Shown: positions 1 to 64,000 of the stretch, in pieces
Layout: each line of letters opens with the position of its first letter
Numbering within the stretch: position 1 is the first letter of the stretch
Origin: Blasia pusilla
Lineage: Eukaryota
Direction: 5' to 3'
DNA length: 64,000 nucleotides
Assembly (NCBI GenBank): GCA_050084515.1
Contig: CM114271.1
Location: 28,954,001-29,018,000 of the forward strand
Position numbers and translations under genes: made by a program
Notes under the pieces: model-generated
Databases searched by the model: none
What the model saw: the letters and a program-made list of their open reading frames with translations, nothing else
What the model was told of the DNA's origin: nothing

Positions 1-499
1 AATAATAGATAATCATAATCAAAATCATAATATACAAGAGTATTCGTTGAATAAAAAGATATATTCTTCAAGATTACAAAATTGTGGGTATCACAAGATC
101 AACGTGTCACTCGACAACTCAATGCGGATCCCTAGACCCTTCAGCGTACCCAAATTGTGCATTCTAAATGAAAAAAAACTCTTACAACTCCTAAGGAACT
201 TGTGTATCCGGCGCGGATGTCGGTGGTTGCTCTGGTGCAACCCCGTCTCAGAAAATAGAACTCTCATCTCCACGTGCAGTACCCGGAACCACGCTCGATG
301 TTGTGGCTATCCTCTCCTGGCGTACCTGCAAAACATCCCAAGAAGTCCAAGGGTGTCTCTCCCGATCACCCTTGGTGTGTTGATCTCCTCAGATCTTGCC
401 CCCAACCACTGCCTCAACCATCTCGGTAGGCATGGGGCTCACCAACGCAATATTTGTGATCTGTCGCATCCTCAAACGACGTTGCTCAGCTACTCCTAA

Positions 500-1920
500 G
501 GTAAAAATCCATGTCAAGGAGTTCAAGTCTATCTCCTGACCCAAGACATGACGTCGTGATGCCTTTGATAGTGATGGTACTATCGTCACTCCTGTGGGAA
601 ATCCCACTGCTTGCTCTCGCTCATTGGCGTTGGGCTCCACCAACATCTGTACTTGGTCATCCCAAACCAAGCCAGGTCCGGCCTCCTTGAATGCATAGGA
701 AGCAGGAAAACTCACCAATGTGAGAAAGGTTGCCCGTGGCCTGCCAATCCTGTTGACCACAGTCAATGGCGATCGATCATCTAGCCTCATTGCCTATGAT
801 CGACGGCCCGGATCCAATATAGAATCCACCAACAAATCGGAGGGGCGCTCCACTCTCACATATGCCCTCCGCAACACCTCATATGGTACCAAGTTGGTCC
901 ACCAAAGTGTGAGAAAACAGAAAGTGAGGAAATCACTAAAATCTTTACAAAACTTAGAGATACAAAGTGGCCTAGTCCGTCTGTGCGCTCATAGAAGAGC
1001 TTCGATGGAACCTGAACATAGAGATAACCCGATATACGAGAATGCACTACCGCTGCGGCTCCCGACTATTTCACTACTCGGGAAACTAGGGTTTTTATCT
1101 ATTTTTCTTTGTTTCTATTAATAGAAAAATTTTGCCAGGGGCTGCGCCCCCGAACCCTTGCCCTGCACCTTATATTGCATCAGGATGCCCCGCACCTTGA
1201 TGCAACATAGGGTAAGATAATCCTAGTAACGCTACTCCGTAGACCACCTATGTCATATTACTATGACTCCTTCGACGTCTAAGTCGGAACCATCAATCTA
1301 GGCTTCTCCTCATACAAAGGGGGTTGATCTGATTAATGGTGCTCAGAGAAGTGGATGTTGAGAATCCAACACAAAGACACGGGCGATGTGCTCGTGAACC
1401 CACATTCGCCGCATCCAACAAAACTATTGTGCCAATCCATGCGCGCATTTGATGTGCACTTGTCACCACATGGGACCTCGAATTGTCCAAAATCGGTACA
1501 TTCTCCAGAATGTATGCTCGAGGACGAGATTGTTTCTCCTGCAAGTGTCACAAGATTCGCATCATCTCCCAAAACAACCTGGACCGAGAGTTAACTAATC
1601 CGCTACCTTGTCCGACACTCGACTAGCCCTGACATAGCCAACCAGCAATTACCAAGTCTATGGTCCCTACCCACTCCAAGTCCTACGCCCCCAACAATGA
1701 AATGTCCCTCGGTAGGGAACTCTGATAACCCTGAATGGCGGACGCAGACAACAAGTCGGGAAAACGGAGGCGTAATTGCGCCACATGGTGAAGTGAAGCG
1801 CGCCTCACAACATCATCAATCTCCACATATAGCTACTGCTACATGGGCACTCCAAAGTGCAAAATAGCAGCTAACCCAGTGTTGATCCCTCCAAAGAGAT
1901 CCAACACCCGAATACCCTTC
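500..1920 (-). pseudogene. C5 cytosine methyltransferase (DNMT3-like) domain of copy 1, split by a solo LTR
   Basis: Minus-strand motifs IRVLDLFGGI (~1885-1915), LVIAGWLCQG (~1627-1657), YILENVP, SRAHRP and EREQAVGFP; contains stops and the 908-1371 insertion. Confidence 0.85.
908..1371. mobile_element. Solo LTR (464 bp), unrelated family
   Basis: TG...CA termini with a perfect 5-bp TSD CAAAG (903-907 and 1372-1376). Removing it restores the continuous motif VIII coding sequence of the methyltransferase. Confidence 0.9.
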
Positions 1921-2319
1921 TCTCGGATGCACCACCCAATCGGGGTGGTGTCCAAAGGGGTCATAGCAGCACTCCTGCCTACTTGGGGTTCCTATGACCT
2001 GTCACACTCTGGTGCAAACGTCTCGCTCCATGCGGTCTGCACATGCTCAATGGCTAAGCGTCGGAGCTCCTCCTTCGAGCCCTAAAGTGGCATGTCTCCT
2101 CCACTGACTGATGCGGCTACCATGACATTCCTCTGCATAGAAATGTCAAGAACGGGAATATCTTCTGCATAGACATATCCCTCAATCAAATCACTAGGCC
2201 AAGTGATGGCATTGCTAAATGCTGCTAAGGTCGCCATCTCTCATGGCCGTCGCTCGATCATTACACATGTGAATCAAACGGGTAATGAGCTAAGGCGCCC
2301 ATCACCTGACTGCCAACGT

Positions 2320-3334
2320 GAGATGTTTTTAGGACCGCTGAGAATATTGAGCGCAAGATGGTGGAGGAGAGCGTAGCCACCATGGGTTCTGGCGAGAGCG
2401 CCACGATTATCGCACCACTGTGCAAAGAACGTGACTTTGAGATAGGTCGACTGTAGCACCACGAGCTCAGGGAGGAGACTGGGAGGCCATTCCAAAGAGA
2501 CCTGCACCTTCATATGCGGCTCAACAGCTGCCGCCTATGATTACTTGTTGGCCATATGGTGGAGCCCATCATCAGCGCGATTGCATTCGTTAGGGTCATG
2601 GACATGTGCCTCAGCATGGCGGAGGAGATGGTGTTGTACTAGGAGGTTATCAATGTGACTATTGTCAGAGGTATGGTCACACACACGCCAAGTGTTTCAG
2701 TTTACACCCTGAGTTACGTCCGGACTGAGGGCTAGAGAGGGCACTAGAGCGAATGGCCGGTCTGGGTGGGCTAGAGATCGTGCACCAGGTGGTCCCGTTG
2801 GGGGACGAGGACCTAGAATTGCCTGACAGGGTGGTGGAGCTGCCAATGGAGGAGGTAGGGTCCCACCACCTAGATGCGTCGAGGGAGATACCGGGCGTGG
2901 GGCTGGGATGGCTACTCAGATACAACAGCTATAGAGTAGATTTCCGCTATGGCATTGAGGTTACCCGATGCCGGATCCGTGGCATCGACATCATATGGAT
3001 TAGCGAGAGATATGGAGGATCCAGGTTGGATGTGCAGGGTTGCCCAAATGGAGGCCGCCTCAGTTGTGATGCGTGGAGCAGCCGAAGAGTTGGATCCACA
3101 GTGAGGGAAAGCCAGGAAAAAGACCAGGCTTCTTCAGTCTTTCACGTTGTCCGAGGCAATGAGGACTCCATTGATGGGTCTTGATCACAGTTCCTAGAGA
3201 GTTGATGATGTTGTTGGTGTGCAGGCACGGAGGGCAATGGGAGAAGCGAGTGCGATGACTCATATTGTTGATGCTCAAGGGGGCAAACCCGATGGGGTTT
3301 GCCTTGGATTACTGGGAGGAGTTAGCGTCCTACA
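2320..3334 (+). other. Inverted internal segment of copy 1 (gag C-terminus with zinc knuckles; protease core deleted)
   Basis: Matches ~45935-46907 then ~47550-47597 on the + strand, whereas both flanks match the element on the - strand. Confidence 0.85.
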
Positions 3335-4644
3335 TAGGGGAGGTGTTCATAAGAAGCACCCTTCCCGCACCCGTGTCCGCAGGGTCCGGTCCAGCATCAC
3401 ATACCATGACTGAATAGCCTAAGCCTCTCTCATCCCCTTAGTGACGTTGATCAACCGGCGCAAGTGAGTGTAAGCCTCACGCAAACTCACCCAGGCGCCT
3501 GTGGAAGTCGTGGATGCTCCACAACTTCTCCGTCCGTACCCCCAGGTAGCTCGCCCTCAACTCAGCGAAGAACTCAACGACGGGGTTGAACCTGGGACGA
3601 ACCCGACTAGATGGTGCAACTGCTCCAATGCGAGTGACTTATCCTAAACCATCACTAGTGGAAGAGGAAGTAGCCTCTCTTGACTCCTCCTCCTTATCTG
3701 GGAACGGCTCCGTCCATGACACATAGTGTGGGTCATAGTATAGTCGCCATGCCTCAATCTCCTAGACATATGTGTGGGAGAGCTCATGGTAATCGTCCAT
3801 GGGCGCCCCCTCTAATTGCTGGAACATACCATTCCATGATATAAACAGGTTGAACTCTCTAGAGTTCCTAGTCCGCTGTGAGTCACACCAACTCCTAAAC
3901 TCCACAATGACTCTATAGTGCCTACAACACCCGAAAACCTACGGGATCCTCGACCCCAGTAGTCCATCTCATACGCCCAACTGGTAGGACCACTCAATGT
4001 GTACGGTGGATCACTAACACACTCCTCTACATGCTCCCCCTTGTCTGAAGACAACACCGAAGGAAATCGAGGTGGTCTCTCACGTGGAGACCCTCGAAAC
4101 CTCGCACCACTCCGGGTAAACCCTCCAGAGCTACTCTCACGTCCACTACCTCGCCTCTCAAAATTCGGAAAGGACGTCGTGATGGCCCTCGTGCCCCTCG
4201 TGACCCTCTCACACTATCACTCCCAATTTTGCGAGTAATCCCTCAATCACTCAAACTAAACATGTGGCACTCAATCTACACTCTCTCCCTGAGACGTGTG
4301 TTGTGGGACAACAAGCAACGTGGTGCGGCAAATCAACTGATCTATCGTCTCATCGACAAACCATCCTCACGAAGGCGCTCTACTAGATCTCACCGATTGA
4401 ACCTAAAAGACGTGACAAGGACAACACGTTCCTCTTTTCCATGCTATGTAGGTCTTGTACTCTACGGGAAGTTTAAATGGACGCTTACGAAGGAATTTTG
4501 TTCTGGTAGAATCGATGCTTGAGCTATCAGAATTTGCATTTGGAAGTTGGAATTTTCCTGGTCAAGATTCCCAATCTTGACCAAACACTTGGTTGGTCCC
4601 AAATTTTTCCATGAGCGCAGAACTAGAAGAAGACGTAGCAGCTG

Positions 4645-4820
4645 TTAATAACCCGAATATTGAAGTAATACAAAACTGATGTAATCAGAAAATTGAGGTA
4701 ATACGACGTATGTAGTACCCTAAATTCTGAGGTAATCCAAACAATGAGGTAATCCGAAGATGTAAAGAATGAGAAAACAAGGAGAGGTAATCCGAACATG
4801 GACAAGTAATCCGAACAATT
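4645..4820. repeat. Degenerate ~17-bp tandem repeat (consensus GAGGTAATCCGAANANT)
   Basis: About 9 imperfect units, e.g. 4695 gaggtaatacgacgtat, 4729 gaggtaatccaaacaat, 4746 gaggtaatccgaagat. Confidence 0.65.
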
Positions 4821-5636
4821 CATCTGATGTGAAGAAGGAGGAGACGACATAAAAAATGCAGCTAGCCAATTACACGCGGCTAAACAAGCCTCTGCCACCC
4901 TACGCTCCACCTCCAATGGCAGTTGAACGACCAATTAGAATTTGATACGCACGCTAGAACCGCTTCACCTCCACCTCACCAAGCTCGGATATTTAGAGAT
5001 TGGCTAAAAGGCAGGAGACACCTCGATTACACGAAGAAAAACACACTAAAACCGGTTCACTTGACACCCCGTTTCAACGGCAAAAGACGAGGAAACGCTA
5101 GAAAATGGCCAAAATAGGGCAAATGGACCTCGACGTTGCCTATAAAAAGTATGCAAATGCCAAAACAGTCCCGCTTAAAAAAGGAAAAATTAGGCGGGAC
5201 CGCCAAAAATGAGGCATTTCATATTCAAATGGGCCATCATGGGCACGGTTGGCATAACTATGTCATAAAAGGCTATGGCATCGTCTGCCCCCCATCCCCA
5301 TTCCATCGTTAGATGCTTGCATCATGGCAAATGCCTACCGGCGGTATTGCATGTAGGGCCATGACACCATGTCCATGCCTCATTGCGATTGATGGCCGAG
5401 AATGATAAGACGCGACGTGGATGGTGGACAATACTGAGCAATTTAAATGTAGGAAAGTGCAATTAGTGAGGAAAAGTTGTGCAGTTTGCTCTCTACAAGC
5501 CAATTTCGACTAGTTCTTTTATACAATTGATCGATTTTGGGAAATTTCAGGTAGATTTCTGTGTAGGAGTGATCTATCCTTCAATTGGAGCAATGGAGAG
5601 ACTGAAATTATGTTTTTGTGAGTGAAATCGTTCGTC

Positions 5637-8600
5637 ATGGAGTATTCCTCAGCAACTATCACATGTGAGAAGCTAGATAAGCAGAATTACAATGTCTGGA
5701 AGTGTCGCATGAAATAATTTCTCATGGGTCAAGAACAATGAGAGCTTGTCAGAGGTGATGAGGCCAAGCCACAAGGTGAATCAATATACTTGAATGTTCG
5801 CGCTTAGAACAAACGTGCAAGGCAAGTAATCCACTACATTTCAATAACTATCAGTTCGCCAATGATAGGTCACATTCAAGATGTTGATATTCTAAAGGAG
5901 GCCTGAGATACATTGGAAAAGCTCTTCCAGACATCTACAAAGGCAGAAAGCTTCAATTGAAACATCAATTGACTGAAGTAAGAAAGGGATTGTAGAGCAT
6001 CAGACATATTGTTGATCAGTTGAATAGCATTGGAGTGACAGTAGAAGATGATGATCTAATTTTTTTCACTCTTCAAGGCCTTCCAAATGATTACAAATCC
6101 TTTGAGACCTCTATCTGTGTGAGAGAGAAGTATCCAACCTTTCAAGAGTTAGTCCCATTGTTGATCAGTGAAGAGATGTACCTAGTAGGCAATGGTAGCT
6201 CGTCTAGTCTACAAGAGAGTGCGCTATTTGTAGGTTATGGATCAAACAAATGCAAGGGTCGTGGTAGAAGCTTCTGTGGTCGTAGTGGATATCAAACATA
6301 TGGAGGAAGAGGCATTCAATATAATGTCACTCAATCAACTACGAATCAGTTCCAGATACAATCACAAGGTGGTGATGGTGGAAACCGTTGGGGTCGAGAT
6401 CAGCAGTAGAGGGTCTTTGGATCTTGCAATTGCTGTGGAATAAAGGGTCACTATGCAAAGTTTTGCTCCAAGAAGAAGGCAGATATGAGAACATGAGCCT
6501 TACAGTAACAAAACTATGTGGAGCAACAACATGAAGGGCAGTACCAAGAATAAAAACATTCACAAACTAAGCATCTCTTGGTCATGACTCATCATATGTG
6601 AGCAATGGTCAAGAAAGACTCGACAATAAATTGGTATATTGATTCTGGTGCATCAAATCCCATGACCTCGTAAGCTAAATGGTTCAGTGGTATGGAGGCG
6701 GTGAAAGATCTTGCAATTGTGCTCACAAGAGATGACATTCGGCATCATATCACGCATACCGGTAAAGTTCCAATAGCATCATATGGTCTTTGTGCTCTTG
6801 GAAATGTTCTCTATGTTCCTACCATTGCAAGAAACTTAATCTCTGTAGGACAGTTAATAGAACATGGTTATCAAGTGAAGTTTAACACAGATGGTTGTAT
6901 CATTGACACAATGGATGACCAGACTACGATAGCCAAAGGAACTAGATCTGGTAGAATGTTCAAATTAGATGTTTCTATGTCAAAGATTCAAACATCAATA
7001 TATGGTCAAATTGACCAACAAGTCACAGATCTAAATATGTGGCATAAGAGAATTGGACATATGAATCATCAAAGATTATAGAATCTTTCATCATCTAATA
7101 TAGTAATAGGACTTCCTAAATTAGCGAGTCTTGCTACGTTAGAGGTATGTCATGCTTGCCAATTTGGAAAACAAACTAGATTTCCTTTTCCAAAGCAAGG
7201 TAGAAGAGCATCCAAGATATTGGAGTTGATCCACATTGATGTGTGGACAACATCACAATATAGCCTTAGTGATTTTCAGTACTTTATTTCATTTATTAAT
7301 GATTTCTCTAGGTATATATGGGTAGTTTTTTGAAAGTCAAGTCAAGGGTATTCTCAATGTTCCAAACATTCAAAGTTCTAGTAGAGAAGCAGATTGGAGA
7401 ACACATTGTGAAATTGGCTTATGATGGAGGAGGAGAGTATCATTCAACAGAGTTTGATGACTATTTACGTCAGAATGGCATCCAACATCAAGTGACTTGC
7501 CGTTACATGCCACAACAAAATGGAGTGGCTGAGAGGAAGAATTGACATATTTCTGAGACGGTAGGAGCTATACAGAATGAGAAGAATATGCGTGAGGTGT
7601 ATTGGACAGAGGCTGTAGCGTGTGCAGTCTTCTTAATCAACCGAACTCCAACAGCATGAGTTCATGATAAAACTCCATTCGAAGTCTTCACAAGAAGTAA
7701 ACTTGATTTTTCCTTCTTGAAAGTATTTGGTTGTATTTGTTATGCTCATATTCCTTCTGAAAGACGTCAAAAATTAGACCCCAAATGTGAAAGATGTATA
7801 TTCATTGGGTACGGTGATGGAACTAAGGGGTATAAGTGCTACATTCCATCCTCTAGGCAACTTATTATTAGTTGCAATGTTGTCTTTGATGAACTAAAAT
7901 CATTGTATGTTCCATCTAAGCTTATTCTACCTCTAAACTTTTTTGTTGATGGGGAGAATATGACTGTAAACCAACAAACATTGCCTTCAAATTCCCCAAG
8001 TACTAATGTAGGATTAGGAGAGGTCTTAGATTTGTCAATTAAATCTATGAGTCCATGGACGGAAGAGTACGTATTCAATCTGTTGACACTAGTCAGATTT
8101 TGGGTCCAGTGTCAAAAGCATCTACTTCAGAATAACAACTTTGTAGATCAAGTAGAGTCACACATCCTGTTCATAAATTCATAAATGAAGGTTTCCTTGC
8201 GACACATCATGTAGATATGATGACTATCCTTCAAGAACATGAGCTGAGTTGTTTTGAAGAAGCTACAAGTAAAGTCGAATAGATTGAAGCTATGGAGGAA
8301 GAGCTTGCTGCATTAAGATATCAACAGACCTGGGAGCTGGTTGATATACTTTCCGATAAGGAAGCTATTCGTTGCAAATGGATTTACAAAATCAAACGCA
8401 ATCAAGATGGTACAGTTAATAGATACAAAGCAAGATTGGTGGTTAAGGGCTATGGACAACAATATGGCATTGATTAAGGAAACTTTTAGCCATGTTGCAA
8501 AGATGGCGGCTACGAGAAGAGTGGTTGCAGTTGCAGTTGTAGTTGCAGGAAGTAAGATGTGGAGATTACATCACATGGACATCAAGAATGCCTTCTTGAA

Positions 8601-9811
8601 TGGAGATCTATAGGAGGAGGTATATATGACTCAATCACATGGATACGAGCATCCCCAGTTTCCATTTCGCGTATGCAGGTTGAAGAAAGCTCTATATGTG
8701 CTCAAACAAGCTCCAAGAGCTTGGTATGGCAAGATTACATACGTCCTACAAGAGTTGGGTTTTAGGATATATGATTCTGACTCCTCGTTATATATCTTGA
8801 GAGAACAAGATCATACGATTATCATTGTGTTGTATGTTGACAATATCTTGATTACTCGGAGTATTCAAGAGATCGTCAAGATACAACACAATATGGTACA
8901 ACAAGTCAAGCTAAAATTATAAGCATAATTTGATATGAAGGACTTGTGAGAACTCAAGTACTTCCTTGGTATTGAGTTTATCAAGGTTATTACAATGAAA
9001 ATATGCTCTTCACATGCTTTCAAAATATGGTATGACGGCTTGTAAGCCAATCTCTACACCGTTGGACCAGAGTGTGAAGCTAAGAGTGGATGAAGAAGAG
9101 TTGCTTGCAGATTCTAATATGTACAGACGCATGGTTGGAAGTTTGATCTATTTGACTATAACCATGTCAAATTTGAGCTATGCAGTTGGCCTAGTGAGCC
9201 AATTTATGCAAGCACCTCGAAAACCTCACCTTGATGTTGTTAGGAGGATTATGCGGTATGTGAAATTCTCTGTTCAATTCGGGCTTCAATTTGAACCTTC
9301 TCAGAGTTTATAATTACAAGGATTCACAGATGCTGATTGGGCAGGAAGTGTGTCTAATCGACACTCCACATCTGGTTATTTGTTTACTTTAGGAAGTGTA
9401 GTTATAAGTTGGGCTTCAGAGGAGCAACCTATAGTTTCTTTTTCTTCAACAAAGGCTGAATATAGAGGAGCAACCAATGCAACATGTGAGGCGGTGTGGC
9501 TTCATTGATTACTTGTTGAGATTGGTATTAGTAACTTAGGACCTAGTGTAATATATGCAGAAAATATTAGTAGCATCAAGCTTGCTAATAACATTTAGTT
9601 TAATGCTCGTACAAAGCATGTTGAGATGCATTATCATTTTATCATAGAGAAAGTGCTTGCAGGAGAAATTGATCTTGTGTATATAGATATAGATAAGAAA
9701 ATTTCTGACATCTTTACAAAGACATTGTCTAGAGATAAGTTTGAAATGTTTAGAAATGATCTAGGCGTTAGAGATATCGATATGAGCTTGAGGGGGAATA
9801 TTGAAAATTGA
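5637..9811 (+). pseudogene. Ty1/Copia gag-pol (Gag, protease, integrase, RT, RNase H), degenerate
   Basis: KLDKQNYNVWK gag start; WYIDSGAS protease (~6630); WHKRIGH GAG-pre-integrase; PQQNGVAERKN; KVFGCICY; YKARLVVKG; MDIKNAFLNG; LYVDN; DADWAG; DIFTK. Copia domain order with many stops and frameshifts. Confidence 0.95.
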
Positions 9812-10081
9812 GTTACAATCAAGCTCATGAGACACCTGAACTGCTACATTTGGTACTCACACGGATTAGGGAAGCTTAATCTTGGTTAGTCAGTTAAGCT
9901 CGATTATCTTAACTATGGTTAGTTAATCATAATTAGTCTAACTCGAGACTATGGTTAAGATTAGGGTTAGGGTTTCTTGTACATACCCTATATAATTGAG
10001 AAGGGGACCAGCCTTCACTCATTCTCTCATTGCAAAATTTCGTTCTCCATGGTTGTATGTGAGTGTGAGAGCCATTTTCCA
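9799..10081 (+). repeat. Probable 3' LTR of the Copia element
   Basis: Follows the polypurine tract GAGGGGGAA (~9790-9798) and contains a TATA-like TATATAA. No matching 5' LTR was found, so the right boundary is uncertain. Confidence 0.45.
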
Positions 10082-11492
10082 CTAGTTATGTTTCTTTAGC
10101 AGTTTCCTATAGACTGGATATCATGTGCTTGCCGAAACCTATATTACGCAATCGGTGCATCTTGCAGCAATGTGGTGGTATCACGGGTTGGACACCCTAC
10201 CCCGTTGGCCCATTGAGGGGTCATGGAGGATCACTTGGCACACTTAATGTTGAGGCTGTGGTTTTTAACGCGAGGCATCCTTAATCCCCATAACTATACT
10301 TTTGTTTGTGCTTGCGGTCGTATGCTGCACAACCCCTTCTTTGCCCAACTCTTCACTCTTCACATATATGTGGCGTGCACGGTCCCCTTGACCAACCTTC
10401 CTTCCTAGCCAATTCCCAAGCTCACGTCAAGACCTCTCCATCACGCCTCCTCATGGTTGGCAACTCAACACTTAGCTTGGTTACTCTATGCGCTCCTATG
10501 CTCTCCATCATGGAGTTTATACATTGCCATATGCAATATCCATATATATAAATACCTCCTCTCGCGCCCATGCTAGCTCCGTTTGATTCCCGACCCTAAC
10601 TACTTCACAGCCTCCTACGGCACACAATTGCACCTCCATCCACCCCCACTCCCATCTATTTGCTTTAGCGATCATGGCTCGACCCCCTATGCCGCCTCGT
10701 CTCTCCGTTCATTTTGTTATTCTACGTGACTCTCAGTTGGCCTACATGACCTAACCCTAGTTAGACCACCCTAGGTTAGTCACCTTTACTTGATAGCCTC
10801 CATGGTGGCTACAAGATCTTAAATATATTCCTTTCTCTCTCTTTCCTCACATTCCTGGTCGCTTACCCTACCGATACTACATCCACACTACACCGAGCAT
10901 CACTCCTCAAAATTCTACCACTACCATACATTAGTCCGCATTGGCAAAACTTGAAGAAAATTGGCAATGCTTCCACATACGACCTTTGGCATGAAAATTT
11001 GACAAATAAACACACACAAGCGTCTCCAAGGGTCAACTACAATCTCGAATCTACACATGATATCAAACCTCATCCACCCTTCGCTATGAGCAAATCCGGA
11101 CTCTAGCATCCTAGTTTCTACCAAACACTATTCAAGTGCTCCAAAGGCTCAACATCAGAAAGATATCTTGTGAAAGCCCTCTCTTACATCCTTGGGAAGG
11201 CAAAAACTCTTCCCCCAAAAATAGGCTTCCAAACATTAACATGTGTGCACAAGTTACCTAGTGACTCTGGACTTGGTCAACAAGTCAATTGGCTGAAAAT
11301 GGCAAAAAAGGGAATTTCTCATAAATGACGCTCCCCACGTAACAGATTTGTCGTCAATCTCATCTGACACCTCTGGACCAAGTTACACCCAAATAACCCA
11401 TTGAACCTCTATGTCGTCAACACGATAGAACTCTACGTATCGGCTATTTAAGATCTGAAAATTGCCACTCACAATTCTTTGCATGATATCAT

Positions 11493-12522
11493 TGTTGTGA
11501 CCCTCATAACCAAACAAGTGCCAAGCGGAATATCCAAACTCTAGCGAGCTCACGCTAGGATGGTTTGCACTTTGGGAGTTAAGGAAACACAAGGGCGAGA
11601 CGCGAGTGAGGCGAGCGTTTCGAGTGCTTCGTGTGTTATGGTCATGAACAGGAAACCGGAACCAAACGCGGTACTCAGACTTGAGAGAACTCAAGTCTTG
11701 GACGAGATGCGGCCAAGGGGTGAAAACCGGACTTGAGACGCGGGCAACGTTTGGGAGTTTCCGATTGTACTTTTGACCATAACTTTGAGTCCCAAGAAGA
11801 GTTTGGGACAATTAAGATAGCGTTGGAAAGCTTATGTCAAGTCGGTTGCAACGCATGAAAGAACTTTGCAAACGCTTATGCGTAGGTTGAGATATAGGCC
11901 AAAACCAACTGTAAGAGGAGTCGGGTTGAGGGCCAAAAAGAGGGGCCCGAGTGGTCTTTCCCAAAGGTAGGGGGATCCCGGAGTTTCCCAGAAGTACTAG
12001 TAAGGGGGAACGTTTAGGGTACCCTAAACCCTAAACGTTAACCCAAGAGTGCTTGGGACTCGAACCCCACTTTGGGCGCAGCGGGGCGACCCAAGGGCAC
12101 GGAACGAATCGTGAGTTTGGTGTTGGGCTTCAAAACCCAAACCAAGTTCAATAGAGGGATTTCGGAGATCCCTATTGGATACCAACTTGCAACTCATATC
12201 ATTGAGTCTCGATTAAGGGTTCATGCGAGGTCCGTTGGACAGTTGGGACCGCTAGGCACGCAAACGCCGTTTCAGGTGCCTGGACTAACCAGAAAGTCTG
12301 TCCCAAGTCTCGGAAGGCTTGCCCGTGTATGGAACAGAAATGAGGGAAGTTTGAGCTTGATGAGATGCTGAGTTGAGAACTCAGTGGGTTGGAAGGCCGC
12401 TTGACTCAAAGCCAGACTAACGTGAGTGCGTTTGGGTGCAGGTTGGCGATGAGAGCGTGTCCTACTTAACGTACGCTTTCGCAACACTAAGATTGATGTT
12501 CAAGGAGAGTAGGCACAAGACA
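11493..12522 (+). mobile_element. Solo LTR (1030 bp) of the Gypsy family at 32024-35260
   Basis: TG...CA termini, perfect TSD ATCAT (11488-11492 and 12523-12527), similar to 17296-18327 and 32024-32976. Confidence 0.93.
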
Positions 12523-12599
12523 ATCATGGTATATATTACTTGTGAGAGCAACTTCCATGGGCAAATAGAGGTGGACTATTCCATGAGGAATTCCCTTAT

Positions 12600-12920
12600 T
12601 TGTATTGGTCTTTATGTAAGGTGGGAGGTTGAGGTGATGATTTCCAATATCATAGTTATAGATCTTACACAAGAATCAATTTGAGGACACTTGATAGAGC
12701 AAGGAAGATAACTATAAGGAGTAGCGACAATGATAGTGAAGAAGATCCAACTTTATAGTCATCTTCACAAAGGTCATGAATTCGTCCCACTGGCCATAAA
12801 GATGTATGGGGCTATGGCGGAAAGGTTTAACTCATCCCTCACAAAGTATGCTCATCATATCCACTCAAGAAATATGTTATTTTTAACTACTGCCCTTATT
12901 TATTATAGACAACATGTGTC
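12600..12920 (+). pseudogene. Possible relic of a restriction-like endonuclease C-terminus from a non-LTR retrotransposon
   Basis: KKIQLY...EFVPLAIKMYG resembles the K..KY...F.P.A.E..G end of RLE domains, preceded by IVIDLT. Short and degenerate. Confidence 0.35.
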
Positions 12921-12959
12921 GTGCCCCTACTCCTCTTGAACGTTTATCGAATGTATTGC

Positions 12960-14570
12960 GGAAGTGTGCGTTCAGTAGGTCGATCAGTGGTCACGCTCTA
13001 GCTCCTTAATGATTTGCACCCAAACACATTCACGTTAGCCATTGTTTGGGTCAACCAATCTCACATCTCCCAAGTCTTGGACTTAAGCTATCCTTCAAGC
13101 TCAAAAATCCAAGCAAGGTTAGATACGGATCATAGTTGGATGGGTACGTCAACATCACGGGGATTTGGAGAGGGGACTCCTATGGCGATTGAGGTGGAGT
13201 TAATGTTGACTGCTTTATCGAAGATGGCCACCAAGGTAAGCCACCCTCCATTTTTTTTTGCTATGGACTTGGCAGTAATGGGAGTTGGACTAGCGGAGGT
13301 GTTTTGGCTTGCCACCACGCTCTTTGAGTATGGAGAAGTTACTACCTCTTGTTAAGAGGCAGTTGTGGAGGAGTGATGGACTTACCCTCGAAGCAAGTGC
13401 TCCTGAGGTCGACTACTTAGTCATGGAAGATTGCAATGGCAAAGTTGGCGGATATGCTAGCCAAAACAGCGATAGAGCGAGCCATGGTAACACTAGTTAT
13501 GGTGTTGTTGGACAATTGGAGTAGGATGTTTCGCTTAGTCAGTTCCACATGTATGGTGTACCACCCACAAGGCGTTCTACTTGACTCAAGAGTGTAGCCC
13601 TTGATATTAGGGAAGGTAGCATGTTTGGGGCGACATTGAGCCTTTTACCTTTCAAATACAAACCTCTACAAGGGGCGTGTCACCCAAAAAGTACATGACC
13701 CGACATGAGCTAGTTGTTAGACTCTAGCCACAACATGCATCAAATGGAGCAATCGTGCACACTTGTGTGATCACGGCATGAGCAGAGTCATATGATATGC
13801 TGGTAGGGTGTATGTTTTATACCACCTTGGTTTTATCCTTGATTTTTGGGAGGAGATAATTTCTTATCGGCTAGGATGACGATTAAGTGATGGACATGTG
13901 AGCCATTTACTTATGCAATTTTCATGTCGTAGTGGTGATCCATGTGGTGATGTAGTGAGTCTTGTGACCACGTTGACGTTGGCAGCATTCACGGGGAATA
14001 AGTACATGGCAAGAGAGTTGTTGGAGGGGAGCATCCATGCAGAGAACAACCCGGTCGTGGAAATTTCCACGGAGAGACATACTTGGATGGGCATCTATTC
14101 CCATGGTGTTGAGACCTCTTCACCATTGTTGGGTACAAGTGTTGACTTGTAGAGGAGTGCACACAAGCTCATGAAGCAAGCATGGAGTCGTGCCGTTGTC
14201 TCAAAGAAGAGAGACTCAAGTGATAGTCGTGCTCTTGGAGTGGAGACTTGATGTCCTTGGATACCACAACTATTGTGTGGCAGCATCAAGAGGAAGGTGG
14301 AAGATAGTGAGAGTGTTGGATCTCTTCAGAGGGTTGAACACTGAGGTTATTTGTAGTATTGCAGGCCAACATATGGATACAGTGATATCTCTAGGTGAAG
14401 AGAGATGAGATGGATTAGAGGGGAAGCATGTGCTGGAAGATATTGCAAGTATGATGGCATTGACGATGCTAGACTCATAAGGATAGTACATCATATCAGA
14501 TAGATGTGATGCCTACCATTTCGCATTACGGTGATTGAATTGCCATTCAAGGGGGCAAGACACTCATGGA
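12960..14570 (+). mobile_element. Old, diverged relic of the DNMT-Gypsy family
   Basis: ~13795-14340 is collinear with 47520-48030, ending in IVRVLDLFRGLNT (motif I, ORF 14190-14408). Boundaries are approximate. Confidence 0.65.
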
Positions 14571-17295
14571 TGGAGACTTACCATATGGACAAGGAAATCT
14601 GAACAAAGAAAAAATCCAAGCCCTTCACTAAAAAAAAAGGATCTCCTTCATAGAAATAGCCTAGAAGCTCAAAATTTGGTTACGTCAGATACCTTATTAT
14701 TGCAATGACAAGGCTCACACATGAAAGATGGCTTCCAATAGGACTACAAAATCACATTGTAGGCATGCTTGCTGGTGCAATAAAAATACCTATATACCCT
14801 ATTATAGAGATAATGTATGAAATAACAAGGACCAAAAAGCAAGCTTATTGTGCCAAAATATGAACCCTATTGTTCAATGGCTAAAATTCCACCAATCATA
14901 TTTTCATATCCAATGTTTAAACCAATTTGGTACACATGGTAAACAAATGCTAAACAAGTGGTTATCATAAATTGTGTAAACTTTACTAACCGCCCATGAA
15001 ATGCTCATGGATACTTTAAGTGTCAACATATTCTTATACAAAGTCAATAGCCAAAGTGGCCTATGCAAGCTATTTCCAAAATGAGAAGGATGGCTTCAGA
15101 GGTGGCATGCCTTAATTAATTGCTCTTGATAGCCTTTTGGAGGACTAAAAAATATATAAGGGTCATGTAAGTAAATGCTAGTAAGGATTACATGACTCTA
15201 CCTAACTTTCTTTAGGAATACTACCCGAACCTTCATTTTGCAAGCGGGCTACAATGTTGTCACTTGACTATACGTAAGTAAATCACTATTAACGAATACT
15301 TGAATCAAAGAAAGGAAGTTAAGGCCAATTTTCTTATAAGTTTCCAAGATGTGAGGAAAAGTATGCACCTCAACATCTTAAGGAATGGGACCCCAATCCG
15401 GTGGAGCATTGCTATTCTCCAAACTTCCCACTTATGCACCAATCCACGATTTAATAAAATCGGTTCCTACCGATTTTATTAACATCAAATCGTGGAATTG
15501 GTCAGGATAGGGGAGACAATTCGGCTTGTAGATGTATCTTTCAACACTATCCTTTTCTTGGCTGAGGTTATAGTTTTATTGCTTTAAGTGAGTGGTAGTG
15601 GGTTGTGGAAAAGACATCTCTTTCTATTGTTTTTGGGTCCTTAGGGTTCTTTGAGGTGGGGGTCCTTTTGAAAAGTCATTTGATGAGTCCTTGATGTCTT
15701 CGTCCAAGCCACCCTATCCATGTACTTCTTTGCAACACAAGTTTGACTTGCTAAAGAATGAATGGATTTTTGGTACTCTTCCATACATTGTACTTTGGAA
15801 TTGAGGCCTTGAAAACTTCTTGAAGAGTTACCAATGGTGCCTTTAAATAACTTGTATGGTCTAGAAAAAATAAAAGTGCACCCTCAATCATTTGTATATA
15901 GTCTCCAACTTTGATTCCCAAATGGCCAAAGATGTATGGTCCAAGGTCCAAACTAGAGTCATGTGGACCATAGTGGATTTGCCAAGCCAATATATGTCCC
16001 AACTAGGTACACTTTGTGTAGCTGATGATGGGAGTAATACATTCACTACCTCGATCCAATCCAAGAAAAAATTTGGTTGGTGCAAGGCAGATAAGGAAAT
16101 ATGATGTATTTCAACATAATGAGATTCATTGGCTGAAAAAAGACCAAAGCTCAAGTTTGGCTTGAGATATTACATGACCCTCCAAGACAAGAAGTAGGTC
16201 TTATTGTGGAGGGAAATTAAGAAGGGTTCCATCATCCAACTTAGAATGCTTCCGTGCCTTACCCAAAATTAGTTTTGTTTTTGGTCTTTGCCCTACTAAC
16301 CATCTCTTGTGCAAGGTACCCTTGACACGCAAGTTGGCAGCAAAGGGAAGCTTAAGTATTCTAGCCTCTATGGAGAAGCACATAGTTATATGCAACATGC
16401 AGTAACATGATTACAACAACAACAACAACCATTTCCATAATGAGATAGGTAAAACACACAAATGACAAGGACCAACAAGTGGACCTAGGAATTTTCATCT
16501 CGGCCATCCTTTTCTGTGAGTGTATCCATGCCATGCTAGTCCTTTTTCTTCCCCTTCTTCTTTCCTTCAAGTTATTGAGTATCAGAAACAAGCCATGGCT
16601 TGAAACAATTGGAGGTGCAAGTTGAAAACTTCAATTAGGTATGCGTGCAAACTCAATGTAGTTAGGACCAAACAAACCCATTCATCCTACTCTGCATTGT
16701 ATAAAAAATATTTGAACTCTATTTGAGAGAAATGTAATTAATATTGAGTGTTGTGATTGATTTAATAGAGCTTAGTGATTCCATAGGTGTTGTGCCCCTT
16801 GATCATGCTTGGCTCTTTCTTGAAGAGCTAACTTGGTCCCAAGGATACATCCCGCCAAGGAGATGAACTACATTTGAGTACACGTGCTTGATGCCCTACA
16901 CGCATCAAGCAAGTCACAATCTCTTTCGACACTTATTGCTGGTGGAGTCTAATTTCCCTCTTGAGATCCTACTTGACAAAAACTTAACATCTTGGGTCAA
17001 CAAATATGATGGGTATTTTGGTATATATATCCTAAGGCATGCTTTATCAAAGATGACTTTATGGTCCTTAATTACTTGAAAGCCTCATTTCCGCCATGGA
17101 ACTTATCACCTCCAACAAGTCCAATGTTGTGGAAGAAACAAAACCATCAATACGTTCATGAATGTTAATTTCCTCAATAAGATAGACTTTTTTAGGAGTA
17201 ACCCAAGCACCCATATTGTGAATTATTGGAATCCTTTAGAAAAACCCCTCCTTTTTAGTCTCATCAAACACATGACCCTAGCTAAATATGCTCTC

Positions 17296-18327
17296 TGTCG
17301 CGACCCTCATAACCAAACAACACCAAATACGCGCCAAGCGAAACATCAGAACTCAAAGGAACTCACGCCGCGAGGTTTGCGCTTTGGAGAGGCGTTTGGA
17401 AGAGTCTCTTGGAAAAGTCTAAGAGACGAAACGCGGAACAGAGTTGTGCATTTCATGCGTTAATGGTCGCGACCAGGAAACCTAGACCAAACGCGAGCCG
17501 AGACTTGAGATGAGTTGAGTCTTGGAGGTTGGTTGCCAAAGAGGTGAGAACCAGTTTGGAACATGACTAGCGTTTGGGAGAATCTGACTGTGTTTAGGAC
17601 CATAACGTTGAGCTCCGAGATGCATTTGGGACAAGTAAGGGCGCGTTGGAAAGCTGATCTCAAGACGCTTCCAACGCACCAAAGATCTCAGCAAACGCAT
17701 AAGTACAGGCTGAGATATTGGCCGAAAACGATTCAGAGAGCAATCGGGTTGAGGGCCAATTGGAGGGGCCCGGTGTCTTTCCCTAAATGTAGGGGGCCCC
17801 CGGAGATCCCCAGAAGTACTAGTAAGGGGAGTACCTTCTCTGAGATGTCTCGGGAAACGAAACCCCACTTTGGGCGCTAAACGGCGTTTCAGAGGCACGG
17901 GATGAAACGAGAGTTTGGCGCGAAAACCCGAAACCCAAACCTGATCCAAGGGAGTGGACTTTGTACGCCACACTTGGATTCCAACCCGAGATTCACTTCG
18001 TGCGAGTCTTGGTGAGGAACTCATTGGATGTTCATTGGACAGATTGGAACCGCTAGCGCTAAACGCCGCTTTCAGTTCCCTGAACCGACTGAAAGTCTGT
18101 CCCAAGTCTTTCGAGACTTGCCCGTGTTGGAAACCGCGAAACTAGAAAGGTTGAGCTTGAAGAGAGAGTCGGAGACGAGAACTCGGAAAGTAATCCCGCT
18201 GATTGATCCAAGACCCGACTAACCGAAGTGCGTGTTTGGATGCATATCAACGTTGAGAGCGTGACCTACTGAACGCACACTTCCGCAACAAACAAGATTA
18301 ACGTTCAAGGAGAGTAGGCGCACGACA
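17296..18327 (+). mobile_element. Solo LTR (1032 bp), same family as 11493-12522
   Basis: TGTCGCG...CACGACA termini, perfect TSD CTCTC (17291-17295 and 18328-18332). Confidence 0.95.
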
Positions 18328-20804
18328 CTCTCCTTGATGTCTAAGATGATAGTGTCTTTGTATGAGCCCTACTCTTCAAATACCACTTTGAATTGTATTT
18401 GCCTTTGTTTTTGGAAATGAAAATCCAGCCAAATCTGACCACCTTCTCTCCCTTCCTTGGATGAGAAATCAATTGGATAGATAAGTCTATATACAAAAAT
18501 GTGCAACCAATCATACACACCTAAGGGAATTCCCAAGACAATCAAGTCTTGTGGATAAATGGCATTATGATTAACCGTGACTAGATTTACAAATAACATC
18601 TCTCAAGGACAAATGAGGGTGTGGAAGACAATGTTGACCATGTCTCAACAATCCCTAACCCATAAAACAAAAACTTCTTGATATACCACTGACACCAAAA
18701 CTCACTCTTTAACCTAAACCATGACCTGCACTAGGTCCAAGAGGTTGGAAATTTGGTTACTCATAGCCACCCTAATCCTTAAAGATCTACGAAATGCTAG
18801 TGGAATCCTACAACCTTGCCACACATTCATGAAGAGTTACAAAATTTAGTTTCGACTCTCATCTCAAAGTTGACAATGTACTATTCTTTCTCTATTAATA
18901 CGTGGCTAAAAATTCCCAACCTCATAGCTCCTTCCACTTTGAATTGATTTCGATTTGTTTTATGGCATCACTTTCTTCTTAGAATCATGCACGGGTAGGA
19001 CAATGTCCTCCTTCTGAAAGATGGCCAATTCAGATAAAATGTAGTGCATTAGAGTGACATTGAAGTGCGTCGATTGAAGAGTTAGGGGTTGTGGGACCAA
19101 CTGCCCATGCTAACAAAACTAATAAACTCTCGATGTCATACACTTGGTCTTCATGATAATCTTTGGTTTAAGGACGACAAGATTACGATCCTTGAGATTT
19201 GAATAGATCAAATATTATTGAAACTATGCCAAAAAATGACTTAATAATTGGCAGCAATGGTAGAGCATTACACAATGATTATCTTGAATATGAAGCCACC
19301 ATTAAATCTAAAGAGTTACACTAGGAGTTACATGGATTAAGATGTGGTCATGTCTTGGACCTGGATGTCATATTTTGTTTTGTATTTCATGTATGTTTGC
19401 TTGTGGCAACTATACCGAGGTATTTAAAAGGCCGATGATTCTAATTACGACGATAATTACTTCATTGCTATATACCATCTTTAAAATCCAATATATTTTC
19501 CAGTCTCCGTTAGTTATGGACATCTCCACGTGGCACTGGATTCTTACTGGACTGACCATAGTAGAGAGAGGAAAGTAATCGAATACAGTCCGGTGTCGTT
19601 AAGGAATCCCAATACCACAGAACAGAATACCGGTAAGTTCGCTCGACCGTAGTTTCTTGTCAACGCAAGCCATTCAAACTCCCACAAATGAGAAACATCC
19701 ACGTCATACTGACACGCTGCACCGCCAATCAAAGTCCGTCCCTTTCTCCGTTACTCGCCACAACTGCACTAGAGTCTAGACTCCCATCACGGGCTCATCA
19801 CCTCCCCGGTCCACGGTCACCGGCTCCGATCGGGGCATGTGAATCACCGACCGACGCTGTTACTCCCTCATATAATAACGAAGCAAGAGCACGGTGATTG
19901 CCGGTTGTTCCCGCAAGTCGTGTCGGCTTTCCCTCACCTTACCCGGATGTCACCCACGCCGGTAATGGACGACCGGGATGGAGTAATCTCTCATGTGGGG
20001 ACATAGAGAATATATTGATTAGAGTCCGGGACACAAGACGACGGTGATGGCGTTGGTGACTCGTCGTCGTGCGAGAGTAGAAGCAGCTCCGATGGCGTGC
20101 GTACGAAGGTACTGTCGTAACGTAATTGTTTGTATTTGTATGTTTGAGGATATCTCTTGGCGGCGAGCGCCATCCGACGCGCATCTGCTGTGGACCTATC
20201 AAGGGGAGCGGGATCTACAATTCTGGAGGCGAGAAGAATACGGCGCGGAATGAAAAAATGAGATCCGAGGAAGGAATGCGGAGTACGATTGCGCCTTTTG
20301 GAATGAAGGGGAAGATGCCTGATAGAGCAGACGAACGTACCTGCGAAGAGTAGATCGGTAATTACGGTGGTGTAGACTCCTTTTCGCGGTGCCTCTATTT
20401 TGTTGTCTTCCTCGTATGCGGGGAGAGTCGAGAAGAGTAGGTGTATTTATAATTAATTAAGCGGATTGGAGGATGTGGTTTGAATGAGAATCAAGAGGCT
20501 GTGACTGAACGGAACAAATGTAATCAAGTTTAGAAAGCCTCCGACGAGTTTTGTTAGGAATCGGACCTAAGACGTAGAGGCGCTGTGGAACTCTGTCTGG
20601 TGGTGGTGAAAGCTTTATGTTAATCGAATTGTCTCACGACCTGGTTGTGGCTTTCGATCCTGTTCCGTCGGAATCATAATCTCGCTTGTGCTTCCGTGCG
20701 ATGTTGGTCCGTCCTCTAACGTATATCCACTAGTTTAGTACTGTCGATTGAGTTTCTGCAGCCTCTGAGGTAAAATACTTGGCGTTGCCAACGATCTCCT
20801 CCGC

Positions 20805-23800
20805 ATGTTGCAGCAAACACATCCAATTCGCGGTTGGGCAACGATGCAGGAGTTGATGATGTCGGTGCTACGGCAAGTGAGAGAAAAGGTGGAGGTCGCG
20901 CGTCAGACCACGAACGAATTTATCGCGCAGTTTGAGCCAATTGTAGCAGTTTCGGCATCCATTTTGTGCTGGATTCTCCTGTCTGTATTTGTACGGCTGG
21001 TTCATTCGGCTACTTCGTCACTCGCTGAACACGGTCGGTGTAGACAACGTGGAGGCTCAGTTTTTCCTTGAGACCAGTAGAATTCATGTTTATTTTTTCA
21101 CAATTTCTGGTGGCTTTTTTTGTGCGACGAGGGTTGTTTCCTCCGTCGTCTGTACGTCGCTTGCAGAATCTGTCAACAACTGCATTTTTCCCATCGATAT
21201 GAATGAATCATTGACTGTTCGAGGATCGAAAATATTCACTTTTACCATACCTGGTTGGATTCCATCAACAGGGATAGACTCCAATCATTTTTTTCTCGAA
21301 ACTTGCATTGTCAATATTTCTTGGACATGCGATCATTTGAATTATGACACATCAGAACAACTGCAAAATTATGGCTCGTGTTTCAATGAGCATTGCAGCG
21401 GAATGAGTGGAGCATTATTGAAGAACCTTGCTAAGAAACGCCCACCGATGCGTCGTAATCCTAAAGCTGATTATCCTTACATGGTTGTTCCGTAGGGCTG
21501 AAAAATTCTCTCGCGAAACTAGCGTTCAGGTTTATCGAGTAAGCCATCGTTTCACTATATGGACAATTGTCCATTTCGATTCGGCTTCATTTTTCAGAGG
21601 ATCCATCCCAAATGGCAATTCTAAAGGCCACACTTGCATGTCTGGTCGCAGATGGATCCCTGGTGCAAATGACTACATCAGGAAAGAGCAGAATAAGGTG
21701 AGAATCATCTTGGTTGTCAACCTAAACTTATTCGCTTCCAGCTCCTTCAAAATGCTGGTTTTTCCGAAATAAGGCCAGTTGATCTAGCACGGGAAATTTT
21801 CTCCAAGTACATGATAGCAAGCTACGGACGTGTGAAATCTGAACCCTGATGGAAGTCAAGGAGGTTGGTCAAGGGGAGATGTGTTTCTAACTGACGTCCA
21901 GCTTGGGAGAGATAAACTCAGTGTTTTGTCAATGGATTAAAGGTCGGTTAAGAGTTCTACTGTTGATCAGAATGTCGCCAGTGTACTTCAGACGCGTAGG
22001 TGATGTTTCGATGCTTCCGATATTATCTTTGTCCTTCAAGGATTGCGGTTGCTCCACATCCTAACGAAGGAACTTACAGAATTTGAGTACACTGGGGGTT
22101 CTGTAATACTTCAGTCTTTAGAGTTGTACCTCTTTCGAATTTTGGTATAGCTGAAGGCAAGGCTAACTGTGGAAAAAACTCCCGATTGTCCAGCGAAACT
22201 GATAGAATTGCTGACGCTGACCTGCTGGTGCGAGACGTTGTGCTTTTTCTTGGTCAGGTTATTGATAGGTTGCAGTCAAGCATGAAATCCGAACGAGAAT
22301 GCTGGCGTACAGAGCTGCCATTTACTGGTCTCGGGACTGGAGTTATCGATCAGCTGAAGGCTGAGAAGTCGAGAGACAAACACTGGCAAGGGAAATGTTC
22401 CGGAGCAGTGTAGGTATTATATCACATGTATTCAAGTCCAGTTCAAGATATCTCTGTCTCTTCAAAGTTCGTATGTTATACCCCCACGTGGATCTCTCAG
22501 CTTTCTGAACGTTCATAATCGCATTACTTCATAAATGCATCATTGCATGCACATTCTTCTGCAAAAAGAATCTACAAGAAGTTTATCCATGCGCTCTTTC
22601 TTATCCCAGCACGTCTTGAAGTCAGTATGGGCGTCAAACCCATTGAGGTGTCATTTTATTACGTTGAACAGGGAATTTCTCGAGTCGTCTTCTCTTTTTC
22701 TACCAGACTTCAGCCAAAACCAGTAGTTTTCGCTAGGTATTGTCAGTATAGATCTCCCGCATTCTTCCTTAGGTCTTGGGACCAATCCTCTGAAGAGGCA
22801 ATCCTGTGTCTGTGCAGGTACATAGGAGGGAGTGAGACTGATGGACATTTTGCTATCGTGAACGAGGCATATTCTCTGTAAGACTTATTTCCAGTACATG
22901 GTTAATCAGTATATTTTGTGTCCACCTTTTAATGCTTCTAGGTCATTCCAAAATTAATACCACCTGGAATCTGTGCATTGTTACTTTTCTTTTGCAGCTT
23001 TGCACACACGAACCCTCTACATCCAGACGTCTTTCCGAGCATAGCACGCTTTGAGGCTGAGGTAGTTGCAATGACTGCAGCGTTATTCGGAAGTAAGAAT
23101 AGCAGTTCAGGAGGAAAAGTTTGCGGCAACATGACTTCTGGAGGCACTGAAAGCATTCTTATGGCTGTGAAGACTGCACGCGACTACATGGCAGCTACGC
23201 GAGGAATTACCAAACCTGAGATGTAAGACTCCAGAACTGGTACACAGGATATGTTCACCTATGTAATTAGAGATTGAAATGATGATCTTATGTCTTCTTA
23301 TTGACGGGACCCTTTCTTTTGCAAATGCACTTTTGGAAACTTTCAACCGGTTAAATTGAACTTATGACGTTAGATCCATTTTTTTTCTCCTTCACGCTAG
23401 AGAGATGAAGTGAGTTTCAAGTAGAAAAGGCAGCAAAGTTAAAGAGAACTACGAAATGGCTCTCTCAAGACTTGAAGACCTCTTCCATCAGCAAGCATAG
23501 GGAGAACATTTGTGGAGAGTCTAGTGATGCTCACATCTTCGAAACTAAACAACAAGATCAACTAAGAGTCGGCACAAGCTAATCAATAGCTACGAAATTC
23601 TCTATCCAAAATTGACCAAGTTATCTATCCGTACAGAAAATTCAAAAGAAATCTGAACTGATCACCATTACAATATGGTCCGGCACGTGAAGATCGCCGG
23701 ATTCTTATTGTAGCTTGGTGGTATCTCATGTTGCTTGGATGTCTTCATTGTTGCTTTGACTCAATATCTAATGGACTTTCGTGTCCTGATTCTGTAAAGA

Positions 23801-26800
23801 TAGCAAAGCATGTGGAGCTTTTAAATTGCACGATTGATACTTATTCCTAACGATACCTGGAAGTTTGTACGACCCTATGATATTCGTTTTGTATAGAACT
23901 TCCAGAAATGATGGTTCTTGTATCTTAGGATAATCCCGGTTTCTGCGCACTCTGCTTACGACAAGGCAGCCCACTACTTCAAGATCAAGTTACGACGTGC
24001 CCCCGTCAGGGAAGACTTGAGAGCGGATGTACAGGCCGTCAAGAAGCTCATAAACAGAAATACAATCATGGTGGGTTCCGTTGATTTTGAATGCTCTTTG
24101 GCCTAGTTTGCCGTCCTCTTTTATCCATGGATAATGGATTGTCTTCTGTTCTTCTTAGTTGCTGATACAGTCAACCAGCAGTCCATTACTTTTCTTTTCC
24201 TATTTTCTTCAATAGAGACTCATCAATAGCGCCCGATAGTTGTTTGTCGTGAACCGTACGTAGCGTTGGAAGTGGATCCATGAAGATCTGGAGACAAAGT
24301 TTATGATAGATTCCCACAGATTATCTCACAGACCTTGCTACTCAATTTTGACATGGCTTTGTCCGAAATAGCTGTTGAGTCGGAATCGATTGGAGAGCGC
24401 TCTTTAGTCTTTCAGTTTCGCTAGTTAAAAGTGTGGTGAATGTCTTGGCTTGGTTTGACTTTTCCCCAACGATGCTTAGATTAGATTGCGTGGGATCAAC
24501 AGGAATGCTTTCAGAAACTATTAAATTCTGCTGTCACATTTTGCAACTGAATTTATGTTAAAAGAGACTTCATGCAGTGATTCAACTTCCTGTACAGACT
24601 TTGGCTCTGCTTTCCGAAGGCTGCTGAATTCGTGGATGTTAGTCTTGCAGATTATTGGTTCAGCCCCAGGTTTTCCTCATGGTGTCATTGACCCTATCGA
24701 GGTAATGTCATAATCCTGACCTAAGGCCTTCACCTCTGATCCTCACGCTGTCAAGCTTTCAGAATTTAAATTTTTATGCAAAGTAATCGGTACCTTGAGG
24801 ATTGTTCAAACCTTCTTTGGTATTTTTGGAATCGCAGGAACTGGGAGCTTTGGCTCTGGACAGGCGCATCTGCTTCCATGTGGATCTATGTCTCGGGGGT
24901 TTTGTTCTGCCGTTTGCTCGCAAACTCGGGTATGTTAACCTGCCTTAAGCTGCTGTGTTGCGGCAAAAGGCATATTTGTTTCTATCCGTTTCTATCACCT
25001 CGAATAGTTCCTGAATATCGCCTCGTATGGTTCTAGATGTGCATGTTTGGATTCTGATCCAGGGTTAGAGTTCAGAAGATTTGCTCATTTTAATAACTAG
25101 GCAGCCCTAATTATGGTGGAATAGGTACAATTTGAGAAGGGGCTGGTAAAATTCGGAGCTTTAAACAAAACCGAAGGGATGTGCAATGACTTTTTTATCC
25201 GTTCTGACTTCCAAAAGAACACTCGTAATCCTCATAAGAAAGAACCATTCCAATCAGTTGTCGTAGACGTAGGATGTAAACCACCACTCTTGAGATTATT
25301 CTAGACAGGTGGTTCGCGCAATTTAAGATTACGGTTGCGTCCCAAAGTATTAGATTGCAACAGATGAATGTTCCATTCCCTTGCCGAGCTCTCGTTGTTT
25401 GGGATAAAGAATAGGAGTCGTCATGAATTCTAGGGTTGTCATGCTATGAAGTGCAGCGTCTCTAGTCGTATAATCAAGAGGTAAAATGAAAGATATTCAC
25501 CTTTTGAATAGCGAAATTTCAAAATCTTGTTCAGAAAGAGGTGTATCGTAGGTTGTCCTAAGTGGTATTCATTGTTCGAGATATACTATGTGCAGGTATG
25601 GCGTATCTGCCTTCGATTTCACCGTGCCTGGAGTGACTTCAATGTCCGTAGACGTGCACAAGTATGGCCTCGGACCCAAAGGAACAAGTGTCGTGCTTTA
25701 CAAGAATCATGAGATTCGTAAGGTGCTTTAATTCGTCTCATCCTTGCCTCACCGACAAGGACGCACAATAAGTGTTGCTGACAACTTCTTCATTGATTCA
25801 ACTGTCAGGCGTCCTCCAAAGCTAGCTAAAACATTGATTTCTCTATCTTTTGAATGTGTTTAGAGTGTTGCTTTTGAGCGCTATCTGTAGGTGCTAGTCA
25901 CAAGGTTTCGTGCGTCTTGCGATGGTAGAATTATTGCCCTGGTTTGACAGTGCGAGAGACTGGTACAGACAGAGAGAGAAAAAAGTGAAGATCTCGTATA
26001 TAGTGTGAGTGGCTACAAGACACGGTCTAAGTGCAGAGCTTCCATGTGCCAGCCGAAAATCTCTTTAGTAAATAATCTATCTAAGCTCAATTAGGGCCCC
26101 ATAAAGCATTACTTATCAGTCCAGCAGCTTTGGGCTCTGAATATGGACTGCTGAACTTGACTAACAGCTCTGATGATACTAGTTGAGCAACTTTGGCGTG
26201 GATATTTACTTTTTTTGCCATAGAGTTCTCACAAGTAAACAGATTGCGATTGAGGTCTATACAGAGAAAATAAATGAACTTATTTATTGCCCACAGTGAC
26301 CCAAGAAAGAGACACATACAGAGAGCGAGGTGGTCTTTATAATGCAGTCCTATGTTACGAGGGACACTTGAGACGTAAATCTGACTCATCTGTGACTTTG
26401 TCCCTGGATGTCGTTTGCTGTCTTGGCTTTGAACAGCATCAATTTGTTGCCGGTGAGTAGTCTGGATTTATATACACTGCAAAGAAGATTGAGACTCAAT
26501 ATTTCTTGCTTACACATCTGTTATTTTGCTGAATCTAGCGACCTTTTTCAATTTTGCGTCGAGAATCGTCCAGGTCGTCCACTCGTGGTCTGTACTTCCC
26601 ATGTCCGAAACTCACGTAAAGTTCCTAGGTAAGATATGTAGATGCGTAACGTGATCTAGCGTATCATGGAACTCCATGCAGTTACGGGAAGCTGGTCTGC
26701 TCTTACTTGAGGGCCCTCAGTCTATGCCATGACTCTATCTCAATGCCCAACATAGCCCACCTTTGTGTGAATTCATCTAGCCATAAGCTCAGTGTCAAGA

Positions 26801-28259
26801 AATTTTTTCTATCTATAGATTGAGAACTATTGCATGTGATAACTTTAATATGACACCTTCCGTAACTGAGACATGCGTCTGTGTAATGACAGTGACGGAC
26901 TGGTCCGGTGGTCTATACATCTCTCCGTCTATGGCAGGGAGCAGATCTGGTGCTCTTATAGCTGGAGCCTGGGCGGCCATGATGGCTGTCGGTGAAGAAG
27001 GTAGCTAGTTAGCTCTCTACATCGCTGCAAATTTGGGATTGAACGGCTTGTCATTCTGGCAGCAACTACAGGTTGCCTCGCATCTGCAGCCATATAAGGA
27101 CCTTTCTGTTCCATGCTTCAATGAGGAGAGGTTCATGGCAAATTTGTGCCGAGTTTCATGTATTTGCATATTTGACCAAAGTCGTGTGCTTCCATCTTTA
27201 TTAATATCTTTGACCTCTTTTGCTGTAGGTTACTTGGAGTGTGTCAGGAAAGTCATGGATACATCACAAAAGATTCAGAAAGGGTATTCGCGACTCATTA
27301 ACATTTTGCGCTTTTTGAACTGCTGTAGTCTTCCGTAAGGCAAGTGAATCTTCTAGACTGTGAAGCTGACAATGAGAGAAATATGATTAGATTTCGAAGG
27401 TGAAAAAGTAGGTGAATTTTATTCACTCTTTATCTAAAAAAAAACGCTTGAGATGTTTCTGAGTCTTGAATTCCCCATGGCTATGTGTTCTGCAGGATCA
27501 GTGTTATTCCAGGACTCTATGTCTTAGGAAAGCCAGACATGACAGTAGTGGCTTTCGGGTCAAATGAGTTTGATATCTACAAAGTGAACGATGTCATGGC
27601 GTCGAGAGGTTGGAGTCTCAATGCATTACAGAGACCAGCCAGGTGTGAAACTTTTAAATGATCTCTTGTCTGTCCTGTCGACTAGAGGATGTTGAACTGT
27701 CCGTGGGTTTTACTAGCCTCGCCCATCGTTCCCTCTAGGAAAGTAGATTGGGCTCCAAACGCTTGGTGAATAGTCTCTTTTGGAACGACACCATGGCTTG
27801 TTGCCCCCTTGATTCAATTTGTACCAACTTACATCCATGCTGCAGCGTACAAAATTTTGGTGGGTGCTGACTAACCAGAGCCTATTTTACTTCTGCAGTG
27901 TACACATCTGCGTAACCCTGCAGCACGTAGATGTGGTGGATAAATTCTTGGAAGACCTCACAGAATCGGTCACCCTTGTAAGTTCTCTCAAAATCGGTTA
28001 CTCCTTGGATGGCCATAGTTTACGTGTCGGATGGATTAATGGAGACTTTCTCATTGTTAAAGTTTTGCACAAGGTATGTATCCGCCCTTCATGGTAGGAT
28101 GGAGACTAATTATCCCAAAATTGCTATCCGGAGCAGGTTGTGGAGAATCCGGGGAAATTTGAAGATGGCATGGCACCAATTTATGGAGCAGCTGCAAAGA
28201 TGCCTGACAGAGGAACTGTAGGCGACATCCTGATAGCCTACATGGATAGTACTTGCTAG
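20805..28259 (+). CDS. DPL1: Sphingosine-1-phosphate lyase (PLP-dependent), 16 exons: 20805-21033, 21496-21538, 21652-21697, 22258-22409, 22818-22877, 22998-23222, 23929-24070, 24651-24701, 24838-24929, 25596-25722, 26437-26452, 26893-27000, 27229-27283, 27496-27642, 27899-27977, 28137-28259
   Basis: GT-AG introns with consistent phases. Motifs [60 protein letters not shown] (PLP lysine), GSRSG and MAPIYG...YMDSTC*. N-terminal hydrophobic anchor. The start could be ATG 20805 or 20844. Confidence 0.95.
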
Positions 28260-29224
28260 TTGTATCTGTAGTCATTGACGGAGTCATCAGAGCTTGATGC
28301 TTTTGAATGATAGGTTTGTATGCATTCTTATGGTCATCATCTTCGTAAATAACCTTCACGAGCGAGTGTCTGGCCCAAACTGCGGAAATCTTTCATTTGG
28401 GCAGAGTGTTCTTCAAAGTTCACATCTACTTCACGACAATGTCGAAGAAGTTGTAGAATCTCAAAATACCCCTGATGGAAATGATTCGGTGAAGGTTCGT
28501 TGAAGTTGCCACAATTTGTTTCTTTCATAAGGACTCATTGGCTACTCCATATCACCTTCGCCCGCCCTAGGCACCCCGTCGTGCCTTCCGACTGCCCATA
28601 CGACAAGTTACGTTTTGCAGTGAAGGCAGTCGTCTCAGGATTGGTTTGAGCAGCCCTATCAACCGATTCGTCGGAAATCTGGCCTTGGCCTAAATCGTGG
28701 TGGAATGACACCCTTGTCACATGTCACCACTAACCTTGGTGACTAGCACCCAATCATGCTGTACCGTTGCAATAGTTGAAATTCAAACTATTGTCATCCC
28801 TAAGCAGTTCACAATTGAAGATGATCTTCCTCAATTAAATTATCAACGCCTTTCTTTCCCCCGCTATCTTCCCTCCCTATTGCTAACTGTTGTTCCCAAG
28901 CCTATGACACAAACTTTAGATTATCTTAAAAACAAACCTCAAGAGCACAAAGAAAGGTAACACTCCAAGAGAAATATAAATTTTAATAGAAATGGGATTT
29001 GAAAATTGGGCATAAAGAAAATGTTTCACATGTTATGAGTAATTAATCGCTTTCTTCCAAGGGTCATACACTAGTTTTTCAAATTCTTTTTTTATCCATA
29101 GAAGGTCATGACGGTGAACCTCGTAGGGCCCTTTACCTGGCTTATGAGCGTTGTTGTACTTGTCCGATTAATATCCTTTTTCTACAAATTGCAAGACTCA
29201 CCATCTACAATCAAGAGCACCTTA

Positions 29225-29650
29225 TCTATATTATTATGGTAGAGTGTCTTTTCGATTTGCAAACACCTCTTTGCTTGACACATGGCAATTAGGCAGCAAG
29301 AAAATGTTTCATATGTTTTTGGCAGCAACAAAAAAATTGAATTTATCTTATAGCATCATTAATCTCTTCCCTTCACAGGTTATACACTAGCTCTTCACAC
29401 ACTTTTTTATTTCCCGTGCATCGCATAATCACCTTATCTATATTATTATGGGAGAGTGTCTTCTTGATTTGCAAACACCTCTTTGCTTGATACGTGGCGA
29501 TTGGGTTGCAAGAAAATATTTCATATTTTATGGGTAATAAAAAAAAATTGAATTTATGTGCAACATCATTAATCTTTTCCCTTCACGGACTATACACTAA
29601 CTCTTCAAACACTTATTAATTTCTCATGCATCGCACGGGCACCTTACTAG
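29225..29650 (+). mobile_element. Two head-to-tail copies of a ~213-bp non-autonomous Helitron (29225-29436, 29437-29650)
   Basis: Each unit starts A|TCTATATTATTA. The consensus 3' hairpin is CCCGTGC-ATC-GCACGGG, and the last unit ends CTAG|T. A partial third unit lies at ~29010-29100. Confidence 0.8.
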
Positions 29651-30636
29651 TATTTGATGGTAAACACATCAGGATACAAAGGAGGTGGGGCATAGAGAGC
29701 CAAAACCGGCCTTGAAGAAAGAGAAGGGGCTCTTTCCCCCTATCGACCAAACTCACCAACAACAAAGACAATATCAACAATACCTAGAGAACTATGACTA
29801 CTACTAAGTGGGCCTCTAGCATAGGCGTCTCAAACCGCCGAAGCCTACCGCAAAAGCCCATTTGCCTAGGCACGCTGTAAAGCTACGGAGAGCCGTCGCC
29901 TATAATAAAGAATCAAGAAGGGAAAGAGATAAGTATCGCAAAAAGGAAATGTTAATTAATGCAAACCAACTCATCGTGTTATGTGACTAATAAATTTAAG
30001 AAGAATATTAGTGGTTTTTTGGATTGAAAGAATGAGAGGCCTTCAATCTCTTGATTAATTATATTAATGTTTATGCTTGTGCGTTGTTGTAATGCCATTG
30101 AAATGTTTTGCCAAAAATAAATGGTGACTACGAAGAGAAAAGAATTATGAGAAGAGGCAAGATGATGATTCTCAAGGGAGTGATGTGCAACTCTTTCAAA
30201 GAACGTATAAAGAAAATATATGTAAGTATTCAAACATTTCCATTGTAAAAGGAATAAATACATCAATTTTATTTCTCATTGCATAACTCAACTCTTTGAT
30301 TCTTGTAGGCACATTGAACGTAGAACTTTTAGTATGCGCAGTTCGACACATCGAGTGAGAACTTGTTGGATCAACAACCACCACATCATCCAAGGGACAA
30401 AAGTTACCTCAAGACATAACAAAATCAAGTCTTTGACTAGAAGTTGCCCATGTAACAGAAAGTAAGATATGCACATGCTCTTGCCCAACTATGTATCTTG
30501 CAATACGAGCCATTGATGCCACTTTATTTTTTATCACATCATGGTTAGCCGTTTGTTCTTCATCATGTGCATATCAGAGAATGTGGATACCCTTTGCGTC
30601 AATGGGCTTCTCACACACATGATTCAACTTGCATTA

Positions 30637-31515
30637 GTGATATGGATCACAAGAAGACGACTAATGATGGGGTCACATGAATATTTAACATTTTTGCTCT
30701 TAGGATCCTAGAGATGTATGTCATGGTAGGTAGGGATAGATGGCTATTTGGAATTATAGGGATCTAACCACCAACTATGGAAGCAATTGGAGATGTTTCG
30801 GTATACCATCATTTGTGTGTTTAGATGTCATGAGTGAGTATGGTAACTTGAATTTATGTGTTTGGTGATGGCGATGAAGTTGTATAGCGATAAGTGTATG
30901 CACAACAATTTTCACGTCCTTTATAGGAAATTTACGAGTATTTGTAGGTTGTCTTCAAGATGGTTGGATGATGGTCTATTGAGGACTAGGGTACCTTCAG
31001 AGAATAGGTTTCCCTTTCTTTTGGCTCCTTTGGAACCATATTGAAAATTTTGTTATTTCGAGTAAGTTTCTATTGTAAGTATCTTTCACTTTTTCATTTC
31101 AAGAAGTGGCTCTTGATCCACTATTGCAAGTTAAGAACCAAGGAGGTGACTTTTGTGCACATGTCATCAAGATCCAAGGAGAGAGCTTTGGGGAGAGGGA
31201 AGGGGTATACCCAATGAGAGCTCATTCCCTCTCTGTTGAAACTCCTTTTATAAGGCAACGGTCCGCCAACGGAGCTATAATCTTCCTTGACTTGTGAGTA
31301 ACACTAGCCTTTCACTAGGAGAGTGGGTTTGGTTTGAGATGAAAGAAACATGGTGTGTGCGTGAGAGATTCGATGTGACTTGATTTATTGGAGATATTTC
31401 ACTACATCATCCTCTATGAGTTTAGATTCCATGAGTGAATATGATATCTTGTTTTTATATGTTTATGTTTGGTAATAGCAATGTATGGAGTGTAACGATG
31501 TGTATATGCATGATG
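30637..31515 (+). mobile_element. Isolated, diverged 3' end (3' UTR-B-A-B) of the DNMT-Gypsy family
   Basis: Collinear with ~52226-53130: B 30786-30907, spacer AT, A 30910-31387, B 31387-31515. Confidence 0.8.
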
Positions 31516-32023
31516 CCTCAACGAGTGGCATGTCCTCTTCTATCGTAAAAATACTCCATTCCTCGATGCTCATGTGGAACCATGATCAAGCTAATACGAT
31601 GTGGCCACAAGCTCCACATAGCATCATAGCAGCAATCGGTAATGTGTTATGGCAACAAAGGTCACGACATGATACTTGATCAACAAGAGCAACTACCAAT
31701 CAATATGCATATCTAAGAAATAATCGGAACTCAACCATATCATTCAATTGCTCCCTAATATAATTGGGCACCCGACATGCCATTGGAAAGAGAAAATGTT
31801 CAATCACGACACAAAAAAGGGACAAAAAGCCATAAACAAAGAAATATATGGTGCGGATTGATCAAACAATGGAGAAAAAAACTTGGCAATGTAATCTACA
31901 TGTTAGTGGTCGGAAGACACATACGGTTTATGCAATCAAGCCAATTAAGATCTAACTTAAATTTCACCCCTAACCTTGGATCCAATTGACTCCCCTTCCC
32001 CGACTCAAAAGAAGACTTTAGCA

Positions 32024-32976
32024 TGCTCATGCTAGGATGGTTGCGCTTTGGAGAGGTCTCTTGGAAGAGTCCAAGAGACGAAACGCGTGAATAGAGTTTG
32101 TGCATTTCATGCGTTTATGATCGTGACAAGAAACCTTGACCAAATGTGAAACAAGACTTGAGATGAGTTGAGTCTAGGAAGGTTGGTTGCCAAAGAGGTG
32201 AGAACCAGATTTGGAACGCGACTAGCGTTTGGGGTTCTGACTGTATTTTGGACCATAACGTTTAGTCCTGAGATGAGTTTGGGACAAATAAGGTGGCATT
32301 GGAAAGCTTATGAAAATTCGGTTTCAATGCAGTAGAGATCTTAGAAAATGCACAAGAAAAGGCTGAGATATTTTCCGAAAATGACTATATGGGGAGTTGG
32401 GTTGAGAGCCAAAATGAGGGGGCCGACTGTCTTTTCCCCAAAGTTAGGGGGAGGGCAGATATTCCCAAAAGTAATAGTAAGGGGGAGTGTCTCCAAGGAT
32501 TCTTGGGATCCAAACCCCACTTTGGGCACCAAAGGGCGGCTCAAGGGCATAGGATGGAACGGGAGTTTGGCGTTGGGACTCAAAACCCAAACCTGATCCA
32601 AGGGAGTGGATTTCAGAAGCCACACTTGGATTCCAACTCGCAACTGATTTTAGTGAGTCTTGGTTAGGGACTCATTATAAGTCCATTGGATAGTTGGGAC
32701 CGCCAAGTGTGCAAACACCATTTGAGGTTCCTGAATCGACGAGAAAGTTTGTCCCAAATCTTGAGAAACTTGTCTGTGTTGTAAAGCGAGAAATTAGGAA
32801 GGTTGAGCTTGATGAGAAGCTGAGTCGAGAACTCATTGAGTTAGAGCACTGATTGACCCAAAACCGACTAATGTGAGTGTGTGTTTGGGTGCAGATTAGC
32901 ATTGAAAGCATGTCCTACTAAACGCACATTTCTACAACACTAAAGATTTACGTTCAAGGAGAGTAGGCGTACGACA
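32024..32976 (+). repeat. 5' LTR (5'-truncated) of a Gypsy element
   Basis: Similar to the solo LTRs at 11493 and 17296; ends GGCGTACGACA immediately before a PBS. Confidence 0.9.
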
Positions 32977-32978
32977 CG

Positions 32979-32990
32979 TGGTATCAGAGC
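32979..32990 (+). promoter_or_regulatory. Primer binding site, initiator tRNA-Met
   Basis: TGGTATCAGAGC, 2 bp after the LTR-terminal CA. Confidence 0.9.
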
Positions 32991-33193
32991 TTATCCTTGG
33001 TGAGCATGAACTTGGGGTCGTGGGAGATCTAGATGTTTGAGAAGAACTCAGGGTAACAAGGAAACCTCAATGCTCAGGGAGAAACACAAGAGACAAGGAG
33101 AAGATCTGAGAAGGCGAGGACTCAAGAATGGCAACCAAGGGTGAATAACCAAGGAAACCGCGTGTCAATCTAAAAAATCCGAGAGACGAACCA

Positions 33194-35260
33194 ATGACTG
33201 ACCGTGAGCCATATGAGGAGATAACGACTCCCAAAGCAACGAGCCCCAGACATGAGGATGTCCTAGACTCAAATCTTTCCGCGTGGCCTTCGCCTCCAAA
33301 CTCAAGCTGCCCATTCCTCTTTGTCCAGATGATGGACTTGATGATTGAGCAGATGACCCAACAGAGCAAGCAAATTGTTGAGCTTGAGTCAAACAGAGCT
33401 TCTAGTTCCGGCAAAAAGCTTTGTAAGACGAATTTTCTGACGCCATTCACAAGAATGGGACGGTCTTGGAAAGTGAACGAGTTGATGACGGAGATGGCAC
33501 TTAACTTCTAGGCGCAAAGGGAGGAGGAGCATAACAAGATGACTATAGTGGTCACATTCCTAAAGGATCACGCATTCCATTGATGGACAACTCATCGCAA
33601 AGAACATCTAGGCCGTGGAATTGCTCTGAGTTGGGAAGAGTTCAAGGTGTTGATTGGCGACTGATTCACTCCGGAGTACCAAGAGTTTCGCGATGGTGTG
33701 GAGTTCGTACGGTTACAGCAAAATGGGTCCTTTAGTGCTTATGTGCGAGAGTTCATTGCAAGAATGAACTCGATCCCAAAGACGGATGAATTTGCAAAGA
33801 AGGTGATCTTCTTAAGTGGACGTAAGCCGAGCGCAGAAAAGGCCCTCTTCCGGATGCCAGAGCTATCGAAGACCTGCGAGGAACTTTTGAAGTTGGCGGA
33901 TCAGATAGGAGACAATTAGGTCCAAGTCCAAAGACCCTCCGAGCATAAAAAGGTTTTCAAAGTTACCAGAAAACAAGGGGGTGTCCTAGAGGGTTTGGAG
34001 TGGGAGGGGGAATGTGACCAAGAAGAGTCTCCTACCCCGGCAGTAAAACAAGTGGAACCCAATGCATTGCCAAATGGGGCTCAAAATTCTAAGTTAGAGA
34101 ACGCCGAAGTGATTTGCTACAATTGTGGTGAATCGGGGCACCTGGCCAAGAGGTGTCTGAAGCCTAAGGTCAATAATGGAGTATGACTACTTTTGTTGTT
34201 AAGCTACTATTGGCGGGAGGTCAAGAAATGTCCCTTCAAATTACCAAGAGGGCGCCAATCTGTTGTACCTTAGATCCTAGTCGCGATCAAGAATCTAGGA
34301 TCTAGGATCTAAGGTACAAGAGATTGTACGGCTTGTAGTCGTGATGTTGCTTGTTGATACAGGTGCTTCGCACTCCTTTCTGAGTTTGAGATTCGTGAAG
34401 AAGTTGGGTTTGTCAACCTCTAAGGCAAACAAGTTGTTCGGGTATGCTTTTCTGGAAGCAAGTCTCATCAGATTTCAAAGTGGATCTGGTGCTAACCTTT
34501 GGATACGGAGTATCGGAGTAAAAGGAGAATTTTGTTCTATGTGATATAGACAAGATCAAAGGAGTCTAGAGGAACATGTTGAGAGCGGCGTATGAGGTGG
34601 AGCTAAGGCGAAGACCATTGAGGTTGAGCGTCTTCGTAAAAGGAAAACGGTTGCAGGTGAAGTTGGTTCGTAAGGTTCCTATGAAGAAGGAGTTTATGAA
34701 TTCCATCTTTCATACGGAGACAGATGAAAAGATGTTCATCTAAAAGGATGATGTACTTATCTATTCTAAGTCACTAGAGGGACACTCGATACTTAAAGGC
34801 GGTGTTGTGGTAACTTTGGGAGCTTGCGTTGAAGCGACCATAGTTGAGAAACCGTTCAAGGTGCCCAGATGTTAGGGACTAGAAAATTGCATGAATGTTG
34901 GTGCAAAAAGGGAGACTTGTAGCATACGAGAGCAAGAAGCTTAGCGACACCGAAAGAAGATGGCCCGCTCATAAGAAAGAGATTTTCAAGTGAAGTGATG
35001 TCACTATTTGGGACTTCACAAGACTCAAGTATTCACCGATAATATTTTTCTCAAGTATTTTGAGACCCAAAATCACGTGACACCGAAGCAACTCCGATGG
35101 CATGATACCTTAACGTTGATGAATGTTGAGCTAATTCACGAGCCATGGAAGGATAATGTCATTCCAGATGCGTTGAGTCATAAGGATGAGCATATGCCAT
35201 CGACGACATAAGTCTTGAGAGCAATATTCCCTAAAGAAATAGACTTGGAGTGAAGGATTC
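33194..35260 (+). pseudogene. Ty3/Gypsy gag-protease with deleted RT/RNase H remnants, no integrase
   Basis: Retrotransposon gag (LQQNGSFSAYVREF), zinc knuckle CYNCGESGHLAKRC, protease LVDTGASHSF, DDVLIYSKS remnant (~34747), and RNase H motifs VAYESKKL, FTDN and NVIPDALS. Confidence 0.85.
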
Positions 35261-37795
35261 GTGAAGGATACATATGTTGTTGAGACCCCTTCCATGGCGG
35301 ATCCATTCCCCATACTCACATTCTACAAAAAATGAATATTGTTTTCCTACACATCCCTACTACAGAAAAAATCCTCTCATAAAGAGAATGAATCAACATG
35401 CTCTTGCTGCTTATCCTTTCCCTCTTCTCAAGCTCAATCCCTTGTGATCTATGCATCCAAATCCTCCTCAACCTTAACCTAGGATAGTGGGTTAATAGGC
35501 ATTTCACTAAAGGGAAAAGCAACTCTATTTTAAAATAGGGAACTTGCCCAAAGTGGTTAAATATAACTCCTAATGAGCCCAAAATATGGGATAACCGACA
35601 CACTCATGTTACCCAGTTTGTAGCCAACCATCCCCGACCTCCTAGAACTAAGGTATGACCTCTCCAAATACGTCGTGTGAATACTCATTATGGCGCTATA
35701 TAAGACGTCAAACCTTTTGAAAGTCACCAAATATAAAGATATGCATTATGGTATCTACTTGCTTTAATCATATAAATCAATCCACCTATATATATAGAAA
35801 AATCTCCTCATATATATTTTTTCTTTTAATCATCTATTAAAAAAAAAGAATTCTCTCCATATAAAATTTATGCTTCTATATTGCATCTACAACTCCACAT
35901 ATGCCTATCTCATATATTTTGGAATCCATTATAATGCACAAAAATGGAGACACAAATATCAATCCACTAGTTCATCGCTTCCCCCTTACGTTTTATCCTC
36001 CTCTCTATATAAATACTTTGAAAGGTTTTTTGTGTAATCATGAACGTCTCTCTACATCTAAAAATCAAATGTGTTTTATCATTTGCTTCCTAAAGATCTC
36101 AACCCTCTTCTAAGAAAGAAAATCTAAACCCCTTAGTCTCCTTGTATAAAAATTTTAAGATCTACAAAAGATGTTTTCCTAAAGATAAATTGTCAATTCA
36201 TTTCTTACGGGCCCATCATAACCAATTTCATTCATTCATTATTCCAACAACAATTGAGATCTATACAATCTCTTCTTCCACTTGCTTCTCAAGAAATTCT
36301 ACATCTTTTCCATCAATAAATTATATAAGGGATTGATCGACCAAATGAAGTACTCATCAGGGAACAGTCATTGAGCTTGTTTACATTCATGTGCGGGTAC
36401 ATAAGTGGGAAATTATCATACTCCTAATTTCATTATTCATCCATTTCTTCTTCCACAAAGTATATTATCATCGGCTTTACGAATATATTTTGACCTCCTT
36501 ATCCTTTTCTTTTAGGTAGGTCTAATTGTGTATGCGAAAAGCCTATTGGTGCAAATTGTATCCACATTTTTTGATGTGCCCGTGATAAAGAATAAACTAA
36601 GACCCATGATGTGATCTGAGACGCATTGGTATTAACGGCTTGTATTAGGGAATACAAGGCATGGGCAACTTGTTCAGCCTTTTATCACACAAGAAGCCTT
36701 AGGTCAACAAGTAGACAAGTTATGTCCCAAGGTAGTTTTCGTCTATTAGACGGTACCATGATTGCTGATCCAACACATTTTTAATTAATATCTCAAACTA
36801 CACATTAAAGAAATTGCAATATGTACAACAAAAATCAAAAAATAATTAAATTTTGCAATGGAACATGTGATCCCGACTTTCTCCTTTCACACAGTGGTTT
36901 TTAAGACATCTTTTACATTGTAGTTTTAAAACACATGTATCTTTTGATACGTTCGGGAAAACATGTGCTAACCATTACTTAGAAAATCATCAAATTGCCC
37001 CTCTTCTGCAATCCTTCTCTTTGTTATCATTGCTTGTTGACAATGTATCTTGATGATATTTCGACGTGCACAAGAATTTCCTTCTCATGTGACCAAGCTC
37101 TCGTCAAATATGGTGTAACTGACTTAATCCATACAGATTTTGTGTCCACCAAGCCTGTAGGATGTAAAAGTTCACTCCTGCAGTCTGCAGCCTCACTTTT
37201 CTGTTTCGGTGTGACATACCTACAACCAGTGTAGGTTTGGAGCTCATAAAGGTGGTTAGAGATTACCACCACCTACACTAGCTTTCGAGCTGGAAAATGT
37301 GAGTAAAGGAATGGATAGCTTATAAATGAGCTCATTTTAAACTCAGAGGCAACTTGTAAAGGAGAAGACGAACATCTGCTGATACAAAATGCAATTACCT
37401 CGAAAAAAGATGGATATGTCAAAAAGGACAATCTTTCCGAGCAAAGCTGACTGCTGCAACCTTCATTTACAAGACAGACCTGCACATGGACATTAACCCG
37501 CTATTGCTTCTCTGAATGCCCTGGTTCTTGTAGTGGAACATCCCGTCTCAGGAAGTCTATGTTTCACTACTAAGTTCATGCAGCTGCATGGGCCAGTGGA
37601 TACCCACGGTGGCAACAAGAATTGTGAGGCCACTCAGGCTCCATACCGGGACAGCTTCAAGTATAGGACAATGTAACCATAAAAAATGGCCACTAATTAG
37701 TGGTTACAGAAAGTCAGCAGCATGCTGTCCTGGATTGTACCGCGGAACAGAACCCTAGGTTTATAATCCACAAAATTGAAGTCCTTTGGTGCACC

Positions 37796-40700
37796 TCACA
37801 ACACTTTGATAGACCAGTCCTCGGCGATTTTGACATTGGGCAGTCTCACAACTAGAGTGTTAGACTGATGATATCCAATGCGAAGGAGTGGTGCACCAAC
37901 TTCAGCGGCAACATGGGATCCACTAGACTCTACAAGCACACGATGAGCAGATATATCTTTTGGCCTCAAACCTAAGAATATGATGCGTTCCACCGTGCAG
38001 GGAGAGGTGTACAGTTCCTTCCCAACTAATGAGGGAGCAAGATTGACCGAGGATAAGCGTCCATTGGAGAAAGTGAAGAGTCGATGTATGTAGGCACCTC
38101 CTTCGAACTCAAAGCTCTTGCCATCATCGACATACAGCTCACCTTGCGCTTCGTAAGAGCTATTCAGTGCCACCACCTTTTGTCACACAATAGAAGCCGT
38201 TTATGTCAGCAGTTGTCAAGGAAAGGGCTTCCAGGAAAAGTTCTCCAAGACATGATCCTTTATATTTTGAAATTCAAGGGATTCAATAATCTAGCCATGA
38301 GCACACCTCTTTGATTTCTCTGTAGCACTAGGGCTCCAAACGCATAGACATTGGATGCTCGCTAATTTCTTGAGTACAAACTAGACATCTACCTAAGATT
38401 TAATAGAGGTGCATATTAAAAAGTGTCTAGATAGGACATGGAAAAAGTTATACCAGAGTGTAAGGATCATTTTCCATCTGGGTGGAGCTTCGCCTGAATC
38501 TATCCTTGCGTGGGATGATACTGCCTCCTCTTTGGAATGAGGGTATTGACTCCGGAATAACAGACAGCTTCACGCTGTGACCTCCGGGATAAGCAGTCCC
38601 ACTCCTGACATCATACCAAGACTGGGAACCTGGGAAATAGACCTCCTCAGATGTAGAACCCTGTGTAGAAGCACAGCTTAGAAGCAAGGATTGAGACAGT
38701 AATTCCATATCTTTGAAGTAAAAGAAACTGAACATGTCACTCTTTCCCAACTGTTCACAAAGTTAAGTTCCCTCATTCATTAAAATCTGTGCTCTCGTTA
38801 TAAGGACTGTGCAATGGCAACTTGACCTTGAGAAAAAGAGCTAAATTATTGACTCTCACCAATGGGGACAAGAATCGGAAGTTTCCTTGTAGTGCATAGC
38901 AGATTGACATATGATCACCACAAATGAAGTGAGAGTGCAACGAAGTATCCAAGATGGCCATCAGGAAAAGCTCACAACTAGTACTTGGGTTGTCCAGAAG
39001 GATGTCATTGCCACACTCTGCATGCTGTGGACAGATTACACGAGATCCGGGCCCTTACCTCAGAGTAGACACCATGCACCAAAAGATCCCTTCCAACCAG
39101 GAACTGATCATCCATGCCAAAGGTAATTGTTTCCTTCGGGTACTCTAACCACAGAGGTCGCATAACTGGTAATCCATTTACATTGGCCTCCCTAAATAGA
39201 GTGTAGAAGTATGGTAGAAGAGCATATCTCGTGTGCACAGCCTCGCGAATCAAGGACGTATAAGGCTCTCTGTGAATGGAAAACATTATTATTGCATTGT
39301 GAGAAAATATGATCTTATCACATCAAAAGACCCATGGAAAGTATACTTTTTTCGGTCAGTTAGTTCCTTCCAGAACCGTTGAACATGTCTCCCTCATATC
39401 CTAAAGAGATCCACCTGAAAATAATAACACAAAGAAACAGAAAATGAAAGTGTCATCTTTCATACGCTCTGTAGACACAGAAAAAAAGAGAAAGAGTAAA
39501 CTCACCCAAAGAGCCATGGTTCCCTCCGCTTTGTGTCAAGATGGGCATGATTTCGGAGAAAAGGGTAGTACGCACCCAATTGATACCATCGAGTTAGAAG
39601 CTCAGGAGATGGATTCCCAAAAAATCCTCCAACATCGGCGCCTGCGAAGGACCAGGCAAAACAAATTCTCTAGTAATTTCTTGTAGCATCACGAGTCATC
39701 AATATGCACGGACACAGACTCTCCATAACAACTCAATCATTAAAAATGGTCCCAGACCAGTCCCAATGATCGCTTCAGTTAGCTGGAAGGGCTTGCTTAC
39801 CTGAGAAAGCAACTCCAACTAGCCCCAGGGTCAAAATCATAGGTACAGAGACCCGCAAATGATCCCAATCGGCGGTGTTATCTCCTGTCCAAACTGCACT
39901 AACTCTCTGAGTCCCAGCAAACATTGCCCTGGAGAGGACAAAAGGCCTCTCTTTGTAGCCTCCACGTTTCTTGAGACCCTCCACAGTGGCCATGTGAAAG
40001 TAAAAACCATATGCATTATGAACATCTCGATGTTCCACGCCTCCAATGTGTATGTTATCTCTCGGCATGGTTGCCTGCATTCAACATAAGAAGAAAGAGA
40101 ACCCCGGAGATATTACCTAGTACACAAACGCTCTTGGGTCAAAGCCAAAAGCATTATAGCAGAATTCAGAAACAAAGTGACAGTAAATCCATTGAGGGTG
40201 CAAGTAGAACGTCTAGTGCTTGGAAGTTAAGCTTCTACTGACGCTGAGAAGCTTACCTCTGGACCATTGAAGACGGAGGGCTCGTTCATATCATTCCAGA
40301 TGTGGAGAATAGGAGTGGATCCTGTATAGCTACTGTATGAGAATTTGTCAGCCCACCATGCGCGAACTTCCGGGTCAAGCATGTCGAGATAAGATGATGA
40401 GCCTGGCCAGCACCAGCCATCGTAATCCTGACCATGTTTATTTTTTATGTAATACCCTTTCGAAGTCGCCTCTTTATGAATATGATATCCGTTGTCCCTC
40501 TTGATATGAGGATCCACAATAGTCACAAAATGCCGTCCTTTGGCAGCAATCTTGTCTTGCATTTCTTTGGGGTTTGGAAACAAAGTATGATCCCAAGTGA
40601 AATACCTCTTGCCGTCAGTATGCTCGATATCGAGCCACATGACATCGTACGGAATGTCATGTTCATCAAACCCTGCATCCACAGCAGCCACATCTGCCTC

Positions 40701-41777
40701 GTCCTTGTAGTTCCAGCGGCACTGATGGTATGCTGTTGCAAAAAAGGGCGGCATTGCGCTTGTGCCCGTCAAACTAGTGTATTGGCGTATGACGTCCTTG
40801 GGACCAGGACCTATCATGATGAAAACGTCAAATGCGCCACTTTCGGTGATCCAATGCGTATCTATCTTCTTTGGAGAATCCTTGGCTTCCTCACTAAATT
40901 CCGATTTCAAAACGTCGACCGACATCTCAGCAGCGTTCAGCCAGAAAAATCCAGTGGTTCTCTCAACGCTGTGAGCTAGCATGAATGGAATCGAACCATA
41001 CAAGCCAAACGGAGACTCGTGCAGGTACTCGAAGATATCCGAGCTGAACAACCGGTAGGGCTCTGATATGTACTCGGAACCCTTTGTTGGTCGCAGAGAG
41101 AGGCTTGTGGCTCGCTCCGGGATCCCATAGACATGCTCCGCACCGTGGAAGGCGACGTCGAAGCTGATGGATTGCGGACCATTGGGACGACTATCTGTAT
41201 GACTGCGGAAAGTATCATCCCAGTCCTCATCTTCCTTCTTCTCCCGAAATTGCTCATAGTGGAAAAGACCCCGACTGTTCAGGGAAATGAGATTCTCTCT
41301 CCCATCCCTCACATACAACTGGAAAGGCTGATGCAACAACACAACCTCGTGCCCTCCCAGCACCACCATCGAGCCCCCATCCTTCTCGACCACGCGCTGA
41401 ATCCAGAGCTTCTTGTCCTCCAACTCTTTCAGCAGCACATCGGGCACCTCAAACCTCTTCTTCAGGCCCCCGTCCTCCTTCACTTTGATCCGCACAATCC
41501 CACCCCCATACGCAATTATTTGCAAAATCAGCGACCCCTCCTCTCCCTCGATTACCAACCTCGCGCGCACCTTCCCATTCGTCACATTGACCTCGCTCAC
41601 GGCCCAATTCGAGCTCCCAGACGCTCTCTTCCTCGCCTCCTTGCAGAACGACGTCTGATCGCATGTCTTGAACTCCTCCTTCTTCCATCCCTCCGCTCCC
41701 CGAAAACTCGCCGCTCCCAACACAAGCACTAGCACCCCGAGCCAAATCCAATTCCTCTTTCTCCGATCCATCTCCAT
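37796..41777 (-). CDS. RSW3: Glucosidase II alpha subunit (GH31, ER alpha-1,3-glucosidase), 6 exons: 41777-40257, 40074-39801, 39641-39506, 39269-39059, 38660-38454, 38176-37796
   Basis: Signal peptide followed by [36 protein letters not shown]; catalytic WNDMNEP and [27 protein letters not shown] introns in phase. Confidence 0.96.
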
Positions 41778-42995
41778 CGACTCGATCGCTCAACTCGAGC
41801 CTTCCCCACTCGGGCCTCAATCCCCACTCTCTCGTAACCATTGCACCTTCGCCTCCCCGCGCTGAGCGTGAGTCGCCCAGCGGGCGTCGCACGTCTTGGG
41901 ACCGGCCTTCTCCCGTCGTCTACCCGTCCGTCCCGTCGACGGACCTCCGTTCGCGTGCTAACGGAAAGAATAGAGTGGCTTTTCCATGCCCAGGAAGCGG
42001 GACCCCTTTGTTGTGGACACGTCATTCTTGGATGTGTTTTTTTATATGTTTCTTTGTATTTATGGTCCTACATGTATTTTGGTTTTTTCATTTCGGTTGG
42101 GAAGGTTATTTTGTACATGGATGAAAATTTTGGGTCTTCTCTATTGTGGATTTTGTAATCTAATTCGTGTGATTAGGTTTGTGTCGTATCCTCATATACA
42201 AACGTATAAATGTCCTCCCTCGTATTCTATGGTTCCACAATTTACCTTTCCTCGTATTCTTGATATATATAATTAGTGGTTTGTATTTCCGTGGTATCCT
42301 CTATCCTCTCATGTGAGGCAACTTTTTCTTGTCCCTAAAACTTCTCTTCCCTCTCTCGGTCGTAAACTAATGTATTTGATATACAAACTGAAGTGGTGGT
42401 TTGTACGAACTACAAATGTGTCTCTCTCCAACCCTTACCAAAGGGGTTTTTTTAAGGTTGGATTTTGGGATTTCTTAGTTTATGTTCCGTTTTATTAGGT
42501 GGGGTTTGGGAGTTAAAATGTTTATTTCCTACATGTTTCCCCTATTAGTATGCTTCGTTGGGTAGGTTATTTTGGTTTGTGTGATTTTTGCCTAAGGTGG
42601 ATTCTGTGTAATAAGATATTAATGATATTCGTGTGACTTTAATAACAACCCTTAATATTTTACACATAAAGCCACCTTGGAGCCTCTACCAATTCCGTCC
42701 CAAAACTTTTGATCCGTCCAATTCTCTCATCGTGCATTCTTTCATGGTGGTGGTATGTATATCTCGTGTACAAACTAGTGGTGGCTTTTATATCGATATG
42801 TGAACTTCAAGATTTTTCCTTTAAGCATTTTCTCTCTCACCCCTCTCAAAGGGTCGCTTCATCTATCTATATAATTAAACTAGGATGGGATTAAAGAAAA
42901 CCTAAGCGTTCTTCTAATATTGACACGTGTTAGTTTAAGAGAGAGTTAAGATAGGAGGAGACAATTAAATGAGAAAGAGAAAAGAGGACCGAAAG

Positions 42996-43509
42996 TGTCA
43001 CTTCTTTTAGAATAGATCGGCGAGATCTAGTAGAGAGCCTTCGGAGATACTGGAGGGCAGCCTCAGGAGGTTGAGGATGACCTGTTGAGGCCACGGGTAA
43101 TCTGAAAGAGAGCAGATTTCCCCTTCGTTTCAGCTCATTTGGAGCCATATAGAGAAACTTACTATTTTGGGTAAGTTTCCATTTAGAGTATCATTGACTT
43201 TCAACTTTGGGAAGTGGCCCTTGACCCGTTACAACAGGTCAATAGCCAAAGAGATGACCTACGAGCATAGGTTACCGAGGAGAGAGCTTGGGAGAGGGAA
43301 GGGGGTATACCTCCAAGAGAGAGAGTTTGAGAGCTCATTATCTCTTTGTTGAACCTCTAGGCATGAGGCGGCGGAGCTATGGTCCTCCTTGCCTTGTGTG
43401 TATAACCCAAGCCTCTCAGGAGAGTGGGTTTGGTTTGACATGAGAAAGAGTGCACACCTTTGAGAGTTATGGTGTGAGATGGTGTAGAGAGAGATTGGAT
43501 CTTACTTTA
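42996..43509 (+). repeat. Terminal repeat A1
   Basis: Direct repeat of 52505-53003 and 56664-57150; similarity to A2 stops at GGATCTTACTTTA. Confidence 0.88.
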
Positions 43510-45058
43510 CAAAGAGAGAATGAGAGAATGAGAGAGCTTCATGGGGGAGCTCGCTGGTCACTCGCTATTTTTGCAGGTTGGGGACCATGTTCCCCATTTA
43601 GCGGCTCATGGGAGTGCTCACCGGAGCAAGGGTTTCTTTGATTGTTCTTTGCATTTGCCAATTTTTCGTATGGAAGAGTGGCGCGCGGAAGCGCTACCCA
43701 ATTTTTTTATAGGGATTGAGTATGGGGGCGGGTTGCCCCATGCTGGTGCTCTTGGAAACACCATGTAGCTTGCTGATTTGTATTTTTATAGGTTTTACAT
43801 TTTGGTTGGGAGAAATCAACACGGAAGCGCTGCCAAATTTAATATAAGAGAAAGAGACATTGGGCTTTACAGCAGTCCCTGTTTGTTTTTACTGGAATGT
43901 CCGATTCTAAATATTCTTTGACGCTGTTGTAGATCGTGAAGCTTTGCACATTGTGCAATAAAAAATGTGTAATTTGGAGTTGGGAGCAAAAAGTTATGGT
44001 CAATCTTGCAAAACTCCCATCGCTAGGCGATTTTTAGGGTTAAATTGATCAAACCCTAAACCAGTCGTCGCTCTCATAATCACCGTCAACAGTCCACCAT
44101 CTTTGGTCAACCTTCACCATCAACGGTCAACCGTCACTGTCAATGGTCCACCGTCCTTTGTCCACCCTTTGGTCGCCATTGCCGCCATTACGGAGTGGAG
44201 GGTCTTCCACAACGTTCGTTGATTCTCTAACTTGCGTCGCCACCACGTACTTTGTTTTGGCCACCACCGTCATCGCAATTTCGTCATCAACCACTGATGG
44301 TAGATGACCTCCAGTTATGGTGTTTGAGTTTTGATTTCATGCTGCTATGTTGTGATCGGTAGCCGCTCGATGACAATCGAGTACCGTGCCGTGACGCCCG
44401 TAGTTGCAACGCGCCGCCGATTGCTGCGTCGTGCCGCTCGTGGCCGCGCCACACCGTCTAGATCGCGGAACCGCTCCTTCACTAAGGAGCACAGCGTGTG
44501 AATTTCTGATTGAGGAGGATATACCGCCGAGTGCCGCATCCCATTCCCGAGTGTCGTGCTGTTTGTAGCCGTTCCGTGCCGCTAGTGTCGCACCGGACCG
44601 CTCGACCCGCACCGCACATCGAGGAGGTTGAGCAACGTCAGTACGAGAGGAGTACAACTTGCTGATTGGAGGAGTTGTCTTCACGACTGAGTGGGGGTTG
44701 AGATTTGCAGTTGTTGAGGAGCGACATCGACATGTGTTCAGGTTACCCATTCTGGTCCTTTACCCTGCACGTGTGAGGGATTCTGGGATTTGGGTAATTT
44801 ATTTGGCGATATTGGGTTGTGTGGATGCTGAGAGCATCATTCATGTCTATGGTTTAGGGGACATAGACCTGTGTGGCATGTCTGGAGTTGAGGGTAGGTT
44901 GTCGATGAGATGATAGCGTGGTCAATTTGCCGCACCAGGCCGTGTGTTGCCGCACGTTACACGTCTAAGGGAGGGAGAGTGTAGATCGAGTGTCGCATGT
45001 TTGGGATGAGTGATTGAGGGGTTAATCATGAGGTTGAGAGTGATCCGGTGGAAGGGGC

Positions 45059-46600
45059 ATGAGGGTCATCACGGGGTCCGTTTGGGACTTTGAGAGGTGA
45101 GGTGGTAAACCCGAGAGTAGCTCTAGAAGTTTTACGTAGAGTGGCACGAGGTTCCGAGGGTCTCCACGTGAGGGACCACCTCAGCCTCCTTCTGTGTCAT
45201 CGTCATACAAGGGGGAGGGTGTAGAGGAGTTTGTGAGCACATTGCCACATATTGTGAGTGGTCCTACCAGTTGGGCGTACGAGATGGACGACCGAGGTAG
45301 AGGACCGCGTAGGTTTTCACGTGCAGTAGGCACGATTGAGTTGCACGATCTCATAGCAAAGTTTAGGAGTTGGTGCGACTCTCAATGGGCCATGAACTCT
45401 AGAGAGTTCAACCTATTTACAGCATGGAACGGTATGTTCCAGCATTTAGAGGGGGCGCCCATGAACGATTACCATGAGTTCTCCCACAGATATACCCACG
45501 AGATTGAGCCATGGCGACTCTACTATGACCCACACTATGTGTCATGGACGGAGCCGTTCCCAGATGAGGAGGAGGATTCAAGAGAGGCTACTTCCTCTTC
45601 CACTAGTATTGTTTTAGGAGGGTCACTCGCAATGGAGCAGTTGCACCATCTAGTCGAGTTCGTCCCAGGTTCAACCCCGTGGTTGAGTTCTTCGTTGAGT
45701 TGAGGGCCTAGCTAGCAAGGGGTACGGATGAAGAAGTTGCGGAGCATCCATGACTTCTAGAGGCGCCCGGGTGAGAGTTTATGTGAGGCTTATACGCGCT
45801 TGTGTCGGTTGATCAATGTCACTCAGGGGCTGACGGAGGCTCAGGCTATCCAATCATGGTGCGCGATGTTGGACCGGACCTTGCGAACATGGGTGCGGGA
45901 GGGGATGCTTCTTATGAACACCTCCCCTACGTTGAGAGATGTTTTTAGGACCGCTGAGAACCTTGAGCGCAACATGGCGGAGGAGAGCGTAGCCACCATG
46001 GGTTCTAGGCCAGAGCAGTCACGATTGGTTGCACCACTTGTACAGCAACGTGGACTCCAAGATAGGTCGACTGCGGCACCACGAGCTCAGGGAGGATATC
46101 GGGAGGCCGTGCCACAAAGACCTGCGCCTTCATATGCGGCTCAGCAGCAGCCGCCTTCTATTACTTGTTGGTCATGTGGTGGAGCCCATCATCAGCGCGA
46201 TTGCACTCGTCAAGGTCATGGACGTGTGCCTCAGCATGGAGGAGGAGATGGTGCTCCACAAGGAGGTTATCAGTATGACTATTGTCACAGGTATGGTCAT
46301 ACACGCGCCACGTGTTTCAGTTTACATCCTGAGTAATGTCCGGACCGATGGCTAAAGAGGGCACCAGAGCGAGTAGCCGGTCCGAGTGGGCCTAGAGATC
46401 CTGCACCAAGTGGTTCCGTTGGGGGACGAGGAGCTGGAGTTGCCCGACATGGTGGTGGAGCTGCCCGTGGAGGAAGTAGAGTACCACCACCTAGATGCAC
46501 TGAGGGAGACGTCGGACGGGAGGCTGGGATGGCTGCTCAGATACACCAGCTACAGGTGTAGATTGCAGATTAGGCATTGAGGTTACCCGATGCCGGATCC
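45059..46600 (+). pseudogene. Gag with two zinc knuckles (copy 2)
   Basis: ORFs 45194-45703 and 45800-46336 are in the same frame; knuckles CWSCGGAHHQRDC and (Y/C)DYCHRYGHTRATC. Start position approximate. Confidence 0.8.
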
Positions 46601-47199
46601 GTGGCATCAACATCATATGGAGCAGCCAGAGATATGGAGGATCCTGGTTGGATGTACGCGGTTGCCCAGATGGAGGCCGCCGTAGTTGTGACGCGTGGAG
46701 CAGCCGTTGAGTTGGATCCACAGCGAGGGGAAGCTAGAAAACATACTATGCTTCCTCAGTCTTTCACGTTGTCCGAAGTGATGAGGACCCCATCAATGGG
46801 TCCTCATCAAAGTTCCTTGAGAGTTGGTGATGTTGTTGGTGTGCAGGCACGGAGGGCGATGGCAGAAGTGAGTGCAACAACACCTATTGCTGATGCTCAG
46901 GAGGGGCATGTGTCGAGCACATTGTTGGGAGCAGCCACCGTTGTGTACCGCACTCCTTTATTTTCTGCTTTTGATGTTATGACGTTGGGGGGTACGCCCG
47001 CCGAGGCTTTTCGGCTGGCCGCTTAACTATGTGAGCGCGGAGCTGGAGTTCCTGCATCACGTTCAGAGGTGATTGCAGAAGACGTGATGGACTTGCCCTT
47101 GGAGCGGATGCTCGGGCCGTCCACGTCAGATTCATGGCAAGCAGCGGTTGCTAGGATGGCGGAGATGCCCGCTAGACCCGCGATAGAGCGTGCCATGGC

Positions 47200-47580
47200 T
47201 TCTCCTAGTGTTGTGTTGCTGGATAACCGAGGAGATGTTTTCCAGTTGGTGAGTCCCGGAGGTAGAGCTTTTAGTCCGCAGCACGTCTTGTTGGATTCAG
47301 GATCGCAACCCTTGATGTTGGGGAAAGCGTCATTCAGAGGATTGGGCTTGACGAGAGCCGATGTGGAGCGTTGTCCATTCCGGATACAGACATCCTTGGG
47401 TGGAGCGAGTACCACATAGTATATCACCCGACAGGAGGTCGTGGTGAGGATTCGCCCGAGACATCCTACACATGAGTCCGTGGCGCAAGCCAAGGCGATA
47501 GTGACTAATGCAGAGTCCTACGACGTCTTGGTTGGTGGAGCAGTGTTATACCCGATGGGGTTTTCCCTGGATTACTGAGA
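47200..47580 (+). pseudogene. Retroviral-type aspartic protease (copy 2)
   Basis: VLLDSGSQ active site (~47285-47310) and downstream YDVLVG motif, in the same frame as gag. Confidence 0.8.
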
Positions 47581-47988
47581 GGAGTCAGGGTCATACAGAC
47601 CACGATGGCAGTCAGGTGATGGGCGCCTTAGCCCATTATCCGTTCGATTCACAAGTACAGTGATCGAGCGACGGTCAGGAGAGGTAGCGACCTTAGCAAC
47701 ATTTAGTAGTGCCATCACTTGGCCTAGTGATTTGATTGAGGGACATGTCCATGCAGAGGATACTCCCGTTCCTGACATTTCTATGGAGAGGAGTGTTATG
47801 GTAGCCGCATCATTCCGTGGAGGAGCTCGACTAAGGAGCTTCGAAGATTGGCAGATGAGCACGTGTAGACCACGTGGAGCGAGGCGTTTGCACCGGAGCG
47901 TGACGGGTCTGAGGAACCCAAGGTAGCAGGGAATGCTACAATGACACCCTTGGATACCACACCCATTGTGTGGTGTATCCCGGAGGAG

Positions 47989-48930
47989 GGTATTCGAGTG
48001 TTAGATCTCTTTGGAGGGATTAGCACCGGGTTAGCTGTTGTTTTGCAGGCATGAGTGCGAGTGCAGCAGTACCTGTATGTGGAGAGTGATGATGTTGCAA
48101 GGCGCGTCTCACTACGACATATGGCGCAGTTACGCCTACGTTTTCCGACTTATTGTCTGCGTCCGCGGTATAGGGGTACCAGAGTTCCCTATTGACAAAT
48201 ATTTCATTGTTGGGGGCGTAGGACTTAGAGCGGGTAGGGACCATCGATTTGGTCATTGTCGGGTGGCCATGTCAAGGCCAATTAGGTGCTAGACAAGACA
48301 GCGGGTTGGCGGACACTCGGTCTAGGTTATTTTGGGAGATGTTGAGGGTCTTACGGCAGTTGCAGGAGCACCAATCTCGTTCTCCTCCCTACATTCTGGA
48401 GAATATGCCGATCTTAGGAGACTCCAGGTCACGGGTGGTGACAAGTGCTCATCAGGTGTGTGCCTGGATCCGCCCAGAAGTGTTCTTGGATGCGGCGAGT
48501 GTAGGTTCTAGAGCCCATCGCCCGCGTCTATGGTGGACCAACTTGGTGCCCCATGCGGTGTTACAAAGGGCGTATGCGAGAGTGGAGCGCCCCTCCCATT
48601 TGTTAGTGGATTCCATTCTGGATCCAGGTCGTCGATCATAGGTAGTGAGGTACGATGATCGACCACCGTTGAATGTGGTCAATAGGGTAGGCAGGCCGCG
48701 GGCAGCCTTGCCCACGTTTGTGAGTTTTCTCGCTTCCTATGCATACAAGGAGGTCGGTCCTGGCTTGGTTTGGGATGACTAGGTTCAGCGGTTGGTGGAG
48801 CCCAACGCCGACGAGAGAGAGCGAGCAATGGGATTTCCCACAAGAGTGACGACAGTACCGTCAGTGTCTGAGGCAACACGATGCCATGTCTTGGGTCACG
48901 CGATGGACCTGAACTGCTTGACATGGATCC
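47989..48930 (+). pseudogene. DNMT3-like C5 cytosine methyltransferase domain (copy 2)
   Basis: Motifs I GIRVLDLFGGISTG, II YLYVE, IV DLVIVGWPCQG (catalytic PC intact), VI YILENM, VII FLDAASVG, VIII RAHRPRLWWTNL, IX ERERAMGFP, X RCHVLGH. Contains stops and frameshifts. Confidence 0.93.
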
Positions 48931-49253
48931 TCAACTTGGGAGTGGCTGAGCAGCGTCGGATGAGATTGCGACATATCACAGCGGTTGCGTGGGTGAGCCC
49001 CATGCCTACCAAGACGATGGAGGCAGTGGCTGGGGGCGAGACCCAAGGAGATGTACACACCAAGGGAGATCGAGAGAGACACCCTTGGACTTCTTGGGAT
49101 GTTTTGCAGGTATGCCAGGAGATGATAGCCACATCATCGAGCGTTGTTCAGGACATTGCATGTAGAGGAGATCAGAGTTTGCAATTGGTTGCACGAGAGC
49201 GGCCGAGTGTTGTTGTTCGAGACAGGGTTGCACCATAGCAACCACCGATACCC

Positions 49254-50640
49254 ATGCCGGAGAGTCCTACCGTAGTCACGACGGAGATTTGGAAGCCAGA
49301 TATGGGCCCTAAGTTGACAGGAGGAGAGCGGCGTCGCATAACTCAGTTCCTCAAGAGTTATAGGAGTTGCTTTGCGTTTAGCATGGAGGATTTGGGTACG
49401 TTGAAGGGACGGGGGATCCGCATTGAGTTGTCCAATGATACGCCGATCTTCCGATGACCCTAGAGGTACAATGATATGGAGAGGGCTCTGATTCAGAGTA
49501 GGAGCCAGGACTTGGTCGGAGCAAGACTAGTAGAAATGTCGCATGGGGAGTATGCATCTGCCACTATCATGCCCGCCAAGGAGGATGTGCATGGCAATTG
49601 GATGGATAGGCGGATGTGTGGGGATTACCGACCTATCAATCGACAGACAAAGTCCGAAAGGTATGCCATGCACACCCCCGAGGAGATCTTTGATGCGATT
49701 GATCACGCAAAGGTCTTCAGTTCATTGGATTTGTGAGCCGGATACCATCAACTGCCTATCAGATTGGAGGACAGGCAAAAGATGGCATTTTGGGGCATCG
49801 ATCCCCACGGGAAGGATTGTTTGTACTAGTGGCGGTTCATGCCATTTGGGTTAAAGAACGCCCCGGCTGAGTTTCAAAGGGTCATGGATAGGATCTTGGC
49901 TGGTCTGGATTTTGCTAGGTGTTATATTGATGACATCATAGTCTTTAGCGCCACGGTTGAGGAGCATGAGCGACATCTAGAGGAGGTGTTTCGACGATTG
50001 CAATTACATGGGTTGAAGCTACATCCAGGAAAATGCAAGTTCTTCTACGACCAGATTGAGTACTTGGGTCATACGATATACCTTGGGGGCCTTGGTGTTC
50101 AGCAGACAAAGGTAGAAGCTATCTCACGCATTCCACGCCCTACAGATTTGAGCCGTGTTCGCGCATTCATGGGATTGGCGAACTTCTATCGGCGGTACGT
50201 CAAGGGATTCAGTTTGATTGCAAAGCCCCTGACCTTGCTGACAAAGGTGGATCATGAGTGGCACTGGGGGGATGAGGAAGAGCGAGCATTTCAGTTGCTC
50301 AAGGACAGGGTGACGTCCGCGCCCATCTTGAGGAGACTGATGAGGGGGTATCCTTTCTAGTTGCACACAGATTGGAGCATGTTGGGGCTTGGAGCGGTGC
50401 TCACCCAGCATGATGATGAGGGTAGAGAGTTTGTGGTGGCTTACGCTAGCCCCTAGAACAATGCTGCAGAGGCGAAGTACACCTCGTATGAGGGTGAGTG
50501 TTTGGCTGTAGTGTAGGCTATCGCGTATCTCATGTGTTACTTATTCGGAAACCCCTTTACCATCATCACTGATCATCAACCACTTAAGTGGTTGATGGAT
50601 TCCGACAAGCTTACAAGGAAGCTTGCGAGATGGGCTCTGT
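49254..50640 (+). pseudogene. Reverse transcriptase and RNase H (Gypsy-type, copy 2)
   Basis: RMCGDYRPIN, DL*AGYHQ, MPFGLKNAPAEFQ, CYIDDIIVFS, YLGH, LHTDWS, ITDHQPL; same frame as the methyltransferase C-terminus. Confidence 0.95.
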
Positions 50641-50899
50641 TTAGGCTATGGAGAGCCAGAGTATGGAGACTTCGATGGCGAGGTCTAGTGGAGAGTCCTT
50701 GGATCCCGAGGCCAGTGAGGAGACGAAAGGTGGCTGAGATATTCATGATGATGGAGTAGTCTTGGAGTACCTTTGGACTAGCAACGTTGCGAGCACCGTG
50801 GGTGCTAGAGAGCGGGATCGGATCCTACAGCGGGCCAGACGATTCCGTTGGGAGGGGACACGTGTTTTGAGGGTTTGGGAGGATGGCAGAGTACGCGTA

Positions 50900-52040
50900 G
50901 TGCCGCATCCTTTGTAGAGAGCACGACTAGTGCAGCATGCCCACGAGGAGTTGGGTCACTTTGGGGTGAAGCGGACGTACAGCTTGCTCCAGATTCAGTA
51001 TTGGTGGCGAGGCATGTAGTAACTATCCGCAAGTTTCAGCAGTTTGTTACTAGGTGCATAGTGTATGATCAAGTCCGAGCATCATTCAATGCTCCAACTC
51101 CACAGTTGCATCCATTATCGATCATGAGCTTAGGGTATAGATGGAGTTTGGATTTTGCAGGACCTTTGCCTTTGACGGAGCGTCACAGTCGTTATGTGTT
51201 GGTGATGGTCTGGCACTTCTCGAAGTGGATCGAGTTGGTTGCATTGCCTGACAAAGCGAGTGAGGAAGTAGCTTATGCCTTCCTTGACAGATTGCTGAGT
51301 CATTATGGCACACCATCTGAGGTGTTGACAGACCAGGGTACCGAGTTTGGCGGTGAGTTCCAGGCCGTGTGTGATCAGGCGCTGATTGACCACCGCACAA
51401 CTTCGCGAGATGATCCTAAGGCGGATGGATTAGCGGAGAGAGTTGTGCAAATGATGAAGAGGGGTTTACACAAGTATGGCTTGCAAAGAGATCACCTAGG
51501 AGATTGGGACCTCCAATTGCCGTGGTTGGCGATGGGATACAGATTCAGCATGCAGGCATCCTTAGCGTGTTTTTCACCGTACTTGCTACTTTATGGCCGA
51601 GAGCGAGATTTACCTGCGGCCATTCGTCGAGATGTTGGTGAGGTGCTGGACCTTGATGACCTAGATATATGGATGCGAGCATGTTCTCAGAGGGCTGAGT
51701 TATTTCGGAGAGTGATGCCCATGGCGTTCGAGAACTTGGCAATTGCGCAGCACCGGGATACGTTGCGGTATGCGACTATTCGGGGTGGTGGTTATCGATC
51801 AACTATCCAGAGGTTTGATCAGGGAGACTATGTCTACTTGCAGCTGATGGCACTGACGACGTTGGATGTGACTACAGGGTGCACTATCCTGAGAGTGCGT
51901 GACGTTTTGCCATCCGGTGTTCTCTTGCTGGAGGGACACGATGGTATGGTATGGAAGGACCACGTGCGTAATTGTGCGCCATGTCACGTTCCTAACATTG
52001 ATGGTACATTAGATCCGAGCTCAGCACTAGTTCTTGTAGG
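50900..52040 (+). pseudogene. DDE integrase (copy 2)
   Basis: HEELGHFG zinc-binding region; core WSLDFAGP, LTDQGTEF, DGLAER. Confidence 0.93.
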
Positions 52041-52047
52041 CTTGCGT

Positions 52048-52188
52048 TGTATGTTGTGCAATTTTGCTCGTGGTGCGGCCACGATACTAGTCTGTAATAG
52101 ATGTTCGAGGGGTTGGCATATGGCTTGTTTGATGCCACCTCTCACTAGGGTTCCTCGGGGATGATGGATGTTTCCCAGATGTACATAG
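52048..52188 (+). pseudogene. C-terminal PHD finger on integrase (copy 2, degenerate)
   Basis: CMLC...VCNRC...WHMAC...LTRVPRG*WMFPRC. Confidence 0.85.
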
Positions 52189-52374
52189 AGGAGATACTAG
52201 GTAGGTTTTGATTCCGACTTTTTCTGTGATATGGATGACAGGAAGGCGACTAACGATGGGGCCATATGAGCACCCGGCCTTCTTGCTCTTAGCGTCCTCG
52301 AGATGTATGTCGTGGTAGGTAGGGATAGATGGCTATCTGGAGTTAGAGGGACTTAACCACCAGCTAGGGGGGCG

Positions 52375-52502
52375 ATTGGAGATATTTTGGTACTTCTCGC
52401 CTCTATGTATGGATGCCATGAGTTAGCATGGGATTGTGTGTGTTTGTGTGTGTGTTTGATGACAACAATGTATGTTGTGTAGCGATGTGTATGCGCACGA
52501 TA
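52375..52502 (+). repeat. Terminal repeat B1 (128 bp)
   Basis: Near-identical direct repeat of 53003-53130; preceded by the purine run AGGGGGG. Confidence 0.9.
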
Positions 52503-52504
52503 GT

Positions 52505-53003
52505 TGTCATGACAGTTAGGATAGATCGGTGGGATCTAGCAAAGCATTTGCACGAGTAGTGGGCCCACGAGGTTGAGGATGACCAGTTGAAGCCTCAGGA
52601 AACCTGAGAGTGTAGGTTTCCCCTTCGTTTCGGCTCATTTGGAGCCATATAGAGAAACTTACTATTTTGGTAAGTTTCCATATTGGGGATAGTTGACTTT
52701 CTACTTTGGGAAGTGGCCCTTGACCCACTACAACAGATCAAGAGCCAAGGAGGTGACCTACGACCATAGGTTGAGAGGGTTTGGAAGAGGGAAGGGAGTA
52801 TACCTCCAAGAGAGAGAGCTTGAGAGCTCATTCTCTCTATATTGAACCTCTTGGCATAAGGCGGCGGAGCTATGGTCCCTTGCCTTGTAAGTGTAACCCA
52901 AGCCTCTTATTAGGAGAGTGGGTTTTGTTTGACATGAGAGAGGGTGCACACCTTTGAGAGCTATGGTGTGAGATGGTATAGAGAAAGATTGGATCTTACT
53001 TTA
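52505..53003 (+). repeat. Terminal repeat A2
   Basis: Starts TGTCA 2 bp after the end of B1; direct repeat of A1. Confidence 0.88.
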
Positions 53004-53130
53004 TTGGAGATATTTTGATACTTCTCGCCTCTATGTATGGATGTCATGAGTTAGCATGGGATCGTGTGTGTTTGTGTGTGTGTTCGATGACAATGATGTA
53101 TGTTGTGTAGCGATGTGTATGCGCACGACA
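53003..53130 (+). repeat. Terminal repeat B2 (128 bp), element 3' end
   Basis: Repeat of B1, ending GCGCACGACA. Confidence 0.9.
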
Positions 53131-53279
53131 GAGACGCTAAATTAGAATTTTTAAAAATTTGAAGATCGCCCTAGATTACCCAACACTCTTGTCCTTTTTA
53201 ATTGAGTTCAATATTTCAAGTTTTAATTGGGTGTGTTTCGTATTGTTTCTAATTTGAGTGTTGGATTTTGAAAACTACT

Positions 53280-54560
53280 TCACTCCAATTTCCTTGCATA
53301 ATTGTGAGGACTAGAAAAATCACCTTTTTCATTGGAATATGTATCACCACCAATCATAATATAAATTGAACTCTTTTTTCCTACTCGAGGTAGTAATACC
53401 ACGTATAATTGGCCATGAGAAAATATATGCATGAGTAAGTAAATTCCAGCCTTTCTCAAAGTTTGACCTTGTAATTTGTTGGTGGTCATGGCAAAAGTTA
53501 GATGGATAGGAAATTGGAATCTACGTAAATGATAACGCAACCACGAGTCACCTTCTATCAATGAAATCTACATAATGAAAACTTGATCTCCAATATTCAT
53601 ACATGAGCATACACTAAGATAAGTACACGCACTTGTTAGAAAAAAATTTCCCAAAAAAATATTCAAAATTTGATGAATTAGACTAAATGAAGTCATATTC
53701 GTTAAGAGTAAGAATATTAAGAGTATAGATTACTACCTCTCCAGAAAATGGAGGCATGACATTCATATTTATGTCATCAACATCTCTATTTCTTGGTGTG
53801 AGAATAGTTGTATCTCTCAAAAAGTTGATGTCATGAAATCTTTGAAGATCAATCTCATGTAAAATATCAATAAAATCATTTATATTCTCGCTTGAAACAA
53901 CCATGTTAGACGACAATCGAATAAAATCTTCTCCCAAAGAAGTATGTAACAACACATGACCCTCTCCCACCTCCAATAACCAATAAGCAAAAGCTCGTTG
54001 ATAAACACATACATTCCCTTCTAAATTTTGACCTCTAATTTTTGTAGTAAGCTTCTCCTCTTTGATATAGGATCATAAATGTGATCTTTTTAAAGTGGCT
54101 TGGATAATTTTGGGACAATCCCTATGACGAATGACATGTAAAACTTGTCGAAAGTGGCCATTGAAAATAAAGAGCTTTCCTCCAAATGATATATCCCTGA
54201 GGTTCTGAGAGATCACTCCCACAATATCTTGCAAGGTTTGATTCACAGCCTCAAATGCATGACGATGAGTCGTAGGTGCCTTGTCCCATATAATAAGTGT
54301 CGCCTTCTAGATAACATGCATTGGGTGAATTTTGAAAAGTATGTTGCAAGTGGAGCTTTCATCAAGATTTATGGAAATCCTAAAGCATGAGTGCATCGTA
54401 CGTCCTCCATATAATAATAATGAAACTCTCCTAGGTGATGCATTCGCTAAACCATAACCTTTGGCATTTCTTACACTTTTCAAAAGAAGATTATATAAGA
54501 AGGTTTTCCCAGTTCCATCTGGGCCATCAATGAAAAACAAATTTGTAGAAGTTAGAGCAT
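53280..54560 (-). pseudogene. Helitron-type PIF1 helicase relic 1
   Basis: FFIDGPDGTGKTFLYN, GGRTMHSCF, ILTPRNRDV, RRFQFPIHLTFAMTTNKLQGQTL, FSHGQLYV. Confidence 0.85.
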
Positions 54561-54689
54561 TGAAGATGCATATCCTACTCTCGTATTCTTGTATTAAAGG
54601 CGGAGATAGTCTCGGATGTTTATTTCAATTAAGAATTTATTTATACACTTTATTTCTAGTCTAGCCATCCTTGGAGCCACCTTCCTTGT

Positions 54690-56300
54690 TTGAATGTTCA
54701 TTGCTTCCAATCGTTATGTGGATAGAACTTCTCTTTCCTACCCTAAACCCTAATATTACATACAATCAACCATCAGAGAATACGAGAGTAGGCAAATAAA
54801 TTCCTATCTTTTATAGATTTTAATAGACTTATGAATAGTCATAGCAAAAGATGGTTGAATAGGGAATTGAAACCTACGTAAATCAAATGGCAAACCAGAG
54901 TTGGATGCAATAAATGGGATACGTGGAATAAAATTTTGATTTCCAATATTCTTCCCTATAATGATTTTAGCTTCTATGCAATGTTGCATGAATCCACGAA
55001 TCACCAATCTAGTCTCATTTGCTTGTCTCTATGATCCATTTATGTTTCGCAAGAGCATGATCGGTACACCAATCTTCAAACATAGACGGTGTGGAGGTAA
55101 TTCGGAAGGTAAGCATGTATTCAAAATTTCAATGGGATACATGTGGCTCATCCTCTCATTTGGAATAGACTTAATGCTTAGGTAAATATGCTCATGTACA
55201 CGATATAGTGTGAATTAGTGAAAAGAAGAAATGTTAAATGATTGTCCAAATTTCAAAAAAAGAGTTTTATAAAGATGATGTGAAGATGATTGAATATTTA
55301 TATTATCAATATCTCTATTTCTCAGTGTCAAAATAGTTGTATCTCCTAAGAAGCCAATGTCATGGGATTGGTTGGGAAATTTTCCATAGATAAGATCAAT
55401 AAGATCACATATCTCATTACTTTTAGTAACCATTTTAGATGGAACTCGTATACACTCTTCACTCTGTTGAGGGTACAAAGATACACAACCCTCTTTCATC
55501 TGCATCAACCAATCAACAAAAGCTTGTTGCTCAACACGCATATGACCTTCCAATCTTTGAATTCGCATGTTTGTTGTTAACTTCATCACCTTTACATACG
55601 ACCATAGAGATGAGCTTTTGATAGTGGCTTGGATGATTTGTGGACGGTCCCTATGACAAACAATAGGTAACACTTAACAGAGTCACCACCAAATATAATG
55701 AGTTTTTTGCCAAATGGAATTTGTCTTAGATTAGCAGACACCATTCCGATGATATCTTGTAAAGTGTGATTCACTGCCTCAAATGCATGGCGATGAGTCA
55801 TAGATTCTTTTTCCATTATAATAAGAATTGCAGTCCAAATTAAGCACGCTTCGAGACTAATGGATCGATAAACTACAAATGAAAAATTGAAGTAAATTAA
55901 AACTTGTAATTTCTACATATAAGATATTAATTTATAGAGTAAATTGGATCTTAAGTATATATGATGTTTATTTGCATGTTGAATTCTCATGAAGATTTAT
56001 TGGAATCTTGAAGCATGAATGTGTAGTACGTTCTCCGTCTAATAATAGACTAAATATTTCGAATGATGTCACAACCAAAGCTACACCTCTTGCACTTCGC
56101 ATACTTGCAAGAAGAAGATTGTACAAAATTTTCTTTCATGTTCCACCTGGATTGTATATAAAAAATATTTTTGGAGATGATGGAAGATTCAAGCATATTT
56201 TATCAAGCCCATTATGTATAGCATCTCAAATAACACATTGTCATTTATTCAAACATGCTTCTCTCATTTGTACTTGTTCAAATAATTCCTCAATATCATA
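54690..56300 (-). pseudogene. Helitron-type PIF1 helicase relic 2
   Basis: HRHAFEAVNHTLQDI, FGKKLIIFGGD, LTTNMR, FIPRI...RRFQFPIQPSFAMTIHKS; degenerate Walker A near 56150. Confidence 0.85.
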
Positions 56301-58063
56301 CAATATCTCTTATTCCCCTAGATCTAAATATGATTGTGTATGAAGGCTTTCAAAGTTACCTTGGGGCATATTTGGAAAATCAAATAGTCTCTTCCCTTGG
56401 TCTTGCCAATAATAATGGACTTCCAACAACGCAGTATTATTGATGGTATCATCAACAGGAAAATCATGTATTCTAGTTTTGTGCAATGGAAGAGTACTAA
56501 ATAATCGTGATTATCGAGTTTGATGCTTAATAGCACATCCTATAAGGAAAGAAGAAATAATGTAAGAAGTGATGTACTACGTGTTGTCCTTCATATAAGG
56601 GATCCTCAATGAGTGGAACTAAACAATTGACTCCATAGTATAGTAGGATGAGTTCATGTGTAATGTCACGTCTTTTAGGATAGATCAGTGAGATCTAGTA
56701 GAGCGCCTTCATGAGTAGTGGAGGACACGCTCCGTAGGTCGAGGATGACCAGCTGAGGCCTCGGGAAACCTGAGAGAGCAGATTTCCCCTTCGTTTCCGC
56801 TCATTTGGAGCCATATTGAGGAACTTACTCTTTTAGGTAAGTACCATTTTGAGTATATAATCGACTTTCTATTTTTGGTAAGTGGCCCTTGATCTCCTAC
56901 ATCAGGTCAAGAGCCAAGGAGGTGACTTGGGAGAATAGGTTACCATGGAGAGGTCTTGGGAGAGGGGAGGGATATATATCCCAAGGAGAGAGAGCTTGAG
57001 AGCTCATTCTCTCTTTGTTGAACCTCTTGGCATGAGGCAGCGGAGCTATGGTCCCTTGCCTTGTGAGTGTAACCCAAGCCTCTCATTAGGAGAGTGGGTT
57101 TGGTTTGACATGAGAGAGAGTGCACACCTTTGAGAGATATGGTGTAAGATCATCAACTTGTGATGGCATATAACCTCCTGTTATAGTGTTTGAGTTTTGA
57201 TTTCATGCTGCTATGTTGTGATTGGTAGCCGCTCAACGACGATCGGGTACCGTGCCGTGACGCCCGTAACTGCAACACGCCGCTGATTGTCGCGCTGTGC
57301 CGCTCGTGGCCGCACCGCACCATCTCAATCGCAGAGCTGCTCAGGCATTGTGGAGGAGAGTGTGGGTTTATAGTTGATTGAGGAGGGTATGACGCCGAGT
57401 GCCGCATCCCATCATCGAGGGCCGTGTCGTTCGTAGCCGTTTCGTGCCGCCTGCAACGCCGCACCGTTCTGCTGGAACCGCACCGTCTATCGAGGAATTT
57501 TGAGCAACAACAGTACGGGAAGAGTATGACTTGCTGATTGGAGGAGTTGTCTCCACCACCGAGTTGGGGTCGAGATTTGCAGTTGCTGAGGAGCAACATT
57601 GACATGTGTTCAGGTTACCCATTCTGGTCCTTTACCCTGCACGTGTGAGGAATTCTGGGATTTGGGTAGTTTATTTGGGGATACTGGGTGTGTGGATGCT
57701 GAGAGCATCATTTATGTTTGTGGTTTAGGGGACATAGACCTATGTGGGATGTCTGGAGTTGAGGGTAGGTTATCGATGAAATGATAGCCTGGTCGATTTG
57801 CCCCACCACGCCGCTTATTGCCGCACGTTACATGTCTTGGGGAGGGAGAGTATAGATCGAGTGCCGCATGTTTGGGATGAGTGATTGAGGGATTACTCGC
57901 AAGGCAAGAGTGATCGGGTGAGAAGGGCACGAGGGTCATCACGGCGTCCGTTCGGGACTTTGAGAGGCAAGGTGGTGAACCTGAGAGTAGCTCTAGAGGT
58001 TTTACACGGAGTGGCATGAGGTTCTGAGGGTCTTCACTTCAGGGACCACCTCGACCTCCTTCT

Positions 58064-59370
58064 GTGTCATCGTCAGACGAGGGAGAGGGTGTAGAGGAGT
58101 TTGTGAGCACATCGCCACACATTGTGAGTGGTCCTACCAATTGGGCGTACAAGATGGACGACCGGAGTAGAAGACCGCGTAGGTTTTCAGGTGCAGTAGG
58201 TACGATTGAGTTGCACGATTTCATAGTAGAGTTTAGGAGTAGGTGCGACTCCCAACGGGCCAGGAACTCTAGAGAGTTCAACCCGTTTATAGCATGGAAC
58301 GGTATGTTCCAGCATTTAGAGGGGGCACCCATGGACGATTACCATGAGTTCTCCCACAGATATGCCCAGGAGATTGAGGCATGGCGACTCTACTATCTGT
58401 CATAGACGGAGCCGTTCCCAGATGAGGAGGAGGAGTCAGGAGAGGCTACTTCCTCTTCCACTAGTGATGTTTTAGGAGGGGTCACTCGCACTGGAGAAGT
58501 TGCACCGTCTAGTCGGGTTCGTCCCAGGTTCAACCCCGTGGTTGAGTTCTTTGCTGAGTTGAGGGCGAGCTACCAGGGGGTACGGACGGAAAAGTTGTGG
58601 AGCATCCACAACTTCCAGAGGCGCCCGGGTGAGAGTTTACGTGAGGCTTACACTCGCTTGCGCCGGTTGATCAACGTCACTCAGGGGTGACAGAGGCTCA
58701 GGCTATCCAGTCATGGGACGCGATGGTGGACCAGACCCTGCGGCCACGAGTGCGGGAGGGGGTTCTTCTTATGAACACCTCCCCTACGTTGAGAGATGTT
58801 TTTAGGACGATCGAGAACATTGAGTATAATATGGCGGAGGAGAGCGTAGCCACCATGGGTTCTAGGCGAGAGCAGTCGCGATTGGCTGCACCACATGTGC
58901 AGCAACGTGGACTCCAAGATAGGTCAATTGTGGCACCACGAGCTCAGGGAGGATACCGGGAGCCCGTGGCATAGAGACCTGCGCCTTCATATGCGGCTCA
59001 ACAGTAGCCCCCTACTATTACTTGTTGGTCATGTGGTGGAGCCCATCATCAGCGCCATTGCACTCGTCAGGGTCATGGACGTGTGCCTCAGCATGGAGGA
59101 GGAGATGGTGCTCCACCAGGAGGTTATTAGTGTGACTATTGTCAGAGGTATGGTCATACACGCGCCAGGTGTTTCAGTTTACATCCTGAGTTACGTCCGG
59201 ACCAAGGGCCAGAGAGGGCACCAAAGCGAGTAGCCGGTCCGGGTGGGCCTAGAGATCGTGCACCAGGTGGTCCCGTTGGGGGACGAGGAGTTGGAGTTGG
59301 AGTTGCCCGACAGGGTGGTGGAGCTACCCGTGGAGGAGGTAGAGTACCACCACCTAGACGAGCCAAGGGA
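58064..59370 (+). pseudogene. Gag with two zinc knuckles (copy 3)
   Basis: ORFs 58064-58405 and 58687-58974 are homologous to copy 2 gag; CWSCGGAHHQRHC and CDYCQRYGHTRARC. Confidence 0.8.
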
Positions 59371-59587
59371 GACGAGTGTTATGGTAGCCGCATCATTCCG
59401 TGGAGGAGAGGTGCCGTTGTGGGGCTCGACTGAGGAGCTTCGACGATTGGGAGATGAGCACGTGTAGACCGTGTGGAGCGAGGCGTTTGCACCGGAGCGT
59501 GACGGGTCTGAGGAACATGAGGTAGCAGGGAGTGCTACGATGACACCCTTGGATACCACATCCATTGTGTGGTGTACCCGGGAGGAG

Positions 59588-60530
59588 GGTATTCGAGTGT
59601 TAGATCTCTTTGGAGGGATTAGCACCGGGTTAGCTGCTGTTTTGCAGGCATGAGTGGGAGTACAACAGTACCTGTATGTGGAGTGTGATGATGTTGCAAG
59701 GCGCGTCTCACTACGACATGTGGCGCAGTTACGCCTACGTTTTCCCGACTTATTGTCTGCGTCCGTAGTACAGGGGTACCAGAGTTCCCTACCGAGGGAT
59801 ATTTCGTTGTTGGGGGCGCAGGACTTAGAGCGGGTAGGGACCATTGATTTGGTCATTTATGGTTGGCCATATCAGGGCCAATCGAGTGCTGGACGAGGCA
59901 GCGGGTTGGCTGACACTCGGTCCACATTGTTTTGGGAGATGTTGAGGGTCTTACGGCAGTTGCAGGAGCACCAGTCTTGTTCTCCAGCTTACATTCTGGA
60001 GAATGTGCCGATCTTAGGAGACTCCAAGTCACGGGTGGTGACGAGTGCTCATCAAGGCACGTGCGGGATCGCCCAATGATGTTCTTGGATGCGGCGAGTG
60101 TAGGTTCTAGAGCCCATCGCCCGCGTCTATGGTGGACCAACTTGGTGCCCCATGCGGTGTTACAAAGGGCGTATGCGAGAGTGGAGCGCCCCTCCCATTT
60201 GTTAGTGGATTCCATTTTGGATCGAGGTCGTCAATCACAGGCGGTGAGGCACGATGATCGACCACCGTTGATTGTGGTCAACAAGGTAGGCAGGCCGTAG
60301 GCAGCCTTGCCCACGTTTGTGAGTTTTCCCGCTTCCTATGCATACAAGGAGGCCGGTCCTGGCTTGGTTTGGGATGACCAGGCTCAACGGTTGATGGAGC
60401 CCAACGCCGACGAGAGAGAGCGAGCGATGGGATTTCCCACAAGAGTGACGACAGTACCGTCAGTGTCTGAGGCAACACGACGCCATGTCTTGGGTCAGGT
60501 GATAGACCTGAACTCCTTGACATGGATCCT
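59588..60530 (+). pseudogene. DNMT3-like C5 cytosine methyltransferase domain (copy 3)
   Basis: GIRVLDLFGGISTG, YLYVE, DLVIYGWPYQG (catalytic Cys changed to Tyr), YILENV, FLDAASVGSRAHRPRLWWTNL, ERERAMGFP, RRHVLGQ. Confidence 0.93.
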
Positions 60531-60879
60531 CAACTTGGGAGTGGCTGAGCAGCGTCGTATGAGATCACGACAAAACACAACGGTTGCGTTGGTGAGCCCC
60601 ATGCCTACCGAGACGGTGGAGGCAGTGGCTGGGGGCGAGACCCAAGGAGATCTACGCACCAGGGGAGATGGGGAGAGACACCCTTGGACTTCTTGGGATG
60701 TTTTGCAGGTACGCCAGGAGATGATAGCCACAACATCGAGCGTGGTTTCGAGCACTACACGTGGAGGAGATGAGAGTTTGTAGTTGGCTGCAGGAGAGCG
60801 GCCGAGTGTTGTTGTTCGAGACGGGGTTGCACCATAGCAACCACCGATACCCGCACCGGAGAGTCCTATCGTAATCACG

Positions 60880-63800
60880 ATGGAGACTTGGGAGCCAAAT
60901 ATGGGCCCTAAGTTGATAGGAGGAGAGCGGCGCCAAATACATCAGTTCCTCAGGAGTTATAGGAGCTGTTTTGCGTTTAGCATGGAGGATTTGGGTATGC
61001 TGAAGGAACCGGGGATCCGCATTGAAATGTCGAGTGATACGCCGATCTTCCGACGACCCTACAGATACAGTGCTATGGAGAGGGCTCTGATTCAAAGTAG
61101 GAGCCAGGACTTGGTCGGAGCAAGACTAGTGAAGATGTCGCATGGGGAGTATGCATCTGCCACTGTCATGCCCGCCAAGAAGGATGTGCATGGCAATTGA
61201 CGGATAGGCGGATGTGTGGGGATTACCGACCTATCAATCGACAAACAAAGTCCGATAGGTATGCCATGCCCATCCCTGAGGAGATCTTTGATGCGATTGG
61301 TCACGCAAAGGTCTTGAGTTCATTGGATTTGTGAGCCGGATACCATCAATTGCCTATCAGATTGGAGGACAAGCAGAAGACAGCATTTTGGGGCATCGAT
61401 CCTCACGGGAAGGATTGTTTGTACGAGTGGCGGTTCTTACCATTTGGGTTAAAGAACGCCCCGACTGAGTTTCAAAAGGTCATGGATAGGATCTTGGGTG
61501 GTCTGGATTTTGCTAGGTGTTATATTGATGACATCGTAGTCTTTAGCGCCATGGTTCAGGAGCATGAGCGACATCTAGAGGAGGTGTTTTGACGATTGCA
61601 ATTACATGGGCTGAAGCTACATCCAGGCAAGTGCAAGTTCTTCTACGACCAGATTGAGTACTTGGGTCATACGATATACCTTGGGGGCCTTGGTGTTCAG
61701 CATACAAAGGTAGAGGCTATCTCACGCATTCCACGCCCTACAGATGTGAGCGGTGTTCGCACATTCATGGGATTGGTGAACTTCTATCGGCGGTACCTCA
61801 AGGGATTCAGTTCGATTGCGAAGCCCCTGACCTTGCTGACAAAGGTGGATCATGAGTGGCACTGGGGGGATGATGAAGAGCGAGCATTTCAGTAGCTCAA
61901 GGACAGGTTGACGTCCGCGCCCATCTTGGGGAGACCGATCTGGGGGCTTCCTTTCCAGTTGCACACAGATTGGAGCATGTTGGGGCTTGGATCTGTGCTC
62001 ACCCAACATGATGATGAGGGTAGAGAGTTTGTGGTGGCTTATGCTAGCCGCTCGAACAACGCTGCAGAGGCAAAGCACAGCTCGTATAAGGGTGAGTGTT
62101 TGGCTGCGATGTGGGCTGTCGCGCATTTCAGGCGTTACTTATTCGGAAACCCCTTTACCATCATCACTGATCATCAACCACTGAAGTGGTTGATGGAGTC
62201 CCACAAGCTCATAGGGAAGCTTGGGAGATGGGCTGTGTTGTTGCAGGAATATGATTTTCAGGTGGTACATAGACCTGGGACGCTCAACCAGGATGCAGAT
62301 GGGTTGAGTCGTAACCCATGCCCGAGTCAGCGAGATGCGATTGGAGCTCGATGGCATGGAGAGAGTGATGAGGAGTCAGTGCCAGGATGGCATTCGTCAG
62401 CCTATTTAGGCATGTTGGCTATGGAGAGCTAGAGTATGGAGACTTCGATGGCGAGGTCTAGTAGAGAGTCCTTGGATCCCGATGCCAGTGAGGAGACGAC
62501 AGGTGGCCGAGATATTCATGATGATGGAGTAGTCTTGGAGTACCTTCGGACTAGCAGCGTTGCGAGCACCGTGGGTGCTAGAGAGCGGGATCGGATCCTA
62601 CAGCGGGCCATACAGTTCCGTTGGGAGGGGACACATGTTTTGAGGGTTTGGGAGGATGGCAGAGTACGCGTAGTGCCACATCCTTCGTTGAGAGCACGAC
62701 TAGTGCAGCATGCCCACGAGGAGTTGGGTCACTTTGGGGTGAAGCGGACGTATAGCTTGCTCCAGATTCAGTTTTGGTGGCGAGGCATGCAGACTGACGT
62801 TCAGCAGTTTGTTTCCAAGTGCATGGTGTGTGATCGGGTCCGAGCATCGTTCAATGCTCCGACTCCACAGTTGCATCCATTACCGATCATGGGCTTAGGG
62901 TATAGATGGAGTTTGGATTTTGCAGGACCTTTGCCTTTGACGGAGTGTCACAGTCGTTATGTGTTGGTGATGGTCGAGCACTTCTCGAAGTGGATCGAGT
63001 TGGTTGCATTGCTTGACAAAGCGAGTGAGGGAGTAGCTTATGCCTTCCTTGACAGAGTGCTGAGTCATTATGGCGCACCCGTTGAGGTGTTGACAGACCT
63101 AGGTACTGAGTTTCGCGGTGAGTTCCACGCCTTGTGTGATCACGAGCTCATCGACCATCTTACGACTTCGTGAGATCATCCCGAGGCGGATGGATTAGCG
63201 GAGACAGTTGTGCAGACGGTGAAGAAGGGTTTACGCAAGTATGGCTTGCAAAGAGGTCACCTAGGAGATTGGGACCTCCAGTTGCCCTGGTTGGCGATGG
63301 GATACAGATTCAGCAGGCAGGCATCCTTAGCGTGTTTTTCACCGTACTTGCTACTTTATGGCCGAGAGCCAGATTTACCTGCGGCCATTCGTCGAGATGT
63401 TGGTGAGGTGCTGGACCTTGATGACCTAGATGTATGGGTGCGAGCATGTTCTCAAAGGGCTGAGTTATTTCGGAGAGTGATGCCCATGGCGGTCTAGAAC
63501 TTGACGATTGCGCAACATGGGGATACGTTGAGGTATGCGACTATTCGAGGTGATGGTTATCGACCAACTATCCGAAGGTTTCATCAGGGAGATTATGTCT
63601 ACTTGCAGCAAACGGCACCAACGACGTTGGATGTGACTACAGGGCGCACTATCCTGAGAGTGCATGACGTTTTGCCATCCGGTGTTCTCTTGCTGGAGGG
63701 ACGCGATGGTATGGTATGGAAGGACCATATGTGTAATTTTGCACCATGTCACCTTCTTGACATTGATGGTACAGATCCAAGCTTAGCAGTAGTTCCTGCA
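60880..63800 (+). pseudogene. RT - RNase H - integrase (copy 3)
   Basis: LPFGLKNAP, YIDD, LHTDWS, TDHQPL, NQDADGLSR, H-H-C-C (HEELGH...CMVC), WSLDFAGP, LTDLGTEF. ORFs 61350-63950 share one frame. Confidence 0.95.
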
Positions 63801-63809
63801 TGCTTGCAT

Positions 63810-63947
63810 TGTATGTTGTGTGGTTCTGCCCGTGGTGCGGCCACAATGCTAGTCTGTGATGGTTGTTCGAGAGGTTGGCATATGGCATGTCTGACGCCAC
63901 CTCTCACTAGGGTTCCTCCGGGACGATGGATGTGTCCCAGATGTACA
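63810..63947 (+). pseudogene. Complete C4-H-C3 PHD finger at the polyprotein C-terminus (copy 3)
   Basis: CMLCGSARGAATMLVCDGCSRGWHMACLTPPLTRVPPGRWMCPRC, followed by T and stop. Confidence 0.92.
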
Positions 63948-64000
63948 TAAAGGAGATACTAGGTAGGTTTTAATCCCGACTTTTTCTCTAATATGGATGA

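What the first reader, a model, noticed from the sequence alone, without database searches (positions are those of the whole stretch)
42996..53130. Gypsy-type retrotransposon family carrying its own DNMT3-like cytosine methyltransferase inside the polyprotein
Seen in sequence: between protease (LLDSGS) and RT (YIDD) lies a full set of C5-MTase motifs in linear I-X order: VLDLFGGISTG, YVE, DLVIxGWPCQG, YILENV, LDAASVG, AHRPRLWWTNL, ERERAMGFP, RRHVLG. It is intron-free and at the same position in copies 1, 2 and 3. Its C-terminal half shares a frame with RT (ORFs 48249-50759 in copy 2; 59932-61200 in copy 3). Established: these motifs match DNMT3 wording (IRVLSLFDGIATG, DLVIGGSPC, FENV, AHRARYFWGNL, EMERVFGFP) and are not circularly permuted as in plant DRM. 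Retrotransposon-borne DNMTs have been reported in dinoflagellates and charophyte algae (de Mendoza et al. 2018); I know of no functional characterisation in a land-plant element with this architecture. Inference: the enzyme would be cut from the polyprotein and packaged with RT, so it could methylate new cDNA or the insertion site for self-regulation, camouflage or protection.
Basis: partly seen in the sequence, partly recalled or inferred. Interest (0 to 1): 0.95.

Follow-up and report, generated by a model that had tools for sequence, protein, structure and literature searches.

The report
Liverwort Gypsy retrotransposon carrying DNMT3 methyltransferase
Three decayed copies of a jumping gene in a liverwort genome carry their own DNMT3-type DNA methyltransferase; this kind of element was described in a green alga in 2018, so it is a new land-plant member of a known class rather than a new class.

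Summary
Three copies of one Ty3/Gypsy-like family each carry a linear, non-permuted C5 cytosine methyltransferase between protease and RT (Pfam PF00145; family profile hits DNMT3A at 2e-27; predicted fold matches DNMT3A/B/C). All three window copies are dead.

The host gene in the window points to a liverwort. The element matches the Gypsy-DNMT3 class of de Mendoza 2018 (Klebsormidium) in domain order, A-coding-B-A-B repeats and homology across MTase, RT and integrase. Relatives sit unremarked in Marchantia, Riccia, Calypogeia and Sphagnum annotations.

Additional findings:
- A conserved in-frame UAG in the tobamovirus leaky-stop context (UAG-CAR-YYA) separates Gag-PR-MTase from RT-RNaseH-integrase-PHD. 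It occurs in 2 of 3 window copies and 45 of 53 relatives, and one relative has a 7.2-kb frame with only this stop.
- The family is very high-copy, and sense-strand RNA from other copies is present.
- The integrase ends in a PHD finger.
- Decay is biased to C>T at CHG and CG sites.

Methyltransferase activity is untested; the Klebsormidium domain gave no signal in yeast. Novelty: new member of a known kind. Interest 0.5.

The parts
42996..43511 (+). Copy 2, terminal repeat A1 (starts TGTCA, ends ..TTTACA)
   Evidence: 84% identical to A2 at 52505-53003 and to the copy 3 repeat at 56664-57150; boundaries read
45140..46336 (+). Copy 2, gag region in two ORF pieces with CCHC-type zinc knuckles
   Evidence: Translations. 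Homologous to the N-terminal part of Marchantia ORF1 models. A canonical CCHC motif is at 59131-59172 in copy 3. No Pfam gag family was hit
47027..47419 (+). Copy 2, aspartic protease region (LLDSGS at 47288)
   Evidence: The homologous region of L043 ORF1 hits Asp_protease_2 weakly (E 2e-4, below the cut-off). The window piece alone has no Pfam hit
47980..48960 (+). Copy 2, DNMT3-type C5-MTase domain. Motif I at 47998, PCQ at 48261, ENM at 48393, AHRPRLWWTNL at 48513, ERERAMGF at 48813, motif X at 48891. It is broken by one frameshift (about 48100-48140) and by in-frame TAG codons
49236..49244 (+). Conserved in-frame stop with a leaky-stop context, TAG CAA CCA, between MTase and RT
   Evidence: The same codon and context are at 60835 in copy 3. 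It is present in 45 of 53 metagenome relatives that span the junction. It is the only stop in the 7.2-kb frame of L043. The UAG-CARYYA motif is taken from PMC5382211 (passages)
49464..50360 (+). Copy 2, reverse transcriptase (YIDD at 49923)
   Evidence: RVT_1 E 1e-22
50361..50759 (+). Copy 2, RNase H. It lacks about 175 bp at 50641-50644 that copy 3 has at 62239-62417
   Evidence: RT_RNaseH E 7.9e-10; (loose ends)
50809..52164 (+). Copy 2, DDE integrase with a C-terminal PHD finger (52048-52128), in a different frame from RT in this copy
   Evidence: rve E 7.3e-14 and PHD E 2.2e-5. PHD reaches 2.6e-10 in the intact relative L043
52360..52374 (+). Polypurine-like tract (AGCTAGGGGGGCG) directly upstream of B1
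   Evidence: Conserved in the window, L050, L047 and L042. Its role as a primer site is inferred
52375..53131 (+). Copy 2, 3' repeat block B1 (52375-52503), A2 (52505-53003) and B2 (53003-53131)
   Evidence: B1 and B2 are 94.6% identical. The alignment score is 115 against a shuffled maximum of 23. The same A...B-A-B layout occurs in L050, L047 and L042
56664..64000 (+). Copy 3: repeat A 56664-57150, gag 58010-59190, MTase 59468-60530 (GWPYQG at 59861), TAG CAA CCA at 60835, RT 61063-61955, RNase H 62115-62529, integrase-PHD 62582-63923. It lacks the protease and is cut off by the window end
1..4369 (-). Copy 1: MTase 2036-194 with an insertion of about 465 bp at 908-1373 (GWLCQG); gag pieces 4111-3350; an inverted gag piece at 2320-3285 on the plus strand; GAG in place of the conserved TAG. 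It runs off the window start

Best explanation
The region holds three old, inactivated copies of a bryophyte lineage of the Gypsy-DNMT3 retrotransposons. That class was first described as KnitGypsy-Dnmt3 in Klebsormidium nitens.

Layout, shown by sequence: repeat A, gag with CCHC knuckles, protease, DNMT3-type C5-MTase, in-frame UAG in the UAG-CAR-YYA context, RT, RNase H, H2C2/DDE integrase, PHD finger, polypurine tract, then repeats B-A-B.

How it most likely works (inferred):
- Ribosomes usually stop at the UAG and make Gag-PR-MTase.
- A minority read through and make Gag-PR-MTase-RT-RH-IN-PHD.
- The MTase therefore enters the particle at Gag-like abundance.
- There, or in the nucleus, it methylates the element's new cDNA de novo.
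- The PHD finger on the integrase reads histone tails to steer insertion.

The window copies themselves do nothing. They carry frameshifts, many stops and, in two of three copies, a lost catalytic PC motif. Their decay is biased to C>T at CHG and CG sites, as expected for host-methylated DNA.
For: Identity of the domain.
- PF00145 hit.
- The family profile hits DNMT3A at 2.2e-27, far above DRM, DNMT2 and bacterial MTases.
- The AF2 model has core pLDDT mostly above 85, and Foldseek top hits are DNMT3A/B/C at E about 1e-20.

Class membership.
- K. nitens KFL_009030040 matches at E 4.8e-54 with 43% identity.
- It has the same PR-MT-RT-RH-IN order, and homology extends to RT (4e-39) and IN (1e-92).
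- The A-coding-B-A-B repeats occur in the window and in 3 of 5 tested relatives, as in the paper's legends for the Symbiodinium elements and Fig. 4c.

Host.
- The GH31 exon is 75/74/73% identical to Marchantia paleacea, Riccia and Calypogeia, and about 60% to vascular plants.
- In the tree the window MTase sits in a 100/100 clade of 13 rows with all named bryophyte sequences.

Leaky stop.
- TAG CAA CCA is at the same codon in copies 2 and 3.
- 45 of 53 relatives have a stop followed by Q and P, L or S.
- Divergent lineages keep the CAR-YYA pattern with different codons (CCA, TTA, TCA) while the flanking residues differ.
- L043 has one frame open from 976 to 8226 with only this TAG. Its ORF1 holds protease and MTase, and its ORF2 holds RT, RNase H, integrase and PHD.
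- Marchantia and Calypogeia gene models end exactly at this position.

Constraint.
- dN/dS of the MTase among relatives has a median of 0.51 over 310 pairs, and 0.22 at dS 1-1.5. RT gives 0.35 and IN 0.59.

Family activity.
- RNA reads cover gag to IN with the first mate on the minus strand in 29 of 30 (X22) and 30 of 30 (X23) bins.
- 2276 of 2567 and 2070 of 2366 reads are only 90-95% alike, so they come from other copies.
- 20,411 and 144,464 DNA contigs were laid.

Decay.
- Per-site C>T in copy 2 is 10/162 at CG, 15/125 at CHG and 10/475 at CHH.
Against: - No enzymatic activity is shown for any Gypsy-DNMT3. The K. nitens domain gave no methylation in yeast, which the authors call inconclusive (PMC5890265 section 10).
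- Readthrough is inferred from conservation and context only. The largest relative group has CAA CCC, which departs from YYA at the last base, and 9 loci have TAA rather than TAG.
- The K. nitens gene model P0034 runs through the junction without a stop, and I could not tell whether a predicted intron hides one.
- My tree has no host DNMT3 or DRM outgroup, so DNMT3 ancestry rests on score ranking, on fold and on the published K. nitens tree.
- dN/dS of 0.5 is weaker than the below-0.2 value reported for K. nitens, and it was measured on metagenome relatives, not on this genome. I computed pairwise values only, not internal branches.
- How a DDE-integrase element maintains A...B-A-B ends is unexplained, and no target-site duplication is visible for copy 2.
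- The RNA evidence is at family level and comes from runs that share only a coded species label.
Confidence: 0.8

Rival explanations
1. The MTase domain is conserved but does not methylate DNA. It could act on RNA, as DNMT2 does, or serve as a structural or DNA-binding module of the Gag-PR-MTase protein.
For: The KnitGypsy-Dnmt3 domain gave no DNA methylation in yeast. The same paper raises RNA methylation for another TE-borne DNMT. Sitting in the Gag-level product would suit a structural role.
Against: The catalytic motifs are kept across bryophyte, Klebsormidium and alga-like relatives: FGG, PCQ, ENV, the RxR-type motif VIII, and motifs IX and X. DNMT3A/B/C are much the closest by sequence and fold, whereas DNMT2 scores 4e-10. 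Human DNMT3B was also silent in the same yeast assay.
Confidence: 0.2
2. The enzyme acts mainly in trans on host chromatin, or at the insertion site, rather than on the element's own cDNA. Examples would be marking the neighbourhood or dampening the element's own transposition rate. This is not exclusive of the main reading.
For: The family is very high-copy and transcribed. The MTase is made in the abundant non-readthrough product. A PHD chromatin-reader finger sits on the integrase. These options are discussed in PMC5890265 section 11.
Against: There are no methylome data for this host. K. nitens, which carries such elements, has an ordinary plant-like methylome. Nothing in the sequence separates cis from trans action.
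Confidence: 0.2
3. The MTase is passive cargo. On this view a host DNMT3 fragment was captured once and is carried without function.
For: Copy 2 against copy 3 gives dN/dS of 1.5 in the MTase.
Against: RT shows the same neutral value in those two dead copies (1.17). Among relatives the MTase has dN/dS 0.51, falling to 0.22 at depth, similar to integrase. The domain is kept with its motifs from Klebsormidium to liverworts and mosses, and in 211 clusters at E<=1e-30.
Confidence: 0.04
4. TAG is a sense codon (Gln) in this organism, so the copies would be more intact than they look.
For: 12 of 13 in-frame stops in the translated MTase pieces are TAG, and many align with CAG (Gln) in a sister copy.
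Against: The copies also carry frameshifts, TGA stops and lost catalytic residues. The excess of TAG follows from C>T changes at CHG sites, 15/125 against 10/475 at CHH. The repeats of copy 2 are only 84% alike, so the copy is old. The host groups with liverworts, and I know of no nuclear code change in that group (recalled).
Confidence: 0.02

Closest known systems
KnitGypsy-Dnmt3 of Klebsormidium nitens (de Mendoza et al. 2018, PMC5890265), later cited as 'streptophytes (Gypsy-DNMT3)' in bioRxiv 10.64898/2026.05.21.726589
   Same: It has Gypsy-type pol domains with a DDE integrase and an intron-less DNMT3-type MTase upstream of RT in the coding region. It has the A-coding-B-A-B repeats. Homology is direct across MTase (E 4.8e-54), RT and integrase.
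   Different: The host here is a liverwort and the copy number is very high, whereas the paper notes few copies in K. nitens. The window MTase lies in a separate, strongly supported bryophyte clade. The conserved UAG-CAR-YYA stop after the MTase and the PHD finger on the integrase do not appear in the passages I read. Figure 4c and the supplements, which I could not see, may show the ORF structure.
SymbioDIRS-Dnmt3 of Symbiodinium (same paper)
   Same: It has a DNMT3-type domain in pol, the A-coding-B-A-B repeats, and two alternative domain orders within one lineage. Here too the relatives show two orders, PR-MT-RT-RH-IN and RT-RH-MT-IN.
   Different: Those elements use a tyrosine recombinase. 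This one has an H2C2/DDE integrase. Their DNMT domains were shown to methylate CG in yeast; this lineage has no such result.
Host DNMT3A/3B/3C (solved structures)
   Same: It is the best sequence and fold match, with linear motif order and a short target-recognition region.
   Different: Identity is 20-23%. Motif IV reads PCQ where the DNMT3A alignment shows PCN. Pfam found no PWWP or ADD domain. The domain is embedded in a retrotransposon ORF.
Tobamovirus-type (type I) leaky stop, UAG-CARYYA (Skuzeski 1991, as cited in PMC5382211)
   Same: A UAG is followed by CAA CCA in the window copies, by CAG TTA and CAA TCA in other lineages, and the downstream ORF is in frame.
   Different: Here it lies in a retrotransposon, between MTase and RT. 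The largest relative group has CAA CCC. Readthrough has not been measured.
Chromoviruses (Ty3/Gypsy elements with a chromodomain at the integrase C-terminus)
   Same: A small chromatin-reader module is fused to the end of the integrase.
   Different: The module is a PHD finger, not a chromodomain. The comparison with chromoviruses is from recall and from the introduction passage of the 2026 preprint.

Membership tests
Gypsy-DNMT3 retrotransposons (KnitGypsy-Dnmt3 type) | Ty3/Gypsy-type pol domains: protease, RT, RNase H and a DDE integrase | tested here: met
   RVT_1 1e-22, RT_RNaseH 7.9e-10 and rve 7.3e-14 in copy 2. The full set, plus Integrase_H2C2, is found in the intact relative L043.
Gypsy-DNMT3 retrotransposons (KnitGypsy-Dnmt3 type) | Intron-less DNMT3-type MTase within the element's coding region, upstream of RT | tested here: met
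   It is present in 3 of 3 window copies. 14 of 15 long metagenome loci show the same order, as do K. nitens P0034 and Marchantia P0016.
Gypsy-DNMT3 retrotransposons (KnitGypsy-Dnmt3 type) | DIRS-like repeat layout A-coding-B-A-B | tested here: met
   It is present in window copy 2 and in L050, L047 and L042, with scores of 97-115 against a shuffled maximum of 23. It was not seen in L053 or L066. The definition comes from the paper's legends.
Gypsy-DNMT3 retrotransposons (KnitGypsy-Dnmt3 type) | Sequence homology to the K. nitens element beyond the MTase | tested here: met
   Window pieces against P0034: MTase 9.6e-53, RT 4.1e-39, IN 9.8e-93.
Gypsy-DNMT3 retrotransposons (KnitGypsy-Dnmt3 type) | Purifying selection on the MTase (the paper reports Ka/Ks below 0.2) | tested here: inconclusive
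   Relatives give a median of 0.51, and 0.22 at dS 1-1.5, comparable to IN at 0.59. Most copies are decaying, which inflates the ratio. Window copies 2 against 3 give 1.5, as RT does at 1.17.
DNMT3 clade of C5-MTases | Groups with DNMT3 rather than DRM, DNMT1, CMT, DNMT2 or bacterial MTases | tested here: inconclusive
   Score ranking and fold both favour DNMT3 strongly. No tree with host DNMT3 could be built, because none came back.
DNMT3 clade of C5-MTases | Linear (non-permuted) motif order I-X with the catalytic Cys in motif IV | tested here: met
   The order is linear in all copies. The PC dipeptide is intact in 1 of 3 window copies (copy 2) and in the relatives.
DNMT3 clade of C5-MTases | N-terminal PWWP or ADD reader domains, as in animal and plant host DNMT3 | tested here: not met
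   Pfam scans of the window pieces, L043 ORF1 and P0008 show neither domain. A passage of PMC12344493 says protist and algal DNMT3s also lack companion domains.
DNMT3 clade of C5-MTases | De novo 5mC activity | not testable with these tools
   The only published test of this lineage was negative and inconclusive.
Type I programmed readthrough (UAG-CARYYA) | UAG followed by CAR-YYA, with the downstream ORF in frame | tested here: met
   TAG CAA CCA is at 49236 and 60835, and RT is in the same frame. L043 has a single TAG in a 7.2-kb frame.
Type I programmed readthrough (UAG-CARYYA) | Measured readthrough product | not testable with these tools
   This needs a reporter assay or proteomics.
DIRS/PAT-like tyrosine-recombinase retrotransposons | Tyrosine recombinase in place of a DDE integrase | tested here: not met
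   Pfam finds rve and Integrase_H2C2. No tyrosine-recombinase family appears in the pieces scanned.
Chromoviruses | Chromodomain at the integrase C-terminus | tested here: not met
   A PHD finger is found instead: 2.2e-5 in the window and 2.6e-10 in L043.

The most novel reading that the evidence does not exclude
In bryophytes the DNMT3 domain is the C-terminal module of a Gag-PR-MTase ORF1, closed by a conserved tobamovirus-type leaky UAG. The element would then make its methyltransferase in Gag-like excess over RT and integrase. In this liverwort the family is very high-copy and transcribed. A retrotransposon-borne DNMT3 could therefore be a real source of de novo methylation in a land plant, acting on its own cDNA inside the particle or in trans on host chromatin. 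The PHD-tipped integrase would choose where copies land.
Probability: 0.3. Interest if true: 0.8.

Novelty: new member of a known kind. Interest (0 to 1): 0.5.

Why it matters
What a retrotransposon gains from carrying a silencing-type enzyme has been open since 2018, and the one test on the Gypsy lineage failed for unclear reasons. This work shows three things.
- The same lineage lives in liverworts and peat mosses, including Marchantia polymorpha, where complete Gag-PR-MTase reading frames are annotated as ordinary hypothetical genes.
- The family can be very abundant and transcribed.
- The enzyme sits before a conserved leaky stop, which predicts its stoichiometry.

Together these give a tractable land-plant model and concrete, cheap experiments. 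There is also a practical warning: DNMT counts and DNMT3 "expansions" in bryophyte annotations include transposon ORFs.

Tried and rejected
- No whole genome is held for the window. I therefore could not census intact copies or MTase-less members of this RT lineage in the host.
- A tree with host DNMT3/DRM outgroups could not be built. None of the three large searches listed a host DNMT3, because transposon copies fill the lists.
- Indexed RNA holders: no RNA holder is listed for the stretch. The RNA evidence comes only from laying raw reads.
- Cluster look-up for taxon names: only 1 of 10 long polyprotein clusters carried an organism name, Scenedesmus sp..
- The TAG=Gln recoding idea was rejected (see rivals).
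- A nested insertion of a host DNMT3 gene, or an assembly chimera, was rejected. The domain is at the same place in 3 window copies and in 14 of 15 long relatives, and it is in frame with pol.
- Target-site duplication: the flanks of copy 2 (GAAAG and GAGAC) do not match, so none can be called.
- No primer-binding site was sought systematically.
- dN/dS for integrase between copies 2 and 3 (0.73) is unreliable. The repeat offsets (11765 and then 11762) show that a 3-nt indel shifts part of that comparison.
- Literature: searches found no paper naming a liverwort, moss or Marchantia Gypsy-DNMT3, nor the Marchantia gene identifiers. Searches found none on a PHD-tipped Gypsy integrase, or on split direct repeats in a DDE-integrase element. 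Supplements are closed. Supplementary Figs 13-14 of PMC5890265 and the supplementary DNMT tables of PMC12344493 may already list bryophyte copies.

Full report
WHAT IS THERE. A self-comparison shows three copies of one family.
- Copy 2 runs from 42996 to 53131 on the plus strand.
- Copy 3 runs from 56664 to the window end. It lacks the equivalent of 46511-47785, which holds the protease.
- Copy 1 lies on the minus strand at 1-4369. It is rearranged and carries an insertion of about 465 bp inside the MTase.
- The copies are 79-91% identical to each other, and the two A repeats of copy 2 are 84% identical, so these are old insertions.

Pfam on the ORF pieces of copy 2 gives DNA_methylase (E 1.6e-6, above the curated cut-off), RVT_1, RT_RNaseH, rve and a PHD finger at the end of the integrase ORF. 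The motif-I piece, the C-terminal MTase piece, the protease piece and the gag pieces gave no hit on their own.

THE COPIES ARE DEAD. Copy 2 has a frameshift between motifs I and IV, and copy 3 has one between motifs VI and VIII. The catalytic PC motif reads GWPCQG in copy 2, GWPYQG in copy 3 and GWLCQG in copy 1.

In a three-copy alignment of the MTase region, 35 of 59 private changes in copy 2 are C>T or G>A. Per site they hit CHG (15/125) and CG (10/162) more often than CHH (10/475), and copies 3 and 1 show the same order. This explains why 12 of 13 stops in the translated MTase pieces are TAG aligned to CAG. It fits deamination of host-methylated DNA, so I reject a TAG=Gln code. Copy 2 against copy 3 gives dN/dS 1.5 for the MTase and 1.17 for RT. 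Both domains are drifting neutrally in these copies.

WHAT THE DOMAIN IS. Single fragments already rank DNMT3A first in the PDB (1.3e-5), ahead of DRM2 and M.HhaI. A profile of 16 MTase sequences (window pieces, intact metagenome ORFs and representative proteins) gives the following:
- DNMT3A 2.2e-27, DNMT3C 2.7e-25, DNMT3B 2.2e-24.
- Tobacco DRM 1.7e-14, DRM2 about 1e-12.
- DNMT2 4e-10, M.HhaI 1.7e-9.
- No DNMT1 or CMT chain at or below 0.01.

An AF2 model of the closest intact relative has mean pLDDT 76, with the core mostly above 85 (L004 ORF, 58% identical to copy 2). Foldseek matches it to DNMT3A/B/C, with E about 1e-20 and TM 0.79-0.85 normalised to the target. The motif order is linear. 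I could not build a tree with host DNMT3, because none came back from the searches.

WHOSE GENOME. No genome is held. A 520-aa exon of glucosidase II alpha (GH31) at 40227-41789 on the minus strand is 75, 74 and 73% identical to Marchantia paleacea, Riccia sorocarpa and Calypogeia fissa, and about 60% to vascular plants. The host is therefore a liverwort that is not close to those three.

RELATIVES.
- A word-indexed search found 40 longer proteins. The best are from Calypogeia fissa and Marchantia polymorpha (many gene models), then Sphagnum fallax and K. nitens KFL_009030040 (E 4.8e-54, 43% identity).
- A second search added M. paleacea, Riccia sorocarpa and Sphagnum troendelagicum.
- The exhaustive profile search counts 3322 clusters at E<=1e-3, 697 at <=1e-10 and 211 at <=1e-30. 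Many are polyproteins of 1000-3456 aa.
- Of 10 such clusters looked up, one carries an organism name: pol of Scenedesmus sp..
- 75 metagenome loci encode relatives. Of the 41 longer loci I examined out of those 75, only 2 have an ORF over 1000 aa across the MTase, so most copies elsewhere are also decayed.
- 14 of 15 long loci have the window's order gag-PR-MT-RT-RH-IN, and one (L065) has RT-RH-MT-IN.
- Of the 18 proteins compared (17 polyprotein models and one MTase-only model), 4 show PR-MT-RT-(RH)-IN (K. nitens, Marchantia, Sphagnum and one unnamed). Eleven show RT-RH-MT-IN, among them the Scenedesmus pol. Two show PR-MT only and one shows MT only.
- In an MTase tree of 27 rows the window sits in a 100/100 clade of 13 rows with every named bryophyte sequence. 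K. nitens and the RT-RH-MT-IN group lie outside it. The root is unknown.

COMPARISON WITH THE PUBLISHED CLASS. De Mendoza et al. 2018 (PMC5890265; I read passages of section 9 and all of sections 10 and 11) describe KnitGypsy-Dnmt3. It is an intron-less Dnmt3 in the pol ORF of a Gypsy element, with Ka/Ks below 0.2 and repeats "the same as that of a DIRS retrotransposon". For the Symbiodinium elements that layout is spelled out as A-coding region-B-A-B.

Copy 2 has exactly this layout: A1 42996-43511, B1 52375-52503, A2 52505-53003, B2 53003-53131. The flanks of A2 align with a score of 115 against a shuffled maximum of 23. The same holds in L050, L047 and L042 (97-99) but not in L053 or L066. 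Both A and B have TG...CA ends, and a G-rich polypurine tract precedes B1 in all four. Window RT and integrase pieces also match the K. nitens protein, at 4e-39 and 1e-92.

So the element is a member of that class. Later papers speak of "streptophytes (Gypsy-DNMT3)" (preprint passage) and of DNMT3 embedded in retrotransposons in streptophytes (PMC12344493 passage). No paper found names liverworts, mosses or the Marchantia gene identifiers. Supplements could not be seen.

A CONSERVED LEAKY-TYPE STOP. One of the stops is not decay.
- Copies 2 and 3 share TAG CAA CCA at the same codon (49236 and 60835), about 90 codons after motif X and about 75 before RT. Copy 1 has GAG there.
- Of 53 metagenome loci that span the MTase-RT junction, 42 have a stop followed by Gln and Pro, Leu or Ser within 80 codons upstream of RT in RT's frame. 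Three more (L043, L045, L063) have it further upstream.
- The contexts among the 42 loci and 2 window copies are TAG CAA CCC (28), TAA CAA CCC (9), TAG CAA CCA (3), TAG CAG TTA (2), TAG CAA TCA (1) and TAG CAA CTC (1).
- Divergent lineages thus keep the stop and the CAR-YYA pattern while the surrounding residues differ.
- UAG-CARYYA is the type I readthrough signal of tobamoviruses (PMC5382211, passages).
- L043 has one frame open from 976 to 8226, broken only by this TAG. Its ORF1 has protease and DNA_methylase. Its ORF2 has RVT_1, RNase H, Integrase_H2C2, rve and PHD.
- Marchantia models P0008 (1278 aa, starting at Met, with gag, PR and MTase), P0010 and P0012, and Calypogeia P0006, all end at this point. 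Models P0016 and P0025 skip it as if it were an intron.

I conclude that the element encodes Gag-PR-MTase as its main product and RT-RH-IN-PHD as a readthrough extension. Readthrough itself is inferred.

IS THE MTASE KEPT BY SELECTION? Among metagenome relatives with one-frame hits (27, 25 and 14 of 75 loci for MTase, RT and IN), I computed pairwise NG86 values for pairs with 0.05<dS<1.5, dropping codons with stops or gaps. Median dN/dS is 0.51 for the MTase (310 pairs; 0.22 at dS 1-1.5), 0.35 for RT (227 pairs) and 0.59 for IN (65 pairs). The MTase is therefore about as constrained as the integrase, even though most copies are decaying. These are pairwise values on other genomes, not internal-branch estimates in this host.

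IS THE FAMILY ALIVE IN THE HOST? DNA runs of one coded organism hold about a third of the sampled words of the stretch. I laid two RNA runs with the same species label, and two DNA runs, on 44284-52400 at 90% likeness or more.
- 2567 and 2366 RNA reads were laid, from about 6% and 12% of the runs. Of these, 2276 and 2070 are only 90-95% alike, and 5 and 0 are 99% or more alike. The reads therefore come from other copies.
- They cover all 30 bins. Depth in the MTase bins (first mate on the minus strand) is 12-38 and 11-30.
- The first mate lies on the minus strand in 29 of 30 and 30 of 30 bins. In the usual stranded libraries that means sense RNA.
- 20,411 and 144,464 DNA contigs were laid, so the family is very abundant.
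- In run X1, where other copies differ from this one, they have G for its A at 147 places and C for its T at 120 places. The reverse differences number 44 and 45. This again points to C>T decay of this copy.
- Other copies carry a one-base indel near the copy 2 frameshift, so the frame is continuous elsewhere.
This is family-level evidence from runs known only by a coded label.

MECHANISM AND LIMITS. Shown here: the architecture, the DNMT3 affinity, the class membership, the conserved stop, the constraint, the abundance and the transcripts. Inferred: readthrough, packaging of the MTase at Gag level, methylation of cDNA, and PHD-guided integration. The only experiment on this lineage, the K. 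nitens domain in yeast, gave no methylation. The authors call it inconclusive because human DNMT3B also failed in the same assay. How a DDE-integrase element keeps A...B-A-B ends is unexplained, and no target-site duplication is visible for copy 2.

VERDICT. It is a new bryophyte member of a known class, not a new class. The leaky-stop layout, the PHD finger, the two domain orders and the presence of intact ORF1 copies in Marchantia are useful additions that I did not find in print. Interest 0.5.

Noticed in passing
window 42996-43511 and 52375-53131; L050, L047, L042: The element has split direct repeats (A ... B-A-B), although it encodes a DDE integrase rather than a tyrosine recombinase. 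Both A and B have TG..CA ends, 1-2 nt spacers separate the units, and a G-rich polypurine tract precedes B1. No target-site duplication could be called. How such ends are regenerated is unexplained.
   Followed up: partly
window 47785-49179, 59368-60775, 259-2136(-): Decay of the copies is biased to C>T/G>A at CHG and CG sites. In copy 2 the counts are CHG 15/125, CG 10/162 and CHH 10/475. This makes nearly all acquired stops TAG derived from CAG, and it fits long-term host CHG and CG methylation of these copies.
   Followed up: yes
P0033, P0037, P0039, P0051, P0065, P0070, P0075, P0093, P0128, P0143, P0189; L065: A sister group of elements carries the same MTase between RNase H and integrase (RT-RH-MT-IN-PHD) in one ORF. 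One member is annotated as pol of the chlorophyte Scenedesmus sp. The MTase has therefore moved within pol, or was captured twice, in green-lineage Gypsy elements.
   Followed up: partly
window 52048-52128 and 63801-63890; L043 ORF2 residues 990-1034: A PHD finger sits at the C-terminus of the integrase, where chromoviruses carry a chromodomain. It is conserved in many relatives. Searches found no paper describing this.
   Followed up: partly
P0008 (Mp_4g09160), P0010 (Mp_8g17980), P0012, P0006 and others: Marchantia polymorpha and Calypogeia fissa annotations list the Gag-PR-MTase ORF1 of these elements as ordinary hypothetical proteins. Other gene models splice over the conserved stop. DNMT gene counts in bryophytes may therefore be inflated by transposon ORFs.
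   Followed up: partly
window 40227-41789 (-): This is a host gene exon of 520 aa from a GH31 glucosidase II alpha subunit. It is most similar to liverwort proteins (73-75%), and it lies about 1.2 kb from copy 2.
   Followed up: yes
window 5996-8184 (+), 13373-13630 (+), 30637-31513 (+): Other transposon remnants are present. There are Copia-type gag, pre-integrase and SH3-like pieces at 5996-8184. A protease-like piece 50% identical to that of copy 2 lies at 13373-13630. A stretch 67% identical to the internal end, B, A and B block of copy 2 lies at 30637-31513 and is probably the 3' end of a related element.
   Followed up: no
window 908-1373 (-) and 2320-3285 (+): Copy 1 carries an insertion of about 465 bp inside the MTase, at the AHRPR motif, and a gag segment that is inverted relative to the rest of the copy.
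   Followed up: no
window 43509-44284 and 50641-50644: Copy 2 has about 775 bp after repeat A that copy 3 lacks. It in turn lacks about 175 bp at the RNase H-integrase junction that copy 3 (62239-62417) and the transcribed copies have.
   Followed up: no

Follow-up and report, generated by a model that had tools for sequence, protein, structure and literature searches.

In LTR retrotransposons, the ends made by the reverse transcriptase are also the ends used by the integrase. The element at positions 42996–53130 of the 64-kb stretch of Blasia pusilla DNA analysed here (the window) raises the question of whether the two kinds of ends have to coincide: its direct repeats are split in the order A-body-B-A-B, and two ends of the integrase type lie abutted in its interior. 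In our assessment, the best explanation is that the reverse-transcription repeat and the integrase ends of this Gypsy-Dnmt3-PHD element are out of register, a conclusion that we hold with moderate confidence.

The first-pass annotation of this DNA had described the element as A1 at the 5′ end and as B1, a GT dinucleotide, A2, and B2 at the 3′ end, and the coordinates that it gave are confirmed (Table 1). A repeat search of the window aligned B1 with B2 (52375–52503 and 53003–53131) over 129 nt at 95% identity (94.6% by blastn) and joined A1 to A2 by five collinear blocks of 82–94% identity; by blastn, A1 (43007–43509) and A2 (52516–53003) are 84.4% identical over 508 columns. Matches of 129 nt at 95% and of 500 nt at 84% exclude a chance origin of the repeats. 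Read directly, B1 ends in ...GCGCACGATA at 52502 and is followed by GT at 52503–52504, B2 ends in ...GCGCACGACA at 53130, and the first bases of A2 and A1 are TGTCATG (52505) and TGTCAC (42996), respectively. The 5′ end consists of A1 alone, as had been claimed: direct reading found neither B after A1 nor a TGG-type tRNA primer-binding site adjoining it, and in alignments the sequence upstream of A1 is related neither to B nor to the corresponding flanks of two other copies in the window (copies 1 and 3). Short motifs shared upstream of the three A starts (e.g., a 12–14-mer) were considered as a part of the element and rejected, the alignment there being without real homology and the word depth over 42600–42963 at the single-copy level. 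Two irregularities reported by the first-pass annotation are genuine. The window copy has no clean target-site duplication (TSD; AAAG versus GAGA, one match in four positions), and the beginnings of A1 and A2, said to be diverged over about 100 nt, do differ, with the first ~60 nt of A2 deviating from A1 and likewise from the beginning of A in copies 1 and 3. The identities of the two repeat pairs are also discordant (84% for A1/A2 and 95% for B1/B2), which, together with the absent TSD, suggests recombination or conversion in the window copy.

Table 1. Positions of the element's features and of related copies within the 64-kb window.
Feature	Position	Strand	Basis and remarks
Copy 1	86..4417	-	Rearranged, truncated; A start TGTCAC at 4417, no B upstream
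5′-truncated relative, 67% identity	30637..31514	+	Conserved block, B (30786-), AT spacer, A, B (31387-31514)
A1, 5′ repeat	42996..43509	+	514 nt; TGTCAC start is the integrase left end (TG); repeat search, blastn
TATA-like box	43306-43310	+	In A1
12-nt site ATTATCTCTTTG	43337-43348	+	~31 nt below TATA-like box; predicted transcript 5′ end and self-primer
Primer-binding-site-like CAAAGAGAGAAT	43510..43521	+	Directly after A1; self-priming type, not tRNA type
gag-like ORFs and aspartic protease ORF	45140..47419	+	Translations; frame broken at several places
CCHC zinc knuckle in gag-like ORFs	45761-46336	+	Motif read in translation
Aspartic protease ORF with LLDSGS	47027-47419	+	Motif read in translation
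C5 cytosine DNA methyltransferase region within pol	48150..49511	+	tblastn with DNMT part of P0010
Reverse transcriptase and RNase H start	49534..50360	+	Pfam RVT_1 E 1e-22, RT_RNaseH_2
DDE integrase (rve) and C-terminal PHD finger	50809..52164	+	451 open codons; Pfam rve E 7e-14, PHD E 2e-05
Conserved non-coding block	52226..52374	+	Ends in polypurine tract; 72-75% identical to metagenome subfamily 1
Polypurine tract AGGGGGGCG	52366-52374	+	Adjoins B1 directly
B1	52375..52502	+	End CACGATA is of the integrase right-end type, CA mutated to TA here
Spacer GT	52503..52504	+	2 nt between abutted B end and A start
A2	52505..53003	+	Repeat search, direct reading, blastn
B2	53003..53130	+	End CACGACA; A2|B2 join is exactly A end plus B start
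Copy 3	56664..64000	+	A start TGTCAC at 56664, no B upstream; internal deletions; extends past window

The element is a Ty3/gypsy-type retrotransposon carrying a DNA methyltransferase, and it is real and transcribed. Translations and Pfam matches together give the domain order gag, protease, C5-DNA-methylase, RT/RNase H, DDE integrase, and PHD; RVT_1, RT_RNaseH_2, and rve follow one another in the order of a Ty3/gypsy pol, with the protease DSG motif upstream. The methylase domain (PF00145, DNA_methylase) is matched on the ORF at 48222–48641 (E 1.6e-06), and Pfam returned neither a gag nor a protease match for the window element. A search for integrase relatives, limited to longer proteins, found 143 at E<=1e-10 among 8000 candidates scored. 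At least 16 of the 143 carry PF00145 (16 among the 120 matches listed), and the named relatives among the matches listed belong to Klebsormidium nitens and to volvocine and other green algae. Protein P0089 of K. nitens shares the domain order DNMT-RT-RH-IN with the window element and is 54% identical to the window integrase over 64% of the query. The methylase-homologous region is present in all sampled subfamilies with enough upstream sequence.

To place the window copy among its relatives, we draw on 80 metagenome-contig loci collected by integrase alignment, a small and biased sample that stems from few metagenome projects and probably from few host genomes. A megablast comparison of the window with the 80 loci gave no match of 150 nt or longer; the loci are thus distinct in sequence from the window. 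Integrases of subfamily 1 are 66–73% identical to that of the window and those of subfamily 2 are 41–51% identical; the conserved non-coding block can be aligned to subfamily 1 although A cannot. Where flanks were identical, the loci entered the counts as one (L048 = L049 = L053, L075 = L079, and L035 = L037). Two integrated forms emerge. In subfamily 1, 3 of 15 3′ ends read B-nn-A-B (L003, L009, and L011) and the other 12 stop at the CA of the first B, beyond which lie 12 different flanks; in subfamily 2, there are 9 distinct B-nn-A-B copies and 9 single-B copies, two of the latter with a degenerate end. A-body-B is thus no rarer than A-body-B-A-B, with 21 copies to 12 in these two well-sampled subfamilies, and complete A-body-B-A-B copies occur even where the integrase is only 41–49% identical to that of the window. 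All 12 available 5′ ends (3 in the window and 9 in distinct loci) start at TGTCA with no B upstream. No terminal repeats were detected in the more distant loci L059, L060, L063, L065, L070–L072, L080, L051, and L055. Perfect 4-bp TSDs flank 6 of 9 complete copies, and 2 others match at three of four positions, the window copy being the ninth. They bound single-B copies (L004, TACA; L022, ACTA; L078, ACAA) as well as B-A-B copies (L052, ACCT; L074, TTGT; L075, ATCA), in which they lie outside A1 and B2.

These loci bear directly on the simplest reading of the window copy, namely that it is an ordinary element with an LTR of A+B and that B1 owes its presence to a sporadic duplication, to the nesting of a solo LTR, or to an artefact of assembly. 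The window itself leaves room for such a reading, as it contains a single undeleted copy, and that one without a TSD. Yet B is found in LTR fashion at none of the 12 5′ ends, so that copies with A+B at both ends, the outcome against which the first-pass annotation had set its proposal, are absent from the sample; the B-nn-A-B order recurs in the 67% relative, where homology breaks off exactly at the end base of B2, and in at least 12 distinct copies of other assemblies; and the TSDs fall outside A1 and B2. Within the window, the flanks of the A starts of copies 1 and 3 are mutually unrelated in alignments. An ordinary LTR element is therefore refuted unless all assemblies share one artefact, and we find it scarcely conceivable. 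A-body-B-A-B is the rule of the family, as the first-pass annotation had anticipated and as the 5′ ends, the 67% relative, and the TSDs bear out; it is not the sole form, given that plain A-body-B accounts for about two thirds of the sampled copies.

The position of the integrase ends is uniform. In every integrated copy, the TG of A forms the start and the CA of B the end, in agreement with the initial view that the B|A join unites two integrase ends. Between them, the termini TGTCATG and CACGACA make up an imperfect inverted repeat of 7 nt. Besides the copies described above, L014, L015, L023, L026, L027, and L028 contain junction motifs, and the strict motif CA[CT][GA]ACA-nn(n)-T[GA]TCA[TC]G is present in 19 of the 80 metagenome loci in all. 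The spacer is a 2-nt purine-pyrimidine step in 18 of the 19 motif loci and 3 nt long in one; GC, AT, GT, or AC are seen at the B|A join, and these purine-pyrimidine spacers may represent transitions from CAGCTG.

The putative signals for reverse transcription obey a different register. The window element, 14 of 15 subfamily-1 loci, and all 12 B-A-B loci inspected have a run of 5 to 10 G residues immediately before B1, and a G-run adjoins B1 in every subfamily. At the other end of the body, the 12 nt directly after A1 in the window are complementary to the site below the TATA-like box at 11 of 12 positions, and the A of copy 3 has a perfect 12-mer at the equivalent place; the exact 8-mer of the window is not significant on its own, 80 of 300 shuffles being as good. 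Exact pairing between the sequence after A1 and a site in A extends over 17 nt in L013 and 15 nt in L049 (as good in 0 of 300 shuffles each), 12 nt in L074 and 11 nt in L052 (1 of 300 each), and 9 nt in L022 (9 of 300). L075 has a 9-bp pairing, and in L004, which has a deletion at the site, no exact pairing was found. The paired sequences differ among three deep groups, whereas the pairing and its position, 27–33 nt below a TATA-like box, are kept across them. A scan of the 64-kb window found no tRNA genes. When RNAalifold was applied to the stretches from R through U5 to the primer site in 8 copies, the terminal helix was not recovered; the MAFFT alignment had the subfamily ends out of register, so that this result speaks neither for nor against the helix.

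We infer from this covarying complementarity a signature of Tf1-like self-priming, a mode of priming that passages of PMC6317226 predict for the plant Tcn1 and TAR lineages. The suggestion of the first-pass annotation that the family does without tRNA primers thereby gains support in a form that it had not foreseen, with a candidate primer site after A1 complementary to A below the TATA box. The 5′ end of the RNA is placed at the paired site by the TATA distance only; under the self-priming reading, the last 127–175 nt of A would correspond to R-U5. With the putative primer site adjoining A1 and plus-strand synthesis starting at B1, the LTR of reverse transcription would therefore be B+A. Because the integrase ends are abutted within such a B+A LTR, the integrase sites would lie inside it, which suggests that the integrase cuts within the repeat rather than at the repeat ends.

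The second internal join, A2|B2, consists of the last base of A and the first base of B, and it behaves differently from the first. In subfamily 2, it is full in L042, L073, and L074, 2 nt short in L034, L036, L052, and L057, 5 nt short with one extra base in L049, and affected by a large deletion in L075, and in L009 of subfamily 1 it contains a 20-nt insertion; the join between the tract and B1 is constant in the copies in which A2|B2 varies. The sister copies L036 and L073 (support 94/98) have different types of joint. To judge from these sequences, A2|B2 looks like an LTR-LTR circle junction, as if two cDNA ends with B+A LTRs had been ligated, and the evidence, of low power, leans toward a joint formed anew in each cycle.

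This variation is relevant to the scheme implied by the first-pass annotation, a DIRS/PAT-like logic with a DDE enzyme, in which the RNA would run from A1 to B2, B1|A2 would serve as the template closing the cDNA into an A-body-B-A-B circle, and the integrase would open the new B2|A1 joint. The repeat topology is the same as in tyrosine-recombinase elements, according to passages of PMC5890265, and abutted ends with a constant 2-nt spacer would suit such a scheme. However, it offers no reason why, in every subfamily, a tract should adjoin the first base of B1 and a putative primer site the last base of A1; under it, the A2|B2 joint should be passed on unchanged from copy to copy, whereas the joint varies within a subfamily; and it allows single-B copies only through deletion. 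Moreover, Pfam found no tyrosine recombinase (Phage_integrase) in the 10 plus-strand ORFs scanned, and TSDs are present. We regard B1|A2 as an end-closing template as distinctly improbable, fitting less well than an LTR of B+A with internal integrase sites.

The family is transcribed and abundant. In two stranded RNA runs, reads cover 42964–53155 on the sense strand of the element and none fall in its 3′ flank, and contigs from two DNA runs stack up over it, with word depths from thousands to 1.9e5 across the element versus ~6–100 in the flanks. Joints leading from 53130/53131 to 42996 were found in 4 contigs in X2 and none in X1, and in 30 and 27 RNA reads. We rejected them as evidence of circles or tandems, as they cannot be told apart from the B1|A2 joins inside typical copies, from which they are expected because the A2 start of the window copy is aberrant. 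The tabulated starts and ends of the RNA reads show no peak at the predicted start; being binned and multi-mapped, with A1/A2 and B1/B2 reads interchangeable, they count neither way.

On this basis, we infer a replication cycle in which the opening of a circle is the least secure step. Transcription would start ~30 nt below the TATA box in A1 (~43337) and proceed through the body and the polypurine tract into B1, across the B|A join, and on along the upstream part of A2, to end within A2 and yield a terminally redundant RNA. Its first 11–17 nt would fold back onto the sequence adjoining A1 and prime minus-strand DNA, as in Tf1, and the G-run would prime plus-strand DNA at the first base of B1, so that the cDNA would carry an LTR of B+A at both ends. 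The integrase ends (...CACGACA nn TGTCATG...) would thus be abutted inside this LTR, and on integration the target, duplicated over 4 bp, would be linked to A at its TG and to B at its CA. A-body-B would result if a one-LTR circle were opened at the single B|A joint that it has, or if linear cDNA were cut internally; a two-LTR circle, with A2|B2 as its ligated joint, opened at one B|A site would give A-body-B-A-B. Only A-body-B-A-B would retain, downstream of the body, the part of A that holds the promoter. Given the inferred start, RNA from A-body-B would lack the upstream part of A, and hence only A-body-B-A-B would found new copies. Retroviral integrases are able to cut LTR-LTR junctions, according to passages of PMC1180852 and PMC1905944. 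We therefore advance, tentatively and as a possibility that may well prove wrong, the idea that the integrase ends have moved into the LTR interior, so that circular cDNAs are the normal substrates, one-LTR circles producing sterile A-body-B and two-LTR circles fertile A-body-B-A-B. This would be an IS30-like junction mechanism operating on a self-primed retroelement, convergent with the split repeats of tyrosine-recombinase elements.

The self-primed B+A LTR could also be retained without a ligated circle. B-A-B would then come from linear cDNA that had become multimeric or had recombined (LTR-body-LTR-LTR or a concatemer), and every single-B copy would be a later B1/B2 deletion. We consider this rather unlikely, although the evidence from the polypurine tract, the primer site, and the TSDs fits it too, and no circle was observed in the mapping of DNA and RNA reads. 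B1 and B2, direct repeats of 117–190 nt just 300–500 nt apart, are a good substrate for deletion, and single-B copies may indeed have arisen by such events after insertion, which their TSDs would survive. Against this, both forms are interspersed in a tree of 18 copies, with 5 changes, and single-B copies are not older, the median end branch being 0.056 versus 0.059 for B-A-B copies (9 versus 9 copies; low power); the evidence thus leans against single-B copies as merely old deletions, as far as a test of low power allows. The small deletions and insertions by which A2|B2 varies among copies, in turn, resemble end joining. Recombination between A1 and A2 should leave solo A-B units, and there are none in the 80 loci. 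Solo A-B units are likewise expected if two-LTR circles are cut twice, and their absence from the same 80 loci, small and biased as that sample is, counts against the circle model.

If reverse-transcription repeat and integrase ends are indeed out of register, the rule that the two sets of ends coincide is apparently broken, with an offset by the length of B in every sampled subfamily, in a lineage that is transcribed, present in high copy number, and equipped with its own DNA methyltransferase. In retroviruses and ordinary LTR elements, circular cDNAs are dead-end by-products. The model, if true, would give circular cDNA a productive role, let split direct repeats arise without a tyrosine recombinase, and explain a puzzle contained in a figure legend of 2018, Gypsy domains with DIRS-type repeats. 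Finders based on LTR pairs should miss such elements or draw their bounds wrongly, and annotations of streptophyte algae and early land plants may consequently list too few of them. As an architecture, the element is a further case of an arrangement already noted in print.

The closest known counterpart is KnitGypsy-Dnmt3 of K. nitens, described with Gypsy domains and a DIRS-like repeat structure in the legend of Fig. 4c of de Mendoza et al. 2018 (PMC5890265), so that split repeats have been published before for an element of the Gypsy-Dnmt3 type. Both elements have a Gypsy-type pol with a Dnmt3-like C5 methylase inside, and the DIRS-like A-body-B-A-B repeats are common to both; the same passages give no mechanism, primer site, TSD, or single-B form (PMC5890265). 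Our literature search on split repeats on DDE elements and on KnitGypsy follow-up found nothing later than that paper. At 54% integrase identity, the window element belongs to another lineage or host.

The proposed priming has its counterpart in Tf1, the primer of which is formed by the first bases of the element's own RNA, not by a tRNA. In Tf1/sushi elements and the plant Tcn1 clade, the primer site adjoins U5 and is complementary to the 5′ bases of the own RNA, according to passages of PMC6317226; the window family shows a comparable complementarity, with the predicted RNA 5′ end as the putative partner. They have ordinary identical LTRs (TG...CA) and usually a chromodomain, whereas in the window element the putative integrase sites lie inside the LTR and the C-terminal domain is a PHD finger. 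A-body-B-A-B split direct repeats are found in DIRS/PAT/Ngaro and in TOC1, which passages of PMC9940879 term a non-autonomous DIRS element. DIRS/PAT/Ngaro elements, however, have a tyrosine recombinase and no TSD, in contrast to the DDE integrase, 4-bp TSDs, and TG...CA ends of the window family, whose polypurine tract and putative primer site are placed as in LTR elements.

In the junction transposition of IS3 and IS30, abutted ends with a 2–3 bp spacer are the substrate of a DDE enzyme, and the joint is transient. With these elements, and with retroviral two-LTR circles as far as the published excerpts describe them, the window element has in common two abutted ends as a possible DDE substrate. 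Unlike in the IS elements, its joint persists in the interior of the element and of the element's RNA, and would serve as a substrate only under the proposed cycle. Caulimoviridae, relatives of Ty3/gypsy, are tRNA-primed and have a terminally redundant RNA that is read once round the unit and past its own start; to our knowledge, they have no integrase. The proposed cycle would share this terminal redundancy, and the window family differs in that it integrates, with TSDs. Finally, where an ordinary Ty3/gypsy element has two identical TG...CA LTRs, the window family has A only at the 5′ end and B-nn-A-B or B only at the 3′ end, and its target duplications, at 4 bp, fall within the 4–5 bp characteristic of Ty3/gypsy.

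Copy 2 of the Ty3/gypsy-type retrotransposon (window 42996-53130, plus strand) carries no TSD, and its repeats have diverged to different extents, with 84% identity between A1 and A2 vs 95% between B1 and B2; over 129 nt, the two B repeats show 7 differences, compared with about 20 expected at the A rate. Collectively, the missing duplication and the unequal identities fit a recombinant origin of copy 2 from a pair of copies; gene conversion between the B repeats, which lie close together, would fit as well.

Features discussed in the text, in window coordinates
Feature	Position	Remark
Gypsy-like remnant (probable)	13373-13630	50% protein-level identity to the protease ORF of the element
Inverted repeat pair	30502-30619 and 36529-36646	118 nt, 73%
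C5 cytosine DNA methyltransferase domain	48150-49511	Between protease and RT of the element; Pfam PF00145
RNA joint	49402-50474	1071 nt skipped; ends GA..GC, with 4 nt of shared letters
PHD finger	about 52050-52150	Integrase C-terminal end, in place of a chromodomain
Conserved non-coding block	52226-52374	Directly before the polypurine tract; candidate cis-acting signal

The family of this element is very abundant in the host, with a contig word depth of 4e3 to 1.9e5 across the element vs about 6-100 in the flanks (window 42600-53500). The element is transcribed, and the RNA is strongly 3'-biased. A joint seen in 12 reads of RNA run X20 and 23 reads of X21 removes the RT core; it is confined to RNA, with no DNA contig carrying it, and may reflect either a deletion derivative that is expressed or splicing of an unusual kind.

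Across subfamilies (metagenome loci L002, L003, L009, and others), the block preceding the polypurine tract retains 72-75% identity and is better conserved than A, which is unalignable between them. The block is a candidate cis-acting signal. At the A2|B2 joint, L009 (2670-2686) has a 20-nt insertion that in part duplicates A, and in L075 (L075/L079, 11382-11700) a large deletion has removed both the R-U5 part of A2 and the beginning of B2.

The protease-like stretch is probably another, unrelated Gypsy-like remnant, and the inverted pair, just upstream of the 5'-truncated B-A-B relative (30637-31514, plus strand), probably belongs to another repeat family. Among the metagenome contigs, L069 (1-9171) shares an identical 123 nt at both ends and is a circular or collapsed-repeat assembly. 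It contains a distant relative, as well as two direct repeats of 123 nt, one at 5802 and the other at 6052.

Finally, the related protein P0047 and loci L059-L065 and L080 display a second architecture, RT-RH-DNMT-IN-PHD, in which the methylase lies between RNase H and integrase, which suggests that domains were shuffled, or that a second capture took place, within the same lineage.
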